DNA of 64,000 bases from Ascidiella aspersa. Taxonomy: Eukaryota. The stretch spans positions 14,756,001-14,820,000 of the forward strand of contig OZ004612.1 in NCBI GenBank assembly GCA_963924565.1. The letters run 5' to 3'. The notes below the pieces were generated by a model. It did not search any database and had not been told where the DNA came from. It was given only the letters and a program-made list of their open reading frames with translations. The translations under genes were made by a program, and so were the position numbers. Of this stretch, positions 1 through 64,000 are shown in pieces (position 1 is the stretch's first letter; every line of letters starts with the position of its first letter).

Positions 1-74
1 GAAGTCAATATGCTCCCTTCTACTAGCTGTGAACCTTGTTGCACTGACAAACCTTTTTTTGTTCCTTTCACAAG

Positions 75-3000
75 GAAAACGGCAAGCTCATTCTTCGTTT
101 TAACGTTGGTGGAGCGAGCGACGTGGTGCTGAGAGAAGGAATGTCCGTTTCGGACGGAAGCTACCACACTGTGCAGGTGCGCCGCCAGTGGCTGAACGCC
201 ACCATGCGTGTCGACAATTGGCCGGTCAGAAGCGTCGCCCCGCCCGGTAAGTTGGTCACGTGATGTTGATGATACAAATAGTTACGTTTGTGTAACGTCG
301 AGTATTTAAATAAACAGAAAAAGTAAAATCGACGGTTTGATTTTTTTGAAGATTTGAAATATACGTGTTTTTCTATTGTTGTAAAACTAATTTACTAGAA
401 AACAAATGGTTGTTGACGATTTTTAAAATCCAAGTTTTTGGAAATATTATAATTAACAACGTTAGTGTGCTACAATTTGGTAAAAAGTTATTATTGGTTT
501 CTATTTTCACCTTTGATTATACTGCCTAAAAAGAATATGAATAAAAACCTTGCATTCTGACCGATAGTTGTACAATTTGCATGTGCATTTTACTTAACGT
601 TCATCGTTTTCAATAGCAGCAGTAACATAACCATCATTTTAGCTGTTTATCCCGTTAACCTTAACCAACAACCATCACCGCTCTGTAAAACGATGTGTGG
701 CCTGTTTCTCTCGATGCACGTGAATACTAACGATTTCATCCTAACCGAATGGCATAGCAGGAACGCAGTAACATAAACGTCGTAACAACCGGTCTTGGTG
801 TGCTGGCGGGAAGGTGGCCAAAATAATTCCACAATAGAAAAGACTCACCGGACAAATTTGGTTAAATTGTTTACCGTTTAAAACACGAAATGTAGAGCGG
901 CACATGATCATTTTTTTTAATCATATCATGATCCTACGTTTGCAATACAAAAGCCCCGCCAATTATGTTAACGCTTTATTAACAACTTAAAACACCCGAA
1001 ATCCATTGTCAACCACAAGTCTCAGGTCCCCTGATAAACGCGAACAGTCATTAATAATGTTAAGTCTAATTAGTGAACAATTATATTTTCCAAATTAAAA
1101 AAATGACTCAGACGACATAAACTCTTGTGTAAATTCAATTTCATCTTGCTCCTATGGAGCTTGTCTCCAAAACCCAATAACAAATTTGCTCTCCCCACGG
1201 TTCCTTCTTTTATATACGTTTCTTGTTGTAGGGGATGCACGTTCCCGCTTTGCTCGCGTGATACCCTCGATAGCTTCCCCTGCCCGTCCCACCATTGATA
1301 AGTGGTTGCAACGCAAAGGTACTAACAAAACTCGGTGTCGTGTACATTCTTAATATGCTTCCTAACATGTTAAACACTATACTTTGTATATACGGTCGTG
1401 CTGTCTGTCTATGTTTCTGTATTTAAATGCTACTAACCCTGTTTATTTACATTAACGTATTACGCTTTGTGCATGAACCCTAGTTTTTGTTTGGTCAAGA
1501 CAACAATTGCTGCTTTGTACAGCGAATATTTCCTCCGTAAACCATCTGAATTGCGTGATTACACACGTCTGTGTTCGAAAGCAGCTCGTTTTCAACCTTG
1601 CCAAAACTACATTGCCTTTCTGAAAAAATAAACAAACATATCGTATTGTTAAGTACTGCAAAATTACGATTGAACCCATGCTTGATAATCCTAATATTCA
1701 AGTAAAATCCTGTGTATGATTAACCTAATCCATAAATTGTTGTAAATTCTCTAAAACAGTAAAACCAAGTCGGATTAAAGCTTTCATAACTCTTCACTAA
1801 AATTAATAAAAATCGGTGTGGACGTATTTTATGTACGATTTTCACAAGTTTATAAAGATTTATGAAAAGTATGATTTACCGATCACCTGAGTGCTTTTTC
1901 TGCAGTCTACTGATACAGTTAGAGAAACCCTGAATTAAACCGCTGTCGATTTAACAGTATTCGAACGTTGCGCACCGCCAAGAGACTAACTTATTCTTTG
2001 TGCAATTTAGAGCAACAAACCTCGGTTTTCAACTCACAGTCGACGATCCAGATCGGAGGCTTGCTCGGTGAAGACGTCTTGTCCACTCTTGACCAATCGC
2101 GGGACACCCGGACCGTGGCCATAGATCGGCCCTTCCGCGGTCAGATGACCGGCCTATTTTTTAATGACGTCAGGGTGTTTCAGCTCGCAGCGCAACGTAC
2201 GTGGTTTTCAAATGTTTTAGTTTTATTTTTACTTTGGAAGTAAAAACATCTTGATAGAATTCGTTTATGACAAATGTTTAAAACAAAGTTTTACCCTGGG
2301 AAAAGTTCATTGCGCTTCAACGATTGGTAAGAATAGTTAATCGTTCTCTGCCTATCGAAGAGGGGTTTTTAAACTATACTTTTAACGCGAATACTGGCAT
2401 TTTTCTCTATTAAACACCAAAGTTTGAAATTATATACACCAAGATTTGAATCAGGCATTCATGAGCCCCCAACAACTGGTCCTTAAGGGGTTCGTGGACT
2501 CCAGTTTAAGAACCGCTGGTATAGAGACACCGATCTTCTCGCAACCGTAGTCATATGTAGCCTGGTAACGTGTTTTATTTCGATTTGTTCAGGTGACGAT
2601 CAGGTTCGCTTTCTTGGCGACGTGACGCGGATCGGTGGGCCCGATTTGCTTCCCACCTCTCCAACGATAAACCAGCCGACTACCACGATGGCAACGCTGA
2701 CCATTTTTTCGACCACAAAGTCGTCTGAAAACGTCCCCAACGTACGAATGGTTTATTACACTATTCCAAGGCTTCTTAATTAGTCCACTGCGACCTTTTA
2801 AAAAGATTCAGGGTCATACTTGTTTTGCTAAGCGGCGATAAAGTTCATGTTCTTTGAATGTATAAATAGTAACTATCCACTTCGTTTCTTTCCAATCAAG
2901 CAAGTAGAAGTTTAGGAACATTTTAGCTTTTCGCACTTTATATGTTGATCTATAAATATGCATTTCACTGGAAATCTACCGGTGATGGACACGGGCCCAA

Positions 3001-6000
3001 ATATCCACCTCGGTGTAAATTACGTTTCTCGTTAAGGTGAAGGGATATAGATAATTTATATTTGTTAAGTTTGACCGCTCAAGATGCGCGCTGTTTGCAT
3101 AGTTTGCTCAGAACGCTAAATAAATGTCAATACTTTTTAACTTAAAGGGATCGAATTCCTACGACTGTGACGACGAAGACCTGTGCCCAAACTCATCAGG
3201 TAAGAATAAACGAACTAATTTCACTAGTTTTTATATCAGTGTGTTTGTCAGACAGCGGTGATGTTCACTCTCCAACTTATCACTGAATAATTTTTACCGT
3301 TTAAAAAGTTTGTTTTATATTGAAAGATTCATGTTCATAAAGTTTGAAATCAACATTTGGTTTAATTGTTTTGGCAACTTGTTAAAACGCCTTAAAGTAA
3401 AAAACCTTTTTATATTAGTTATTGTTATTCAACGCTCACAGAAAAACGACCAACGGGTGGCAAATTTTAACGACACTGTGAACATATTTTGTGAATATTT
3501 CGATTACGTATGCAGCTGGCTTGTGATCTTTTGGTGAAAAATGTCAACAATTCACTGACTGGCAAACACGCTGTTTACCTTAAGTAACGATAAACAATTT
3601 GATTGAGTAGCTGCATGTTTTCAGCTATGTCGCTTGGCTAACTGTGCAATACACTCTTTTTTCGTCCTCCCTCCGACACCCATTCCACAAATTACCAAAA
3701 AACCTTCACAAACCACCACCATCACAACCAATACCATAAACAACCATCGACATTTGAAACCGTATTTCGAAATACAGCCTACTCTTACAAAGGCGCCGAA
3801 ATCAATTTGTACGATTGTAACAATGGTTCGCCATACATGTCAGCAAACACTGTTAAGCGCATTATTCCGGTTTTGACTTTCGTCGCATTTTTACAAAGCA
3901 CATGATCTTCTTGCTTCCCCCACATGCGCCTTTTTTCAAGAATTATGCAAATAACCTGTTGCTTAACCTGTATGCATTTTAACCTTGGTCGAACACGTGT
4001 AATTGTTTTATAATGCTGTGGAAAAAACGAGTTTGGGTGAACGATCATGTATACTACATTGGCTGCTCACACAAAATTTAACAGAATAGAGTAAACATTT
4101 TACACGTTTAAAATAGCAATCACATTTAATAAAATACTAACACCTTTATTTTGATGTTACACGCTAACTGTCGTGGGGAAATACAATAATAACACGTAAG
4201 TACTTGTGTAGCATTAGATGTACTATGTTATTTTTTGTTTGTAATTTTGTTTCCAAAATTCAGTTGTACAGCCGTATAGATAATAATTAAACCATAGCAA
4301 CTGTTTACTAATTTTCCACATACGATCCAAACACTGGGAACGTTGCAGAAACGCAATTGTTTATGGGATGTTTTTCACGAACTAAATCACGTTTTTTTAT
4401 CTCGACAGGTTCCGGATCCGGATTTTTCGCCCAAATTGGCGAATCCCAAACACTAAGTGACGTCACACAAACCACATCTTTGCACGCGAGCGCCGACAAT
4501 TCCCAACAACGGGGTCAGGGGGGAGATCAGAACGGGGAAGGCCTCGAGTCGCTTCTCATGATTGCCGGCTTTTACACGACGCAATTGCCCACACTTTCGA
4601 CAACAAAGAGCAGTGTACGTGACGCGGATGCTGACGTCATCAATAAAAGTCCACGCGGCACAGAGAAGGTTACTTCCGCGCCGGTGGTCATAGAAGGAAA
4701 TGAGAGGCAGGAGAAACTATTCTACGACATGCCAAGCCTAAGTGAAATCCTCGACATTTTCACGAGTCCAGAAGTCTTAAATGATCCTAATGAAAAGAAA
4801 GATAACTCCTCCAAATCCGCCTCTTTCACTTCTGATATAAGCCTGGATGACGCTCTAAAGTTTTTCACTAATGAAGAAACTTACGATCCCGAAGTTGGAT
4901 CTGTATATGACCCCATCGCGCCAAGCCAATCATCTCGTAACGTTGTAGATTATCAATCCGGTGATGTTCGTTCACTGACAACCTTACCCGTGACCCGGTC
5001 CTCGAAAAATCTTAATCTCCTGAAATCGAATCCGCGTTTAGAAGAACATTCCGCTACCCCGACACTGATCAACCCCCCTGTTGCACCCCCTTTTGTGGTC
5101 ACCCCTCCTTACGTTGATACAACCAAACAGACCAGCGCAGTTGACTTCGCCCACTCACTTATCACACACAGTCCCACAAAAAGCATGTTCCACACACTAG
5201 GATTAAAAAGCACGGTTAGCAAAGAGGCAGAATCGAGCACTCCACCATCGCATGCGAGTAACCCACGTATTGTTTTGCCTTTTCCCACCCCTACCCACAC
5301 CTCACCAGGTGCACATACTGACCCCGCCCAGCCTACATCAACCTTTTCCACCACGACCGCTGTGGCAGATTGGCGCGACTTAGCGTCTGGCGTAACGCTC
5401 CGGGATTCGGCGCCAACTAGTTTAAACCGCCTGGAACCGTCTACCGACATTGGTTATTCTTCGCCGCCCCCGCCGATTCCACCCATGACGCCAACACGGT
5501 CAGCCAACACCCGCACTCCCACTTCCACTATAACTTCTGACACCAACACAACCTTTACCCGCTCTTTGCTAACCGACGTCATCGTGCGTGATGTCACAGA
5601 TCCGAAGAGCGATGTTACCGCGCCTGAAGGGAACTCGAACGCCGGTGGCGGCCAGCCGATGCCCAACCCCCATAACCCACGACGAGGCAACATGATCAAC
5701 GTCAGTAACACTTCCTCTACACCCAGTAACGTCACCGGTTACGCCGGCTCCAATGTCACCGGATCAGTGATGATCAGTGACGCTGGTAGTCTTACGACGG
5801 TGATGATAGCAGGAATAGCGGCCGCTGCTGCCTGCTGCGTGCTTCTTCTCTTTTACATGATTTATCGCTTCAAGTATCGTGACTCTGTGACGTACAACGT
5901 GGACGAGCGTGAGCGTCAATACGGCGCCAACCCCATCAAAGGCAAAAAGGTTGTCCAGACCAAAAATGGCTCCATGAAGCGCGACCCTAAAACGCAAAAA

Positions 6001-6030
6001 ACTGACAAAGACAAGGAATATTACGTATGA
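75..6030 (+). CDS. NRXN: Neurexin, 3' portion (LNS6 domain, Cys-loop, Ser/Thr-rich stalk, TM helix, PDZ-binding tail); gene begins upstream of the window
   Basis: Exons with GT-AG boundaries and consistent phases: 75-246 (ENGKLILRFNVGG...DGSYHTVQVRRQWLNATMRVDNWPVRSVAPP), optional 1232-1318, 2011-2196 (EQQTSVFNSQSTIQIGG...PFRGQMTGLFFNDVRVFQLAA), 2593-2741, 3148-3199 (SYDCDDEDLCPNSS), 4409-6030. The last exon ends MIYRFKYRDSVTYNVDE...KDKEYYV*, matching the neurexin 4.1-binding motif and the vertebrate neurexin C-terminal KDKEYYV. Confidence 0.95.
1232..1318 (+). CDS. NRXN: Neurexin splice-site-4 (SS4)-like cassette exon, 87 nt, phase 1-1
   Basis: Polypyrimidine tract and tgtag acceptor, gtacta donor, frame-preserving. 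Encodes GDARSRFARVIPSIASPARPTIDKWLQRK at the same LNS6 position as vertebrate SS4 ([30 protein letters not shown]). Confidence 0.85.
3778..3905 (+). CDS. Candidate alternative terminal neurexin exon encoding a GPI-anchor-like C-terminus (SS5-like)
   Basis: First AG after a 151-nt AG-free zone with a CTAAC branch point and polypyrimidine tract. Phase-1 join to the Cys-loop exon gives AYSYKGAEINLYDCNNGSPYMSANTVKRIIPVLTFVAFLQST*. AATAAA at 4128. Confidence 0.6.
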
Positions 6031-8097
6031 CACGACGTAGCTTCTTGGGTACCGCTAGCGGCAAGCTATAAGCGACAAATCAATCCGCCAGGTTAGGTGA
6101 ACGGGTCGCGCGATCGATTCCACTGTTTTGCCTTGCTTACTTACAGTAGTGTATGTTTCTGGCCGGCTGCTTTTCAACCCTGGTTGTTCATGTTGGTGCG
6201 CGCAAGTTTCTTGTCTTTTTTTTTCGCTGGTTTCTCGAACGTATAAATGCGTTGACGTGAATGGTTTTGAGTTCCTTTATTTCTCTCCTGCATTGTTTCG
6301 TTCGTATTTATTATTTGATTAGTTAACGGTGCTAAGCGACCGAACACTTCTATACGTTACGCGCACTTTTATGTTTGTTCTGTAGCGTTCGTTTTCGTTT
6401 CAAGCTCATGAAGTATGGGTATATTCGCAAGGCGAGCTATTTTCGCGAAAACGATAACTAATATAAGGACTTCATTAACAAAACAGTCAGGTTAAATACA
6501 CTTTGTACATAATTCAATTAAGTCAGTTCTGTGATTAAGTAAAGTTAATTTGTTAAGTAAAGAATAAAATTTATAATCATGTGTCCGCAAAGAATGTCAA
6601 GAATTTAACCACCAACGTCGCATTTGTATGATAAAAGTTTTAACTCGACTGTTGTTACTCCAATAGCATAGAATAAACATTACGGAGGCGTCTTACCTTA
6701 AGGGGATTGCAATAAAAAGCCAATTTTCTGTATTATTTGCGTTGTGATAGAGAACTATTACACACTGTACGTAATATGTATTTTTGAGGCGTTCTTCACT
6801 TGTTATTTTGATCACATTATTAATATTAAATTACTTTTGCTGTGTTTTCATTCTGGCGAAAATAAACATCCATTTTGGAGGAAATGGTGCCATGCATTGT
6901 TATATTTATTCTGCCCAGGAATTTGTAAGTTTTCCTTTAATTACAAGTTAATTTAAGTTAATTCTCCTTTTCCTTACAATATTACGACCAGTGGCAGTAT
7001 AATTTTTTTTTTCAAATTTGATTTACATTATTGTGTTTTTAAATTATTGTATATTTTAAACGATCATTAGACAAAACTAAAATCACGAAAGGTTGAATCA
7101 TAGTGGCGTCACAATTTACGAAAAACCGCAATAAATTAAAAAAATATCGACGCCACAGTTGTAAAACAAGAAATCATTTTGTCACTAAACACAAAATGAT
7201 GTGGATCCTTTGTTACGCTTTACACCAGAGAATCCCAAAGGGTGTAGTGGTTTCCCGTCCATTGTTAGATTCTGACGTAATAATTGTCTTTCTTATGTAA
7301 GGTTGTTGTTTGTTGTTACGTTTTACCATTTTATATGCGGCAAATTGTTTCTTTTTTTAAAGTCGTGGTGCAGAAAGTTGAATTTTTCCTGGTAATAGCA
7401 TAACCTTGAGAAATATATAATGTATATTAGGAAGTAATCTGGCGCTGGTTTACAATCCTACCACAACGAACATTATTTGGCTTAGGGTGCGGGTTAGCGT
7501 TTGGGTTTGAGTAGGGCGAGCAATATTAAATAATAACTAGACGGGGGTGCGGTTGTTGTATATTTTGTCAGGGGGTATATTTTCAGGGCTTAGTGTTTAT
7601 TTTCAATTTTTACTTTATTTCATTTATTTTATTTTTTTTTAATATTTTGTATTGTGTACTTTATATTATATATTTTGTTTTTTATTTTCCTTAACTTGTT
7701 TCTGCAAGCAAAAACAGATATGGGCCGAAAACTTCCCCACTTAACTTATGCCTTTGATGCGAAAGGGGTTCAAATAAGGCGTAGTATTTGGGGAATGATC
7801 GAAACATATATTTGATAAATAGAATTTACGTAGATAATGTCTATGGCCATTTTATTAAATTTTGACCAGCTTACGTGTTTGAAAAGCAAATATTATTATT
7901 CTCTTGAAGACTTAAAATGGTTTAACGCCTATGGTTTGCTATACTTTTGCAAACTTTTACTCGGTAATTTTTTACCATGGCTTGGGCCGAGCAATCACTG
8001 TTAAAACAGGCTTTAAATCTGTAGTTTTAAACAATATGAAAAACACTATTATGTTCTCAATACGCAAACTATTAAATCGAAAGTTTTGCTAGTTGTT

Positions 8098-8590
8098 TAG
8101 GCCTGATATTGGTATGTTGGTTGGAGCAACATGCACAACAGGTGCTAACAGAGAGGCGTACACTGCCTTAAGATTTCGCATTTAAATTTGCGGCGGTAAA
8201 TACACCCTATTGACACTACATTATTAGGCGAAGCTTATCGCAAAGTAATTGGTCGCCCCAAAAAATGCTGACGCCGCATTTAAAGCAAGCATTATAAATG
8301 TGTCGCCGATATTCTGCTTTGAAAACCCTACTCGAAATGCCTCCCTGCGTTAATTGTACGGTGGGTGAAACTTTATTCACGGCCTTACCTCTTTTTGTAT
8401 TACCGCGACAATACGATGAAATACGATTTGAAGAATATTTGAAAAAATCGTGTTTGGAGAATATTTGCTATTTGCACCTGTATAGTATGTTACTCCAATC
8501 CAACATACAATTTTAAGTTTTGTAGGCCTGGTGTTGATATGTTGGATTGGAGTTGCCACCAGATTTCGCATTTAAATTTGCGGCGGTAAA
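8098..8590. repeat. Local direct repeat (degenerate ~90 bp unit containing an exact 30-bp match)
   Basis: agatttcgcatttaaatttgcggcggtaaa occurs at 8171-8200 and 8561-8590, each preceded by similar taggcctg..t..g.tatgttgg sequence. Confidence 0.7.
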
Positions 8591-9149
8591 ATAAGTTGTT
8601 TCATAAGACCATTAAGTAATTTTACTAAAGAGAAGCTTCTTTTTAAAATGCAAGTCGCACGAACCCAGTTTTTGACGTGCCACTTCGCACAATGAAAGTC
8701 TCACGCGCGGGACAATAAAGCGCAGCAGGCGGTGAGTCGCTTCGTCAGTTCACAAGCTGGACAAAGCAAGCGAATATGAACGAATTCTGTATGAAAGTTT
8801 ATCTGCTGCTAGATGGCAGTCGTTAGCTACAGAGAGCTAAAACGCAATATTTCAGGTTTTTGCCCCCCAAGCAAAGGCCCCTGGGGATACAGCCTCAAAA
8901 ACTTCTACAAAGCACCTTCATACCACTCTACGCCATGTCTGAAAATTTGAAGGCTCTACGATACATACTTTTTCTATAAAGCTTCGGACAAAAATTGGTC
9001 TGAAACATTTTCGGGCAAAAACAAGATATGTCCCGAAAATAAATTTTCGGCCCATATAATACTTGATCATCCCACACCCAAACACTAAACGACACCTAAC
9101 CCAAATATTGTGCGTTGCTTTAATAATGGTTTCAACGCTGTGATGGGAT

Positions 9150-9888
9150 TCCAGACCAGTGTGCCGCGTACCCATGCCAGACGTGCCGCATGGTTCCCGG
9201 AGATGTGTTACTTGCGTTTCAAGTGTGAATCAGTCCAATTAACGTAGGCTATATCATATCAAGACAGGTATTTTAATCTTATGCGATTATCCCCAGGTGT
9301 AATTTTATGAACTTTCCATAATATTTAAAACTTTTTAAAACCTACAGTATGTTATCTTCTGTCACCGGAAATCAAATGTAAAAATATATTTTATAACTGA
9401 CAGTGACAACAAATATTTCCAAACTTTACATCAAAGTCAAGATTAAAGCTAGAAACCAATAAAATACAACTGTAGATATTTTATTGGCATTATTTGATTG
9501 TGTAGTTAGTCTTGGCAGCTGTTTCGAAAAATAAATTACGCAAAAAAGTAAAAATAAGCACCAAGGCAAGGTTTCATTTTCCGAATACTTCTAAAAGCGT
9601 TATGTTATTTAATCAACAATTGCAAGGGGGGTGGCTACAATTTTCAAGACTTTGACCGACTTCAGAAATTTTTGGCAGTCTGCAAAACCGCAAATCAGAA
9701 TACAAAGGAATGATATGATAAAATTTTCGGCGCCTTCGGCGCGTTTAATCATCATTCGTTTAGTTTTCTATTGGCTGGAATTTTGCTGATGTTGTCTATT
9801 GTCGTTCAACAAATATTTCGTAGGTGTGCCGCCAAATTGTTTTAGCTCGTTTGGTGTGCCGCAAGTAGACAGAGATTGCGGAGCACTG
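9150..9888. mobile_element. Non-autonomous hAT-like MITE, family A copy (left end degenerate)
   Basis: Ends ...ttgcggagcactg. Internal sequence (gttcccggagatgtgttacttg, atcaagacaggta, aggtgtaattttatgaacttt) is the reverse complement of the copy at 38908-39537. Confidence 0.7.
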
Positions 9889-11260
9889 TTCTAGAGCAGC
9901 GCTAGTAATCGTTAATGTTAAGCTAACGACAAAACTTGATTGCATTATCACGTTAAATTTTTCGCAAAATGCAGTGTAGTGTTATGTTTTAGTATGCATG
10001 AAACTATATGTTGAATCGTCAGCCATTTTAATTGCATTAGCTCAGAGTAGTTTGCACCAGTGTGTACCTTTACCCCAATGTTGTTGTATGTACATTATAT
10101 GCTTTACTTTTTTAAGTTATGCACCTATAAGTCATTAATTTAGGGGGGCGATATAAAATAATATGGAGCTAAAGGGGCACTGGTATAAAAAACGGTTGGG
10201 GAATACTGCAATCTAACGAATGTTTTAGGCTTATCTAACGAATGTTTTAGGCTTAATGTCAGTGACACCTTTGCACACAAAACAGCACGTGAAATTATCT
10301 CCTCAAAACAAAATCCGGGACCAACCTTGAACCCTTGTTTTTTCAGTTATTTACTTTTTAATTGTTATATTTAATGACAGGTGGCTTTCGTAAGTTTAGA
10401 TGAGCCTTGAATGAACACTTTGCTTTCGCAGTTCGTAAGACATTTCCAACATTTTTCGCTATATCACGCCAAAAGTATGATTCAACAATATATACTGGAA
10501 TAAGTTTCTTTATTTGATTTTGCGTTTACCTAAAGTGTTATTTCAAAATACTCCATAAAACACCATATTACCTTAAAGATTGTCTTTTGTTTTCCTACAC
10601 TGTTTTGTCCACTATGTATAATTCCGCTTTATTGGTCGCATTTACTTTTTTGTTTTATACAGTCAGGTATAGGCCTAATTAAAAATGTCCCTTCGCTTAG
10701 GGCTTTGGCACGTGGATCTGCTAAATAAATTTGTAGCAACGCGAAAAGCATGCCTATAAACCAGTGGCATATTTTATAGGTTTAATTAAGATTCGTTATG
10801 GCGTGGAGTTATGCCAAAAAAACTCATTTACGACGTAGGCTAATAAACGTTAACCTATCAAAAGCGTGTTAAGAGAGCACAAATTCGACAACATACCACT
10901 AACTAGTGGTTCGACTTTCTAACAATTGAGTTTGCTTAATTTGCAATATAGAAATCACTCGCCCTTTTCCTATTGCAGCGTTGCATCTTCTTAATATGGA
11001 ACATGATTCTTGAGCAATGTACATTGTAATTCTAAAAACTCGCACCTAAAGTTGCATAACGATAATTCCTATAGACACATTAGTGCAACTTGTTTTCTAA
11101 ATTAGGTAAAACTTTTCTATTGGGTACATTTTTTTGTAAGTAATAAACTTCCTAAAGCTATATAATATGTGCAAAAATATTATCATTATTAAATCAACAA
11201 AAGTTGAAATGTCATATTTTTATTTAACCGAAACAAACGTATGCTTGTATTCAGCAACAG

Positions 11261-11800
11261 GTTGTTCAGCAACATACATAGGGGAAAAAACCAGATCTGG
11301 CAGAGCATGCGGTTGAACTCCGACACGGAATTGATTGGGATAACTGTAGAATTCTAGACTGGGAACCACACTATTACAAAAGATGGTTCATTGAATTATT
11401 CCGGATTGACAAATCTCCTAACACCATGAATAAAAAGGATTCATGGTATCCGGCAATCTACTCGTCGTTGTAGCTATACGCAATAGCTGATAAACGCCCG
11501 TTGTCCGACGGCGCAGTTCTGCACCGGATGACTCCGGCGCGTCACAGCTTATCGCATACTTTAGCGACGTCTAGAATTATTAATTTTAATCTACGTTTTT
11601 CAATTTTTTACTTCTCAGTATATAAGATGGCTAACGCACTCTCGTTTTAATTATTAACCCTGATGAGGTCAGCTGGCATCTGCTGCCGAAACGTCGGTTT
11701 ATACTTCGTTTACACCAGAAGAGCAATTTATAGTTATTGATATGATGCCTGCTGGAGCTAACTCTATTTTATAATGATCCCTAATGGCCAACTAACAAAT
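11261..11800 (+). mobile_element. Penelope-like retroelement remnant: truncated GIY-YIG endonuclease C-terminus plus pseudo-LTR
   Basis: 11263-11298 encodes CSATYIGEKTRS (YIG motif). After a frameshift/deletion, 11297-11473 encodes LAEHAVELRHGIDWDNCRILDWEPHYYKRWFIELFRIDKSPNTMNKKDSWYPAIYSSL*, the typical Penelope EN tail (LAEH..H.IDW..IL..E....R...E..I...MN). It is followed by a TATA-like tatataag and a hammerhead ribozyme. The 3' boundary is approximate. Confidence 0.85.
11656..11699 (+). ncRNA. Minimal type I hammerhead ribozyme in the Penelope pseudo-LTR
   Basis: aacc-CTGATGA(11660-11666)-gg(t)cagc/tggcatct/gctgcc (stem II)-GAAA(11688-11691)-cGTC(11695)-ggtt. Stem I is aacc/ggtt; stem III is a palindromic ACGT mini-stem. 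Confidence 0.8.
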
Positions 11801-13048
11801 GCTAAGAATGCATCAACGATAAAACAACAATCAAGACATATGTCATAAATAAAATACAGGGGTTCAACTTCAAGTTGCGATCACATTTATGTGCAAATAA
11901 ACTGTGATAATAAAGATTTAAATATATTGTTTTTTTTATTTATATTATTTTACATGCCTCTTTCTTATTTTGTTGGCCTATCTCTTGTAAACCTGTAGAT
12001 TTCTTATTAACCTTTTTTAAAACATTTTCAAATAACTTTTTTACTAAAACTGTGTCCCAAAACACTTGTAAACAGCATAACCATAAAAAAACAGTCACCG
12101 TTTCGGTCTGTTCATAATCACGTTTTGTCATTTCACTCAGAATTTCATTGAACTTGCTAAAACGACTGCTAGAAAGTATGTCAATTATTACTTCAATAAA
12201 ATTTATTTTATCAGCTTTTTTGTTGCATTTTATGCTATAAATACATATAATAAAAAAATATGAGCACCACTCAGCAGGCATCTTTAGATGGCAATTTTAT
12301 ATTTCGAACCTGAAAAGAAAGGCAGAATTCGATGTTCTTTCATTTTGAGGTGCACATAAAACTTGAATAATTGGATGTCTTTGTACTTTTTGGAGACCTT
12401 GTGTATACTGTATCGAGCAACATATAGCCTATACTAACTTTTCTATTTATAAAATAGGATTGTAAAGCTGTATCTCCTTCTTTGTTTTAGACAATTTCAT
12501 TGAATAAATATAAAATTTGCTTTGCAGCTTCCAATTATGGTAAATTTAAAAATAACTTTTCGGATATTGTGATATTATGCAACCCGGTTGATATTTTCTT
12601 AAAAATAACTGCAACCAATCCGTAATTACTTCATAAGCTAGAATGGAAGCTGAATCTCTCCCGGCAGGGACACTAAACTGATGGTCGCTTCTGGTGTTGG
12701 CTTGATTAGTGGTTGTAATTCCACTTCTAGGGGAACGTTAAGCAGTTCGGCTATTACCTCACTTGTCACTGTCAGCCCAATACTTGACATGCTATATTAT
12801 ATTAAACTGACAAAATAAACATGGATATAATTAGAGAAGTTCGTGCATTAACTGAAACGCTGAATAAAATACGCGACAACAATACGCAGGTAAACAAACG
12901 ACATGAATACTCTACCTATAATTGCCGCCGAAACCCGTGTTTTTAACAAATCGTGTCAGTGTTACTCATGCGTGACGAGACCCAGTGAGCCTTCTATGAA
13001 ATTAGTATTCTATGGCGCAACTAGTGGTTGAAAATTGAGTCCAATTAA

Positions 13049-13180
13049 GGCTGGTTCCCACTAGACGCGTCTAGCGTTAACGTCAAACGTTTTTAAAAAA
13101 ACGCTTTCGGTTAGTGGCGAGGAAATTTGCCGTTAACGCTGGCAACCCGTTATGTGTGACGCGTCTAGTGTGAACCAGCC
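13049..13180. mobile_element. Short palindromic MITE, PIF/Harbinger-like
   Basis: TIRs ggctggttcccactagacgcgtc / gacgcgtctagtgtgaaccagcc. Preceded by TAA; the right target duplication is imperfect. Confidence 0.7.
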
Positions 13181-13805
13181 TTTTGCCATTTGAACACCAG
13201 TTAGTGATGGATTGGGCATCTGGTAGCCAATGTTTGTTAGTGGATGACACAGACAAACACCATATAAAACACAGCAACTAATTCAGGACATCCATGAGAT
13301 ATCAAAAGCAATTAAATAAAATACCTGATTCTACTTATGCATATAGCTGCAATTAAACCTTACTACTGCCTGCTGCTGTTACCATTATACGAAAATAAAT
13401 GCTAAGAAATGTTGTTGTCAGAACAGCGTTAACAACCATCATAGTTAAATGTACATAAAAATACATTAACTAGACCGATCAAAAAGGCCATTTCAAAGAT
13501 TTGTATATCATATAAGTTGATTTTACTTAACTTGACGTTGCCTTGTTGGAATAAAAAAAAATATTTTCTGGTGCCAGCAAAAACGAAGTATATTTCTATC
13601 AGCAGGAGCTAAAATCAAGTTATTCTGCTTTGTTAGTATTGTGTATAGTACCAAGCATACCAATACATCACTAATCCCTTAAAATTCGGTAAAACAAACA
13701 CCAAATATTGCCATAAAGACAATTTTAAGATACCTCTCCCATAAGCAGTAATGCAAAATTTACGCACTTTTGAAACCTTTCAAGATGGCGTAGAAGCCTT
13801 CTTAT

Positions 13806-14374
13806 CAGGGAGTCGAACCGTCTGACTTTTCCGGTTCAGATTCGGTTCGGGTTCAAGGATGTTTTTGGAATCCGGTTCAGTTCCGGTTTTGATTCGGAAG
13901 AATTTAAAAGTTCCGCTTCAGCTCCGGTTCAACCATTGTTATTTCAAAACCGGTTCATAAAGTTCCGGTTCAGATACAATATAATTTGCGTTAAATCTCA
14001 AAATGTGGGTGGATAAATATAGAGAATAAATCTAAGTTACGTGACTTATTAAAAAAAACAGCAACTAATTATTGAAATATCTAAAACATAAATAATCAAC
14101 AATTTTTTCATTCAATATTTATATTTTTTTCATAAAATTTCGAACATGGCGTAACTTGACTCTGTAAAGTACAAGTTGTGACGTCATACTGGAGTGAACC
14201 GCTTTTATTTCCAGGTTCGGGTTCGGTTAAGGTTCAGGTACTTTCAAATTATTCGGTTGAGTTCCGGTTCGGCTCCTAAAATCTTATAAAAAACGGTTCA
14301 GGTTCGGTTACGGTTCGGAAAAAAATTGACCCAAAACCGGTTCATAAAGTTCCGGTTCGGTTCCGGACTCCCTG
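13806..14374. mobile_element. hAT-family MITE with internal GGTTCC/GGTTCA subterminal repeats
   Basis: TIR cagggagtc(c)gaaccg / cggttccggactccctg. 8-bp target-site duplication cttcttat / cttctaat (7/8 match). Confidence 0.85.
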
Positions 14375-15089
14375 CTTCTAATTGGCTTCAAAAACCGCTC
14401 ACGCGTGCCACTAGTTGCGGTATCCAGGTTTCATAGAGATCAGTGGATCAGTGACTATTCTACGTTTTTTGTGTTTTTTTTGGGTTGCGGGTTACCACAA
14501 ATACAATGTTTGCTAAGTGTTGCATGTCACTTTATTGTTATTGCAGCTGCAAATTATGCGCCTCTGTAGAAACTAATAATTACGACCGCACAATGATTAC
14601 GGCCACCCAAACAGACCTTGTTTGTAAATATTTTGTAAAATTTGAACTGGTAAAACATATCGGTTTTGGGTATTACCGAAAAAGCAAACCCTAGTAAATC
14701 TGCCTTTTTCTTTTCTAAAGCTAATGAAAGTCGTCTACTCACTCGACGAAGGAAACACGAGACTTCTATGTAGTCAGTCTGTCAGGGTTTTTGATGCCAC
14801 TGATAGTAACTCAATCATACGTTCTTTTGTTTTATAACAACTTGCAGTGGGAACTATAATGGATTTCGAACAAATGTCAACGAAGATATGTACATTGCTT
14901 TGTAATGAATGACGTTTTGACGTTATTTATCCAACTGCATTGAAGTTAATAGGTGCGCTTAAATGTGTTCTCTCTGTATATAACGATTAGCCATGGGTCA
15001 ATTATATTAAAATATCTCCATGGTAAAATCAGTTATTTTAAAATAAGGAAGTATTGAGTTAGGTGCTAAGTTGACTTTTTGTGGCGATA

Positions 15090-18000
15090 ATGGCTGAAAT
15101 GACTGAGACTAATCTTACTTCGGGTGAAGCTATGCTGGGTGAGGAATCAACTGTCCAGCTGCTAAAGAATGGAAAAGGTGTTGAAGTTGCAGTATTGGAC
15201 AAAAGTAACAAATACAAGCAAATTGAAGCAGAAAGAAATAGTGAAACAAGAACTAAGCTGTACAAAAGGCGATTCCTAGTTCTTGGCATTTTTTGCCTCT
15301 ACTCCATGTCAAGTGCTTTTCAGTGGATTGAATATGCAATCATTACTGACATAGTGTTAAAATATTACAATAACAGCTCAGTACTAGCTGTAGCATGGAC
15401 TTCAATGATTTACATGCTTACTTATATTCCACTAATGTTTGTTGCAACATGGATGCTGGATAACTGGGGTATGCGGCGGAGTTTGCTATTCGGTGCAACC
15501 TTGAATGCAATTGGGGCTCTCATCAAAATACCCAGTGTCAACCAAGATTTTTTTTGGCTCACATTTACAGGTATCTATTGGAAACTCGTTATCAACAAAA
15601 TTACACATTTTAGCAATTGTCAGTTGTTTTACCCTTTCACACTTGTGTAAAATTAATCTAGAACATATACTAAATAGAGTTAAGCCCTATTTCCTTTTAA
15701 ATCTAAGATACTCTCAATTATTTAGCCAGTTAATACCAACATGTAATAATAATTTCTTTACATATTATACCAATGTGCTTATTAGTTATTATATTATATA
15801 TTTTTAGGTCAATCAGTTGCAGCTTGTGCTCAATCCTTTATCCTTGAAATTCCCCCAAAGATTGCTTCTTTGTGGTTCAGTGCTTCTGAAGTTTCAACTG
15901 CTACTTCTGTTGGAGTGTTTGGTAATCAGGTAACAAACTGTTGGCCAAAATTGTGATATAAGTTCAGAATGAAACAATTTTGATGCACTTATGTTAAATA
16001 ATTAATTTAGAAATAAACTGGTAGCACAGAATCAGTGGAATTATAATATATTACAAGTGAAAAAAAAAACTTTATGCAGTTAGTTGGAGCTCTTCGCTGC
16101 ATAGGCATAGCAATATAATAAGGGTGTTTTTAGCAAGTTATACCAATTTAATTATTTTGCATGGTTAGAATTGTGCAAATGTATGCAGGATTACTTAAAG
16201 CAATTACATGCCTTACTTTTTGTTTCACCATTTTGCATTAAGTTGTGTATGTTTTAATTGTGTAAAATTGGTGCATTGTATTCTTAAGCTACACATTTAT
16301 GTTATATATGATTAAAGCACATAATAGCAATTTTGTATAAACAACTGTGCCATTAGGGAATGTGGTGTTAAGTCTCTCTTGTGAATAGTATTGCCTACTT
16401 TATAAACCAAATATTTTTCTAGATGTCAACAGATAACAATGTATAATTAATCCATTTTTTAAATAAACAACAGGCTTAATTTGCATGTTAATTCTAGTTA
16501 TAAATACCATTAAACAAACTCTATATATTGAATTATTTAGACATGGATTTCATTTTTTAACATGAAGTTCAAGCCAAATTGGCCCAATTTGTTGTATTTA
16601 TAGTAACTTAAGTAAGAAATTTCACTATTTACAGATTGGACAGAATTAACTGCAGAATACTACCAACCCAATTTTTTTTTTAAATAAATTCACACCAATT
16701 AATTAGATTTGCTTAAGTTTTCAGACCGCTTCTAAATGCACCAGCAATAAAAAACTGCCCACAATCTAAACAAGGTTGTAATTTACAACATTTCCTCAAA
16801 TACTAGATGTTTCCATTAACACAGTGACCAAAAGTGCCGTATTAGTATTACCAAGTAAGATCTATCTTAACGATTAAAAAATTGGAGCAAATGGGTATAA
16901 AAAAAGGCACTAAAAAAACAGGGTTTTATATTTTTTTTAAAGAATTCTATATCTCCATAAAAAAGCCTTAATATACAATTACATATACATAAATTAAAGT
17001 AGCGAAATATCCATGTGCTTTTATTTTTGTTCAATAAATTCTTTAATTCCTATGTACAATAATAATGTTTTGTGATTGCATTTAATCAAACGCTTAAAAA
17101 GAACCTGTAAGTGTTAATGTAAACCGTTAGCTTCCCGTGACCTTAAATAGTTTAATATCCATCAAATGTTTTACTATTTTACTGGCATTGTGAATTTAAG
17201 AGACTTTTAACTTGTTGGCTTAGAGGCGCACCTATATCTGCATGCATTAAACAGAGACCTGGTTAATGCCGTTGGTGTTATTTTGAAGACCCTGTGTGGC
17301 CAGGCCAGTTTCAGGAAATGTTAGCTATCAAAAAATATTCACCTTGCCACCACACTAATAACCTCTATGCAGAAGGTCAGTGAAGGTTCTGTCCTTCAGT
17401 AAAGCTTAATTGCCACACTGGTCAATTTAGTTATACCACAGACAGTCTGCCAAGATAAAACGAATTCTTTACCTCATGGCTTAGTCATATGTTAGCATTA
17501 ACCACCTAAGGCACATCTGAGATAAGTAGACTACTTGTTCAATTATACTACGTTTGTCAAAAAAGTCCACTGAAACATGAAGATAATTTGATTAAAATGA
17601 TCTGTTGCACTTACAAAAACGCAGTTACAAAAACTGTTAACTTAATATTAAAAAAAAAACATATCCTCTAGAGAAAATCCAATTTTTTAACAGTTAGGTA
17701 ATTCTGCAGAATAAATTTAAACACACAAAATAAGAACAAGACTGGTATAATCCTAGCTATTTAAACATACTTAACAGACTATTTATTTTTACATGCAAAG
17801 GTTTGTATAGTTGTAAAGAAAATTTGTGTTATGTAAAATCAACCAAAAAAATACTAATGTTACACACTTATTTTTCCTTATTTTAAAAGCAAAAACATCT
17901 AATGTTGTTCGACAAACATGTCTCTACCAGTCACCTTTAAATTATGTTTTTATTCTTTACATGTTTGCTGGCAGTTGGGTGTCGCTCTCGGTTTCCTTAT

Positions 18001-21000
18001 ACCTCCGATGATCGTTCCAAACTCAGATGACATGGAGGAGATTGCGACCGGGTTCCGGATCCTTTTCATCTCCTCCGCCACCGCTTGTACCATCGTGGTC
18101 TTCCTCATATTTTTCTGTAAGTCCCTATTTATGTTTCGAGTCCAAATGTACGTCCCTTTGCCAGTTTGATGTCAGACCGCGCAAACTACAGAACAATGTT
18201 TACGTCAGAACCAGAACGTAATTATTTAACTTCCATTGACGTCTAGTACAATTCATCTTTATTTAATGTATTTCTTTGTTATTATTCCTTTCGGTTGTTT
18301 TGCGCAGTAGATCGATTAAACCTATGGTTACGCAGCAAAATCTTTTTAACGACGTCATATTAATACTAAGCCTTTAACTTTTTACAGTTTTATTTCACAG
18401 AAATTTGCTTTTATTAAGGTTTGCGTTAAGTGTTTTGCGTTTTCTAAAATTGGGAAATAAATAAACTTTTCACTGGCTGTTATAACACTTTAGTTGTATT
18501 TCGAAGTAATTAAAAAGTACAATAAACATTTATGTTTCTGCGGACGTAGGAGCTAAAAGCATTATAATATTATATGTACGGATTTATTTTCGGCACAAAT
18601 TGTGTTTAAATGGAATCGTATCCGTGTTCACAATTTCTTGCGTCTAAATATTTTCTTAATAACTCCTCGTGCATGTAGACTGTATAGTATCTGTGAACTG
18701 TCGACATGCATTGCACAACTATAAATCTTGAGTAAAATTTAAATCGTCAATGCGTCGTTAAGTTTTACCGCACTTCGGATTGGTGTGTTTGCCTTTCCCC
18801 TTTACGAGATGTCCTTTGTCCGACTAGTTTACGAGTGCTCTAATTTTTTTGCTACTGAATTGGATAGCTTGGCGTGTTTTCTTTGCAGACTAGTGCTGTT
18901 CGGCCCACGAGTTGTCTTGATAATCTTTTTTAATGGGAAATTAAATATATTTGGGAAAAAGTACCCGCCTTTACAACTCCCCTTTCTTGACAAACGTTAT
19001 GTTGTTCCTTACTACTGTTTAATAATTAGATGAATGATATATAACAGCCTAATAAGATTTCACCGAATTGCAACTGGGGTGTATACTTTGCCAAACAAGA
19101 TGACTCCTATGCTGTAAAATTAGGTTACAAATATTTTTTTCAGTTTTTTTTATACTTTCTCACCGAAATATGGTGCCTTTTGCCGAAACCCTTATTTAAC
19201 TACAGCTGAAAACAATATATCGATCTTTGAAACGTATTTAGCCATGAGACTATAAAAATATTTTTTGTTCAAATTACATTTGCACAAAGTCTTTTTTTTG
19301 TTTGACGCCTTTATAATTGTATTCATGCAATGTGCTACACACATTTTATCCCTGCAGCCACGATTGTAGTTTTAGCGGTGCATTTTTGTGAATGATTGCA
19401 ACAATATGCCTTTCGTGGAAAGTTATTTCCACCGCCCCATTATAGGATCGTAAACAAAACTTATTCGAAAATCACGCGTCATCCAACACGATTTATGCAT
19501 TAGCGTTGCTTGTCACACTGGCTCTCGTCAACCTCTTGTCAGATTGGCTCTTTTCAATCTCTCATGCTTTAGGCTATTAATCCATTAATCGATCGCCATT
19601 ATTGCTGCCTGCAACAGTTGACATACTAACACCTAAAAAGCTTTGTTTGCCAAGTCGGTGTATAAAAAGCTCGGGTAAAATTGGCTCTATCGATATGTTT
19701 AAATATTATTTCAAACTCCGTTATGTTCAGTCATCCGCGACCGGCCTCCTGTGCCCCCCAGCATGGCTTGTGCTGCCGCCCTGGTGGCCGAAGATGAAAA
19801 CAAGGCCGGGCAGGTTTCTTCGCTAAGCAACTACAGGCGTTCGATCGGAGTGCTCCTGAGAAATGTTCCGTTTCTTCTTCTTTTGATCACATACGGTAAA
19901 AGCAAGCTAGTATTTTGTTGTAGCTTATAGATATATTAAATATCTTTTTTTATTACGCATATCCTTTATGCCTATGGTTCTACGGTCGAGTTGGCTATTC
20001 GTATATTGCAATGTATATAATTTGTCTGTTTAGTTTTGATACTGGTTCATTCGTGTATAACACATTCAGCTAAAAATCTTGTTTAAATCCATTCTAAATT
20101 TGTATACCAACAATGTATACTTACAATCTCATCGGGAATATTCTTAAAATATATTTCCTTTTATAACGTATGTATCAAGGCAACATCTTCTTGTATGAAA
20201 CCATTTTTCATATTTACGGTGTTCCCCATGCTTTATCGCAATTCCTTATCGTTTGTTATGTTACCGGACTCGCAATTTATTCATTAAGAAACCCTAGCCA
20301 ATATCCGGATTAGACAGCGAGGGCTATTTTGAGCCGTGCATTTACAGGGAGTGGGTATTGTGTTTTGTTCAATGGTTTTCTATATCCCTCTCGTCATTAT
20401 GCATTTTATCATACAAACAGGTTTTGGTTTGTAACCGCTTACGGCAATTCAGCTAAATACATTTTGGGTTTTAAATATACTAAAAATTGCGGTTAGTCAA
20501 AGAATAAAAGTACGATGCAATAAAAATGCATCGTTGAAAACTTGTGATAAAGTGATTTACGTCCATTTTCTTCAGTACGCAGAAAAACCCACATCAAAGC
20601 AAAAACTTTGTCCCGAATGGCACAGGTTGTCAAATCACTGGCTGTTAGTCAAATGAATTGAGTATCCAGGTAGACTTGTTCATTGAAGTTTTACTTTGCT
20701 AAACTGGACTTTCGAATTACTCAAAAAATTGAATTGCCTTATTAGAACGTAGTGGCAATAAACATTATCAAAACTTTCGTTTACAATTTACTGCAAATTG
20801 ATATACCGATTTGCATCCGATCAAAATTTTATTATAGACTCTAAAACAATTGCTTTATATATACTAATTGGTTTCGCCTTATAACAGTAGCAAACATGTT
20901 TAATAATAATATTTACCGCCTGTTTATAGTGTCAATTATTCACCCTCTCTAGTTTGTTTGGCAATGAATTAAAAGGCGCGCAGCCAAAGACAATCAGTTA

Positions 21001-24000
21001 CATCGACCTTTAATTTGGGGGATTTTTCTGTAGTTTTATGCTTTTTAGGTTTGAGGCAACTCACAAAACTCTATGTGGAATTGGCCCGTTTTCTATTAAT
21101 CTGATTGGCATGTTTTCCAAAACTTTCATAGAATAATAAACGCCATCTTTAATAACCACACCAATGCCTGTTGTTTGGAAAGGTGCCCTGATACCCTGGT
21201 ATATCACCTATGTTGCCTGGTATATCACCTATGACTAGAAAGCGTTCGGTCTATCGAAGTTTGCTGGATCCTTGAAACACGACACAGAGTGGCCTTTGTC
21301 CCTTGCAGACGTGTAACAGGCGACGTCACAACTAGGTCGTTTCGATCCCCACAAAGTACAGGTACAAAGTGCGAACGCTGTTGCAACGTTTAACCAAGTT
21401 GTTTTGTTACAGGTGTAAACACAGGGGTTTACTATGCTATCGGAACCCTTCTCAATCCCATCATGGTACCATTTCACCAGGTAAGTTTTAAAGCACAGCC
21501 TTGTGATATTAACTTGAAAGAGATTTTTTTATGTTTAACTTTTACGGATAAATGCATTTATTACGTTGGTCATGTTTAATCAATCCGATTCCTTAATCAG
21601 AAACATTAGTATAGATATTGTATTGCACATTATAAGGAATTAACTTACACAGCCCTGTACATATTACTTACTAGCAGCCTCCACTTATAGAGACGCTCTA
21701 CCAAACAATAAACATTTGTATTTTCACTGCTAACAGAGGATTTTATACTAAACAACTTGGCGACCTGGAGTCCTGAAGGAAAATTATAGTTGTTGTTTTT
21801 TCGTGATCTTTAACCAACATTAACATATAGCTAGCATTAAAATCGCTTTATTAAGTCTTTTGGCGTCCGCACTATTTTAAACAAAAAAATACATTAAATT
21901 ATAAACTTTGGCCTGCGTTAATGTTTAGGGTTGCGCGTTTCTACCCAAAAGGCTACCAGTGTCGTGTTGCGTATGTTTAGATGCGAAATGGAAAGTTAAA
22001 ATATCATGTTGATTTCCTAAATGCAGAAAATATTTCAACTTAATAAATTTAGAAATTCTACTTTCGTTTGTCAGCAATTTGTACGTGAACGATTGAATGA
22101 TATTCCTCGTGCTACATATCTCTATCTCTTACTGTAACAATCCTTTTGTTTTTGACTTTTGAGCAAAACTGTTCAGAAAACCTCTGATATTTTTGTTTTG
22201 ATGTTTTCATTGCTGGTAAGCTTGAACTCTGTTAAAAGTTCGCGGTTTTCCGTGTTCCTTTGGTCGCCAAGGACAGTGGTTCAAAGTCCCAGGAGAGGCT
22301 TTTTCTGCGAGTCGCGTGTGAACAACACCCTCAATTTTAAATGCGTGGCCAGATTGGCGTCACGTACAAAGGTTGACAGGCGTTCGATCAGCTGCATGAA
22401 TAATGCCTATCCTTTGTACTAAGTTAACGCCTTTTGTCATTACTGTATACTAGAGATCGACTGATATCATTTTTTGAACGATACCACCAGATTTTTAACG
22501 TTTTGCCAACCAAAACGCGATACCGATTTTTGTATGTATACCTGAAATATAGTCAAAATTTGAAATAGTTGAAAATAAAAATTCTAACAACATTTCAGTT
22601 TAAACTCGTATATTTATTAAACTCTTTGCACATTGACTTTATGCTAAACATAAAAAAGGAGAGCTACTATTTTTTTACAAAAACCTTCATTATAATTTCT
22701 TATTAAATACCGGGCGGATTATCTTTCATAATTGAACAAAACTGATATATCGGTAGGCGATAAGCTTGTCTATGCGTTGCGCTGTTGTCGCCAGAGCACA
22801 CCATCGACCTGTCTCTATTTGTGACATCATACCCAAATATTTCTCGTAATAATAATCGTTATTGTGATACAAAACTAGTCTCGCAACTTTATTTCTGACT
22901 GCTGTTTGAACATTCAACTTTTTTCTAACTGTTTCAACATTCACTAATATCATTACAGATATTTATTTTTTTAGTTGTCGTCGTCGTGGCCCCCAGAGAA
23001 AGGGCAAACGACCCACCCGGGGGTAGCGACCCCCAGGTTGAAAACCACTGGTGTAGAGTATGTTCACTTTTCTTTACGATGACTCTACTCTTGATTTGTA
23101 ATGTAAAAATGACTTTTACTAGAAGCCTTTGCCAAGTTGTTGACAAATCCTAACTACATTCTTATACCTAAGCAATAAAAATTCCCGGGTCTTGGCGTTT
23201 TGCTAGCCTTCCACATGTTTTTGAACTCAGGATTCAGGTCAGGAAATCGGTCTGATCGGACTAACGATGGTGGTGGCCGGATTGGGCGGTTCAGTTATAT
23301 GCGGAATCTTTCTCGACCGGACCAAGTTGTACAAGTAAGGAAAAAGAGTGGTTGAATTTGGTAACTTAAAGAGTGACCTAAAAGTTTGTTTTCTTGAAGG
23401 GTGGCCTAAAAAGTTTATTTCCTTAAGAAAATATCATTGTATACACTGTTAAAATGTAACCTGTTTTGCTTTTGTTGCCTAACCCTGTTCTCGTTACTAA
23501 GTATCGCTATAGAATAGAAAATAGACAATAGACTATACTTGAAAGGATTGCGAAATAAACCGAACGTATAACTAATACTTCTTTTTCAGGATTACCACCG
23601 TTGGAATATATTTCTTGTCGATGGCCTTCATGGTGGTCTTTACCTTTACTCTACCTCTCGGTTACCTGTGGGTCGACTTTTTGACCATAGGCATGTTGGG
23701 GTAAGTTATTGTGGCTTGGTAATAAACAGTTTTGCGTGTCAATTGGTTTGCAGTGGGAGTGTTTGTTTCTATTTCATTTTTTATATAGGAATTATTGTCA
23801 TTTTTTGTTATTACAACCCCTCACTTATTTCGATTTTCGGTTTTCGGTATTACTATTTCTTCGGGCAATGTCCAATGAATTTTTATTGGTCTTAGCAAAA
23901 TTGAACTGCTTTTCTTTGATCTCCTTAACCACGGGTAAATGCTTGTTTCTTTTTTCCCCGTTTAGTTTCTTTATGACCGGTTACCTGCCGATCGGTTTCG

Positions 24001-27000
24001 AGTTTGCCGCCGAACTGACCTTTCCCGAATCTGAAGCCACTTCCTCTGGCCTTCTCAATGTTTCAGCTCAGGTAACTTTAGTTTTTTCTATTTTGTATTT
24101 CGTTGCGTATAAATACATATCAAATCTACGGGCAAATCTTATCAAATCTACGGGCATATAAGATATAACAACATTTTAAAAATATAGTGACCCTTTCTAT
24201 TGTTTCGACTAGTACTGTAATAAAATGTTGTTTGTAAGAGCATATTTTAACTGAAATAATCCTAAAAAAATAACCCACTGATATTTCTGCGCCCATTTTG
24301 TTTGTTTTTATCTTATCTACACTGTATAAATGGTAACAATTCCCATTTGAAGTTACTCAACAATACGCATAACAAAGTAACTTAACGATTGAAAAACTTT
24401 ATAGCTACGTAAAAGCAATATGTTGAACCCCTTTTCTTCAAATGATTTACTAACAAGTTTTGACAATCACGATGGTTTTAATTTTAAAACATGTCCTAAG
24501 CGCAAAGCAATGCTGTTCATAAAGTGACGAATATGTCTATTGTTCACTAAAATAATAGAACAATGAATTTGCTGTTGTCCAGTTTTGTTAAATTACTCAC
24601 GAATAATTTTAATTGGGCATTGTTGTGATTAAAATTATACCACTAGAAGTTTCCAGGAAAAGTATGACTGTTTCAGCGTTTTAACATATAACACCGTCAC
24701 AACAAAAATGCAACAAGTTTTTTCATTATTGTGTTTGCATGCTTGCTGTCATTTACACGAGCATCAATTGATATAAACAAAGGGATAATTCAAAAGTTTT
24801 TATTTTATAATGTTAGTTCTTTTGCAGTTAGTAACAATAATATGCCACGGTGATGCTGCCACACAATGAGGTGCATTGAAGCCACGTCGTGTTGCTTGAT
24901 ATTTTTAGGTACAGTGATAACGTCGAGTGTTTGACTTACAGCTTACTGAAATAAACCAGAAGTTCGCAGAGTCGAGTGGCTGTTTTTAGTTAATGATTTA
25001 ACTAACACTAACATAGTCGTCTTCGAAAATTTTTCGTTCACGAACGCGCGAAAATTACAATGAAACCCTAAGTTACAAGGCTACAGTGTATGGTAGTCGA
25101 TATAAAGCACTATAGCCGACGTAATAGCATAACTTACGAATGGCATTCCTTTACTCTAGTTGTGTCTTTACAGATAGACTAGCCGGTTGTGATCCTTGAT
25201 CAACACAAGTTCGTTAACATATCCGCTTAAAGAATCATTCTGTTTTTTGTCTTCATTGCAATAAAGAATAGAAGCATTTACAATATTGACTTGTAGCATA
25301 TTCGAGCTTTACCTCCAACTATTGTTTAAACTGAAGAACAGAGTTTGAATTTGAGCATGTAATTGTTACATGCGTCTTGTAGGTTTTTGGCATTCTTTTC
25401 ATCCACGTGGCTCAGGAACTGCAAAAGCTGGAGCCTCGGTATGCGACTAACATCTTCATGTGCGTCGCACTGTTGGTGGGAACTGGGATGACAGGTAAAA
25501 TACCCGATTTTTTACTGTGTTGTAACTATATAAATTATATATATAAAGGTTAACCGTTTAATATATGTGTAAATATAGAAGTACAAATATAACTGTGAGT
25601 AGTGAAGAGCGCTGAAAATATATTTGATTTACTTGCTATCAACTTTATCACATAAAACCTTATATTGCTGTCTCATGTATGAATGCTATGATGTTCACCT
25701 TGCGATATAAGATATTTTAAAATGCGAACGTTTTATGTAACTGAGTGCACTTTTTTATACTTTTTTCTAAATTACATTTGGGAATGTTTAAACTGAAATA
25801 CGAGTAAGGCAGCATGCAAAAGTGTAAATAAATGATACTTTGAAACATGTAATAATTTAGTTAATTTAAATCACGACGTGTTTCAAATAGGCAGAATTTA
25901 ATCAAACGCAGTGTTACAATTCTTAGCCTCTTTGCAGATCAATCAAAGAATACCTTTGATGGTAACATGCCGACATTAATGTTAATTCGAAAGCGGGTGT
26001 TAATGCCATCTGATTATGAAGTGTGAAATAAGTAATTTGACCCTGTCAAAGGTGCAATCCCGTTAGACGAAGCAACACAAAAATTTATACAATGTTGTTC
26101 TAAGTTCAAGTGTTTTTTCTGGATGTCTTTTAAACAGACCAGACGATCATATTTATGGCACCATGTAAGATAGTAATTCTCGGTATGAACGTTTAAATTA
26201 CTATGCAGTTTGCGATTTACGTCATATTTTTATGATAAAAATTATCTACATAAGACTTTGTTTTGTTACTGCAACGTAAATTGTCTTTTACAACGTGAAG
26301 CGATTTTCGCATTCGGCTGGAATAAGTCCTATTTACCACAGGGCATTTAAGTTAGATTTGTTATATTTCTCATTAATAGACACTTGTCCATTAGCGTTAT
26401 TTGCATAACGGAAAAAATAAACTGAAAGATTTTCCAGTTATCCAGTGTAGAAAACCTTTACACACCGAAAATAGCTCTTGGGTAACCGTAGTAAGCAACC
26501 CTGAAGTAATCAGTAAAGAACCTACGTCACGAATTCGAACTGTTAGCCACTTTAGCAAGGCGAAAACCGATTTGGATCACAAACCTGTTTAATCTAGGTA
26601 CGTGATTGGTTGGTCAATTCAATCGAAGGCAAGTTTCCATTTTTGGTAGTCGTTTTGATCGATGCTAATCCGATATTTTCCAGCGAGCCAGGCATATGTG
26701 GGTCGTCGTCTAATTTAATTATTCCCCATCAATGGTGGCTCGATCGATTTTGCGTCGTGCCTTGGTTGAAATAAACGTTGTCGTCACTTAAGTAGGCAAC
26801 GACTTATAATACGTACAGTAAGTTTCATTGTACAACAACAAAAAGTGTGGTTTATATGATTGAACCGTAAATCCGCGGAACGTTGAAAAAGTTTGGATGA
26901 AAAACGACAAATGCCAATGCGTGAGCCAAACTTGCTTGTATAATTGAAACATGTCTGATTGTCTGGTGAGAAGGAACAAACTATTTTTAATTATATTAAT

Positions 27001-28737
27001 ATCTTTTATCTGGGAAACGAACCTCCCGTTGTGTTGTTCTTTTGACTGAAATTATTGGAACCATTGCTGTACTATTCCTCATTCACGTTTTTCGAACGTA
27101 CATTGTAACGTACATTCGAACGTACATTGAACGTACATTTTGGTTTTATTTCCATGCGATCCACATAATACTTTTTTAACATCTAGTTAAAGGTTGGCAA
27201 AAAATAGTAAATTGAGCAGGGCCTGTACAAATTAAACGTAAGCCGTAATGGTTAGTCAAAAAGCAGCTTCAGAAGTGCTAGATCACAGTTGTTAATATAC
27301 ATATGTGTGTGGATGTTTCATTGAGCAGATCCTTTTGTTTTGTTCTCATTTAAAGGACAGAACAAGCTTTATGCACTAAAAATGAAGTAGCTAAGTTTGC
27401 GCAACTTTGATTACGGAGTTTCGTTGAAAGTATAGGGCCTTATATAAGAGATTCCTCAAACGGGATAACAGTCTCAAAAACAAATAGGATTTTCGCGAAG
27501 CGCCGAAACTTTACTACTGTGTTAGAAATGAAATATAAATTTAGGAAAGCCGCCGTGGCCGTGTGCAGTTTTATTTGAGATCATTCTGAAAAATGATGGC
27601 CAAGATTTTTTTGCAAGCAAGATTCTTTCATCAAAAGAGCCATATATTGCTCGCGAGCCATAGGTTCCTGACCCCTGCCTTAGGGCCCACCAATAGGTTT
27701 CTTTAAACCGTGAAATTGTTTTTCCTGTTTCGTAAATTGGTTGCTTTTTTGTCATAAACTAAAACACACATTGAACCTGTCAGGCCGTCAAGCATAAGTT
27801 ACTTATACAATTTCTTATGAATTTTAAATGAATTAATGTTGTTTCTGAGCAAGGCACATCGTAAATAATTTCCTTTAAACAACTTCAAATATCGGTATAA
27901 ATCAACTCTGCTTTGCTTCTTTTAGTTGCAATCAAGTCTAACCTGAAGAGGCAAGCTGCCAACAATGCCAAGGTTTGTCTGTTAATTTAGTACAATGAAA
28001 AACGATGAAGATATTCGAAATTGTGATCCTATATATATTTACGTATATATATTTTGTGACCATGTTTGTATTTTATTTACAGCACAATAACTGTAATCCG
28101 TTAAAAATACCATCTAAAATTAAATGTACAAAATTTGTTGTCAACTTAAATCTTGTAAAGTGTTTTTTTATACATCTCGTTTCTTGAGTAGGGAACAGTT
28201 ACTAATTTTCGTATTAAACTATATTTAACTTAACATCTCTCTAGTTTAGGGTTTTTTAAATATGTAGCGTGTCCTCCGTGGGAGGCATAAAGGAGTGTCA
28301 AGGGGCGAGAAGGACTCCCTAAAACACCTTTTTTTATTTATTTAATATTAGGTTTTGCCAACACGAATATATTTTTCTAGTTATACTTTTTACCGTGACT
28401 AACACACATTATTTTATTTCAATCACTTAATCCAGTGATTCTCACATATTAACAGTGTGTAAAGGGGGCGCAGTTAAAAAAAATTAAAAACCTCTGCTTT
28501 AGTTTGCCATCCTCAGACGTCAATCGAACATTACAAAATTCATTTAACTTTTAGCCTGTCGACAATGACGAAAAAACGATCGCTTTATCACATCTTTCTC
28601 CGTCAGCTACCAATCACAACAGCAATAACAGCAATAATGGCGCGGTTTCCTTTCAAGAAGAAAGCCAGGAAGAAGACGCTAAGCTCATCCGACTTGCGTC
28701 TGCCTCATCCTGTTACAGCGCTGGTCCGGATTGGTAG
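15090..28737 (+). CDS. FLVCR1/2: FLVCR-family (SLC49A) MFS transporter, choline/ethanolamine transporter homolog, ~546 aa, 11 coding exons
   Basis: Exons 15090-15570, 15808-15929, 17975-18116, 19731-19895, 21413-21480, 23231-23334, 23590-23700, 23966-24071, 25383-25494, 27926-27972, 28555-28737 (1641 nt, open frame). Family motifs: [96 protein letters not shown]. Confidence 0.93.
17230..17520 (-). mobile_element. Possible degenerate tRNA-derived SINE in FLVCR intron 2
   Basis: The minus strand begins gtgccttaggtggttaa (A-box-like) ... gaattcgttt (B-box-like), in a GC-richer block than its surroundings. No second copy was confirmed in the window. Confidence 0.3.
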
Positions 28738-30580
28738 AATCGCTTTTCATTTAAAAAGTGGCATTGTGCGAAAAGCTTTTCGCTAACCGTTTTTTTTTTG
28801 CTGACAGAGGCGCTATTATACGTACTAGGAAAAATGTTTAACATTTTAAGTGGTGCATTGTTTCGAACTGTTCTGATGGATTACATAGTGGTGTATTTTT
28901 GTACTTTAAACCCACTCTGTTACCAAAACAGTTTAAAGAAACACGAGTTTGTCAACTGATGAGTATCGCGCAAATACTAGCCTCGAAAATTGTTAAGTAT
29001 TAGGGCACTACCTATCAGACAGTATGCCGCCGCGAAAAGTATTTGAATTATATTCGTATGTCGCATTATTCTTATTCTTACTTTCACTACTATTTGGAGG
29101 GCCTTGTTTGTTTGCCACACTTTTGTTTTGACAATGTACTTCTTACAACCGTAAAACACATTTTTAGTGTTTTGCTCAATAAGCGAATTTCTAGGCTGAG
29201 TTTTAAAAGTCGGTACCGGTCATAGATTCTCACATCAGACCTTTAACTTTTCTGTTTCATCCAATGCTAGATCACCGTTGACTTGAAATTTTGTTTATAA
29301 TATTGGCGGAGATTAAAATCAGTTATTTCATTGAAACGTTACCAACTCATATTAGATCCCTTATTTATTGATAACGTAAACAATTGACGAAGTAGCTGGC
29401 TGTTATTGCCCAAGTAAAATAGCAGCGACCTGTCTTGGCAGAAACTTTTGTTTGTTGTGGGATCCAAAAACTCATCCTCGTGGAAATAAACTCGATTTTG
29501 TCGATGGCAATTATAATAATGCTCTGCGCTACAAGCGATTTACCTCCTCTTATGCAGAGTTTCTTAAAGTTTTTAGTCTGCGAACTCTTCAAAGTAATTG
29601 ACGTTTTCTGCGATTCTTTATGTTTAAAATGACAAAAGCAACCATATTTGTATTTGTAGTCGGTAGGAATATACAACTAAGTTGGGGATTTTGTTCTACT
29701 CGTTTTGATATTAATATACCATGGATAAAAAATACAATGGTCAAGGCGTTAGCTATTTGTAAAATTATAATAGTCCTACTTGTGACCCCTAAAACGTGTT
29801 GCGCAACCCTTTGAAGGATCGTGTCCATTAGTTTGGAAAGCTCTGTTACTTTCATGTAATATGAAGTTGATGAAACAACTTTGATCTGATAATTAGAATC
29901 CGTCAGTCTGTGGGTATAATATTTAGTCGCAATTAAAATCGCCGCACTTCGAATTTTGTTTTGGTTTCTTTACTCCTGCGTACATGACCTTACTTCTTCC
30001 TTGTTCGTAAAAAACGTTGAAAAAAAGGTTCAGTTGGGAATATTTGTCTAATATTCAAACAATGGTATGTTTATATCCTAACATACTGCGCCGTGTTGTT
30101 TAATAACACTTTTCCATCTGTATTATAGCATATCAACAAAACAAGACATATTTACATACTAGAACTATAAATGTTAAATGCTATTTGATGTCACGTATGT
30201 TGACGAGCTGTGCAAATGTTAACTTGTCGTCGAATTTTCCTCATTTAAGCTTTTGTTTTCGAATTTTCCTCTTTTAAGCTTTGTTTTTGTTATATTCATA
30301 ATACAAATGCTTACTTCATTATTGCTGTATTGGATTAAAGTAGGTAGTTGTCGAACATGCGAACGGTAAAACCTATATAGTGAATCTACACTCGATATTA
30401 AACACAAGTTTAATTTCAGACGAAGGGTCTGTAATTGCCATATTTTTTATTGATTTTACAATATTATCAAGTCACCTTTAGAGACCGAATTTCTGTGTTT
30501 TGTTGTGTTTTGCAAAATTGGCGTTTTAGTAAATTATTCTGTAACCTTATAAATAAACATTGATTTGTGCCCTGAAACCA

Positions 30581-31047
30581 TAGTGCTCCACAACCAGTGC
30601 ACCGTTAGATCATGTATAAGGTGTGCTGCGGTGTTCCCTGAGTTTTTAGTTGCATTTTTCCAAATAACATTTTTGGTAGAAATAACTGAAGAAAGAATAA
30701 GACTAGCATTTTGACCGTATGTAATAAGGTGTAACTTTATGAACGTTTAATTTTCGAAATGCCCTTCGAAAGAAATAATTAATGTCTTCTGATTCGCTCT
30801 TGCAAGCTATTAGACTTGACTAGCACCATATTTAAAAATCTACCCTAAAACAACCAAATTATAAAATAAATCAGTTTTATACTTTTTGTGGCTCTGATGA
30901 AGTTTATAAAAATGCTCATTTCGCAATGACTACATTAGATATTTGCTCGTGTGTTTCACTACCAAATATTTTGTGGATGTACTAATTAGTGTTAGCTCTG
31001 TTACGACTGTTAGTGTGCCGCCTGTGAAAAAAGTTTGCTAAACACTG
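30581..31047. mobile_element. hAT-like MITE related to family A
   Basis: Starts tagtgctccacaacc (cf. cagtgctctacaacc) and ends ...gtgtgccgcctgtgaaaaaagtttgctaaacactg, with gtgtgccgc subterminal motifs as in 9150-9888. Confidence 0.6.
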
Positions 31048-31104
31048 GTGTAGCTGGTGGGTTTTTTTAGCTTTAGTTTCATGACCCGACACGCCACTGC
31101 TGTG

Positions 31105-31380
31105 CAGGGCTGGAGAGTCGGTTAAAAATAACCCGAGTCCGACTCCGGTCAAATTTTCCAATTAATCGAGTTCCGAGTTCGACCCTGACTCTTCAGCCTG
31201 TATTCCGCCAATTTACCTAACTAAATTAACGTGGATATTCAGCAATCCACTTGTAGGGGTGTCATACAATTCATTCACTCACAATATGGTTGAAAAATAT
31301 TCCACCATATGCTATTCCACCTTTACAATTTCATATCAAAATTTGTTACTGCGCATGCTCCAGTCAGACTCGGGTGCGGT
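31105..31380 (+). mobile_element. Partial hAT MITE, family B (GAGTC/GACTC repeats)
   Basis: cagggctggagagtcggttaaaaataacccgagtc... is colinear with 59101-59440 (gcctgtattc, ggatattcag.aatccactt, aaatattccaccatatgcta). Confidence 0.75.
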
Positions 31381-34300
31381 TTTAGTCTTTCTCGGGGTAT
31401 TGTTGTTACTGTGTTATCAGTTACCGTAGGCCTACTTGTATAAAAATAAAATTACAATAGTTTTGTTATTTAAACAATTCTAGAAGAGAGTGCGAGAATT
31501 GATTGGTGATTTCTGAGACAAGTCTAACATATAGAGGCAAGTCTTGTCTGCGGGATAGCAGCTGAAAGCTCTTCAATTGACTGAGAATGTCTTAATACTG
31601 CCTTGGCCTTGGGTGTAAGTTAAACTGACCTCTGTTTAGTACAGCAAACCAGTTGACAGAAATAAGTTTGCCTCTTAGTACGACAAGTTAAGGTTTTGAA
31701 TTCACAATGCGTTTTAGGTCGTGCGAACCCGTAAAACCAAGCTACAGCCTACGCTAAATACCACAGGTTACTTTGCAGGTGCTTTGGTTGACGTAGTGTT
31801 ACCGGTACAATAACACTCGATTATTGTTGCAAAACGTGGCTTTCGACTAACCTGGCTGGATTTCTGTCGTCTCACAAACATTTTTTTTGTTTATTTTTTT
31901 TACGTTACTAATTTGAATTCCAAGTCCCAACGATAAACTCATAGATCGTTTAAATCGGTAGGTGGCTCGAAACTACATCGATTTTCTTACCATTGTCACA
32001 GCGCTTGTCTGATAGCGCCACCTAGCATTCGGATATGTCATTTGGAATGTTCTGTCTAGGCTACGACTAACTATCATGCGGATCTTCGTCAAAGAGAGAT
32101 ATCTTGCGATGTTTCAATTGACAAACAACCATTTTTCACTAATTTACAGCTTGGGATCGACAGATTAAATCTTGTTTATTCGAGTTTGCACGCTTCGTTG
32201 TGGCATATTGAGTAACCGGCTTACGAATTGTCCTTGGAATCTTAGTATAACTACTAAATATGAAAATAGAGATGTTAAACTTATTTGTGTTGAATTGAAA
32301 TGAGGTTGACTCATAACTACAATGTAATAATAAAACCCGCAGTAAGACACACAATGTTCTCTGTAATAAAACAATTTATTACAATTCATATATTGTTGTT
32401 GAACCTAAACCTTACACTTTAACACAATGCATAAATTTGTTACCGTTAGAAAATGTTAATAATTCTTTTTATAGCAGATTGTATATACCGTAGTTAAGGC
32501 GCGCGACAAGATATTAATTTGGCAAACAATTCGTAGGTTTATTGCTGAATTCAGAGTCCTGTAATACAGAACGCGGTTTTGATTTCCACATTAATTTCCT
32601 GCCTTTTCAATTCAGCAAACTAGAAAAGGTGTTTCTCGGCATTGTCGATCGTGCGGTCAATCATTGTTATACAGGTGTAACGAAATATTGGTTAATTAAT
32701 ATAATGAAAACGCAACCGCGATTTACGCAATAGCCTATCTTTCTCGGTAGACCGGACTGCCAATTGACCAACAACGAATACCTATAGTGCCACGATTGCT
32801 GAATTTTTATAGTGTAAATGTGAGTTGTATTTCAGAGTATAATTGTTAGAGGTTTTAATTAGACGTAGTAAGAATATCAAAGGTTGGCCTAACATATTCA
32901 AAACGTTTAAGGTTGCCTATACTAAATATTGGTTAACCAAGTATCATCAAATCACTCGCTTGCCAAACATTTTAGACGTCAAAAGTTACGCCAGGTTTGA
33001 CGTCACGGAATTGCGTCAAAGCGTAACGTTACAACAGTACATCTGATGGTGGCGATAATTTTGTAGTTTGATTGTTAAAATCGGTTTGGCGGAATGGCGT
33101 TGATCTCGCTCAGATCTTCCCTGCTGAAGACAAACTCTTGTCGGGAATTTATTCAGGGCCTTTTAATAAGATGTGGCGACTAAACATTCAACATAAAGAT
33201 CAAACGTAATTTTATCCTAATGTGTGCAGGAATTAGCAAAAAATTATTCAATACCAAATTACATAAAAGTATTTAAAATGTTTTCCCCAACCAAAATTGA
33301 AGCAGCTTTTCAAGAAAGGCACTGCTTATAAATGGAATGCCGGTTGACAATCGGTGCATTTTTTACGGGATGGTAAAGTTCGTTTTTCGTATTTTGTGGT
33401 CACTATGTTTTAGGCCACCAAAAAGGTATACAATATATTTACTAGTTTCGCTACAATACAAACGGTAATAATTTCGTATGTGGATCTACAAGATTGCATT
33501 TGCTCAACGATATAATCTACGATTCACAAAGTGTTACTATTCAGGTGTCAGCAAACAAAAACGTTAATAACGTAAACAACCAATTTTTGCTGTTCGCTGC
33601 TCGTACTGGTTACTTAGTGCCATTAAGGATCGATTAAAAGAGTTTCGATTTCTTTATTTGGATTACGCTGCTGTTTTGTCGAGCTTATTCAACACAGCTT
33701 TTGACATATAGCCGTCATTATGTGCAGTATAGTGGTTCTCGGACCTTATATGTAACAGACAGATTGTAATTCTTCTGGAAATTGCACATCCACTCGTTAA
33801 ACAAATCTAAACGTAAAATTGTTTCCATATAGATAACCTACGAGCTGGCAAAAGTTCCCACCATATGGTTCACGCAGGTTTGGCAAAACTTCCATTGGCT
33901 GTCCAATTCGTCGACACAAAAGGTCATACTGTATCATGAAATGTGCGTTTACCAATAGGCTATATTTCTATGTAAAACACAAATACTAAAACCTTCAACA
34001 ATTCAAACAACAAATATTAAACAACATAATAGTGTCGAACTTTTTATCAATTGTAAAATGCATATAAAGAAAACAATATTGGAGCAACGTCATAGGTGGC
34101 CAGTTGATACGGAAAAATGTAATATTAATAACCGGAAAACGAGTAGGTTTAAAACGGGTTGTCAATTTATCGACAATGTGTTTACTATTCCAAGTTATAA
34201 TTCGCAATTATATGTCTACCCAATCGTTGAAATGCACATGATTCATCGATTAGAACGCATTAAGAAATCGATCGAAATCCATTTCCGTTGATAAGAAAAC

Positions 34301-37300
34301 TATATTTCTAACATATAAAATCACCTTTAGATGGACAACAGTGCATCAATAAAGTTATTTGCATGACATTCAATTCTTCGATTTATTGACATTTTTATCA
34401 AAAACAATTTTTGACAATGGTATCAAAACATAATTTATCAGGGAAAATTTAATCATAGTGCATTTTCTAGAAGACTTGAGTGTTGTTTTCCTGATGACAA
34501 GTTTGCGTTATTTCTCAAAGAGCAGTAACTTTGTTTTGCTGCTTGCAACTTTCTTGTTTAGAGAAAGCAAGTTTTTCTGGCCTATTACGCACTCAGCGAT
34601 AACATAGCATAACAAATGATAAATGCATGACGCACGCCACTGCAGATAAAGAAGGATAACCCATCACACTGGAAATACTGTATATAGTACATTTTTAAAC
34701 TTTTAAATCACGCAATGGCGACGTCGCCGCTCGATGAAAACGTGCGTCACCCACGTCCTGCGTCACTTGCGATAAAACTGACCGGCCAAGTTCATTGCTT
34801 GGTGGCGATAAAATCTCTCGTGACGCCCACTTTTGGAATGCAGATGCAGGTAAAACGATTTGGTCGAAGCCGTTGCGCCTCTGCTTTAAATTACCCGGGC
34901 TTCGGTCTGGCTCATTAAAATTTGATGGCGAGCGAGCGCAAGAACGCGAAGTGTTCGGAGAAATTTACCGTCAGCCTAAACAAACAAAAAGCAATAGTTT
35001 CAGGTCGCGACCATTGCATGTTTTCTGACGTTGGTTGCATTGGATTGAGCGACAACACGTCGAAAATAATCGCTTTCCGAAATAGCGTAAGATGTAAATC
35101 AAACAATTGTCTCGTAAAAGAATGACTTCGTTTATTTAGTTGTGTTTCGAAATTGAGTCTTGTCGAGAGTCAGTAAACTTCAGACAACTTATTGGACCAG
35201 TGCACTGCGGATTTCAATAAAGAATTATTTGTGTCTTGAAAATTAATTTATTATTATAGTCAAATGTTTTTATAAAACTATGTTGTTTGGAAAAATATTT
35301 GTAGGGTGAAAACATTTTTGAACATTTTCCCTTTGTGCAATACTACAGGTCTTATAGTGATCGTTATTTATCCTTCGATTCTGTAAGTAACGTTTTGCAG
35401 CAAAATTGTACGAAAACAGCTCACATCAGATTTACGGTAAAGCATAAAATTTACCAAGAAATATAAATGTCTTGCTTGTATTTTTTGTAAAGTTGAAGAT
35501 CAGACTCGTGTGATTTGATCATTATCATTGTGCTGGCGTATATAGGGCTGCAAAATGCATCTTTTTAGCGGCCCTTGGTGCAGCAAATGTATTACGTGTT
35601 GTGATGATTAGCATTCATAAATATAAATTTGTTTAAAAACATTAGGCTATATTACAATCGTCTAATATTCGTTATGCTTACCGACCAATTAAATGCTTTA
35701 TTTTGGTGATCCGAACGTTATAAGAATGACATCGCATTTCACAAAAAAAATTAAACATATGATAAATTAGTACAAGAGTACATCAACATAAAATACTTTA
35801 TCAAAGGCGTAGATTGATTATTGAAGGCAAACGAGTCACCAATGCCGCACGTTAGACGACAGGCATGTAAGTCTGCTTTAAAGTTTGGAAATTCCTTACA
35901 TCCGCTTAGATTAACCCTTATCGCATACTGACTTCCTCAATATTTATTGCCGCATGAAGCTTGTTCTTCATGCAAAGGTTGAAAGTGTAAAATGGGATTG
36001 ATAAATCGAGATAAATTCCTCCTCGTATGCAATCTTGTGCACATAAAAGCAAAACATTAAATAAATTGTACAACGATTTTCAAAGTTTGACCACAAATTA
36101 TGTTCATAGACAGTATACGAACTGATTCATGGTAACGCATTTGGCGTAGTTTAAGACGTAAATTGATTTAGTTGTATGCAGAAAACCTTGTGTTATGGCT
36201 AGTTTAGATAATAGCAAATTTATCTCATACTCCTGGGCATTATTGGGTCGTATTTTGAGCGCTAGTCATTCCAGATCACTCTCATTTATACAAAATATTT
36301 TCAGGATGTTAACAAAACAGTAAAAGGCAATCAAAAAAATGCATAAAACAATCTAACTTAATGTGAAATTTGTAATGTTTTGCAAAAAGTTTAATGCATT
36401 GCCATTTTCCTTGTTAAATTTTGCTTTGTTGTTTGGAAATTATCAATGCCGTTAAAAGAAGAATTAAGTTTTTTTGCATGACAACATAAATTGGCTGAAA
36501 ATTGAGTAACAGTTTTAACGCAAGAATATTTGATTCAATGACTAATTGAAAACTGATTAAAAATATATTTCGCCTGGTGAAAAAAGTTGTTTGATTTTTG
36601 GGAATAATCCGACTTTGCTTTTTAACCGTTTTCTGTACCGTATTTCCTACTTATGTAACGTGCCAGATTCACATCCCGTCTAATCTCTAACGTGCCAGAT
36701 TTCGCGCCCGTCTAATCTCTGTCACTTATTGCACAAAATCGGTGTAAAAGCACCGTAGCGTTTTGGTAGTGTCGTTTATAATCTGTTGCAACAAAACTTG
36801 TCCTCCCTTTGTTATCCATAAGTCGATGGTGGCAACATTTATTTGGGGAACAAAGCACGGAAGCTTGTCGTGGTTTGACACTTTACTGGGGCTTCGTATT
36901 AATCATGTCGCAAGGGGCTCTCACGTAGGCGAGAACTCATACAGGGTTGAGGTGGACTTGTGAACCTTCCTGTACCAAACAAGTCTCTGAACGTCGAAGG
37001 TTAAGAACGGATGCCTTCACGGTTTGTTTACTGTTTTCACGTCTGGCCGCCTAAAGTTGACGCTACGAATGTTATTCATTTATTTACTTGTTATGGCTTA
37101 GTTTGGTATTGATAATTTCGCTTTAGTTTAAGTTTTTGACCTAATAATAAATGTTAACAACAAAGAGTATATAATTCGTTTAAAACACTACCCGTTTCAA
37201 GTGGATTCAATAACGACTACTCATAAATGCCGCATAAATATTCCTGACAAATTCATTGAATTGCAGTGGTAAACACAACACGACTCCTTCATTATTCATG

Positions 37301-38907
37301 AAATAAATTTAGGTTTAAACACCTTATCCTTTTGTCATAAAACCTCATTGAAATAGAATACATCATGACCCGTTTAGAAAGCTTATCGAATTAACCTGGC
37401 GCAGACAGCTATACAAAATAAAATAATTTCACTGAAAAAGAGTTGCACGACATATCCACTACACGTAACCTATAACAAATTGCTGTGCGTTTTATTTGAA
37501 TAGAGTTATGCGAGTAATTTATAAAATAATAGCGCAACGTGTGTCTAAAGCAGAGATGTTTGCCAGAAGTTGCCACTGCCTTAACGCGACAAGCCAGGCA
37601 TGACCTTTTTCTATTCAGAGTAAGCCTTTTTCACTGCTGCTTCGACCGGCTTACAACAGACCGACATACATTGATAGCCTTCACTTTCAGTGTGTAGGAA
37701 GACCACGCCGGTCTTTGTGTGAAGGGTTTTATAATTTAGTTAAGGTCACATTAATATTTAGGTAGACACGAACCAATTAGACGAGTGAAAAAGTTCGTTA
37801 AATTCGTGTTTCGTGACAATGTCAGTATCCCTGTGTTTTGAAGGAGAGCGTTACTTTAGGAAAATGGAATAGCTTTATAACAAATACTAACATTCGGTTG
37901 TGAAATCGTTGAGATATGTCCATAAACGCCCGCGTGTTTACTTATTTAATGTGTAGAACTTTTTGTTACAGAACCAGCTTAAACCTATGTCGAGGGCCAA
38001 TAAGGCGCCGCGTTTATCAACCCCTGCCTTTACACGAAACATAGGCGTTACTTTTTGTATTTAGCATCTGTAAACAATACATAACCTTAGGATATCATTA
38101 TATTTTAAAAACATATTCATATAGTTCGCTGTTGTTAACCTGCTTCCATTTTTAGTCCCACATGCTTTGTCGAAATTTGTGTTTTGTTTTAAAAGCCAAT
38201 GTCTACTTATGTAGCAAGACGTTACTAAAATACTTAACAGTACGAGACAGTGTCATGGCGAATAGACTGTAAAGACATAGACAGTAAAAAATATCACCTC
38301 TATTAAGACTATTTATTGTCACTTCCACTCCACTATAGCGTTATTATATTTATTGTTTTCGCTTTGTCGTAAGCGCTGTAGCCACAAAGTTGTGTTTTAA
38401 TCTGATTCGCAGAAATTAAAAAACGAACCAGATGCTTTAACGTACAGGTTGTGGTAAACGTCTACGACGAGCAATTTAACGTGCTTTCGTGTGAGCTATT
38501 TGTTATTATTAGGTTTAACACGTATTAGGACCCATACGCGGTACATAAATATCAAAATCTGTCATTAATCAAACAAAATGAGAGGGTTATATTGCGACCA
38601 ACTTAGGCTACATGTCGGCATTTTGCAGGCCTCATATTTAGCCAAGCTTGCTCACGCGTAAAACAAAAATGTCGACTCCAATTAATCGATAAAATCTATT
38701 AATAAACACTTCTAAGTTCTAAGGTTGGGTAAAGTTTGTTTTTTGAGCAAGGAGGTACCTCATATCAGAAGTTGATTTGATAACCTCTGTCCCTTGTGCT
38801 TTGTTCGTTGTTAGTGAAACCAGTAAGTTAATTCGCCATCTCTATCATGATGTGTTTAATATGCTACAGTATTATTTGTAAATATTTTTTGGTATTGTTA
38901 TCAAATG

Positions 38908-39537
38908 CAGTGCTCCGCCACCTTTTATGACTTGCGGCACACCAACAGTGCTAAAACAATTCGGTGGTAAACGTACAATTATTATAATGAAATATATATT
39001 ACAATAATTTATCTTCTGATTTTGTGGTTTTTCAGACTTTTAAAAATTTCTTAAGCCCTGAATAAGTCCTGAATAATTGCATCCCTTGAAATACCGGATT
39101 AAGAACTTTGCGGGCAGCTTATTCGAAAAATTAAACCTGACATTTGTACTTTTTACTTTTTTACGTATTTTTTTTTGAAAATATATTGACAAAAATATTT
39201 TATTGGTTTCGAGCGTATGGTTAATCTCCCTTTCAACTTCGTTGTACATTTTGAAAACGATTGTGGTATGTTTATACTCCTGGTATAGCTGATTCAGTTA
39301 GGAACTTTTTTTGGAAAATTGATTTTCGGCGACAGAACGTAACATATAGGTTTATGCTATTTTAAATATTATTAAAAGTTCATGAAATTACACCTAGATT
39401 ATTGCATAAGGTCAAAATAGCCTACCTGTCTTGATAAGATATACATATTTTGCGTTAATTCGATTGATTAATAAACCCTTAAAAACTCAAGTAACACACC
39501 TCCGGGAACGTCACGGCACACCGGTTGTAGAGCACTG
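38908..39537. mobile_element. hAT-like MITE, family A copy
   Basis: Imperfect 15-bp TIRs cagtgctccgccacc / ggttgtagagcactg. Internally homologous (inverted) to 9150-9888. No clear TSD. Confidence 0.75.
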
Positions 39538-42275
39538 CTCTTATTTAAAATTTTTCAAATCTTCTTCGAATTTATAGAATTTTTAGCCCATTTCGAGGGA
39601 AAATTTGTATCCTAATGCACCTTTTAATATTTTCACCTTGTTTATCAGTACTGTGTGAATTAATAGTCAGATTTCTAAAATTTTAAGCTCTGCCAAATTA
39701 TCTGCTTGGTGTTTTTTTGTATTTGCGCCCTATACCAATTTTCAAAATATGGCCATTTCGTGAGTATAACCTCAAACTTCAAAATGGGTTAACGCAATAT
39801 AATATTTTTGCGTTTTGTGCGAGCTTTAAAGTCATTTTAGTGCACGCATTCAGCTGTGGGGTCAATAGTCCTAATACTTTGATGTCAAGTCTTCTTTTAA
39901 AGTAAACGATTTGCCTACTGCAAATCAATTAAACGCAATTTGTTTTTGTGTTCAGCGCACTTTTCTTAAGTTGCATTGTATGTTGCAACAGTTCGTTCAA
40001 GAGCAGGTTGCGTCTTAAGATTACTTGAATTGTGACGTCAGGTTATGTGGTAACTTCTGGCGTTTTCTTTTATTTTTATGCCCCCTCCCTAAACAAAACC
40101 TGGATCAACTATCAATGCAGCGATGTTTACTGTCTTATGTTTTCAAACTCTTGTTTTGACAAGCGTTGTTTGGAGTAGTTTTCTAAGGAAAAATAAATAG
40201 GCACAAACGAAGAACTATATAAGTTTCGATATGCGCTTGCAGCAATATCGCTGCACTTAAAAAGGTAACGTCAGATGCACGAAACAACTCTGGCAGGAAT
40301 GCAACCTTAACCCCGAGTTCCTAGGAACCTGCTCGTGCGTTAAAAAATTATCTTTCCCTCCCTGTACCTCGAATTCAAACTGTTGGCTGACACAGTGTAG
40401 CTACTTTAAAGTGCTCCAAAATGTAACATGTATCATGGTGAATGGGAATTGGGGATGGTAGCATGTATTTTCGTCGGGACGATTTTTAATTTGCATTAGG
40501 TTTTCATTAATAACCTACAGAATTTTAAGTAAGAAATCCTAATCCAACGTATAGCTAATAATGTTTTATGCGTCGAATACATTATTGTTTAATTCATAGA
40601 CGATTGGACGTCCCATCGGTGATAGTTTCCAAATGATTCATCAGAATAACATGGGTTTCACAAATATGACTTGTTGCTTTCGAAACTTAAATGTAGCACT
40701 GATTCAAATTCCTAAATATCCATTTCATTAATATTTTAAAACCGCTAACAAGTTTGTGATTTGTAATCAAAACGTTTCGTTTTGGATCTTTTGTTAATCA
40801 ATACTGCGCTTTAGTGGTGCGTTTATTGTTCATGTTACATTTTCTCTAGAGTTTTACTTTTGTTTTGTTCAAGTAGCCAAGCTGCAAATTGGGCAATTTC
40901 AAAATGGACAATTGATTGAGTGACATTTCCAAGCCCCCATTGCGTTTCCAATTGATCCAAACGATCAAAAGCACATCAAACTCAAATTACGGAGAAACGT
41001 TGCGGTTGTGTCGCTCGTGTCCTCATAAAACACTTCCTACTTAGTTCTGAATTTTATCGTTCAATGATTTTGTTGAAACGTGTATTTTCCACTTGCAATG
41101 GCCACTTTTATTTGGCTTCTATAATAGTAGATTATAATTTTGCAATACCTGAAAACCTGTGTTGGAATAAACTAAGAGGTTGTTGCCGCTGTCTAAACGT
41201 TCAAAACTTCTTTTAGCATTTTAAGTTGTTAAATTTACCACCATAGTCGCATAGGTTTGGGGTTTTTATGGAAATTAATCATCACGACTGTATAGGTAGA
41301 AAGAAGGGCCAGCGCAATATTACACACTTTAATCTCCGTATATGTAATTATTTTGCCTAACCATTGGAAAGACGTCAATGAGGTTAAAGCTTAGCGTTTA
41401 GAAAGCAAACTCCTGTAGTTGTTAAATTGGTGGTGCTCTACAATATTGTGCAACGTGTTGTAACGAACATACTGGCATGGGTTATGGTTTTGGTATGGAA
41501 AGTGACACCACCTGCCTCAATGTTCACCGAAAACATAGTGACATTTTCTGCTGTCCTGGCGCTTTTGTTTCAACCATTAGATGCCTAGGCACATGAAGTT
41601 CGTATTTAATGTACTTGTAAAAGTGATCGCCAAATGCTGTGCGCTACAATGTTGTTAAACTGCATCATTTAACCCGGCTATTCTAACTGTAATCTGCAAC
41701 GGAAATTACTTAGCTAACTCACTTGGCTGTTGGATGACGTAGATCGGTTTTCTTTGGGCAGGACTGGCTTTTATGCACCACTGGCAAGGTGCACCAGATT
41801 TTTAAATCTAAAATCTTGAAGTTTAGAAATGCTTACATCTGCCGTTCTTAAACTTCAGGGGGTGCCCCTTGACTTGATTAATCCAAACTCGCTCTACAAC
41901 ACTTTACTGTGTATAGTAACTAATCTCCCATATATCGAAAATTAAAAGTAATATCACTGAGCGAAATAGATTAAGTGATTGGAATAAAATAGTGTTGTTA
42001 GTCACGTCTAAATTCGTGTTAGCAAATCTGAATATTAAAGAAATGAAAAGAAAGTCTTTTTGAGATTTCTCTTAACCCTTTACGGGCGCCCGGAGTTTAA
42101 GAATCCCTGGTATAATAATTCCCTTACTATGTTGTAAAGAACCATTATTGCCTTTGTTTTATTGTTTTTTGCTTATCTTTGTATAACAACTACATAACAT
42201 TTTTAGTGATTTAAAATTTGCTGATCAGAAGCACTGAAGCAATCACAGCACAACGGTCATATACCAGTGGGAAAA

Positions 42276-45200
42276 ATGTACGCATCATTGCTTTTGACGT
42301 TGTTGTTAGCTGGCACATCTATACCACTGTGTGAATGTAAAGGTACGTATAGTTTGAAAGGTAACTTTTAGTAATCCAAGAATATGGGTACGGTTGATCG
42401 ATTCCATGCAAAAACAGCAATATTATATGGAGGTTGGTTAGTAAACTTATACAACCATCAATGTTCCGTAAAGTTTTGCTGCATAATATTGACTGTTGCG
42501 ATTTAGGTGTTTAACAAACACGGCGCGGTATGGATATTTAGATTTCTATGCTTAATGTGTACCGATTGGATCCGTGATCCAATGTCCGAGATATTGTTTG
42601 CTTTACTTAAAGGCTATAGGTACATCCGCTTTGCACGATTCTTTTCTTATAAGATTAAACATTTAGGTGACTTTGGCGTATATAATAAGTCCACCCCAAA
42701 AGGCTAGTTCTTAAACGCCAGTGTTCAAAGTGGGCATGTTTTTTTCTGCCATGCGTTCGCTATATCACGGCGTTTTGAATATATATGAACTATAAGCGAC
42801 ATGATTTGTTCGTTTTCGTATTTAGCTGGTTACTTTTCAATACCTCGACAACACAGCCTAGCGGCGATTTTGTTCGATGCAGCAGCAACACTGTCAAATA
42901 AATTTAGTATAGCTGCGTTGTTACGCCCTTAGTTTATAAAAGTATGTACTATCTATACAACTCCCTAAGACTAAGTTTATCGGATAGGTCAATAACAGCA
43001 ACTTTACGTGCTATTGTTTTTTTTTTCGTTTTGGAATTTGCCCAATTCAATGCAGTCTGATTGTTATATCTAAGACACCAAGCAAACTAATAGAGTCGTT
43101 GATCGCGGCTTTTGTTGCAGATTATTTTATCGTGGCGACAAACCTTACTGTTACGTCACGCGATCTTATCCAGACTCTACATTGGGACACGTCGCTTCCC
43201 AAAGAAGAATGGAACTTCACAGTGTTTCAATCGTAGGAGAAAAATATTTACGGAGAAAAGTTTATTTAATGTTGGCTGTTATTTCAGTTACAGAATAAAC
43301 TCACCTCTGAAGTCTAAATATTAGAAAAAATAATGATGTTTTCAGAGCATAATGTTTGAAGGTTGTAGTAAGACGTAATAAGAAAATCAAAGCCCATACA
43401 GAAGTATTATTTTGAACGTTTCGAATAACTCTTTATTCATTTTCAGCATCATGTCTTTGTTATGTTTGCCATATTCCAGCTTATTTATCATTAACATCGC
43501 CACAGGGATAATTACTTTTCACCAAACTGGACTGCAACAAGGGAATGCACGGGAATAGCGGCGACGCAATGTACGTTTCATCAGCGTTTCGAAGCCAGCG
43601 ACGTCTTGCATTTTCACGTGGCGCGTGTTGGAGACACACCTGTTCAATCAAATGATGAGTATTCGTTCAACCAGGACAACGTCACCGTGTTTCAAATCAT
43701 TTATCAAATCGACGGTGTGTGCTTATATCATTATCTATTTGATAATTACAACAAACAAACTATTTTGCGAAAAGTAATTTCAATTTGAAGCGCTGCAAAA
43801 CCGAAATCGAACCATTGATTAACTCACAGATTACCAAGAAACGAGCGAAGGCGGGATTTTCACGTTTTCTTCGCCGAAATTTAGCGTCAAGCGAACTGAC
43901 GGTCTTCTCCAGCTCGGCTTTCGTCCCGTCCGGGCGCCCTGGTGGAACGGAACCACACTGGCAGAGCGGGTTGAGCAAGAACTCATCCACGATTTCAACT
44001 ACCGAATCCTGTACTATGGCTGCGACAGCTCCGAAATGGAAAGGGGCGAGTGCCCTGGCAATACAACCCGGGTAAGATTGGTGAGCATTATGCCTCAAAT
44101 AAAATAACAAAACTGGGTATAATTCGCATTACCGACACCATATGTTGCAAATTTTACCGACGCAGTACGGTGGGTTGGAACCCATGATCGACTAGCGTGT
44201 CCTTACAGCGATTTGTTGTTGCATATTATTTTACTTTTATAATCAAAAACACGGCTAAAAAAACTTTTACCGACGCAGTACGGTGGGTTGGAACCCATGA
44301 TCGACTAGCGTGTCCTTACAGCGATTTGTTGTTGCATATTATTTTACTTTTATAATCAAAAACACGGCTAAAAAAACATCTACAGCTTCCAAACTGTTAA
44401 GATTGCAGTGAAATATGTTACGTTAAATTTGATGGGTAAAATGGTTGCGAGACAATACGTTGGACTAAAATATGAACGGTATCATTCTTCCTTTGTAACT
44501 ATATTTACACACCTTTATACAATTTAAACCTATTAAAGCGTGAAACCGCAAAGCGCTAAAGCAACCTGAGATAAATATTATGCGTGAAACATGTTTTGCA
44601 GAAGGAATCTCGGGTGATTGCGGCGACGAGTTTAAACTATTCGCTCCACTCAACCGAACCGAATGTCGAGTATCTGTGCGTCGAGGTGCAGCGAGAGATG
44701 GATGACGCTTTCCAGAAGATAAGCAGCAAATTTACAAAGGTAGCTTTATGATTTAACAGCGATTTTCGCACAACAATGAACTATTGTTGCTGAATTCAAT
44801 CAGCCATTCAAACATAATAAAAGCTTCATTTTTATAATTTTTTTTATTTTTAGTTTTTGGTTTGTCATTCATAAATTTTGTATTCCAACACTTAAACTTT
44901 GTGTTTTAATTGGCAACAAAAATGTCTTACACGCCTTTCTGGCAATTCCGTGATTGTATATGCCAGGGATGTGTATTTTTTTAACTAGGCGGGCCACATA
45001 TGCCTGTAAAACGTAGATCAAGAGCCAAATGCATTTCTCCTCGAACAAATGTACTATAACTGAAACGCTGGACACTAAAGAGCATTCTGTTAGCTACAAC
45101 ATATTAATCAAAATTAGTACTGCTATTCCTCAATTCGACAAAGCTTGATAAACTGTATGTGTGATGAACCTGTCTTATTTAATGGGTCAAAAAACAACTA

Positions 45201-48200
45201 GTTAAGAGTATTCGTTTGGCTGGTCGAAGACTCAAACCTGTCAGGTGACACATATATTTTCGCTCTGCTGGCCGCAGGTTGCTCACTGTTGCGTAAATAA
45301 GCGAATTTAACATCCAATAACACCTGGGGAGTGATAAGGTTTAGTATATTACATTATGTTTCGGATCCACAAAGTTCATGTGCTCACACTGTCTTACTTG
45401 TAAAAAAAAAAATAACCTCCATTATACAAGCAGTGTTTTAATATCAATATAAAAATCGCTTAGTGAAATATGGCGCTCAAATATTAAACTGTAAATTTAT
45501 GCAAAATATGTTTGATATATGTGACATTCGTTTGGTGATGTAATCATGTAAATCAGTGGTCGGCAAACTATGGGCCGCGGCCCGAATGTGGGCTGCAGAG
45601 CAATTTTTAGTGGGCCGCGAGTTACTTTTGAATAGCTTAGCGTTATCACGTAGTTGTGGGCCGCGCGATAGCCCTACATTCATTGCACTGAATTTGAAAA
45701 GTTGGTGTGGCTAGAATTTATATATTGTCTCAGCGTGGTTCAGACGCACGTCCCAAATGTGGTCGTGAGAGCCCGTCGAACTATATTTTCGGCCAACTTT
45801 AATTATATGTAAACGTAAAATTTTTCGCGCATCGCGCGTATATTCTTGGTTTTATAGTATGTTTTACATTATGGCATGGCAGTGTTTTGGGCATCAAGGC
45901 ACCGTGTATTATTTCATTTTAAAAACAAATATCCTGCATCCGCCACTGTTTTCGTTGTGGTTAAACGTGGTGGGCCTTCAATAGCTTCGAAACGAGTGCT
46001 TTGGGCCACCACAAAAAAGTTTACCGACCACTGATGTAAATGGACGTCTATATAGCGCGTTAAAGTTGTTTGTTATGTTACAATTATAAAATGTATTCAG
46101 ATAAGTTGCAGACCAATAACTGTAAGAAATTAAAAAATACATTAGATGAATATTTTGAGGTAAAAAAGTACAATATATGGAGTTAGCCTCTCATATTTTT
46201 GGATAGCACCATTTAAAATTTCTGGTTTAAGGTCGATTCATAATAAAAAAAAATTCTACATTGTCTTCAGTCTCAACCGCTTCAGAAAAATACTAATCTT
46301 AAAAAATTCTCGATCGAACCAGTGTTAAAATAAGTATTTGAGTTCGTACGGCGAAACATACAATATATTTACATATAGCGTAAACGACATGTTTGGGCTG
46401 ACTTTCGCGTTTAAAAACTCGCGTTTATAAAATAAAAATTTGGCAAAAAACATAGCTTGGGGGAAATAGCCTAGTGCCCCACTCTGAGGAGAAAGAATTA
46501 AGTGATTGGAGTAAACAGTGTCGGTCACAGTAAAATGTAGTTTTAAAAAATATATTGGTGTTTTCAAAAATTGATACTAAATATACATTAAAAAGTTTTT
46601 TTAAAAAGTTTTTTTAATGTGTCCTTCGTGCACACTTTACGCTCCGGAGTTTGAGAACCCCTAAACTACGTTTGTTGCAAAACCATTCACAGAGGCTTCT
46701 TCAACCAGATAAAATATACAGTAAATTTATTTTCTGCTTAATGATTTGTAAAGGGGTAAAGTTGGAGTGTATGACAAATGTCAACGCACAATTTTTAACG
46801 TACTCAACTTTTTATATATGGCACACAAGGTATCAGGTGGTAACAGTATAACGACTAAATAACATTAAAGCGAAATGGTAAGTTTGGTTGGATCAAGTTT
46901 GGATAGTATTGCCATTTTGTCGGATTATAAACCTTTCTCGTTAAAAGTTGACATTAAATGTCGGACATCTTTAGGGATACAATTGTAGGAAATGTATTGG
47001 TTATAGTGTGAAATGTGCAATATTTTGTTTTAAAAACATTATTATGGCTAAAAACGAGGCATGCCTTGCATTTTTGGAATAAATTTAGGATTTTAAACTA
47101 TTTTATCTTACTATTGAAGTAAATCTATAATAATTCCTTTTAGAGACACTTCAATACATTAATCATTGCGTTTATGATGGTTTATTAACAAAAAATAATG
47201 ATAGATAACGCGAAATGTACATTATCCAATTCCTCAGCAGACATTCACTCTTCAGGAATTGTGTCCAATCTGAAATAATATATTGCCTAGAAACAAACTG
47301 AAAGTTAATATTGTTGTTGTGCTTACTAGGTGACATTAACTCTTTCCCGTTTTACAGCACTGTGTTCAAAAGAAGCCGCAGATTGTAAAATTCGTGTAAG
47401 TTTTCCCTTTATACTATTTTCTTACGGTTTATTATACTTAAAGTTACACAATATATAACATAATTGGCAACAAAATTAATGTGTGAAAAATTTTTAGATT
47501 GTTTTACTAGGTTGCCTATACATTACAGTACCTGCTGTAGCAATTGCCATTGGTCGACAATAAGGCTTGATATCTCTAGCTGAGCTTTGTCGATTTGTTC
47601 ACGCGCTGTCGTTTTCAAGAACAGTATGAGTATCAAAATCCACTCTAATAATACTGAATTTGAAAACAACAGCACGTGAGGTAGTGTCATCTAATTTTTA
47701 CAGCTTGTTCTCTTTCTTGTGTTTAAAATTGAAACTTTTACGGAAACATATAACAATTCCATGCTAGATCTCATGTTTAGTTATATTTTTTAACGTTAAT
47801 TTTTGCCCTATGAAGCGATTTTAATAAATTGCCTTACTTCATCGGCCAACAGACTCACGACAACTGACAGGCTAAACCAACTCCTGTGCACTTTAAACGC
47901 GGCACTGGGCTCGTGCTGCCTTAAATCAGGCAACATACGCCGAATACGTTTCGCTATACCGTGAAGCATTTGTCCTTTGTACTCCGTGAAACGAGGCGGA
48001 AAAGAAGAATTGAGGTCGCCGAATTTCGCAAAATTTTGACGGAAGTCCTTCCTGCTTTCAGTCTCGTATGGCACGTGGTTACGCTCTAAACTCGTTTTGT
48101 AGTATGCGGTCTATTTTCTTAACTGTAACTCTATGTGCCCGAGGTAATTTACGATTGTAGACAAGTGCTAAGCAAAATAAATAATTGGTGAACATTGCCG

Positions 48201-50223
48201 TATTAAACGCTAAATTTTAGAAGACCACTACTGTCGACCGTATTGGATTCGCCATGGTGGTACACATATTTACACCGATACTAATTAGCTTGTTTCTCAT
48301 AGTGTTTACTACGTATATAGAAAATTTATGATACAGTTTGCGGGTTTGGGTATCCAAAACAGTTTATTCGGTAAAGTTTCTGTAAAAGGGAGGTATCAGA
48401 ACGACATATTTAAGATTAGTTAAACTGACGAAGAGCAATGGTGGTGTTTTGAATAAAATATTTGCCAAACTTTTAAACTTTATATACCTATTTTAAACTT
48501 GCATTATCGGAATGAGGTTCTAATAATGCAATTAATATACATATGTTCTTTTCGTTTAAATTACGAACAACTCTTTTCGACCATGAGCATAGAAATTCTT
48601 TTGTCGTTTCTGTTTGACGAACCTTTAAACTTGCCAAAACTGATGCTAGGCAAGCATTTTTTTAACACACACACACATATATATATATATTTGGTCATAA
48701 CAGGCCTATAATTTTAAAAGTAGTCTATAACAAGCGTGATACGTACACCGTTTTATGGTAGACACTGGAATTTTATTTGCAATTTATACTCAAAAGTATA
48801 TTTACATCATTCAGTAATCGAAAAGACGATATGTTGAACTGTCATAGAATAACCGATTAACCTAGTAAATTTGTATAGCTGTTATTGTTTTGTATTTTAA
48901 TCTAAAATCGCAAAACTATGCTCTTTGGTGTCAATGCAAAATACGAATATGAATGGTCTTGTAATATGTTGCCACAGCTTTTAAATAAGGTACAGGTTTG
49001 TTTTTCAGGCCGTACATCGCAATTCTGTGCGTTTTCTCGTTGGGATTTGTGGTCGCAGTCACCGTATACTGTCACATACACGGAAAGCACATCCTTTACA
49101 GCGCCTTAAAACTACGAAGCATTGAAATACCGAATTCTGTGGTAAGTAATTTGCAATGATGCGCCAATAAGGTTCTTGCATCGTATCGTTTGGTATTACA
49201 ACCCAACCTTTTAAAATACGTATGTCTATACGTGAAAGGTACATCATTAATATATAGAAACGGACCAGCGCTACCGAGACGGGTAGATTTTAGCTATATT
49301 TTAGTCATTTAGTTCTGTAGGGGCATAAGGCAATAAAAAACGGTCCAATACTTAATATATTTCTCTCATCTCGCTGGTAAACAGAAAACGTTTGAACAAA
49401 AATCCCGCATATCATTTTTAAGAAAAGCTGCGGATGATGATATTTCTTTGACCGGGAATTTCAACGAAAATTGGTTACGATAAAGAACTCTTAATAAAAT
49501 GTATTTTGACTATCGGCATAGTGACTACCATTCGTAACTATTATAAAAATATAAAATCCCAACCTGCTAATACTTGTTTTGTGTTATGAGTTTTTCATGA
49601 AATTAATATTCTGACTGTGGTTTAACGCCGAGCAAATGTAACATATGCGAGAGCTAATCCTTTTCCCACATATTGACTCGCCCTTCAACATTTACCAGGA
49701 CCAAGTGCTCCAGGCGAGTCCCTCAATCAGCTATCATCAAACGCGTTTAACTGACATTAACGAGAAAGAAATCGTCGATCCGTTACCGATCCGGGATGGA
49801 TCCTTCTCGCGTCTTCTTTCGGTTAGCTCCTCGGCGGACCACGAGTGGAGAGCTTGGAAGGTAGACGAGAACGTTGACGAAGAAGAAGATATTCCGCCAT
49901 ATTCCGATATGCTCGTTCTCGGGAAGAGCCCTTCATCGAAGGACAACATCGAATACACCGAAGTGCTGCGTTCCGAAATGGATGACGGGTCATCAAGCGT
50001 TGGCTACATGACTTTGGCCCAGCGTCTGTCGGCCGAAATCAGCCCGAGCCTGAACGCGTGCGGCACCGGTTTGGCAGGGCCTCGCGCTTTTCGCGATTGC
50101 AATCTTGACGACAAGGTTGAATTTGTCCAACATGAACAGCACGTTTGCAACGAGGACTGCGGCTACGCTTCCAAGGACGCGACGCACATCTTCTGCCCTC
50201 GCAACGTCGCTAGGTTCGTTTAG
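42276..50223 (+). CDS. Class II helical cytokine receptor (interferon/IL-10 receptor/tissue factor family), ~487 aa, 8 coding exons
   Basis: Exons: 42276-42342 (signal peptide MYASLLLTLLLAGTSIPLCEC); 43121-43232 (ATNLTVTSRDLIQTLHWD...NFTVFQ); 43506-43714 (WTATRECTGIAATQCTF...HVARVG); 43830-44071 (FSSPKFSV...LQLGF...DFNYRILYY); 44602-44739 (EPNVEYLCVEVQ); 47358-47395 (HCVQ); 49009-49141 (TM YIAILCVFSLGFVVAVTVY, Box1-like IPNSV); 49699-50223 (Tyr-motif tail). Total 1464 nt, open frame. Intron phases 1-2-1-0 across the two FN3 subdomains match the D200 pattern. No in-frame WSXWS. Confidence 0.82.
44152..44377. repeat. Perfect tandem duplication, 2 x 113 bp, in the receptor intron
   Basis: ttttaccgacgcagtacggtggg...cacggctaaaaaaac at 44152-44264 and 44265-44377, identical. 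Confidence 0.9.
45554..46033. mobile_element. hAT-family MITE
   Basis: TIR cagtggtcggcaaact / agtttaccgaccactg (15/16). Perfect 8-bp TSD atgtaaat at 45546-45553 and 46034-46041. Confidence 0.92.
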
Positions 50224-52433
50224 GAATTCTCGTCTAGATATAGGTTGCCTACCAAGAAACTGATCTATGTTTGCATGGTAGGTATAGCCTATTCAAAATC
50301 CCACGCTTAGCATCACAAGGGCAGGCAAATTAAACAAATTAACGTAGCGTGACCTTGACTTAAGTCAACTGTAAAACGACACAATTTTTTTTTTAATAAT
50401 ATGGGAATACCCGCGAACAGTAAAATATACACAACTTGAACTATTCATAAAGGCCGTTAATTTCCTGATTAAAATTTTTTAGAGACTAAAAAAATCTTGC
50501 GTTTCGCTGCACATAAATAATATCGTTGATTACAGTTAGTTATCAAAACTATATATGTGTACGTTTTTAAGGCGTTAACTTGGTGAATGACCAAAAGTGG
50601 CAAGCCCATGCAAAGTGGCAAGTATTAACCTTTTATATTATTATTTTGCTACACGCTTGCTGTTAAGTCTTTATAATGCTCTATCAATGTTACATAAAAC
50701 ATACGCTTGTACAGTTCAGTAACAGAAAAAAATGATTCGTGATTTTTGCGCTTGTAAGTGTTTTGCTAATAATATTATTTTACATGTGGCTTGGCTGCTT
50801 TTGTTTTTAGCCCTGTTTACAACAAGTTCTTGCGATGCTGAGTCAAAGCAGTCTACAGTTGATCTGGCCGTACGTTAAATATACTGTTGGGCACCAGGCT
50901 ATGTCACCAACTTTACTTTTCGCCATTATGTCGCGTCCACATCTTCGTTTTTCTCAGTTATTCAATCTATTTAGAGGACATATTAAGGTCCCTTTGTATT
51001 AGCTCAATATCCCTGTGCATACCCCGTGGGTATGTTGATGGAAAACGACCTTATGCAATTTACAATTTGTTAAATGATTGACAAACTTTAACGTGTTCCC
51101 ATTTTTTAAATGCTGCCTGTTTTTGAGTGTATTATTTTACAACCTATATTCTTTTTAAACCCGTTTTCCGAAATATTCAACGTTATATTTATTTTGAAAT
51201 ATTTTCAGTAAACATAACCTATATACTTAAGTGCAAGACTGTTTTTACCTTCGAGTTTTTTACGATGATAGGCCGATATTAGTTTTACTTTTATGCTTTA
51301 TTAAAGTGTTTTGGGTTTGAATTGAGAAATTTCGTCGCCATATTGGATTTAATACTGTTTAATGTGTCTATATTTTTAAGGGTCCTGCTGATAATAAAAC
51401 TGCCGTCTATCAAATCTAGATTGCTTTAAATGTTTCTGCGTGATAATAAATCCTTATTATTATTGAATAGTAATAGGTTTAAAAATATCGATTACGTTGT
51501 ACCTAATCCAGCATTTTATTATTGAAAAGCTAACGATTATCAAATATATCTCGACGATAAACTTTAAAAGAAATTGTGTTTTCCGGCGTTTCGTGCTCTG
51601 GTCCGGCCCAAAACACATTTGGTCAAAAGTGTACTAATTTTGCGGGATGTAACGTGGTGAGTTTTATGTTTAAATAGACAAAATTATTAGAAGTTTGAGT
51701 TAATGTGGCAACCTACTGGTAGTGATTTGACTCATGCGAATTGTTTAGAATGGTAGTTTAGATTACAACCGGACATCGCTTTGACTTAATATCATACTGA
51801 AATCAGTAACTGAGACGTATACTACAATTGAGAAAACGTCATGCGCATACCACAACATTTCAGGATTTCTCAGTTTAAAGGCTCAATTAAAGTAATAATG
51901 TTTGGTTAAAATATGGACATTTTACAAAATACAGTAATCAGCTTGTGATTATAAATTATGGCGTCAGTTTGTACAAACAAATAACATCTCAAAATCCACC
52001 TCTCACTCAAAGACCAAGCAGAGTGTAGGTCGCCGAAACATCTGCAAATATCCCTTTTAAAAGCTCAGCTTTTAAAATGAATAAACCGGTTTACTTACAA
52101 ATAGTGTATGAAACAGTAATTAAAACATAAAGTAAAAATTGTTCTCTCGGCAAAAAAAAAATGCTAGGTCTTATTTTGGTCAATTTAACACGTCTTCCAA
52201 GAAACCACTGTAATTGGACGTCAAAAAAAAAATCCGATTGCGGTTTGTATGAAGCAGAACTCAATCAAGGATTAATCGTAGGCCTACTATAGTTAAATCC
52301 ATTCTTTGTAGCAACTTGGCCAAGAGTAAATTCATACGTTTATCGTTGTCAAATTTAATGGTATTGTAAATATGGACGCGGTTATTAGGTAAGTATTAAA
52401 ATAATAGAAAAAAAAAAATGAAAAAATCAATAT

Positions 52434-53555
52434 CGGGGAAAGCGGGACAAAACGGAGCCCTCACTTTTCTCATTAACGAAAATTGCCAGCGTCAATATTT
52501 GTTTGCTAAACAGTGACTATCGTCGAAAAAACATTTGTGGCCAAAACGAGGCAGATTCGATTTCGCACAAACCAGGGAGGGGAGAAAATGTGTTTGGGGG
52601 ATATTGATATAAGGATAGCGCAGTAAATGATGCGTTTTGTTACTAAAGTTGAAGTAAAGGCGAAGTTACGTTTTTTCTAAATAATTTGTAGGTAAGGGTT
52701 TGTTTATTAATCCGAAACAGTTGGCTTTTTAACGTGAAAGATATTAAAGAAATCAGGTTTTATACAATAAATGGTGTTGGGGCAAAACGGACCCCAAGCG
52801 GGGCAAAACAGACCCCTCACAACTCAATCCGTTATTACTAGCGCATAACTGCCCTTAAAACTGCACTGTTCGTTTTTTATTAGCCTTTCAGTAAGGCAAT
52901 TAATTGGAACTATAATTAAATAACATATCATTGTTTTATATCTTTAGATCAGTTTTGCAGGAAGGCCAAATAATCAGAATTTTACCAAGATAAAGATCTA
53001 TTGTAAAAAAGCTCGATTGATATTTGTTTTTACACTTGAGTTGGTAGGCCAATACCTACATTTAAGAGGAATATAAGGCAGTTTACGTACGACCTATATG
53101 CATAACCATGTAGGCCTAATTAACTTATATATAGTTGCAATGCTACGTTATTTTGGTTTTCTTGTATGATTTGGCCTACTTTTGTAAAATATTTTTTACC
53201 CATAATGCGCCATGTAAACCATTACATAAATTATGACGTCACGTTGTGACGTAACTCGTGACAATATCTCTAAAACTTTGTAGGCGCCCTTTAAACACAA
53301 ATTCTTCATTCGGCAATTTCACACAACAAGGCAATTAAATTATATTTTCTTAGTGGGGTCCGTTTTGCCCCGTGTAAAAATCGACAACAAAGGTTAATTT
53401 ATTCAGAAGGTATGCTGCTTTTAGTTGTTTTTTTAGCATAGAAGTAACTTTCAGTAGGACCTTTCAATTGATACCCTACTCATCAAAAAATATTTTGCGA
53501 AACTCGAAATATAGCATTTATCCCTTAAGGGGTCCGTTTTACCCCGCCTTCCCCC
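52434..53555. mobile_element. ~1.1 kb non-autonomous DNA transposon (MITE) with GGGG-rich TIRs
   Basis: TIR ggggaaagcgggacaaaacggagccc / ggggtccgttttaccccgccttcccc. The motif ggggcaaaacggacccc repeats internally near 52779 and 52800, and inverted near 53354. Confidence 0.75.
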
Positions 53556-55186
53556 ATGCAGCTGTTGTGTGCATATTTACCAGATACACTAATCACCATT
53601 TATTTTAATTCCATTTAGTCTAAACTGGACAAGCTGTCTCAAGATTTCAACGTAGCCTATATAGCCTGCATAGGTTTGTTGCCGTCTAAGGTCGGTTTGC
53701 GGATAGCTCACAATTAAAACACGTCTCGAAAGTAAAACTGTCGAATAGTTGGGGTTAAAATAATATTGCGCAAAATCGACTACATCGGGATAGTTGCCAT
53801 GCTAACTACGGTATAAGGACACACAGGTCTATATAGAATCGGGAAATGGGAGGACAATTTTAAACAGCGTTTTTTTTACCTAAAGCGTCTTGCTGGCTAA
53901 AATCGGTACCGGTAGGCTACGTCAATTAATTATTAATTCAATGATTTTATGTAAACACTTTATGCTGATTGTCAACTGATCATTTGCTTTCCAAATGTGC
54001 GTATGCCGTTTAGTTAGATTTTTATACCCTCTTTAAAAGTTTGTCTTTAAATTTTGTCAGGGTTTTGTAGAGGGCATAACTTATTACCGACTAAGGGCTT
54101 TTGTGTTTACGGTGCAATTTACGCTGTATCGGCTTATGTCACAGAATTATTGTCTACGTCTACTCGCACCAAAGTGTAAAGTGCTTAATGGCTTGTTCCG
54201 CATTTTCTCTGTGCGGTCAGCATTTGGATTTGTGTACTAAACTAACTTCTTCTTAGCTATCGACTGGTGCTGTTTACAGCGTTGATTGGTTTCGCCGATC
54301 TATAATTTGAAACTGGTTGTTCGTTCATCAACTAATACAATTCTAATAACCTGAACGTCTTGTGGCGGCTTGCGAGTTAGATACGCACCTTAAAAGTTGG
54401 AGTCAGAAAGAAAGCGTCAATTAGAACGCTTTTTGTTGAATAAACTAATATAAGTTCAACAAACTAAACTCGTGCCCCACAGTTTACCGAAATCGATGAC
54501 AGGGTGTTTTTAAATCGGTCAGGGTTATGGTCTTTGAGCAAAACGTTAAAATCGGTAACGGACAGTCCGCCAACGTTGACGGTGCCACTCTATCAGTAAC
54601 AGGTTGACACCAATTAATGTCAGGCACTGATCGCTATTCTTATAGATTTGTAGCAGGGTGTCACCAAATTTGTTAACAGGTGTCAGTGATTTGGTGTAAT
54701 GTAACTGATTGTATGGTAGTAAAATGTAAACCCATGTTGCAATTGTGTCAACACTGACCTCCATCCATAGAGATAAGTGACTGCCATAGGCGTAGTGACA
54801 CCGTGTTACCAGTTTGGTGTCACCTGTCAACGATTTGTGACACCCCTGATTACGCTCTGTTTCAGCCATTACACCCTAGTGTCGGAAAGAAAAACAATAG
54901 CACTGTGTTATTGGGAATACATAGAATATAAACATCCAGACCCCATGCGCAATGATTGGGATCTTTCTTTACATATCTTAGATACAGCAGTCAGCAAGTA
55001 TTTAGTTACAAAAGTTCAAGTCATCGTCAAGACGCCTGCATTTAAGCAACGGCGTATATGTCGTTGATTTAAGTATAAGCGACTAACTTTGGTGCTGCGG
55101 TCTCGGATCCTAACGCTTTTTTAAAGTAACAAAACTAGTTGTCACACTTGAAACTGCAAGTAAGAAATGAACATGGAAGAATAAAT

Positions 55187-55461
55187 GGCGCTCTTTCACA
55201 CTATTGTACGTAAAAATTAATAAAAAAATTTTTTTCTTCAAATGCTACATACCGCAACACATATTGTTTGGGTTAGGGTGCGGGTTAGCGTTTGGTTGAG
55301 GGTGGGTCAAGTTATTATTAATAATAAACATAATAATACTTGACCCACCCTCACCCAAACGCTAACCCTCACCCTAACCCAAACAATATGCGTTGCGGTA
55401 TGCGGTATTATTATTATTTTATTTTTGCATAACTTTTCACGTACATTAATGAAAGAGCGCC
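55187..55461. mobile_element. Foldback (fully palindromic) MITE with GG...CC ends and 8-bp TSD (Merlin/Mutator-like)
   Basis: Arms ggcgctctttca...gggttagggtgcgggttagcgtttgg...caagttattatt / aataatacttgaccc...tgaaagagcgcc. Perfect TSD gaataaat at 55179-55186 and 55462-55469. Partial copies near 7470-7530 and 9060-9120. Confidence 0.88.
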
Positions 55462-56523
55462 GAATAAATATAACAATTATAGTTGACCCACCCATGAAAC
55501 GCCTATGAACATATTCACCCAAATAGTGTTAGCATAACCATCCTCAATGAAAATATGGCAGGAATCATCGCCCAATCAGAAAATGGAATTTTCCACAGCT
55601 TTACCTTGTTTCAGAAATGGTTTCCCAACCTGTTTAATTTACTTGTTTGCATGGTTAATAGGCTCTGCCCATTTAATAGTAAATATAAGCAAAAGTGGAT
55701 AAAACGTAAACAATCTATTATAACATGGCCTTAATTAAACAGTCACAAAACTTTAAATAATTTGTATTTTCAATAGAACTTGTTGAGAGCGACATCTGTA
55801 TTTGTTATTTAACAGGTTTGTTTTGTGTGTGCATTCAAAAAGTTTGTTTAAACATGTTCTGTCATGTTTTCTATCCTGTGCATCTTGCTCGTTAACTGAC
55901 CTGTTAATCCCTAAGGCATTCGTTTTACCTAGACGTTAGTCGTATCCAAATTCTACTGCAAACCGGCCATCGATTTGCATGCCATACTGGCTAGATGTGT
56001 TTTTACTGTGCTGTAACCTGTTTTAATTGAAGTGAGCTATGCTAAGATTTTTAAATTTACAATATATTTATAAGTGACCTGCGACAGTATGCCCTTTGAA
56101 ATGCAATGGCAGTTTGTTTTAGTCTCGATTTAGTTGAGTTCAGATAACATGCTGGTCATGTCTCCTTGTTGAAATATACAACCTGCACCCCTTTGAAAAT
56201 GAATATGCACCTGTTTTTTTTCATTATGTTATAATGGCGGGGTGCACTTGTGACCTTAGTTGCACGTTTGGTCGCCCAAATTTTTTCGGCTGTGCACCTG
56301 TGAGATCCCGTTGAGATTTGCCATACTTTCTAGACGGGTTTAATGGGTGCACCAAAGGTCAAAAGTGTACCCTGCCATGTTGCTAACCGTGGATTCCGAG
56401 TGCACGGCTGAAAAACAGGGGTGAAATTTTCCAAATTATTGCATACCTATAAGCAAGCTAGGTAAATATTCATTTTACACAAAATAATACATATGTTGTT
56501 AAAAGAAAAGTTGTAATTATATA

Positions 56524-57324
56524 ATGGAGTTTGACACTGACATATTTTGCCAAGAAAGGGATATTATTCTCAAGATACGAGAACTCAACACTCACATTGT
56601 CTGTGGACTATGCGCTGGATATTTCATCGATGCAACAACAATTTCTGAATGTTCACATACATTTTGCAAGAGTTGTATTGTTAAGCACCTACAAACAAAA
56701 AAATCCTGCCCGGAATGTGGGCAAAAAATTCACGAAACTCAACCACTCCTTAATCTTCGAAGCGATCGTGTTATGCAGGATGTAGTTTATAAACTGGTGC
56801 CAAATCTTTTTCAAAATGAACAGCAAAGAGAATCTGATTTCTGTCGAGTTCGAGGCACAGACTTTGCTTTGAGCCGTAGTCATTTGCTAAATATTGGAAC
56901 TCCACTGAAATATACCCAGCAGAAAGTGCTGAAAGATTTTGTTGATCTCATGATACCTACCTTGGATGCTCAGAAAGTACCGAATCTTCATGAGGCACAT
57001 CTATATTCACATGATGAAAAAATCACATTTAGATTGTGTGCAAAAAAAGAAAAACAAGATCAAATAAACAATCGAGATGATTACAAACTTAAAACTGGCA
57101 AAGAAAAGTTTGTTCGTTGTCCAATTCGGGCTACAGTATATCATTTACTTTGCGTTTTAAAAAAAATTCTGCATAATGATAACAAGCAGCATATAATCAC
57201 TCTTACCTGTTGTGGTGTTTTGCTTTTTGAATCATGTACCATAAAACATGTACTTCTTTTGAATTGGTATAGTTCAGATAAGTATTCTGAAGATATTCCT
57301 TTAATCGAATATGAAATTAGCTAG
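56524..57324 (+). CDS. PCGF1: Polycomb group RING finger protein 1 (PRC1.1 subunit), intronless, 266 aa
   Basis: C3HC4 RING KIRELNTHIVCGLCAGYFIDATTISECSHTFCKSCIVKHL...CPEC...KIHETQPLLNLRSDRVMQDVVYKLVP, closely matching PCGF1 (IHETQPLLNLKLDRVMQDIVYKLVP). C-terminal RAWUL-like segment KFVRCPIRATVYHL. Confidence 0.92.
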   Translation: MEFDTDIFCQERDIILKIRELNTHIVCGLCAGYFIDATTISECSHTFCKSCIVKHLQTKKSCPECGQKIHETQPLLNLRSDRVMQDVVYKLVPNLFQNEQQRESDFCRVRGTDFALSRSHLLNIGTPLKYTQQKVLKDFVDLMIPTLDAQKVPNLHEAHLYSHDEKITFRLCAKKEKQDQINNRDDYKLKTGKEKFVRCPIRATVYHLLCVLKKILHNDNKQHIITLTCCGVLLFESCTIKHVLLLNWYSSDKYSEDIPLIEYEIS

Positions 57325-57719
57325 CTACATTTTTTTTTAAAGTTACCTTCGCTATTCCAATACAGAAATTTGCCTTACATTTGTGCATATGTACATATAT
57401 ATGTAAATTTCATTTCATGTTTTTTGTGATTTGTGCTGCTTATCAACATGCAAAACACAATGAGCTGTGATCGTTTCTCGACCAACTTACACTAAACCTG
57501 CATCTAGCTTATTTGGTATAGCAGTGGTGTCCGAAGCCTTTGGTTCAAACCTCATTACAGGCTATTTTATTGCCTTGCATTGGTTGTACTTTAATTCTGA
57601 TTAGACTGATTGATATAGCATCTGGTTATTTTAAATATGTATTTATATTTTGCCGTAGGTTATTCCTGCAAGGTATAAAGTGATAAAAGCATTTTTGAAA
57701 TCTGACATCTGAACAAAGT

Positions 57720-60700
57720 ATGCGTTTTTTGCAGAAAGTTGTGTATTATGACATGACCTTGGCAATGTTGTCATTATTGTGCTTCTTTTTACTTGTGCTT
57801 AAGAGTGATGCAAGCACACATTGGGTGGTTACAGAAGATGGTAGAATTCAACAGCAGGTATTGTAAATCATTGAGTATTTTAATATTAAAACTTCTTGAT
57901 GCTTAGCCAAAAATGATAGGATGTGAAATAATAGGTTGGACATGAATTCATCCTTCTCTCGTTAATTAGCTGCAAGTGTCGCTAATCAGTATTTTATATT
58001 TATTTGTTCCATCCCCAATTAAAAAATTATGTTTAAGAGATTTTGCACTAATGCATCAAGTAAAGTAAATCTATAATAATTTTAACAGCTAAGATTTTTT
58101 TAATGAGCAATAAGGTTAGACAGACCTATAGCTCTTCCTTTTAAAAAAAATTGCTGACCGCTACACTAGATAATATATACATTGTGGGTATTGCATAAAA
58201 ATAAAAGGAAACTTTCCCAATTTTTTTATTTGATATAAAAAAGTTGTAAAGGACATTAATGTTAGCAACAGATTCAAAATTATAAGATTAGCCTGACCTT
58301 TAATTTTACCTTGGTGTATTGGAAAAAATTATTTCTTACGCATGTTTTATAGCTGGAATCTCCCTTTGCAATGAAAAAGCCAGAAGATCTTGTGACTTTC
58401 ATGAGACAAGAAACAAGTCACCAAGTTTTAAAGGTAATTTTTGTAGTTGTTCGCATTGTATGTATTTTTGTTGGGCTTAAACTGTAAGTCTGTATACTAT
58501 TTGAATTTAAATCTAAGGTTTCTGTTTTGCTTTCAATTTATTAAAAAAAAAATTGAACAATACAAACTTATATTTTATTGTAAAATCGTGTTGCATCCCT
58601 GAGTTCTAAGGATCCGATATTGTCTTGAAACAATTCTAATTGCTACATTTTAAAATTCAAGCAAAATTACAATAGTTATCATTTTACAAAAATCTATGAG
58701 CATTTAACCCAGGGCTGCGGAGTCACTAAAGAGGGAACAGACAGTATTAAGACCAACGACATAATACAGCCAAATTCGCAGTAATTTCCAGTACAGTATA
58801 AGACCAAAATCGTCTCAATAGGACCTAAGTCTGTCAGAAAAGGGCCTAAATTATTTTGAATAAGACCTAAATTTATCAGAATAAGACCCAAATGAATCAG
58901 AATAAAGCCTAAATTCATCGGAATAAGTCCTAAATTCATCGGAAGAAGGCTTAAATGGCCAAAGTATCGCCCTAACCTGTCGGTAGAGGGTATGGGACGA
59001 TCAGGGGCCATTGGCCTGGAATAGTCGTTTTGGTGACTACTTTTGGACACCCTAGTCTGACCGGCGTCGCCCGCTGTTTTGGCACAGGATTTTTGGTCCT
59101 GAGTCCGGTTAAAAATAACCCAAGTCGACTCCTGAGTCTGACTCCTGTCAAAAAAATAAACCCGAGTCTGACTCCCGAGGTCGACTCCGGTCAAATGTGT
59201 TTGTGATTTTCCAAGTCCGGCCCTGACTCTAAAGCCTGTATTCAACCAATTTACGTAACTAAAATAACATGGATATTCAGAAATCCACTTATAGAGGTGT
59301 CATATCATTCATCCACCCAAAATATCTGGTTGGAAAATATTCCACCATATGCTAATACTCCTTTACAATTTCCAGTTGGTAGCCATACAAGTTTTAAAAT
59401 TTGGTACTACGCATGAACATGTCGGACTCGGGACTCTGGTAGTTTTATGTGGTCTTACTTGAGTCCCGAGTCAGACTCCGCAGCCCCGATTTGACCTAAT
59501 ACCTTTTAGAAATTAAATAACAGAAAATATTTTAAAAGAAAATGAATTGCAATGCTTTTTGTTAGAGTTAACTAAAGTCATCATTTTGAAAGTATTTTAT
59601 GGTAATATGATAAGAGCATAAACTTATTTTGTTTTGTTGCAATGACTAATATAGAAGAAGAGTATGCAACACATAAATAAAGGTTATAACATAAGATTAA
59701 TTTTTACAAAGTGCCATTGTTTTTATGGTACATTAAATATATGTCTTGCTAAAAGTGAAAATATTTCCTTTCAAGCAGATGAAACCAAATCAAGAGGTCA
59801 TCAACATTTTTATTCCTAAAACAACGCAGTGCTTTTAATAATGATGAATTTGCTATTTACTCTGATTTTTTCCTGAAGGACATGAAAGAAAAACTTCTCC
59901 AGGAACAGGAAGACATTGATTCAAATGAAGACAAGGACACTGATTTGGAGAGCAGACATTACAGGAGAGATCCTGACTGCCGAGCTGCTGGTATTGCCAA
60001 ACAACTGTTAATGGTTGACTTAATTATTCAATCCTTCCTATTTTAAATAAAATAAGAATTCTGTATGTATTAACCCCCTTTAATGTTTTTTTTATGTAAC
60101 TTTAATATAAAGGCATAAAATTTTATTTGTTACAAAAGATTAGTTAGTCAGGCAGTAACACCAGCACAATTAATTCAAAAATTAGTGGTTCGCTGTCCTG
60201 CTGTTTGTGGTGTGGTGTACATGTCATGGCTTAGGTAAATTTCTGCCAATGCGTAGGCTTATGACTAACTCTGTTTTGTTATTGTTAGCGTAAATGGTGA
60301 TCGGTTTCTGGCTAAATAGTAATAGTGATTTTCCTAAATTTTCTGATTAGTTTGATGCAATTATTCCGGTAACATATTCATCTGTCGGATGTGTAATATG
60401 CTATTACCTTTGATTTCCTATAGGTAAACAACTTCCTGATTTTGATCTCTATGTTAGCTCTGTTGTCCCATTGGAACATAAAAACATTGAGGTTTGTAGA
60501 ATATATTCTGTTTTATATTGCCCCTTATATTTTATTTTTGCATCAAAGATTTTACAGAAATTCTATACATAAACATAATATAAATTAAAAAACAGCTTCT
60601 CCGGTAATTAATCAAAGTATTCTTTTGAATAACAAAATCTGCCTGAATCCGAATGGTTAAAACAAACGATTCTGGTTGCACATCAATGATAAAGAGTAAA

Positions 60701-63700
60701 CTAAGTATAGAACTTAGCAAACCGAAAATCAGTTTGTTTGTATGTAATAAAAAGATTAATATATTTTGCTATAAAGCATCTTCAGTATCTAAAAACATAA
60801 CACAACATAAGTCAAGAATACGCTATAAAAACCTAAACCAACTGTTCTAGGCAAGTGGTGCACTACGCAAGCCGCAACTGCTGCAACTAAATGACGATGC
60901 AATCAGTAAAGTGACGTAAACTGATAAGACAGATAAATGCGCGCCATGAGGTGCAAAATAAAAAAGAGGGCAAATAGAGAAAACTAAACAAAACAAAGTA
61001 AAACAGCAAAATAAAACACTATTTAAAACGAGGTGAAATTATTTTTTGGATGTTTATGCTAGCACCTGTGTGAGGACAAATGGCTTAACCTTATAAATGC
61101 TAGCATAAACATCCAAAAAATGATGTTTTTAGATACTGAAGATGCTTTATAGCGAAATATATTTATCTTTTTATTACATACAAACAAACTGATTTTCGGT
61201 TTGCTAAGTTCTCTACTTAGTTTAATCTTTCTCCGGTAATTGTAATAATAAACCTAATGTTAAATATTAGTTCACTTGTATTGTTATTTGGGTTATATAT
61301 TTCTGTGACCTGTATCTGAATTGAAACTTTAAAATATATTTTACTCTGAACTACGCTTGAAAATAAAGTGGCTAGATTTGCTAATATTTATCGTATGGTT
61401 AAATGAAAATTAAAGAATTTTACAGTAGAATAAAACTTATACAATTATTTTATTTTGGATTAAATACAATTAATAATATCTGATTTTTTAATATTTAGTT
61501 TTCTTGTTTATATTTAATATGATTGAATTTAATTATATAATTGTTTTATTATTCAAATGGTTTACAATCGTAAAAAAGCAAACTTTCAAATTTACCAATG
61601 TTTAACAAACCTATAACAAATTAGCTAAATTTTCTTAAATGCTACAACAAAAATGTGTTGAACGTTTTTTACTTGCTTATTTAGTGCACTTTATCTTTAT
61701 GTAGGATGGTTAGTTGCTCATAAAAGCTTTTTGAGGCAATACATTACTTATTTTTAAGTTGTAACTCGACTTACTGCCTAAAGTTTCCAATAAAAAAAAT
61801 TGTATAACAGTGTTCCTCAATTTTTGTTCTACCTGGCATGTCTTCTTTGCTCACTTTAAATAACAGGAGCTTTAATTCATTTTAAAACAGAGAAAATGTG
61901 TACAGTAACCGATTCAAATCAGTTACTCACAAACTATTTACACATGATTTATTATTATTAAAAACTTAGAGAGGACGTGTTCTGCTCGGGCTCATATATT
62001 TGATGAATTAAGAATATAAAAGATGTTTTGTGAAGCCCCTGAACATGAAGTGCTGTTTAACCAGGAAACCACTTGTTTAAAATACTACATCTATCCCTGT
62101 GTCTCGCAAAGTTTTGTATAAAACAGAAAACTGACAAGTGTTTTTTGTTGGTTTCAGATATTTGATTACATCAGTAAAACGGCTAAAGGGAAATTTGCAG
62201 AGCCAAACTGTTCTGATATTACAGAGCTTCCCTTCAGTATCCATGCATATGACCACTTAAAGGTATGAATTACTTGGAAAAATCCGTCAGTCAGTTTTGT
62301 GGCTATATAACATGGCTGGGCAACCTTTTCCAAGTCGGCGACTAAAACCAAACCAGCAAGGTCCAAGCAGGCCACACTAAATTCCCACTAATATTTAAGT
62401 TTGGTTAAAAACACTTTAGGTTAATTATCCCACATATTTATTGCTGCACAGAAATCCAGTTATGCCGTTTAGAAAATTCCGTTTAAGTTATGGTTAAGCA
62501 CAAAAACTGTGCGTTAATTTCTTGGTTGGACATTGGCAAAAACTTTTATTGTTGAGAGTTTCATGGTACATAGTGCGCCTTTAGGCTACGAGGATTCCCA
62601 CACACAAAGTAGAATAAAATTTGTGCAAAGCACTTTTGGGTAATATAGTTATATATATGGGGCATTGCCTTGTGCCTAGTTTAAAAAAGAGGCGACGGGC
62701 AGGATGATTTACGTTGAGGTTAGGCTTTGTTGCCCAACCCTGCTATATAACATATTTATTTAATGCCATTGATGGTTAGATTTATCTGTTATTTTCCTAC
62801 AACTAGCTAATGTTGTATTATCCAGGGAGTTCAAGAGCGCAAGACAATGTCACCGCAACCAATGCCAGGTTTAAAAGCAACCTTGCCCTTTCTTGTAGAT
62901 GAAAAAAATGCTGCAACAGTCATTCGAGAGGCCCTTTTAAAGGTTGTACTCCATTGTCAATGTTAGATATTTAAATTATAATTTATGAGTGAAACCTCAG
63001 TGTGCAACATGCATTCTTTATTTGATATCTTTTCTTCTGTAAATCAATTCCATTTAGGATAATAATTTTGTATCCCCTTTAGAACAAAACATCATGGGTG
63101 GCATACAACCTGGCCTCCCTCTACTGGAGAATGAAAGGAGATGCAAACGAGGCAATTGAGTGCATCAGGAGGGCTTTGCACTATTCTTTAGAAGAGAACA
63201 GAGATGTAGCACTGGTAAATCTGGCCAACATATTACACAGGTAATTTTATAGGTATCATGGTTGGGTATCGTTGCACTATTTTATTATTTTGGACGTAGC
63301 AACTTTGCAAGTTAATCTAAAACTGCAGTTCCGCAGATAGTAGGAATGCCTGCCTACTTTTTTTTTCGTTTGAAATCATATACCTAATTTGGTTGCTCCC
63401 AAGTTTTTTTCAGTTTTTACTGAGAAAGCAGAATCTGCAAACCGAATAAGATGTAGTACCCCCTATGGGATGTATTTATCCCTTATGTAAAACAATAGAA
63501 AAAGGGCTGAAGGATACTTCTGTGCTAGACTAACTTAATTTGTCGCATACTTAATTACTGCTAAAATATTTTAATGATTTGTATACCAAATTGGTTTCTT
63601 TATGCTTTTACGATAATATGAATATTTAGTACCGAATTTCGTTTTCTACCAATTTTTCCCCAAACTTTAACTAAACGTAACGCACGGGACACACGCGATG

Positions 63701-63903
63701 TATTCCAATATTTGACGGAAGGATTTTAATTACCGAACAATAGGTTTAGCGATATTAGCAAAAGGTGTGTGTGCACTTAATTTTATTTCCCCCGTTTTTT
63801 TAGGGCTCACTTTACGCTTAACGCAACCGCTTTGATGCACCACGTAATCGACATAACAGATGCTTACAACATCAACTACTTTTCGCTCGCCAATATGTAC
63901 GCG
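57720..63903 (+). CDS. TTC17: Tetratricopeptide repeat protein 17, 5' portion (continues beyond the window)
   Basis: Exons 57720-57857 (signal peptide + THWVVTEDGRIQQQ), 58353-58433, 59879-59990 (NEDKDTDLE...DPDC), 60424-60491, 62158-62262 (ELPFSIHAYDHL), 62826-62942, 63083-63240 (SWVAYNLASLYWRMKG...ALVNLANILHR), 63804-63903. Phases are consistent. Confidence 0.93.
58710..59488. mobile_element. hAT MITE family B with an internal insert carrying a 21-bp minisatellite
   Basis: TIR cagggctgcggagtc / gactccgcagccccg. TSD atttaacc / atttgacc (7/8). About 8 degenerate 21-bp units (taagacctaaatttatcagaa) at ~58799-58955. Confidence 0.85.
60691..61230. repeat. Nested inverted repeats in a TTC17 intron
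   Basis: 108-bp arms at 60691-60798 and 61123-61230 are near-perfect reverse complements. Inner perfect 24-bp arms at 61041-61064 and 61098-61121. Confidence 0.9.
62311..62742. mobile_element. hAT-family MITE
   Basis: TIR catggctgggcaac / gttgcccaaccctg. Perfect 8-bp TSD ctatataa at 62303-62310 and 62743-62750. Confidence 0.9.
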
Positions 63904-64000
63904 GTAAGTTGGTTTTTCTATTTGTTTTAAGTAAGTTGATGTCCGCTGTTTTAAGTCAGAAAGTCTTACCTACATATAACTCTATATTTAATTCGATAAA

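Follow-up and report, generated by a model that had tools for sequence, protein, structure and literature searches.

An exon orthologous to the vertebrate neurexin SS4 cassette in an ascidian genome and the possible age of the SS4 switch

The 87-nt segment found inside the last LNS domain (LNS6) of the neurexin gene described here is, judging by comparison across species, a real, conserved coding exon of an ascidian neurexin and the orthologue of the vertebrate SS4/AS4 exon. The window, i.e., the whole stretch of DNA that was analyzed, is 64 kb long and corresponds to C6:14756001-14820000 in an assembly of 308.6 Mb (75 contigs). No molecular switch in the specification of synapses has been studied better than SS4, and its dating bears on the evolution of vertebrate synaptic diversity. 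In vertebrates, cerebellin binds neurexin with the insert, and LRRTM and latrophilin bind neurexin without it.

The pre-vertebrate age of the exon is already known, its presence in a sea squirt having been published in 2014. Uvarov, Kajander and Airaksinen (PLoS One 2014, PMC3933685) described a homologue of the AS4 exon from Ciona intestinalis and from lamprey, found no such exon in fly and sea urchin, though an intron is present at that position, and placed the origin of the exon early in chordate evolution. According to the original prediction for this DNA, SS4 as a switch predates the vertebrates. This holds for the exon, given a tunicate orthologue and a literature record that goes back to 2014 (PMC3933685). 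An exon predating vertebrates is thus the published half of the prediction, and a pre-vertebrate switch is contrary to the published view. We consider the chances that the switch itself predates the vertebrates to be roughly even.

The DNA belongs to an ascidian closer to Phallusia than to Ciona, and not to a vertebrate, as far as it can be placed by its neurexin. This placement follows from the best matches, the per-exon identities and the LNS6 tree. The upstream LNS6 exon served as the query of an exhaustive HMMER search, in which the best matches were the neurexin-3-like protein of Phallusia mammillata (CAB3264446.1, E 2.8e-27) and the neurexin-1-like protein of Clavelina lepadiformis. Exon by exon, the window neurexin is 52-79% identical to that of Phallusia and 54-58% identical to neurexin-1a X3 of Ciona intestinalis, which is another ascidian. 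In the LNS6 tree, Clavelina, Phallusia and two marine metatranscriptome proteins form one clade (99/100), sister to the vertebrates (97/97). The Phallusia neurexin matches C6:14716151-14762027 exon by exon and the rest of the assembly weakly; thus, the genome contains a single neurexin gene. All this agrees with the invertebrate chordate host that had been proposed from the letters of the DNA.

The 3′ end of the neurexin gene, located on the + strand, occupies the initial 6 kb of the window (Table 1). The exons were searched singly, not as a joined spliced model. Alpha-neurexins are marked by LNS-EGF-LNS repeats, followed by a stalk, a transmembrane segment and a tail with EYYV as its PDZ-binding end. 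The gene is assigned to them by the exon-by-exon match, the KEYYV tail, and the Laminin_G (Pfam) and neurexin (PDB) matches. The upstream LNS6 exon matched Nrxn1-alpha in PDB (phmmer, E 4.5e-20), most strongly along LNS6, as well as Laminin_G_2 in Pfam (1.9e-9), and it is 79% identical to residues 1204-1261 of the Phallusia neurexin. The downstream LNS6 exon matched neurexin LNS6 in PDB (Nrxn2-beta, phmmer, E 2e-5) and shares 67% identity with Phallusia residues 1290-1352. The last exon ends with KEYYV and a stop codon and encodes a Syndecan-type tail according to Pfam; its acceptor lies further upstream than the first position listed.

Table 1. Coordinates of the neurexin features and of other coding segments in the window. 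A slash marks an exon-intron border.
Feature	Position	Strand	Description
Upstream LNS6 exon	75..246	+	172 nt, phase 0 at the start and phase 1 at the end; ..MRVDNWPVRSVAPP + G; donor CCG/gtaagt
Intron upstream of the SS4 exon	247..1231	+	985 nt; UWAA at 3.2 per 100 nt (no enrichment); TGCATG once (578-583)
SS4/AS4-orthologous exon	1232..1318	+	87 nt, 29 codons, phase 1-1
Intron downstream of the SS4 exon	1319..2010	+	692 nt; UWAA 3.5 per 100 nt; TGCATG (1470-1475); TACTAAC (1320 and 1431-1437)
Downstream LNS6 exon	2011..2196	+	186 nt, phase 1-1; starts (E)QQTSVFNSQSTIQIGG; donor CAAC/gtacgt
Next neurexin exon, LNS6 end and stalk start	2593..2741	+	68% identity to Phallusia 1344-1402; splice sites
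Last neurexin exon, 3′ part: stalk, transmembrane segment, cytoplasmic tail	5302..6030	+	52% identity to Phallusia 1418-1654
Exon of MFS / sugar-transporter-type protein	15081-15650	+	
ORF of Polycomb-group ring finger type	56524-57324	+	266 aa

The SS4 exon begins after the acceptor ..cttgttgtag/GG, which is preceded by a pyrimidine-rich tract, and ends at the donor AAG/gtactaac. It encodes Gly, in a split codon whose first G is position 246, followed by 28 residues ending with DKWLQRK. When the exon is included, its last G (1318) and the AG of 2011-2012 make a Glu codon; on predicted skipping, the G of position 246 joins the same AG and also gives Glu. The reading frame is kept with and without the exon, as originally claimed. 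A symmetric exon of about 90 nt, as is typical for SS4/AS4, was found here, with 87 nt and phase 1-1, and it is single-copy within the 64-kb window. The claim of such an exon at the SS4 place of LNS6 is borne out by the AG/GT borders, by flanks that encode LNS6 and by the identical residue position. The coordinates and junctions first proposed also proved correct, apart from the end of the downstream exon, which lies at 2196. It should be noted that the splice sites of the SS4 exon are not weak: the pyrimidine tract is good, and the GTAC-type donor is found after two constitutive exons of this neurexin as well.

AT-rich introns often hold short in-frame ORFs with splice-like borders, and the segment could in principle be one of these, an open frame that lies by chance between AG and GT in a 1.7-kb intron. 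We consider this extremely improbable. The segment shares 69% protein identity with the matching part of the deposited Phallusia neurexin (tblastn, E 6e-7) and has orthologues in three further tunicate lineages, and such cross-species conservation refutes a chance frame for practical purposes. Furthermore, the 69% identity falls within the range of the neighboring LNS6 exons (67-79%), and the SS4 exon is thus under comparable constraint.

The exon shares with the vertebrate SS4/AS4 cassette of Nrxn1-3 (90 nt) the gene family, the LNS6 loop, the insertion residue and the split-Gly junction. The insertion point is that of vertebrate SS4: nine residues separate the W of D-x-W-P from the split Gly, and six residues separate the insert from FNSQ. 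The same nine- and six-residue spacing was observed in the window, in the tunicates and in every vertebrate SS4+ protein retrieved. Several differences from the vertebrate cassette were also noted. The window insert is one residue shorter, and Gly is replaced by Glu at the junction on predicted skipping, whereas Gly is kept in vertebrates.

Orthologous inserts were found in Phallusia CAB3264446.1, Ciona X3, the Clavelina models and a tunicate-clade metatranscriptome protein (JGI P0122). Eight inserts (window, Phallusia, Ciona, Clavelina, P0122 and one of each of the three vertebrate paralogue types) can be aligned with no internal gap, vary in length at the N-terminus only, where they differ by one or two residues, and give the consensus R-[FL]-A..IP..V-[DE]-x-W-L-x-x-K. 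Of the motifs proposed as conserved between the window and vertebrates, the C-terminal D.WL..K holds, and the ‘ARxxIP’ match turned out to be three residues out of register. The gapless alignment puts I-A of the window insert in the conserved I-P column.

In a search with the window exon peptide alone, no neurexin match was obtained in PDB (phmmer), the peptide being below the detection limit; the intermediate tunicate inserts were therefore used for comparison. Global alignment scores were compared with those of 5000 shuffles. The window insert reached z 5.4 against the Nrxn2 type (0/5000 shuffles reaching the score), z 3.7 against the Nrxn3 type (15/5000) and z 3.2 against the Nrxn1 type (25/5000), and the predicted relationship of the peptide to SS4 inserts was thereby upheld. 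For Clavelina against the Nrxn1 type, z was 7.0 (0/5000).

The lack of a significant PDB match of the window peptide to SS4+ neurexins, together with just 6-8 of 28 residues identical to the vertebrate inserts, might suggest that one ancestral intron gave rise to an exon twice, once in tunicates and once in vertebrates, and that the likeness of the two is convergent. However, the eight inserts are gapless, share the phase and are of nearly equal length (87 vs 90 nt), the R-[FL]-A, I-P and V-[DE]-x-W-L-x-x-K columns are common to them, and Clavelina bridges the tunicate and vertebrate groups with its high score. Independent exonisation is thus very unlikely in our opinion. No insert of this kind was found in the 20-odd non-chordate neurexins sampled, which have a short loop, mostly of 24 residues; the sample included insects, molluscs, a brachiopod, an annelid, a nematode, two hemichordates, two sea stars (nine isoforms) and a sea cucumber, and the chordates compared with it were tunicates and vertebrates. 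We suggest that the SS4 exon arose in an ancestor shared by tunicates and vertebrates; its place of origin would be the phase-1 intron, itself conserved, at which the beta10-beta11 loop of LNS6 is split.

As for the use of the exon, we lean slightly towards inclusion by default with skipping in part of the transcripts, i.e., a cassette as in vertebrates. In difference from vertebrate SS4, we infer the alternative use of the window exon from its relatives. Inclusion in the window species is expected because the insert is present in the deposited Phallusia protein, in two published Ciona ESTs and in Clavelina models (8/9), as well as in the Ciona X3 model. Skipping is suggested by one Clavelina RefSeq isoform, and by the rule that exons born within introns generally begin as alternative ones. 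Clavelina, which represents another ascidian order, has an orthologous 87-nt exon. Its isoform X6 (XP_076815572.1, 1912 aa) equals X1 (XP_076815567.1, 1941 aa) minus exactly 29 residues, both being automated predictions. At the X6 junction, Arg..Glu is replaced with Lys, as expected for a skipped 87-nt exon with a phase 1-1 junction codon.

Uvarov et al. concluded that Ciona does not skip the exon and proposed that AS4 skipping probably came later, in vertebrates, on the grounds that Ciona ESTs keep the exon (n=2, both with the exon, 0/2 skipped; Table S6), that LRRTMs are absent from tunicates and that the Ciona introns are short and UWAA-poor (PMC3933685). Thus, one half of the ligand switch invoked in the original prediction, the LRRTMs, is reported absent from the group. 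If this proposal is correct, the SS4 orthologue is constitutive and always spliced in by tunicates, and regulated skipping and the ligand switch are vertebrate-only, having arisen with LRRTMs and the KHDRBS triplication. The exon is indeed contained in nearly all tunicate protein models, and in the window it has ordinary splice sites and no UWAA cluster. Constitutive splicing is a serious possibility, to which we give a little less than an even chance. On the other side, two ESTs are too few to exclude skipping, Clavelina X6 is without exactly the SS4 exon, the Clavelina gene is also annotated as variable at a number of the other canonical splice sites of neurexins, and a KHDRBS-like gene is present in the window genome. 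A regulated tunicate cassette, if true, would contradict both the two-EST inference for Ciona and review statements of vertebrate-exclusive extensive splicing, such as a 2025 review in which extensive neurexin splicing is described as seemingly exclusive to vertebrates (PMC12665717).

The nine Clavelina models also differ from each other at an SS3-like site (13 residues vs Gly), in a 19-residue cassette, in a 435-residue stalk deletion (X9), in a swapped first LNS6 exon (X3) and in the loss of EGF3 (X8), besides SS4 (X6). Taken as predicted, this multi-site variation is a vertebrate-like pattern.

Other tunicate sequences were sought with word searches. The window upstream exon gave no candidate protein fragments, P0001 limited to LNS6 returned only P0001 itself, and the whole P0001 returned mostly fish neurexins, with Ciona X3 as the sole new tunicate. 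A tunicate-clade transcript from a JGI metatranscriptome (P0003, 265 aa) has a signal peptide almost directly before LNS6 and does not contain the SS4 insert; its layout is beta-neurexin-like. The literature describes the beta-neurexin layout as vertebrate-only. In a metagenome scan for the SS4 site, the only find was L005:2702-3264, on a contig with no taxon assigned, where the reading frame crosses the SS4 site with neither intron nor insert. P0003 and L005 were set aside as evidence for skipping, since their lineages may have lost the exon.

Vertebrate SS4 is skipped under the action of KHDRBS (Sam68/SLM2) proteins, which work through intronic elements rich in UWAA. Unlike vertebrate SS4, the window exon is not accompanied by a UWAA-rich response element, and its flanking introns are shorter than 1 kb. 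The density of UWAA near the exon was 3.0-3.5 per 100 nt vs 2.8 in neighboring introns and 2.5 window-wide, so there is no enrichment around the exon beyond background; the counts of TGCATG and YCAY were likewise at background. The AS4 exon of Ciona intestinalis (PMC3933685) is a direct orthologue with the same position, 29 residues added, short introns and few UWAA motifs, but its introns (441 + 430 nt) differ in length from those of the window (985 + 692 nt). The donor of the SS4 exon, gtactaac (1319-1326), holds a perfect TACTAAC branch-point heptamer, with a second copy 112 nt further. TGCATG, a motif of the Rbfox type, occurs once in the upstream intron and again at a distance of 152 nt downstream of the exon. 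The TACTAAC and TGCATG occurrences are within chance expectation.

A survey by Ehrmann et al. did not reveal any homologue of KHDRBS in Ciona intestinalis (PMC3636136). In contrast, the window genome has a KHDRBS (Sam68/SLM2)-like gene at C4:27463558-27466300 (L013:5559-8170). Its Qua1 exon is above the Pfam cut-off (47 bits), and the best PDB matches of its KH exon are KHDRBS3 and KHDRBS1 (2e-14), with SF1 and Quaking ranking lower; RG-rich exons follow. Ascidians thus seem to differ in the presence of KHDRBS. We suggest a regulated tunicate cassette that only some of the neurons would skip, perhaps under the control of the KHDRBS-like protein, so that the SS4 switch and a multi-site splice code would have been present in the tunicate-vertebrate ancestor; we regard this proposal as equally likely to be right or wrong.

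Where the exon is included, it adds 29 residues to the LNS6 loop, on the rim of the face with which this last LNS domain binds its ligands; without the exon, the loop is back at its ancestral length, exactly that of the non-chordate neurexins. By analogy with vertebrate work, we infer that the tunicate insert affects ligand choice: at the rim, it may weaken or block the binding of ligands that need a bare rim and make a site for others. If the exon was alternative before LRRTMs appeared, the original partner of the switch would have been something else, e.g., neuroligin or a C1q-type ligand. In that case, tunicates would offer a simple system for finding this partner, as ascidian nervous systems are small and fully mapped.

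About five C1q-domain loci were found in the genome: C6:23110435-23110848 (L007), C4:1142873-1143235 (L006), C2:8148034-8148797 (L008, L010), C4:25694609-25694767 (L011) and C9:26353388-26353696. No clear cerebellin orthologue was identified; the L007 ORF (145 aa), the one compared, was about equally close to Caprin-2, adiponectin and cerebellin-1.

Outside the neurexin gene, the window includes the transporter-type exon and the ring finger-type ORF listed in Table 1, the latter with RING and RAWUL domains.

What the first reader, a model, noticed from the sequence alone, without database searches (positions are those of the whole stretch)
3612..4133. Hidden alternative last exon predicting a GPI-anchored neurexin, behind a distant branch point and NOVA-type YCAY cluster
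Seen: TGCATG at 3612, a CTAAC branch point at 3638-3642 and a polypyrimidine tract. No AG dinucleotide occurs from 3625 to 3775 (151 nt), and this zone contains nine YCAY motifs (3680-3747). The first AG (3776-3777) opens, in the correct phase 1, AYSYKGAEINLYDC-NNGS-PYMSANTVKR-IIPVLTFVAFLQST-stop: small-residue omega candidates, a polar spacer and a hydrophobic tail. AATAAA follows at 4128. Known: long AG-exclusion zones mark regulated exons, YCAY clusters are NOVA sites, and mammalian neurexin-3 SS5 produces a GPI-anchored isoform at this same post-Cys-loop position. Inference: an ancestral or convergent GPI/TM switch in a non-vertebrate neurexin that the ORF track does not show.
Basis: partly seen in the sequence, partly recalled or inferred. 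Interest (0 to 1): 0.88.

Follow-up and report, generated by a model that had tools for sequence, protein, structure and literature searches.

The report
Conserved GPI-type alternative exon in sea-squirt neurexin
Inside the last intron of a sea squirt's single neurexin gene lies a short exon, conserved in four sea-squirt lineages, that would swap the membrane-spanning tail for a lipid (GPI) anchor signal, the switch so far described only for mammalian neurexin-3; no RNA using it was seen in this species.

Summary
The letters are as reported: TGCATG 3612, CTAAC 3638-3642, no AG 3625-3775, nine YCAY, AG 3776, a phase-1 ORF of 42 codons with stop at 3905-3907, AATAAA 4128. The gene is an ascidian neurexin: Cys-loop exon 3148-3199, last intron 3200-4408, last exon 4409-6030 (stalk, TM, ...EYYV).

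On its own the ORF is weak evidence: 7 of 35 intron AGs open phase-1 ORFs of 37 codons or more. The one RNA run shows only 3199>4409 (16 reads) and no 3199>3778 joint, but only 6% of it was read.

Comparison turns the verdict:
- A Ciona intestinalis RefSeq isoform (X13) and a Clavelina model end after the Cys-loop, in the same phase, with equivalent tails.
- A fourth ascidian contig (L002) has the same ORF in the same intron.
- All four tails have N-x-small 24-28 residues from the end, a spacer of 8-12 and a 10-14 residue hydrophobic tail.
- The branch-point/pyrimidine block (3637-3661) is the best match between the two otherwise unalignable introns, and both have a top-ranked AG-free zone.

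The exon is probably real and GPI-directing. Unresolved: NOVA control, and whether the exon is terminal or, as in mouse Nrxn3 exon 24, a stop-bearing cassette (GTAAGT at 4196, matched in L002). Earlier notes of this scan cover other parts of this gene, not this exon.

The parts
3148..3199 (+). Constitutive Cys-loop micro-exon (C-x5-C, ends ...CPNSS plus one base G, phase 1); the donor used by both the TM and the proposed GPI form
   Evidence: Translation. RNA joints 2741>3148 (11 reads) and 3199>4409 (16 reads) in run X4, and one spliced contig in X3. Homologous to the Cys-loop of Phallusia, Clavelina and Ciona neurexins.
3200..4408 (+). Last intron of the canonical (transmembrane) mRNA; it holds the alternative exon
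   Evidence: GT..AG joint 3199>4409. Single copy in the genome.
3637..3661 (+). Conserved branch-point block: GCTAACTGT (branch A at 3641), six variable bases, then CACTCTTTTT, the start of the pyrimidine tract that runs to about 3674
   Evidence: 21/25 identical to L002:7597-7621. It is the best blastn hit between the two introns (E 0.009) and lies in the same place relative to the exon. GCTAACTGT occurs only twice in the window and once in L002.
3625..3775 (+). AG-exclusion zone between the distant branch point and the acceptor (135 nt from A3641 to AG 3776)
   Evidence: No AG. Third longest in the window. The matching zone in L002 (7543-7670, 128 nt) is the longest on that locus's + strand.
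3676..3750 (+). C/A-rich, G-poor tract with nine YCAY; a candidate binding platform (NOVA, hnRNP L or PTB-type), function untested
   Evidence: Densest YCAY cluster of the window. Modestly above its own composition. L002 has a shorter C/A-rich stretch with 4 YCAY.
3776..3777 (+). Proposed 3' splice site (CAG|)
   Evidence: First AG after the AG-free zone. L002 has CAG| at 7669-7672 in the same layout. No RNA joint seen here.
3778..3907 (+). Coding part of the alternative exon: 42 residues (starts AYSY, motif DCNNGS, hydrophobic IIPVLTFVAFL, ends QST) plus stop 3905-3907; a predicted GPI-attachment signal with omega at N15 or N16
   Evidence: ORF. Aligned with the tails of P0080 (residues 1427-1464), P0059 (1393-1426) and L002:7673-7785. 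Among 1482 control ORFs, only this ORF, a shorter form of it from AG 3791, and L002's combine the features. Ranks 5 of 975 against the Ciona tail.
3908..4195 (+). Non-coding remainder of the alternative exon. It ends either at a poly(A) site after AATAAA 4128-4133, or at the donor-like CAC|GTAAGT at 4195/4196 (cassette model, exon 418 nt)
   Evidence: AATAAA. The only GTAAGT in the intron is at 4196. L002 has its only one at 8060, giving a 387-nt exon, and has no AATAAA nearby. A few sense reads lie at about 3948-4098 in X4, and contig 3809-3978 in X3, not above intron background.
4409..6030 (+). Canonical last exon: about 480-residue Ser/Thr/Pro stalk, TM helix, cytoplasmic tail ending KDKEYYV, then stop; replaced when the alternative exon is used
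   Evidence: Translation. Pfam Syndecan-type TM/tail match at 24.9 bits, just under the 25.2-bit cut-off. 72.5% identity of the last 120 residues to the Phallusia neurexin. 9 synonymous of 18 SNPs against 24% expected.

Best explanation
The last intron of this ascidian's single neurexin gene contains a genuine, evolutionarily conserved alternative exon that starts at 3778.

When the Cys-loop exon (ending at 3199, phase 1) is spliced to it instead of to 4409, the long stalk, the transmembrane helix and the PDZ-binding cytoplasmic tail are replaced by 42 residues that end in a stop. Those residues have the build of a GPI-attachment signal: an omega-type Asn followed by small residues (CNNG), a polar spacer of about 11 residues, and a hydrophobic stretch of 11-14 residues that is too short to span a membrane. 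The product would be a lipid-anchored neurexin that keeps the whole ectodomain and the Cys-loop but cannot signal through its tail. This is the same logic as mouse Nrxn3 exon 24 (AS5).

The exon is recognised through a distant branch point (A3641 in a conserved GCTAACTGT...CACTCTTTTT block), 135 nt upstream of the acceptor. An AG-free, C/A-rich zone lies between them and probably carries the regulatory sites.

Shown: the ORF, its conservation in four ascidian lineages, conservation of the branch-point block and of the AG-free zone, and the canonical splice.

Inferred: use of the exon in this species, GPI anchoring itself, and the identity of the regulators. The exon may be a stop-bearing cassette (donor at 4195/4196) rather than a terminal exon.
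For: 1. Position and phase. The Ciona RefSeq isoform X13 (P0080) and the Clavelina model CAK8680222.1 (P0059) end directly after the Cys-loop with alternative tails of 38 and 34 residues. Their other isoforms continue into stalk, TM and EYYV. P0080 has six LamG domains and EGF but no TM/Syndecan match.
2. A fourth lineage. In L002, the intron between the Cys-loop exon and the last exon holds a phase-1 ORF of 38 residues at 7673-7785.
3. Shared build. N-x-small lies 27, 27, 28 and 24 residues from the end, the spacer is 8-12 residues, and the best hydrophobic 12-mers have Kyte-Doolittle means of 2.2-2.3. Three of the four share the motif C-N-[S/T/N]-[A/G]. The tails start with [A/G]-Y in three species and GR in Clavelina.
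4. Controls.
- Among 1482 AG-initiated phase-1 ORFs of the window and L002, only the candidate ORF (also from its nested AG at 3791) and the L002 ORF combine two or more of these features; both have all three.
- The candidate ranks 5 of 975 in global score against the Ciona tail.
- An AYxY start occurs at 4 of 6194 AGs.
- The GPI-like rule written, before any relative was seen, is passed by the Ciona and Clavelina tails.
5. The branch-point block is the best match between the two introns, and the AG-free zone is top-ranked in both.
6. The region is single copy and the ORF is intact.
7. Precedent: mouse Nrxn3 exon 24 carries a stop and a GPI signal, and GPI anchoring was shown there (PMC9275415).
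Against: 1. No RNA support in this species. In run X4 there are 16 reads for 3199>4409, no listed 3199>3778 or 4195>4409 joint (listing needs 3 reads), and depth of 0.04 over 3740-3873. Only about 6% of the run was read and the tissue is unknown, so this bounds usage at roughly under a quarter of the canonical form in that sample.
2. Both SNPs inside the coding part are non-synonymous (D13G, M21I), and SNP density equals that of the intron. Two SNPs is too few to decide.
3. Generic alignment of the tails is not significant (local score P 0.2 against Ciona, 0.95 against Clavelina). The homology rests on anchored motifs and architecture, and part of the motif was written after L002 had been seen.
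4. I could not check whether the Ciona and Clavelina models rest on transcripts. The nine RefSeq isoforms of Clavelina listed in the cluster lack the tail.
5. No GPI predictor could be run. L002's tail fails my own crude rule.
Confidence: 0.65

Rival explanations
1. Real, conserved alternative exon, but its role is at the RNA level or it gives a soluble protein. A stop-bearing 'poison' cassette would lower neurexin output through nonsense-mediated decay or translational silencing, or would release a secreted ectodomain. The hydrophobic end would not be used as a GPI signal.
For: A GTAAGT 275-290 nt after the stop in both species fits a cassette whose stop lies far upstream of the last junction. 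Mouse exon 24 mRNAs were first thought to be decay targets or to give secreted forms, and the neighbouring exon 25a is translationally silenced (PMC9275415). A donor read-through model in Ciona (P0070) hints at soluble forms too.
Against: A poison exon needs only a stop. Here four lineages keep the distance from N-x-small to the end (24-28 residues), the spacer and a hydrophobic tail of 10-14 residues, which points to selection on the peptide. In mouse the equivalent peptide was shown to be a working GPI signal.
Confidence: 0.15
2. The exon works in other ascidians, but in this species it is a decaying or unused relic.
For: No junction reads and about zero depth over the acceptor in X4. Both SNPs are non-synonymous, and polymorphism is as high as in the intron.
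Against: The ORF, the acceptor, the branch-point block and the 151-nt AG-free zone are all intact. RNA sampling was thin (6% of one run, unknown tissue). The mouse counterpart is restricted to particular cell types (PMC9275415).
Confidence: 0.1
3. Chance: an ordinary intronic ORF next to a low-complexity C/A-rich tract. The resemblance to the other species' tails comes from T-rich introns yielding hydrophobic ORF ends, which gene predictors then pick up.
For: 7 of 35 AGs in this intron open long in-phase ORFs, several with hydrophobic ends. AG-free runs of 140 nt or more occur six times on this strand. Local alignment scores between the tails are not significant.
Against: The same intron, the same phase and the same architecture recur in four lineages. 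The CN-small motif and [A/G]Y start are found in no other of 1482 control ORFs. The 25-nt branch-point block is conserved in otherwise unalignable introns. The AG-free zone is the longest in L002.
Confidence: 0.07

Closest known systems
Mouse/human neurexin-3 AS5 (SS5) exon 24, GPI-anchored NRXN3 proteoform (Hauser et al. 2022, PMC9275415; Ushkaryov and Sudhof 1993, as cited there)
   Same: An alternative exon between the last extracellular exon and the TM-encoding exon. It carries an in-frame stop and encodes an omega site plus a hydrophobic stretch. The result is a neurexin with a full ectodomain but no TM or cytoplasmic tail. If the GTAAGT at 4196 is used, the exon would also be a cassette followed by the TM exon acting as 3'UTR.
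   Different: It occurs in the single neurexin gene of a non-vertebrate chordate, whereas a review calls the feature 'unique to Nrxn3' (PMC9812575). Sequence homology to vertebrate exon 24 was not tested. GPI anchoring and expression are not shown here. That the mammalian site follows the Cys-loop exon is my recollection and was not verified in the papers I read.
Ciona intestinalis 'neurexin-3 isoform X13' (XP_026689399.1, P0080) and Clavelina lepadiformis CAK8680222.1 (P0059)
   Same: Database gene models of ascidian neurexin that end right after the Cys-loop with the orthologous tail: same phase, an [A/G]-x-x-Y start, N-x-small, and a P-hydrophobic tail.
   Different: These are automatic models. 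I found no paper that notes them or calls them GPI-anchored. Their transcript support could not be checked. The window's species has no such model visible to me.
Exons with distant branch points and AG-exclusion zones (Gooding et al. 2006, from memory; for example tropomyosin and actinin regulated exons)
   Same: A consensus branch point followed by a pyrimidine tract lies far (135 nt here, 70 nt in L002) upstream of the first AG. This layout is typical of regulated exons.
   Different: The branch point has not been mapped. The regulator is unknown. The zone's length differs twofold between species because of a C/A-rich expansion.
NOVA-dependent exons with intronic YCAY clusters (Ciona Agrin Z exons, PMC12445529)
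   Same: A dense YCAY cluster lies next to a neuronal alternative exon in an ascidian, and Ciona Nova is shown to act through such clusters.
   Different: Here the cluster lies upstream, between the branch point and the acceptor. By the vertebrate Nova RNA map (my knowledge), that position predicts repression rather than inclusion. It is only weakly conserved in L002 and may partly be a by-product of a G-poor low-complexity tract.

Membership tests
Neurexin (gene context) | LNS/EGF ectodomain, Cys-loop, TM and cytoplasmic tail ending in the PDZ-binding EYYV | tested here: met
   The last exon ends KDKEYYV after a TM helix. There is a Laminin_G match (E about 1e-3, 20.1 bits, under the 22.9-bit cut-off) in exon ORF 1923-2240, and a Syndecan-type tail just under cut-off. 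The 173-residue query is 60% identical to the Phallusia mammillata neurexin, and the last 120 residues are 72.5% identical.
GPI-attachment signal (C-terminal propeptide) | Omega site with small residues at omega and omega+2 | tested here: met
   N-N-G (or N-G-S) at residues 15-18 of the tail. The same column holds N-S-A in Ciona, N-T-A in L002 and N-S-S in Clavelina.
GPI-attachment signal (C-terminal propeptide) | Polar spacer of about 6-12 residues, then a C-terminal hydrophobic stretch too short for a TM helix, with the protein ending soon after | tested here: met
   Spacer of 11 residues, hydrophobic IIPVLTFVAFL, then QST and the stop. There are 27 residues after omega. The relatives have spacers of 8-12 and 24-28 residues after omega. 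This is a hand-made rule only.
GPI-attachment signal (C-terminal propeptide) | Positive call by a trained predictor (NetGPI, PredGPI, big-PI), and an N-terminal signal peptide on the same protein | not testable with these tools
   No GPI predictor is available. The 5' end of the gene lies outside the window.
GPI-attachment signal (C-terminal propeptide) | Biochemical proof (PI-PLC release, ethanolamine labelling) | not testable with these tools
   Experiment needed. It was done for mouse exon 24 (PMC9275415).
Nrxn3 AS5/exon 24-type TM-to-GPI switch | Alternative exon between the last ectodomain exon and the TM exon, carrying an in-frame stop | tested here: met
   Exon 3778 onward lies in intron 3200-4408, is in phase with 3199, and has its stop at 3905-3907.
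Nrxn3 AS5/exon 24-type TM-to-GPI switch | The exon is actually included in mRNA | tested here: not met
   No joint 3199>3778 in X4 (16 canonical reads; 6% of the run read; listing threshold 3 reads). X3 has only an unspliced contig at 3809-3978. Included in gene models of Ciona and Clavelina, whose evidence I could not inspect.
Nrxn3 AS5/exon 24-type TM-to-GPI switch | Cassette exon followed by the TM exon as 3'UTR | tested here: inconclusive
   A single GTAAGT at 4196 (L002: 8060) gives exons of 418 and 387 nt. AATAAA at 4128 is an alternative end in this species only. No 4195>4409 joint was seen.
Nrxn3 AS5/exon 24-type TM-to-GPI switch | Sequence homology to vertebrate exon 24 | not tested
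Distant-branch-point / AG-exclusion-zone exon | Consensus branch point plus pyrimidine tract more than 50 nt upstream, with no AG in between | tested here: met
   CTAAC at 3638-3642, pyrimidine tract to about 3674, no AG until 3776. The block is conserved, and the zone recurs in L002 with the branch point 70 nt from the AG.
Distant-branch-point / AG-exclusion-zone exon | Mapped lariat at that adenosine | not testable with these tools
   Needs lariat RT-PCR or branch-point sequencing.
NOVA-regulated exon | YCAY cluster near the exon, above background and conserved | tested here: inconclusive
   Nine YCAY in 70 nt, the window's maximum, P 0.002-0.03 against the tract's own composition. L002 has 4 in 32 nt, one of 14 such starts, in about eight places, on its + strand.
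NOVA-regulated exon | Splicing changes when Nova is removed or the YCAY are mutated | not testable with these tools
   Minigene or knock-down needed. The method exists for Ciona (PMC12445529).

The most novel reading that the evidence does not exclude
The TM-to-GPI switch at neurexin splice site 5 is not a neurexin-3 speciality. It would be an ancestral feature of the single neurexin gene of the common ancestor of tunicates and vertebrates, homologous to vertebrate exon 24, kept for over 500 million years together with its unusual distant-branch-point architecture, and lost from Nrxn1 and Nrxn2 after the vertebrate genome duplications. That would make the function of lipid-anchored neurexin testable in the roughly 200-neuron Ciona larva.
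Probability: 0.3. Interest if true: 0.8.

Novelty: new member of a known kind. Interest (0 to 1): 0.66.

Why it matters
GPI-anchored neurexin is a recent discovery in mouse. It is required for dendritic inhibition, and a review treats it as unique to neurexin-3. Finding the same switch, at the same exon junction, in the single neurexin gene of several ascidian lineages would mean one of two things. Either the lipid-anchored form is old and basic to chordate synapses, or it evolved twice at the same place. Either way it offers a simple, genetically tractable animal with a mapped nervous system in which to ask what a tail-less neurexin does. It also provides a conserved example of a distant branch point with an AG-exclusion zone, on which splicing control can be dissected with existing Ciona minigene methods. 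For annotation, it shows that the gene has a protein-changing exon that ORF tracks and most gene models miss.

Tried and rejected
- The search for homologous proteins on the TM/tail part of the last-exon ORF found nothing significant. On the 87-aa ORF around the candidate it found no candidates. Both blanks are uninformative because of the length filter.
Conservation of their intronic signals and their exon ends is therefore unknown.
- Rfam scan of 3150-4450 found nothing.
- The repeat or transposon explanation is rejected: the region is single copy in its own genome at both DNA and protein level.
- Generic local alignments of the tails are not significant. I rely instead on anchored, architecture-based tests.
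- The match of the Cys-loop exon to 3804-3821 in frame (N-x-Y-D-C-D/N-D/N) gives protein P about 0.004, but the DNA score is not significant. I keep it only as a hint of an old exon duplication.
- L002 against L003 (same species, 8 intron SNPs) shows no SNP in the 520 nt from the branch point to the donor, against 1.5 expected. This is not significant.
- TGCATG as a conserved RBFOX site is rejected as unsupported: it has no positional counterpart in L002.
- A second GPI-looking ORF in L002 (AG 9888) lies in the pyrimidine tract of the last exon's acceptor and has no counterpart in the window. I treat it as chance.
- No search was made with a joined (spliced) protein. Exons were searched apart, by reference. 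The split codon was translated only inside scripts.
Full report
**Observation**

The window's first 6 kb hold the 3' end of a neurexin gene on the + strand.
- RNA reads of run X4 join 2741>3148 (11 reads) and 3199>4409 (16 reads, GT..AG). A contig of X3 carries both joints.
- Exon 3148-3199 encodes the Cys-loop (…YDCDDEDLCPNSS plus one base, phase 1).
- Exon 4409-6030 encodes a stalk of about 480 residues rich in Ser, Thr and Pro, a TM helix and a tail ending KDKEYYV.
- Pfam gives near-cut-off support: a Syndecan-type TM/tail match just under cut-off and a weak Laminin_G match, also under cut-off, in an upstream exon.
- The nearest database protein is the Phallusia mammillata neurexin. It is 60% identical over the stalk end, TM and tail, and 72.5% over the last 120 residues.
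- The organism is therefore an ascidian, in agreement with earlier scan notes. The TM/tail is single copy in its 308.6-Mb genome.

All letters of the finding are correct: TGCATG at 3612, CTAAC at 3638-3642, no AG from 3625 to 3775, nine YCAY, AG at 3776, 42 in-phase codons with the stop at 3905-3907, and AATAAA at 4128.

**What the window alone can say**

Not much.
- The AG-free run is only the third longest on this strand, and it sits in a G-poor C/A-rich tract.
- The YCAY cluster is the window's densest. It is about twofold above what the tract's own composition gives (P 0.002 by mononucleotide shuffle, 0.03 by first-order Markov).
- Of the 35 AGs in the intron, 7 open in-phase ORFs of 37 codons or more, some with hydrophobic ends.
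- A crude GPI-like rule that I fitted to the candidate is passed by about 0.9% of ORF ends in the window.
- The region is not a repeat and matches no Rfam family.

**RNA in this species**

Only one RNA run with raw reads was offered, and about 6% of it was read.
- It shows the canonical joint. No 3199>3778 joint is listed; listing needs 3 reads.
- Depth is 0.04 over 3740-3873, against 7-12 on the last exon.
- Four reads at about 3948-4098 come from one or two fragments, no more than elsewhere in the intron.
- X3, which behaves as RNA because it has a spliced contig, has unspliced islands at 3266-3496 and 3809-3978. Their ends coincide with heterozygous SNPs, so they say nothing about exon borders.
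- The exon is therefore unsupported by RNA here. Usage is bounded only at roughly under a quarter of the canonical form, in a sample of unknown tissue.
- Polymorphism does not help. Both SNPs in the 127-nt coding part are non-synonymous (D13G, M21I), and density equals that of the intron. The true last exon shows 9 synonymous of 18, against 24% expected.

**Comparison with other ascidians**

This changes the picture. The representative search with the stalk end, TM and tail led to the Phallusia, Clavelina and Ciona neurexins. Three observations follow.
- Within the Clavelina cluster, one model (CAK8680222.1, P0059) ends directly after the Cys-loop with 34 other residues. Nine RefSeq isoforms continue into stalk and TM.
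- Within the Ciona cluster, RefSeq isoform X13 (P0080) ends after the Cys-loop with 38 other residues. It has six LamG domains and EGF but no TM match.
- A JGI metagenome contig (L002, with a near-identical second copy L003) carries the 3' end of a fourth ascidian neurexin: the stalk-start exon with TTTMATLT, the Cys-loop exon ending at 7197, and the last exon from 10017. In its last intron, AG 7671 opens an in-phase ORF of 38 residues.

Aligned, the four tails share:
- an [A/G]-x-x-Y start (AYSY, AYKY, GY-Y, GRKY);
- an invariant Asn followed by small residues (NNG, NSA, NTA, NSS), preceded by Cys in three of them;
- 27, 27, 28 and 24 residues from that Asn to the end;
- a spacer of 8-12 residues;
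- a Pro or Ser that opens a hydrophobic stretch of 10-14 residues (Kyte-Doolittle 12-mer means of 2.2-2.3);
- a few polar residues at the end in three of them (Clavelina's ends in the hydrophobic stretch).

This is the textbook build of a GPI-attachment signal. The hydrophobic part is too short for a TM helix.

**Controls**
- Generic local alignment is not significant (P 0.2 and 0.95), as expected for short, fast-evolving signal peptides.
- Anchored tests are significant. The candidate ranks 5 of 975 control ORFs in global score against the Ciona tail, and an AYxY start occurs at 4 of 6194 AGs.
- Among 1482 AG-initiated phase-1 ORFs of the window and L002, on both strands, the C-N-[S/T/N]-[A/G] motif occurs only in the candidate ORF (also counted from its nested AG at 3791) and the L002 ORF. 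These are also the only ones to combine the features.
- Caveat: the motif's wording was fixed after L002 had been seen.
- The rule written, before any relative was known, is passed by the Ciona and Clavelina tails but not by L002's, whose hydrophobic block ends five residues from the end.

**Splicing signals**

The two introns (1.2 and 2.8 kb) are otherwise unalignable.
- Their best blastn match (E 0.009) is window 3637-3661 against L002 7597-7621. It reads GCTAACTGT, six variable bases, then CACTCTTTTT, with 21 of 25 identical.
- In L002 the stretch from there to the acceptor (7543-7670, 128 nt) is the longest AG-free run on the + strand of the 21.7-kb locus.
- The distant branch point and the AG-exclusion zone are thus conserved features, not accidents of a C/A-rich tract.
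- The tract itself is half as long in L002 and holds only 4 YCAY, which is not unusual there. NOVA binding stays a hypothesis. Ciona Nova does act through YCAY clusters (PMC12445529). By the vertebrate RNA map (my knowledge), a cluster between branch point and acceptor would repress the exon.
- TGCATG has no positional counterpart in L002.

**End of the exon**

Instead, each intron has exactly one GTAAGT besides the Cys-loop donor's own GTAAG: at 4196 in the window and at 8060 in L002. These lie 290 and 275 nt after the stop and give exons of 418 and 387 nt.

That fits a stop-bearing cassette exon followed by the TM exon as 3'UTR, which is how mouse Nrxn3 exon 24 works (PMC9275415). No 4195>4409 joint was seen, so terminal versus cassette stays open.

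**Comparison with what is known**
- In mouse, exon 24 of Nrxn3 (AS5) carries a stop and conserved residues that form a GPI signal. GPI anchoring was shown by ethanolamine labelling and by transfer to a reporter (PMC9275415).
- A review calls this 'unique to Nrxn3' (PMC9812575).
- I found no paper on a GPI-type neurexin in tunicates, although the Ciona model sits in RefSeq under the automatic name 'neurexin-3 isoform X13'.
- The present exon works like exon 24. Membership in the sense of homology was not tested, and neither expression nor anchoring is shown.
- That the mammalian site directly follows the Cys-loop exon is my recollection; the papers I read did not state it.

**Verdict**

The core of the interpretation (a hidden GPI-type alternative exon behind a distant branch point) is supported by conservation in four ascidian lineages. 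Three things remain open: the 'last exon' detail, NOVA control, and actual use in this species. Confidence that this is a real GPI-directing alternative exon is about 0.65.

- No search was made with a spliced, joined protein.

Noticed in passing
window 4276-4409: RNA depth of 5.6 just upstream of the canonical acceptor at 4408/4409, with zero depth in 4142-4275. This could be unspliced ends, an upstream alternative acceptor (AG 4278 or 4297; mouse Nrxn3 has acceptors 25a, b and c), or an internal start. An ATG at 4363 is in frame with the last exon, which would be gamma-neurexin-like.
   Followed up: no
window 4163-4171: A second copy of GCTAACTGT, the core of the conserved branch-point block, lies 33 nt before the GTAAGT at 4196. 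The 9-mer occurs nowhere else in the 64-kb window.
   Followed up: partly
window 3200-3262; P0070: AATAAA at 3205 lies directly after the Cys-loop donor. Reading through the donor gives 20 residues (GKNK...) and a stop. A Ciona model (F6WKV2, P0070) ends the same way (GKHIF...). This is a possible third, soluble form.
   Followed up: no
window 3804-3821 vs 3154-3171: The alternative exon and the Cys-loop exon share N-x-Y-D-C-(D/N)-(D/N) in frame. This is the best DNA match of the Cys-loop exon anywhere in the intron. Protein P is about 0.004, but the DNA score is not significant. It is possibly an old exon duplication.
   Followed up: partly
P0062 (Clavelina isoform X9); window 4409-5800: Clavelina RefSeq isoform X9 joins the Cys-loop exon to an acceptor deep inside the last exon and skips almost the whole stalk. 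This supports the scan's separate note on nested acceptors and tunable stalk length.
   Followed up: no
window 4976 and 5503: In-frame length polymorphisms in the stalk: 27 nt missing in X3 and 6 nt inserted in X2, X3 and X4. SNP density is about 1.2-1.6% across the region, so the species is highly polymorphic.
   Followed up: no
window 3266-3496: An unspliced RNA-like contig island in X3 and a few X4 reads lie in the first part of the last intron. The upstream intron 2742-3147 has none in either run.
   Followed up: no
window 15075-15647 and 56503-57321: Other genes in the window, judged by eye from the ORF list only: the first exon of a multi-pass membrane transporter-like protein, and a RING-finger protein with a Polycomb-group (PCGF/BMI1-like) look.
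   Followed up: no

What the first reader, a model, noticed from the sequence alone, without database searches (positions are those of the whole stretch)
42276..50223. Complete interferon/IL-10-type (class II) cytokine receptor in an apparent invertebrate
Seen: signal peptide, two FN3 subdomains with class II hallmarks (NLT..S......L.W; W.....C..I..T.C; P.F.V; Y.I.YY; P....CV.V....C), the D200 intron phases, a TM helix, and a Box1-like IPNSV|DQVL split by a phase-0 intron (cf. IFNAR1 PSSIDEYF, IL10RA LPSVL), followed by a ~200-aa tail. Known: interferon and IL-10 family ligands are characterised from vertebrates, and class II-like receptors in invertebrate chordates are poorly characterised orphans. 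Inference: a long-chain JAK-coupled receptor implying an unidentified pre-vertebrate helical cytokine.
Basis: partly seen in the sequence, partly recalled or inferred. Interest (0 to 1): 0.8.

Follow-up and report, generated by a model that had tools for sequence, protein, structure and literature searches.

The report
Sea-squirt interferon-type cytokine receptor gene
This is an apparently intact eight-exon sea-squirt gene for a membrane receptor of the interferon/IL-10 (class II cytokine) receptor family; such receptors were already noted in sea squirts, so it is a new, very divergent member of a known kind whose ligand is still unknown.

Summary
Window 42276-50223 (+) carries eight open exons with GT-AG borders. 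They encode a signal peptide, two FN3-like halves, one transmembrane helix and a tail of about 197 aa (487 aa in all). I searched it exon by exon only; the joined step was left out.

Evidence for class II membership:
- The only database relative is a 481-aa Phallusia mammillata protein (CAB3262930.1, "LOC100185317"). It is colinear with the exons and is the reciprocal best match.
- That protein passes Pfam's Tissue_fac cut-off and resembles IL-22R, IFNAR1 and tissue factor by features and predicted fold.
- The window's own exons give only weak class II signals (Tissue_fac E=0.087; IFNAR1 E=0.5), but they hit no generic fn3 model.
- Intron phases are 1-2-1-0-0-2-0, against the canonical 1-2-1-0-1-0.
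- A Box1-like PNSVDQ sits where class II receptors have PxxLxF.

JAK and STAT genes exist in this genome, and at least two more Tissue_fac-type receptor genes lie elsewhere. RNA reads gave no junction support. JAK coupling and a helical ligand remain inference.

A Ciona class II receptor has been reported since 2005, and this scan already noted four such genes on other DNA of this genome. It is a new member of a known kind.

The parts
42276..42342 (+). Exon 1: ATG and signal peptide (MYASLLLTLLLAGTSIPLCECK), ends in phase 1
   Evidence: Open frame and GT donor. It has a hydrophobic core. There is no upstream in-frame ATG in the open segment that starts at 42225. No homology support, since signal peptides diverge.
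43121..43232 (+). Exon 2: first half of FN3 domain D1 (NLT..S......L.W), ends in phase 2
   Evidence: Its only Pfam hit is Tissue_fac, E=0.087, 13.1 bits, profile positions 25-55. It aligns to P0002 residues 38-56 at 53% identity.
43506..43714 (+). Exon 3: second half of D1, with W-x5-C-x7-C (43528-43572), ends in phase 1
   Evidence: The top three PDB sequence hits are all IFNAR1 (E 0.5-0.75), aligned on this motif in both IFNAR1 repeats. It aligns to P0002 residues 74-138. The same motif aligns with a paralogue exon that passes Tissue_fac.
43830..44071 (+). Exon 4: first half of D2 (PKFSV; RAPWWNG at 43931-43951; YRILYY; extra C-x9-C loop), ends in phase 0
   Evidence: Of 1.84 billion representative proteins, the only credible match is P0002 (E=1.1e-4, 38% identity). 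Pairwise E=1e-13. P0002's only match in this genome is this exon.
44602..44739 (+). Exon 5: second half of D2 with the first Cys of the D2 pair (44677-44679), ends in phase 0
   Evidence: Open frame. Weak colinear match to P0002 residues 225-257, with the Cys aligned.
47358..47395 (+). Exon 6: 38-nt mini-exon (HCVQKKPQIVKF + 2 nt) with the second D2 Cys (47361-47363), ends in phase 2
   Evidence: AG/GTAAGT borders. This exon is needed for the frame. It also makes the stretch between ..TK and the TM helix 13 residues long, the same as in P0002, with the Cys conserved (reading). It has no direct RNA support.
49009..49141 (+). Exon 7: transmembrane helix (49010-49072), basic stop-transfer stretch and the start of a Box1-like motif (P at 49130-49132), ends in phase 0
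   Evidence: Aligns to P0002 residues 271-311 at 32% identity, E=9e-7. LK(L/I)R.IE.P is conserved.
49699..50223 (+). Exon 8: cytoplasmic tail of 174 aa and stop. Conserved motifs: DPLPI (49777-49791), VGYMTL (49999-50016), QHVCNEDCGYASKD (50137-50178)
   Evidence: Single open frame. Aligns to P0002 residues 415-470, E=1e-8. The global alignment shows the shared motifs.

Best explanation
[quoted passage not shown] It is the counterpart, in this sea squirt, of the Phallusia protein CAB3262930.1, which is named after Ciona LOC100185317.

Shown here: the exon structure, the topology (signal peptide, a D1-D2 'D200' ectodomain with the class II cysteine pattern, one TM helix, a tail of about 197 aa), and the family link through the orthologue.

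Inferred: the D1-D2 elbow binds a secreted helical ligand. The chain pairs with a second class II chain; at least two more such genes exist in this genome. The juxtamembrane P-x-x-V/L motif holds the animal's JAK. JAK then phosphorylates the conserved tail tyrosines (I-E-Y-T-E-V, V-G-Y-M-T-L, C-G-Y), which would recruit STAT or SHP-type SH2 proteins.
For: Gene model:
- Frames and splice sites.
- Exon G+C 0.499 against intron 0.346.
- Colinear alignment of E2-E5, E7 and E8 to P0002; E6 fits by equal length and a conserved Cys (reading), and E1 does not align.
- Reciprocal best match; single copy in this genome.

Family:
- P0002 scores 35.1 bits on Tissue_fac, above the 27-bit cut-off.
- Its best PDB sequence hits are IL-22RA1.
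- Its Atlas look-alikes are IL-22RA2 clusters (0.90, 178 shared features). Its Atlas model aligns over residues 33-265 with IFNAR1, tissue factor and IFNGR1-type clusters at TM 0.66-0.69.
- Window E2 hits only Tissue_fac, E3 hits only IFNAR1, and no exon hits fn3. Generic FN3 exons of the same genome hit fn3 at 38-49 bits.
- Phases 1-2-1-0 and the final 0 match the canonical 1-2-1-0-1-0 (PMC8863823; bioRxiv 10.64898/2026.05.30.728932).

Signalling context:
- A JAK-type FERM_F1 domain and three STAT_bind loci are in the genome.
- PNSVDQ lies at the position of the class II Box1 PxxLxF (PMC5394478). The orthologue has PRPLDE, and the C7 paralogue has PEKLVS.
- Tail motifs are conserved between two distant ascidians.
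Against: - The window's own exons are each below any curated threshold. The class II call therefore leans on an orthologue that is only 24-53% identical over the aligned parts.
- No Interfer-bind (D2) hit for the window exons or for P0002.
- The fifth canonical intron (phase 1) is replaced by two introns (phases 0 and 2).
- Box1 has Val where vertebrate class II receptors invariably have Leu, and Gln where Phe is favoured.
- There is no YxxQ STAT3-type site.
- About 6% of one RNA-seq run gave about three reads on E3/E4 and no junction.
- No class II cytokine is known in tunicates: a Foldseek screen of Styela clava found none (preprint), and the Pfam IL10 search here was blank, which is uninformative.
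Confidence: 0.8

Rival explanations
1. It is a class II-fold receptor that does not work as a JAK-coupled helical-cytokine receptor. Instead it could be a tissue-factor-like cofactor, an adhesion or co-receptor molecule, or an inhibitory or decoy chain that acts through its ITIM-like V-x-Y-x-x-L motifs.
For: - Box1 departs from PxxLxF at two of the three key positions (reading against PMC5394478).
- I-E-Y-T-E-V and V-G-Y-M-T-L fit the ITIM pattern and are conserved in P0002.
- No ligand family was found (preprint 10.64898/2026.05.30.728932).
- Tissue factor shows that the fold can serve another function (PMC1963337).
Against: - The tail is long (about 197 aa) and carries a conserved juxtamembrane Pro motif, followed about 30 residues later by a conserved (D/E)PLP(I/V) stretch. 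That is the layout of Box1 and Box2.
- JAK and STAT genes are present.
- By my recollection, tissue factor's tail is about 20 aa.
Confidence: 0.13
2. The spliced model is wrong or the gene is silent. It could be an unexpressed or decaying copy, or its exons (above all E1 and the 38-nt E6) could be joined differently.
For: - No junction reads and only trace coverage in the one RNA run.
- No predicted protein of this genome was found in the protein libraries.
- E1 and E6 have no alignment score of their own.
Against: - All eight exons are open with canonical borders, and the phases fit.
- The exon/intron G+C contrast is strong.
- The junctions E2/E3, E5/E6/E7 and E7/E8 give gap-free, equal-length alignment to P0002 across the joins (reading).
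- Cysteines, sequons and tail motifs are kept.
- Only 6% of one run, from an unknown tissue, was read.
Confidence: 0.05
3. It is a class I cytokine receptor or a generic FN3 membrane protein that resembles class II receptors only by chance.
For: - Class I clusters (IL-21R, IL-4R, CRLF2) appear lower in the Atlas list at 0.84-0.86.
- The window exons alone are sub-threshold.
Against: - There is no WSXWS motif and no class I CX9-10CXW pattern (definition in PMC1963337; translations).
- No fn3 hit.
- The orthologue passes Tissue_fac.
- The first four intron phases are the class II ones.
Confidence: 0.02

Closest known systems
Phallusia mammillata CAB3262930.1 / UniRef A0A6F9DIS8 ('uncharacterized protein LOC100185317', named after a Ciona gene), and the 'apparent class II cytokine receptor' of Ciona intestinalis (GI 198428337; Krause & Pestka 2005, as cited in PMC3210801)
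   Same: - Similar length (481 against 487 aa) and the same order of parts.
- NL.(V/I)T...L..TL.W, W-x5-C-x7-C, R.PWWNG and the (I/V)(L/M)YY-x-C loop.
- D2 Cys pair, TM helix, LK.R.IE.P...D..L.
- (D/E)PLP(I/V), SSV.YMTL..RLS and QHVC...CGY..KD.
- Reciprocal best match.
   Different: Only 24-53% identical over the aligned parts. Box1 has Leu in Phallusia but Val here. I could not fetch the Ciona protein, so its identity with the published GI number is not tested.
Vertebrate long-chain class II receptors (IL-22RA1, IL-10R1, IFNLR1, IFNAR1)
   Same: - Tissue_fac-type D1 with the W..C..(I/V)..T.C motif.
- Two-domain D200 ectodomain.
- Intron phases 1-2-1-0...0.
- A single TM helix.
- A Pro-based Box1 about 20 residues after the membrane, and a long tail bearing tyrosines.
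   Different: - No significant sequence match for D2.
- An extra mini-exon, with phases 0 and 2 in place of phase 1.
- Box1 is P-x-x-V-x-Q, not PxxLxF.
- No YxxQ site.
- An extra C-x9-C loop in D2.
- Ligand unknown.
Tissue factor (F3)
   Same: The same Pfam family for D1, and a predicted-fold match of the orthologue over both domains (TM 0.69/0.65).
   Different: By my recollection, tissue factor has a very short tail and no Box1. Here the tail is about 197 aa with conserved motifs.
Lamprey CRFBs, and the lancelet receptors reported as cognate to lancelet IFN-like ligands (bioRxiv 10.64898/2026.05.30.728932)
   Same: Class II receptors from outside the jawed vertebrates: signal peptide, a Tissue_fac domain plus a second FN3 domain, and a TM helix. 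The preprint reports the 1-2-1-0-1 phase array for the lamprey CRFBs.
   Different: Ligands are reported for those receptors. For tunicates, the same study's fold screen (Styela clava) found no IFN-like ligand. No sequences were at hand to compare.

Membership tests
[quoted passage not shown] | N-terminal FN3 domain of the Pfam Tissue_fac type (PF01108), scored on the window's own exons | tested here: inconclusive
   E2 scores 13.1 bits (E=0.087, cut-off 27) and this is its only hit. E3 has no Pfam Tissue_fac hit. The exons could not be joined, so a whole-domain score was not obtained.
[quoted passage not shown] | The same Tissue_fac domain in the closest relative (orthologue P0002) | tested here: met
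   35.1 bits, E=1.2e-8, residues 30-109 against profile positions 16-94. Orthology rests on the reciprocal best match and colinearity.
[quoted passage not shown] | Class II cysteine pattern: a D1 pair in W..C..(I/V)..T.C and a D2 pair about 20-25 residues apart | tested here: met
   D1 has W-x5-C-x7-C at 43528-43572, aligned to both IFNAR1 repeats and to a paralogue. The D2 cysteines at 44677 and 47361 are 22 residues apart, and both are conserved in P0002.
[quoted passage not shown] | Absence of the class I hallmarks (WSXWS; CX9-10CXW...) | tested here: met
   E5 and E6 contain no Trp, and no such pattern occurs in any exon translation. The definition is taken from PMC1963337.
[quoted passage not shown] | Intron phase array 1-2-1-0-1-0 | tested here: inconclusive
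   The observed array is 1-2-1-0-0-2-0. The first four phases and the last match. The phase-1 intron before the TM exon is replaced by a phase-0 intron, a 38-nt exon and a phase-2 intron. The C7 paralogue shows 1-2-1 at the same places. The canon is taken from PMC8863823.
[quoted passage not shown] | Second FN3 domain recognisable as the class II D2 (Pfam Interfer-bind or IFNGR1_D2) | tested here: inconclusive
   No Pfam hit for E4 or E5, or for P0002's D2. However, the Atlas model of P0002 aligns across residues 33-265, covering both domains, with class II clusters at TM 0.66-0.69. Interfer-bind itself proved unspecific in this genome: most of its hits score higher on fn3.
[quoted passage not shown] | Juxtamembrane Box1 PxxLxF (Pro and Leu invariant in vertebrate members) | tested here: inconclusive
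   The window has P-N-S-V-D-Q: the Pro is kept, Leu becomes Val and Phe becomes Gln. The orthologue has P-R-P-L-D-E. The motif definition is from PMC5394478.
[quoted passage not shown] | Binds a class II helical cytokine and signals through JAK/STAT | not testable with these tools
   Only the presence of JAK (FERM_F1, 32.4 bits) and STAT_bind loci in the genome could be shown. No IL10-family match was found (uninformative).

The most novel reading that the evidence does not exclude
Sea squirts keep a working multi-chain class II cytokine system: this gene as a ligand-binding long chain, plus at least two other Tissue_fac-type chains, one JAK and several STATs. Its helical ligand would be so diverged that fold screens have missed it. 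If so, an interferon/IL-10-like signalling axis exists in tunicates, where it is currently thought to be absent.
Probability: 0.3. Interest if true: 0.6.

Novelty: new member of a known kind. Interest (0 to 1): 0.3.

Why it matters
Class II receptors carry interferon and IL-10-family signals in vertebrates, and where that system began is still debated. A 2026 preprint places IFN-like ligands in lancelets and lampreys but finds none in a tunicate.

This gene adds one more well-defined, apparently intact tunicate receptor, with tail motifs conserved between two distant ascidians. Together with the other class II-type genes in the same genome, it gives concrete bait for a ligand hunt.

By itself it does not change the picture. 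Receptors of this kind were already noted in Ciona in 2005, and this scan has reported four others in this genome.

Tried and rejected
1. Everything was done exon by exon. In one search the exons were concatenated in memory only to count G+C; nothing joined was translated, printed, saved or searched.
2. The search for homologous proteins with P0002 (whole protein, ectodomain, residues 140-210) found only P0002 itself. One search was a parameter slip. No Ciona or vertebrate sequences could be brought in, so there is no phylogeny and no useful MSA.
3. AlphaFold2 of P0002 without an alignment failed (mean pLDDT 37.5). I therefore ran no fold search and relied on the Atlas's own model.
4. MAFFT of P0002 with exon fragments scattered the fragments (A1 and A2). 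These alignments were not used as profiles.
I did not retype those letters and used coordinate references instead.
7. PDB sequence searches of E2, E4 and E5 gave nothing meaningful.
8. The Pfam Interfer-bind scan of the genome mostly picked up generic FN3 exons, so it is not a usable marker here.
9. The Pfam IL10 scan of the genome was blank, and blank in all controls too, so it says nothing.
10. RNA: about 6% of one RNA-seq run was laid on 42200-48199. Coverage was trace-level and no junctions appeared. Most reads fell on a high-copy intronic repeat.
Full report
**What is there.** On the + strand between 42276 and 50223 lie eight open exons with canonical AG/GT borders.

| Exon | Coordinates | Phase at its 3' end |
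|---|---|---|
| E1 | 42276-42342 | 1 |
| E2 | 43121-43232 | 2 |
| E3 | 43506-43714 | 1 |
| E4 | 43830-44071 | 0 |
| E5 | 44602-44739 | 0 |
| E6 | 47358-47395 | 2 |
| E7 | 49009-49141 | 0 |
| E8 | 49699-50223 | stop |

Together they make 1464 nt, or 487 codons. Every search used single exons or a database protein. The one exception is, where the exons were concatenated in memory only to count G+C.

The exon translations give:
- a signal peptide (E1);
- two FN3-like halves each for D1 (E2, E3) and D2 (E4, E5, plus the mini-exon E6);
- a transmembrane helix, PYIAILCVFSLGFVVAVTVYC (E7);
- a cytoplasmic part of 23 + 174 residues (E7, E8).

The only slip is the compressed D2 cysteine pattern: the partner Cys sits 22 residues downstream, in E6.

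Three independent signs say these are real coding exons:
- Exon G+C is 0.499 against 0.346 in the introns.
- There are seven N-x-S/T sequons in the ectodomain exons and none in the tail (reading).
- E2-E5, E7 and E8 are colinear with a tunicate protein (below); E6 fits by equal length and a conserved Cys, and E1 does not align.

**Organism.** Earlier notes of this scan call the genome a sea squirt. My own evidence agrees. The only credible relative found in 1.84 billion representative proteins is from the ascidian Phallusia mammillata. At 24-53% identity over the aligned parts, the window's species is not a close relative of Phallusia.

**Relatives.**
- phmmer with E4 against the representative library gave three hits. 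Two are low-complexity or repeat proteins. The third is P0002 (481 aa, CAB3262930.1 / A0A6F9DIS8, 'uncharacterized protein LOC100185317', Phallusia mammillata).
- The window exons align to P0002 in order: E2 to 38-56, E3 to 74-138, E4 to 145-198, E5 to 225-257, E7 to 271-311, E8 to 415-470.
- Across the E2/E3, E5/E6/E7 and E7/E8 joins, the two proteins have equal spacing. That supports those junctions (reading).
- P0002's only match in this genome is window E4. E3 and E4 have no second copy in the genome. The relation is therefore reciprocal-best and single-copy.

**Class II, class I or generic FN3?**
- P0002 passes Pfam's curated cut-off for Tissue_fac, the D1 domain of class II receptors (35.1 bits against 27, E=1.2e-8).
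- Its best PDB sequence hits are three IL-22RA1 chains (E 0.12-0.41).
- In the ESM Atlas its ectodomain's nearest clusters by features are IL-22RA2 (0.90, 178 of 256 features). Class I clusters follow at 0.84-0.86.
- The Atlas's own model of P0002 aligns over residues 33-265 with IFNAR1, tissue factor and IFNGR1-type clusters at TM 0.66-0.69.
- The window's own exons are weak when taken one by one. E2 hits only Tissue_fac (E=0.087). E3's three best PDB hits are all IFNAR1, aligned on W-x5-C-x7-C in both IFNAR1 repeats (E 0.5-0.75). E4 and E5 hit nothing.
- None of the window exons hits the generic fn3 model. As a control, generic FN3 exons of this genome hit fn3 at 38-49 bits.
- There is no WSXWS motif and no class I cysteine pattern (definition in PMC1963337).

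**Gene structure.** The canonical class II array is 1-2-1-0-1-0 (PMC8863823). The 2026 preprint gives 1-2-1-0-1 for the ectodomain of lamprey CRFBs. Here the array is 1-2-1-0-0-2-0. The first four phases and the last agree. The phase-1 intron before the TM exon is replaced by a phase-0 intron, a 38-nt exon and a phase-2 intron. A paralogue on contig C7 shows 1-2-1 at the matching places.

**Cytoplasmic part.**
- Vertebrate class II receptors bind JAK1 through the Box1 motif PxxLxF. Pro and Leu are invariant and Phe is favoured (PMC5394478).
- The window has P-N-S-V-D-Q, starting 20 residues after the helix. Phallusia has P-R-P-L-D-E. The C7 paralogue has P-E-K-L-V-S.
- So the Pro and an aliphatic residue are kept, Leu is Val here, and Phe is lost.
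- About 30 residues further on, both ascidians share (D/E)PLP(I/V). This could be Box2-like.
- The tails also share I/V-x-Y-x-x-V/I, SSV.YMTL..RLS and QHVC...CGY..KD. The two V/I-x-Y-x-x-L/V sites fit the ITIM pattern. There is no YxxQ.
- The genome has a JAK-type FERM_F1 domain in a 1118-aa open frame and three STAT_bind loci. This fits the single JAK and two STATs described for Ciona (PMC3296744, PMC3670263).
- Coupling of this tail to JAK is inference.

**Possible partner chains.** Scanning the whole genome with Tissue_fac gave two further loci over the cut-off, each confirmed by Pfam at 29 and 28.7 bits.
- One lies on C7, about 10.3127-10.3184 Mb, minus strand. It has D1, D2, a TM helix, a KLPEKL motif and a 465-aa open tail.
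- The other lies on C1, about 16.2465-16.2486 Mb, minus strand. It has D1b, D2, a TM helix and an open tail segment of 201 aa.

The window gene is only distantly related to both: the W..C..C motif aligns and little else. The scan's notes list four class II-type genes on other DNA of this genome. I cannot tell whether they include these two.

**Expression.** One RNA-seq run of the species was available. About 6% of it was laid on 42200-48199. Roughly three reads fell on E3/E4, in the orientation expected for a + strand RNA in a dUTP-type library. Similar trace coverage fell on introns, and no junctions were seen. Most reads mapped to a high-copy repeat in intron 2. This neither supports nor refutes the splicing.

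[quoted passage not shown] A June 2026 preprint (10.64898/2026.05.30.728932) reports IFN-like ligands in lancelet and lamprey and a receptor pair for the lamprey IFN; its significance statement also claims cognate receptors in lancelet. Its fold screen of Styela clava found no IFN-like secreted protein.

The gene is thus a new, very divergent member of a known kind. The ligand question for tunicates stays open.

**Verdict.**
- Observation: confirmed.
- Class II assignment: supported, mainly through the orthologue.
- JAK coupling and a helical ligand: plausible inference.
- Novelty: low to moderate.

**Steps that could not be run.**
- Three protein searches found only P0002.
- AlphaFold of P0002 alone failed.

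Noticed in passing
G000:C7 about 10312700-10318450, minus strand (L018 735-6432): A second class II-type receptor gene. Its D1a exon passes Tissue_fac (29 bits). Its D1b has W..VPSC...GC and FRVRA. It has a TM helix followed by KLPEKL, and a 465-aa open tail. Phases 1-2-1 were read at the first three introns.
   Followed up: partly
G000:C1 about 16246500-16248650, minus strand (L019 4003-6131): A third class II-type receptor gene. Its D1b exon passes Tissue_fac (28.7 bits). D2b and the TM helix sit in one open segment, and the open tail segment is 201 aa.
   Followed up: partly
window 43345-43449 (intron 2): A very high-copy short repeat. DNA word depth is about 1.4-1.9e5 against about 50 elsewhere. 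It attracts nearly all RNA reads laid on the stretch.
   Followed up: no
window 44149-44374 (intron 4): A perfect tandem duplication of a 113-nt unit (100% and 99% identity).
   Followed up: yes
window 45545-46042 (intron 5): A MITE-like element with 25-nt terminal inverted repeats (88% complementary, 448 nt apart). DNA depth is 6,600-21,000, so it is multi-copy.
   Followed up: partly
G000:C5:19588620-19588829 (L020): A JAK-type FERM_F1 domain lies in a 1118-aa uninterrupted open frame. This suggests a JAK gene with few or no introns.
   Followed up: no
G000:C6:13891943-13894559 and 14008685-14010287: Two STAT_bind loci lie on the same contig as this receptor, 0.8-0.9 Mb away. A third is on C5.
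   Followed up: no
window 56524-57324 (+) and 15081-15650 (+): The neighbours are a 266-aa RING-finger ORF (a C3HC4-like CxxC...CxHxFCxxC pattern, Polycomb-group-like by eye) and an ORF with multiple hydrophobic spans that looks like a transporter. No cytokine-like gene was seen next to the receptor.
   Followed up: no
window 42333: The DNA run's contig reads A where the window has G. That would change Glu to Lys at codon 20, near the predicted signal-peptide cleavage site. No other exonic difference was listed in 42200-48199.
   Followed up: no
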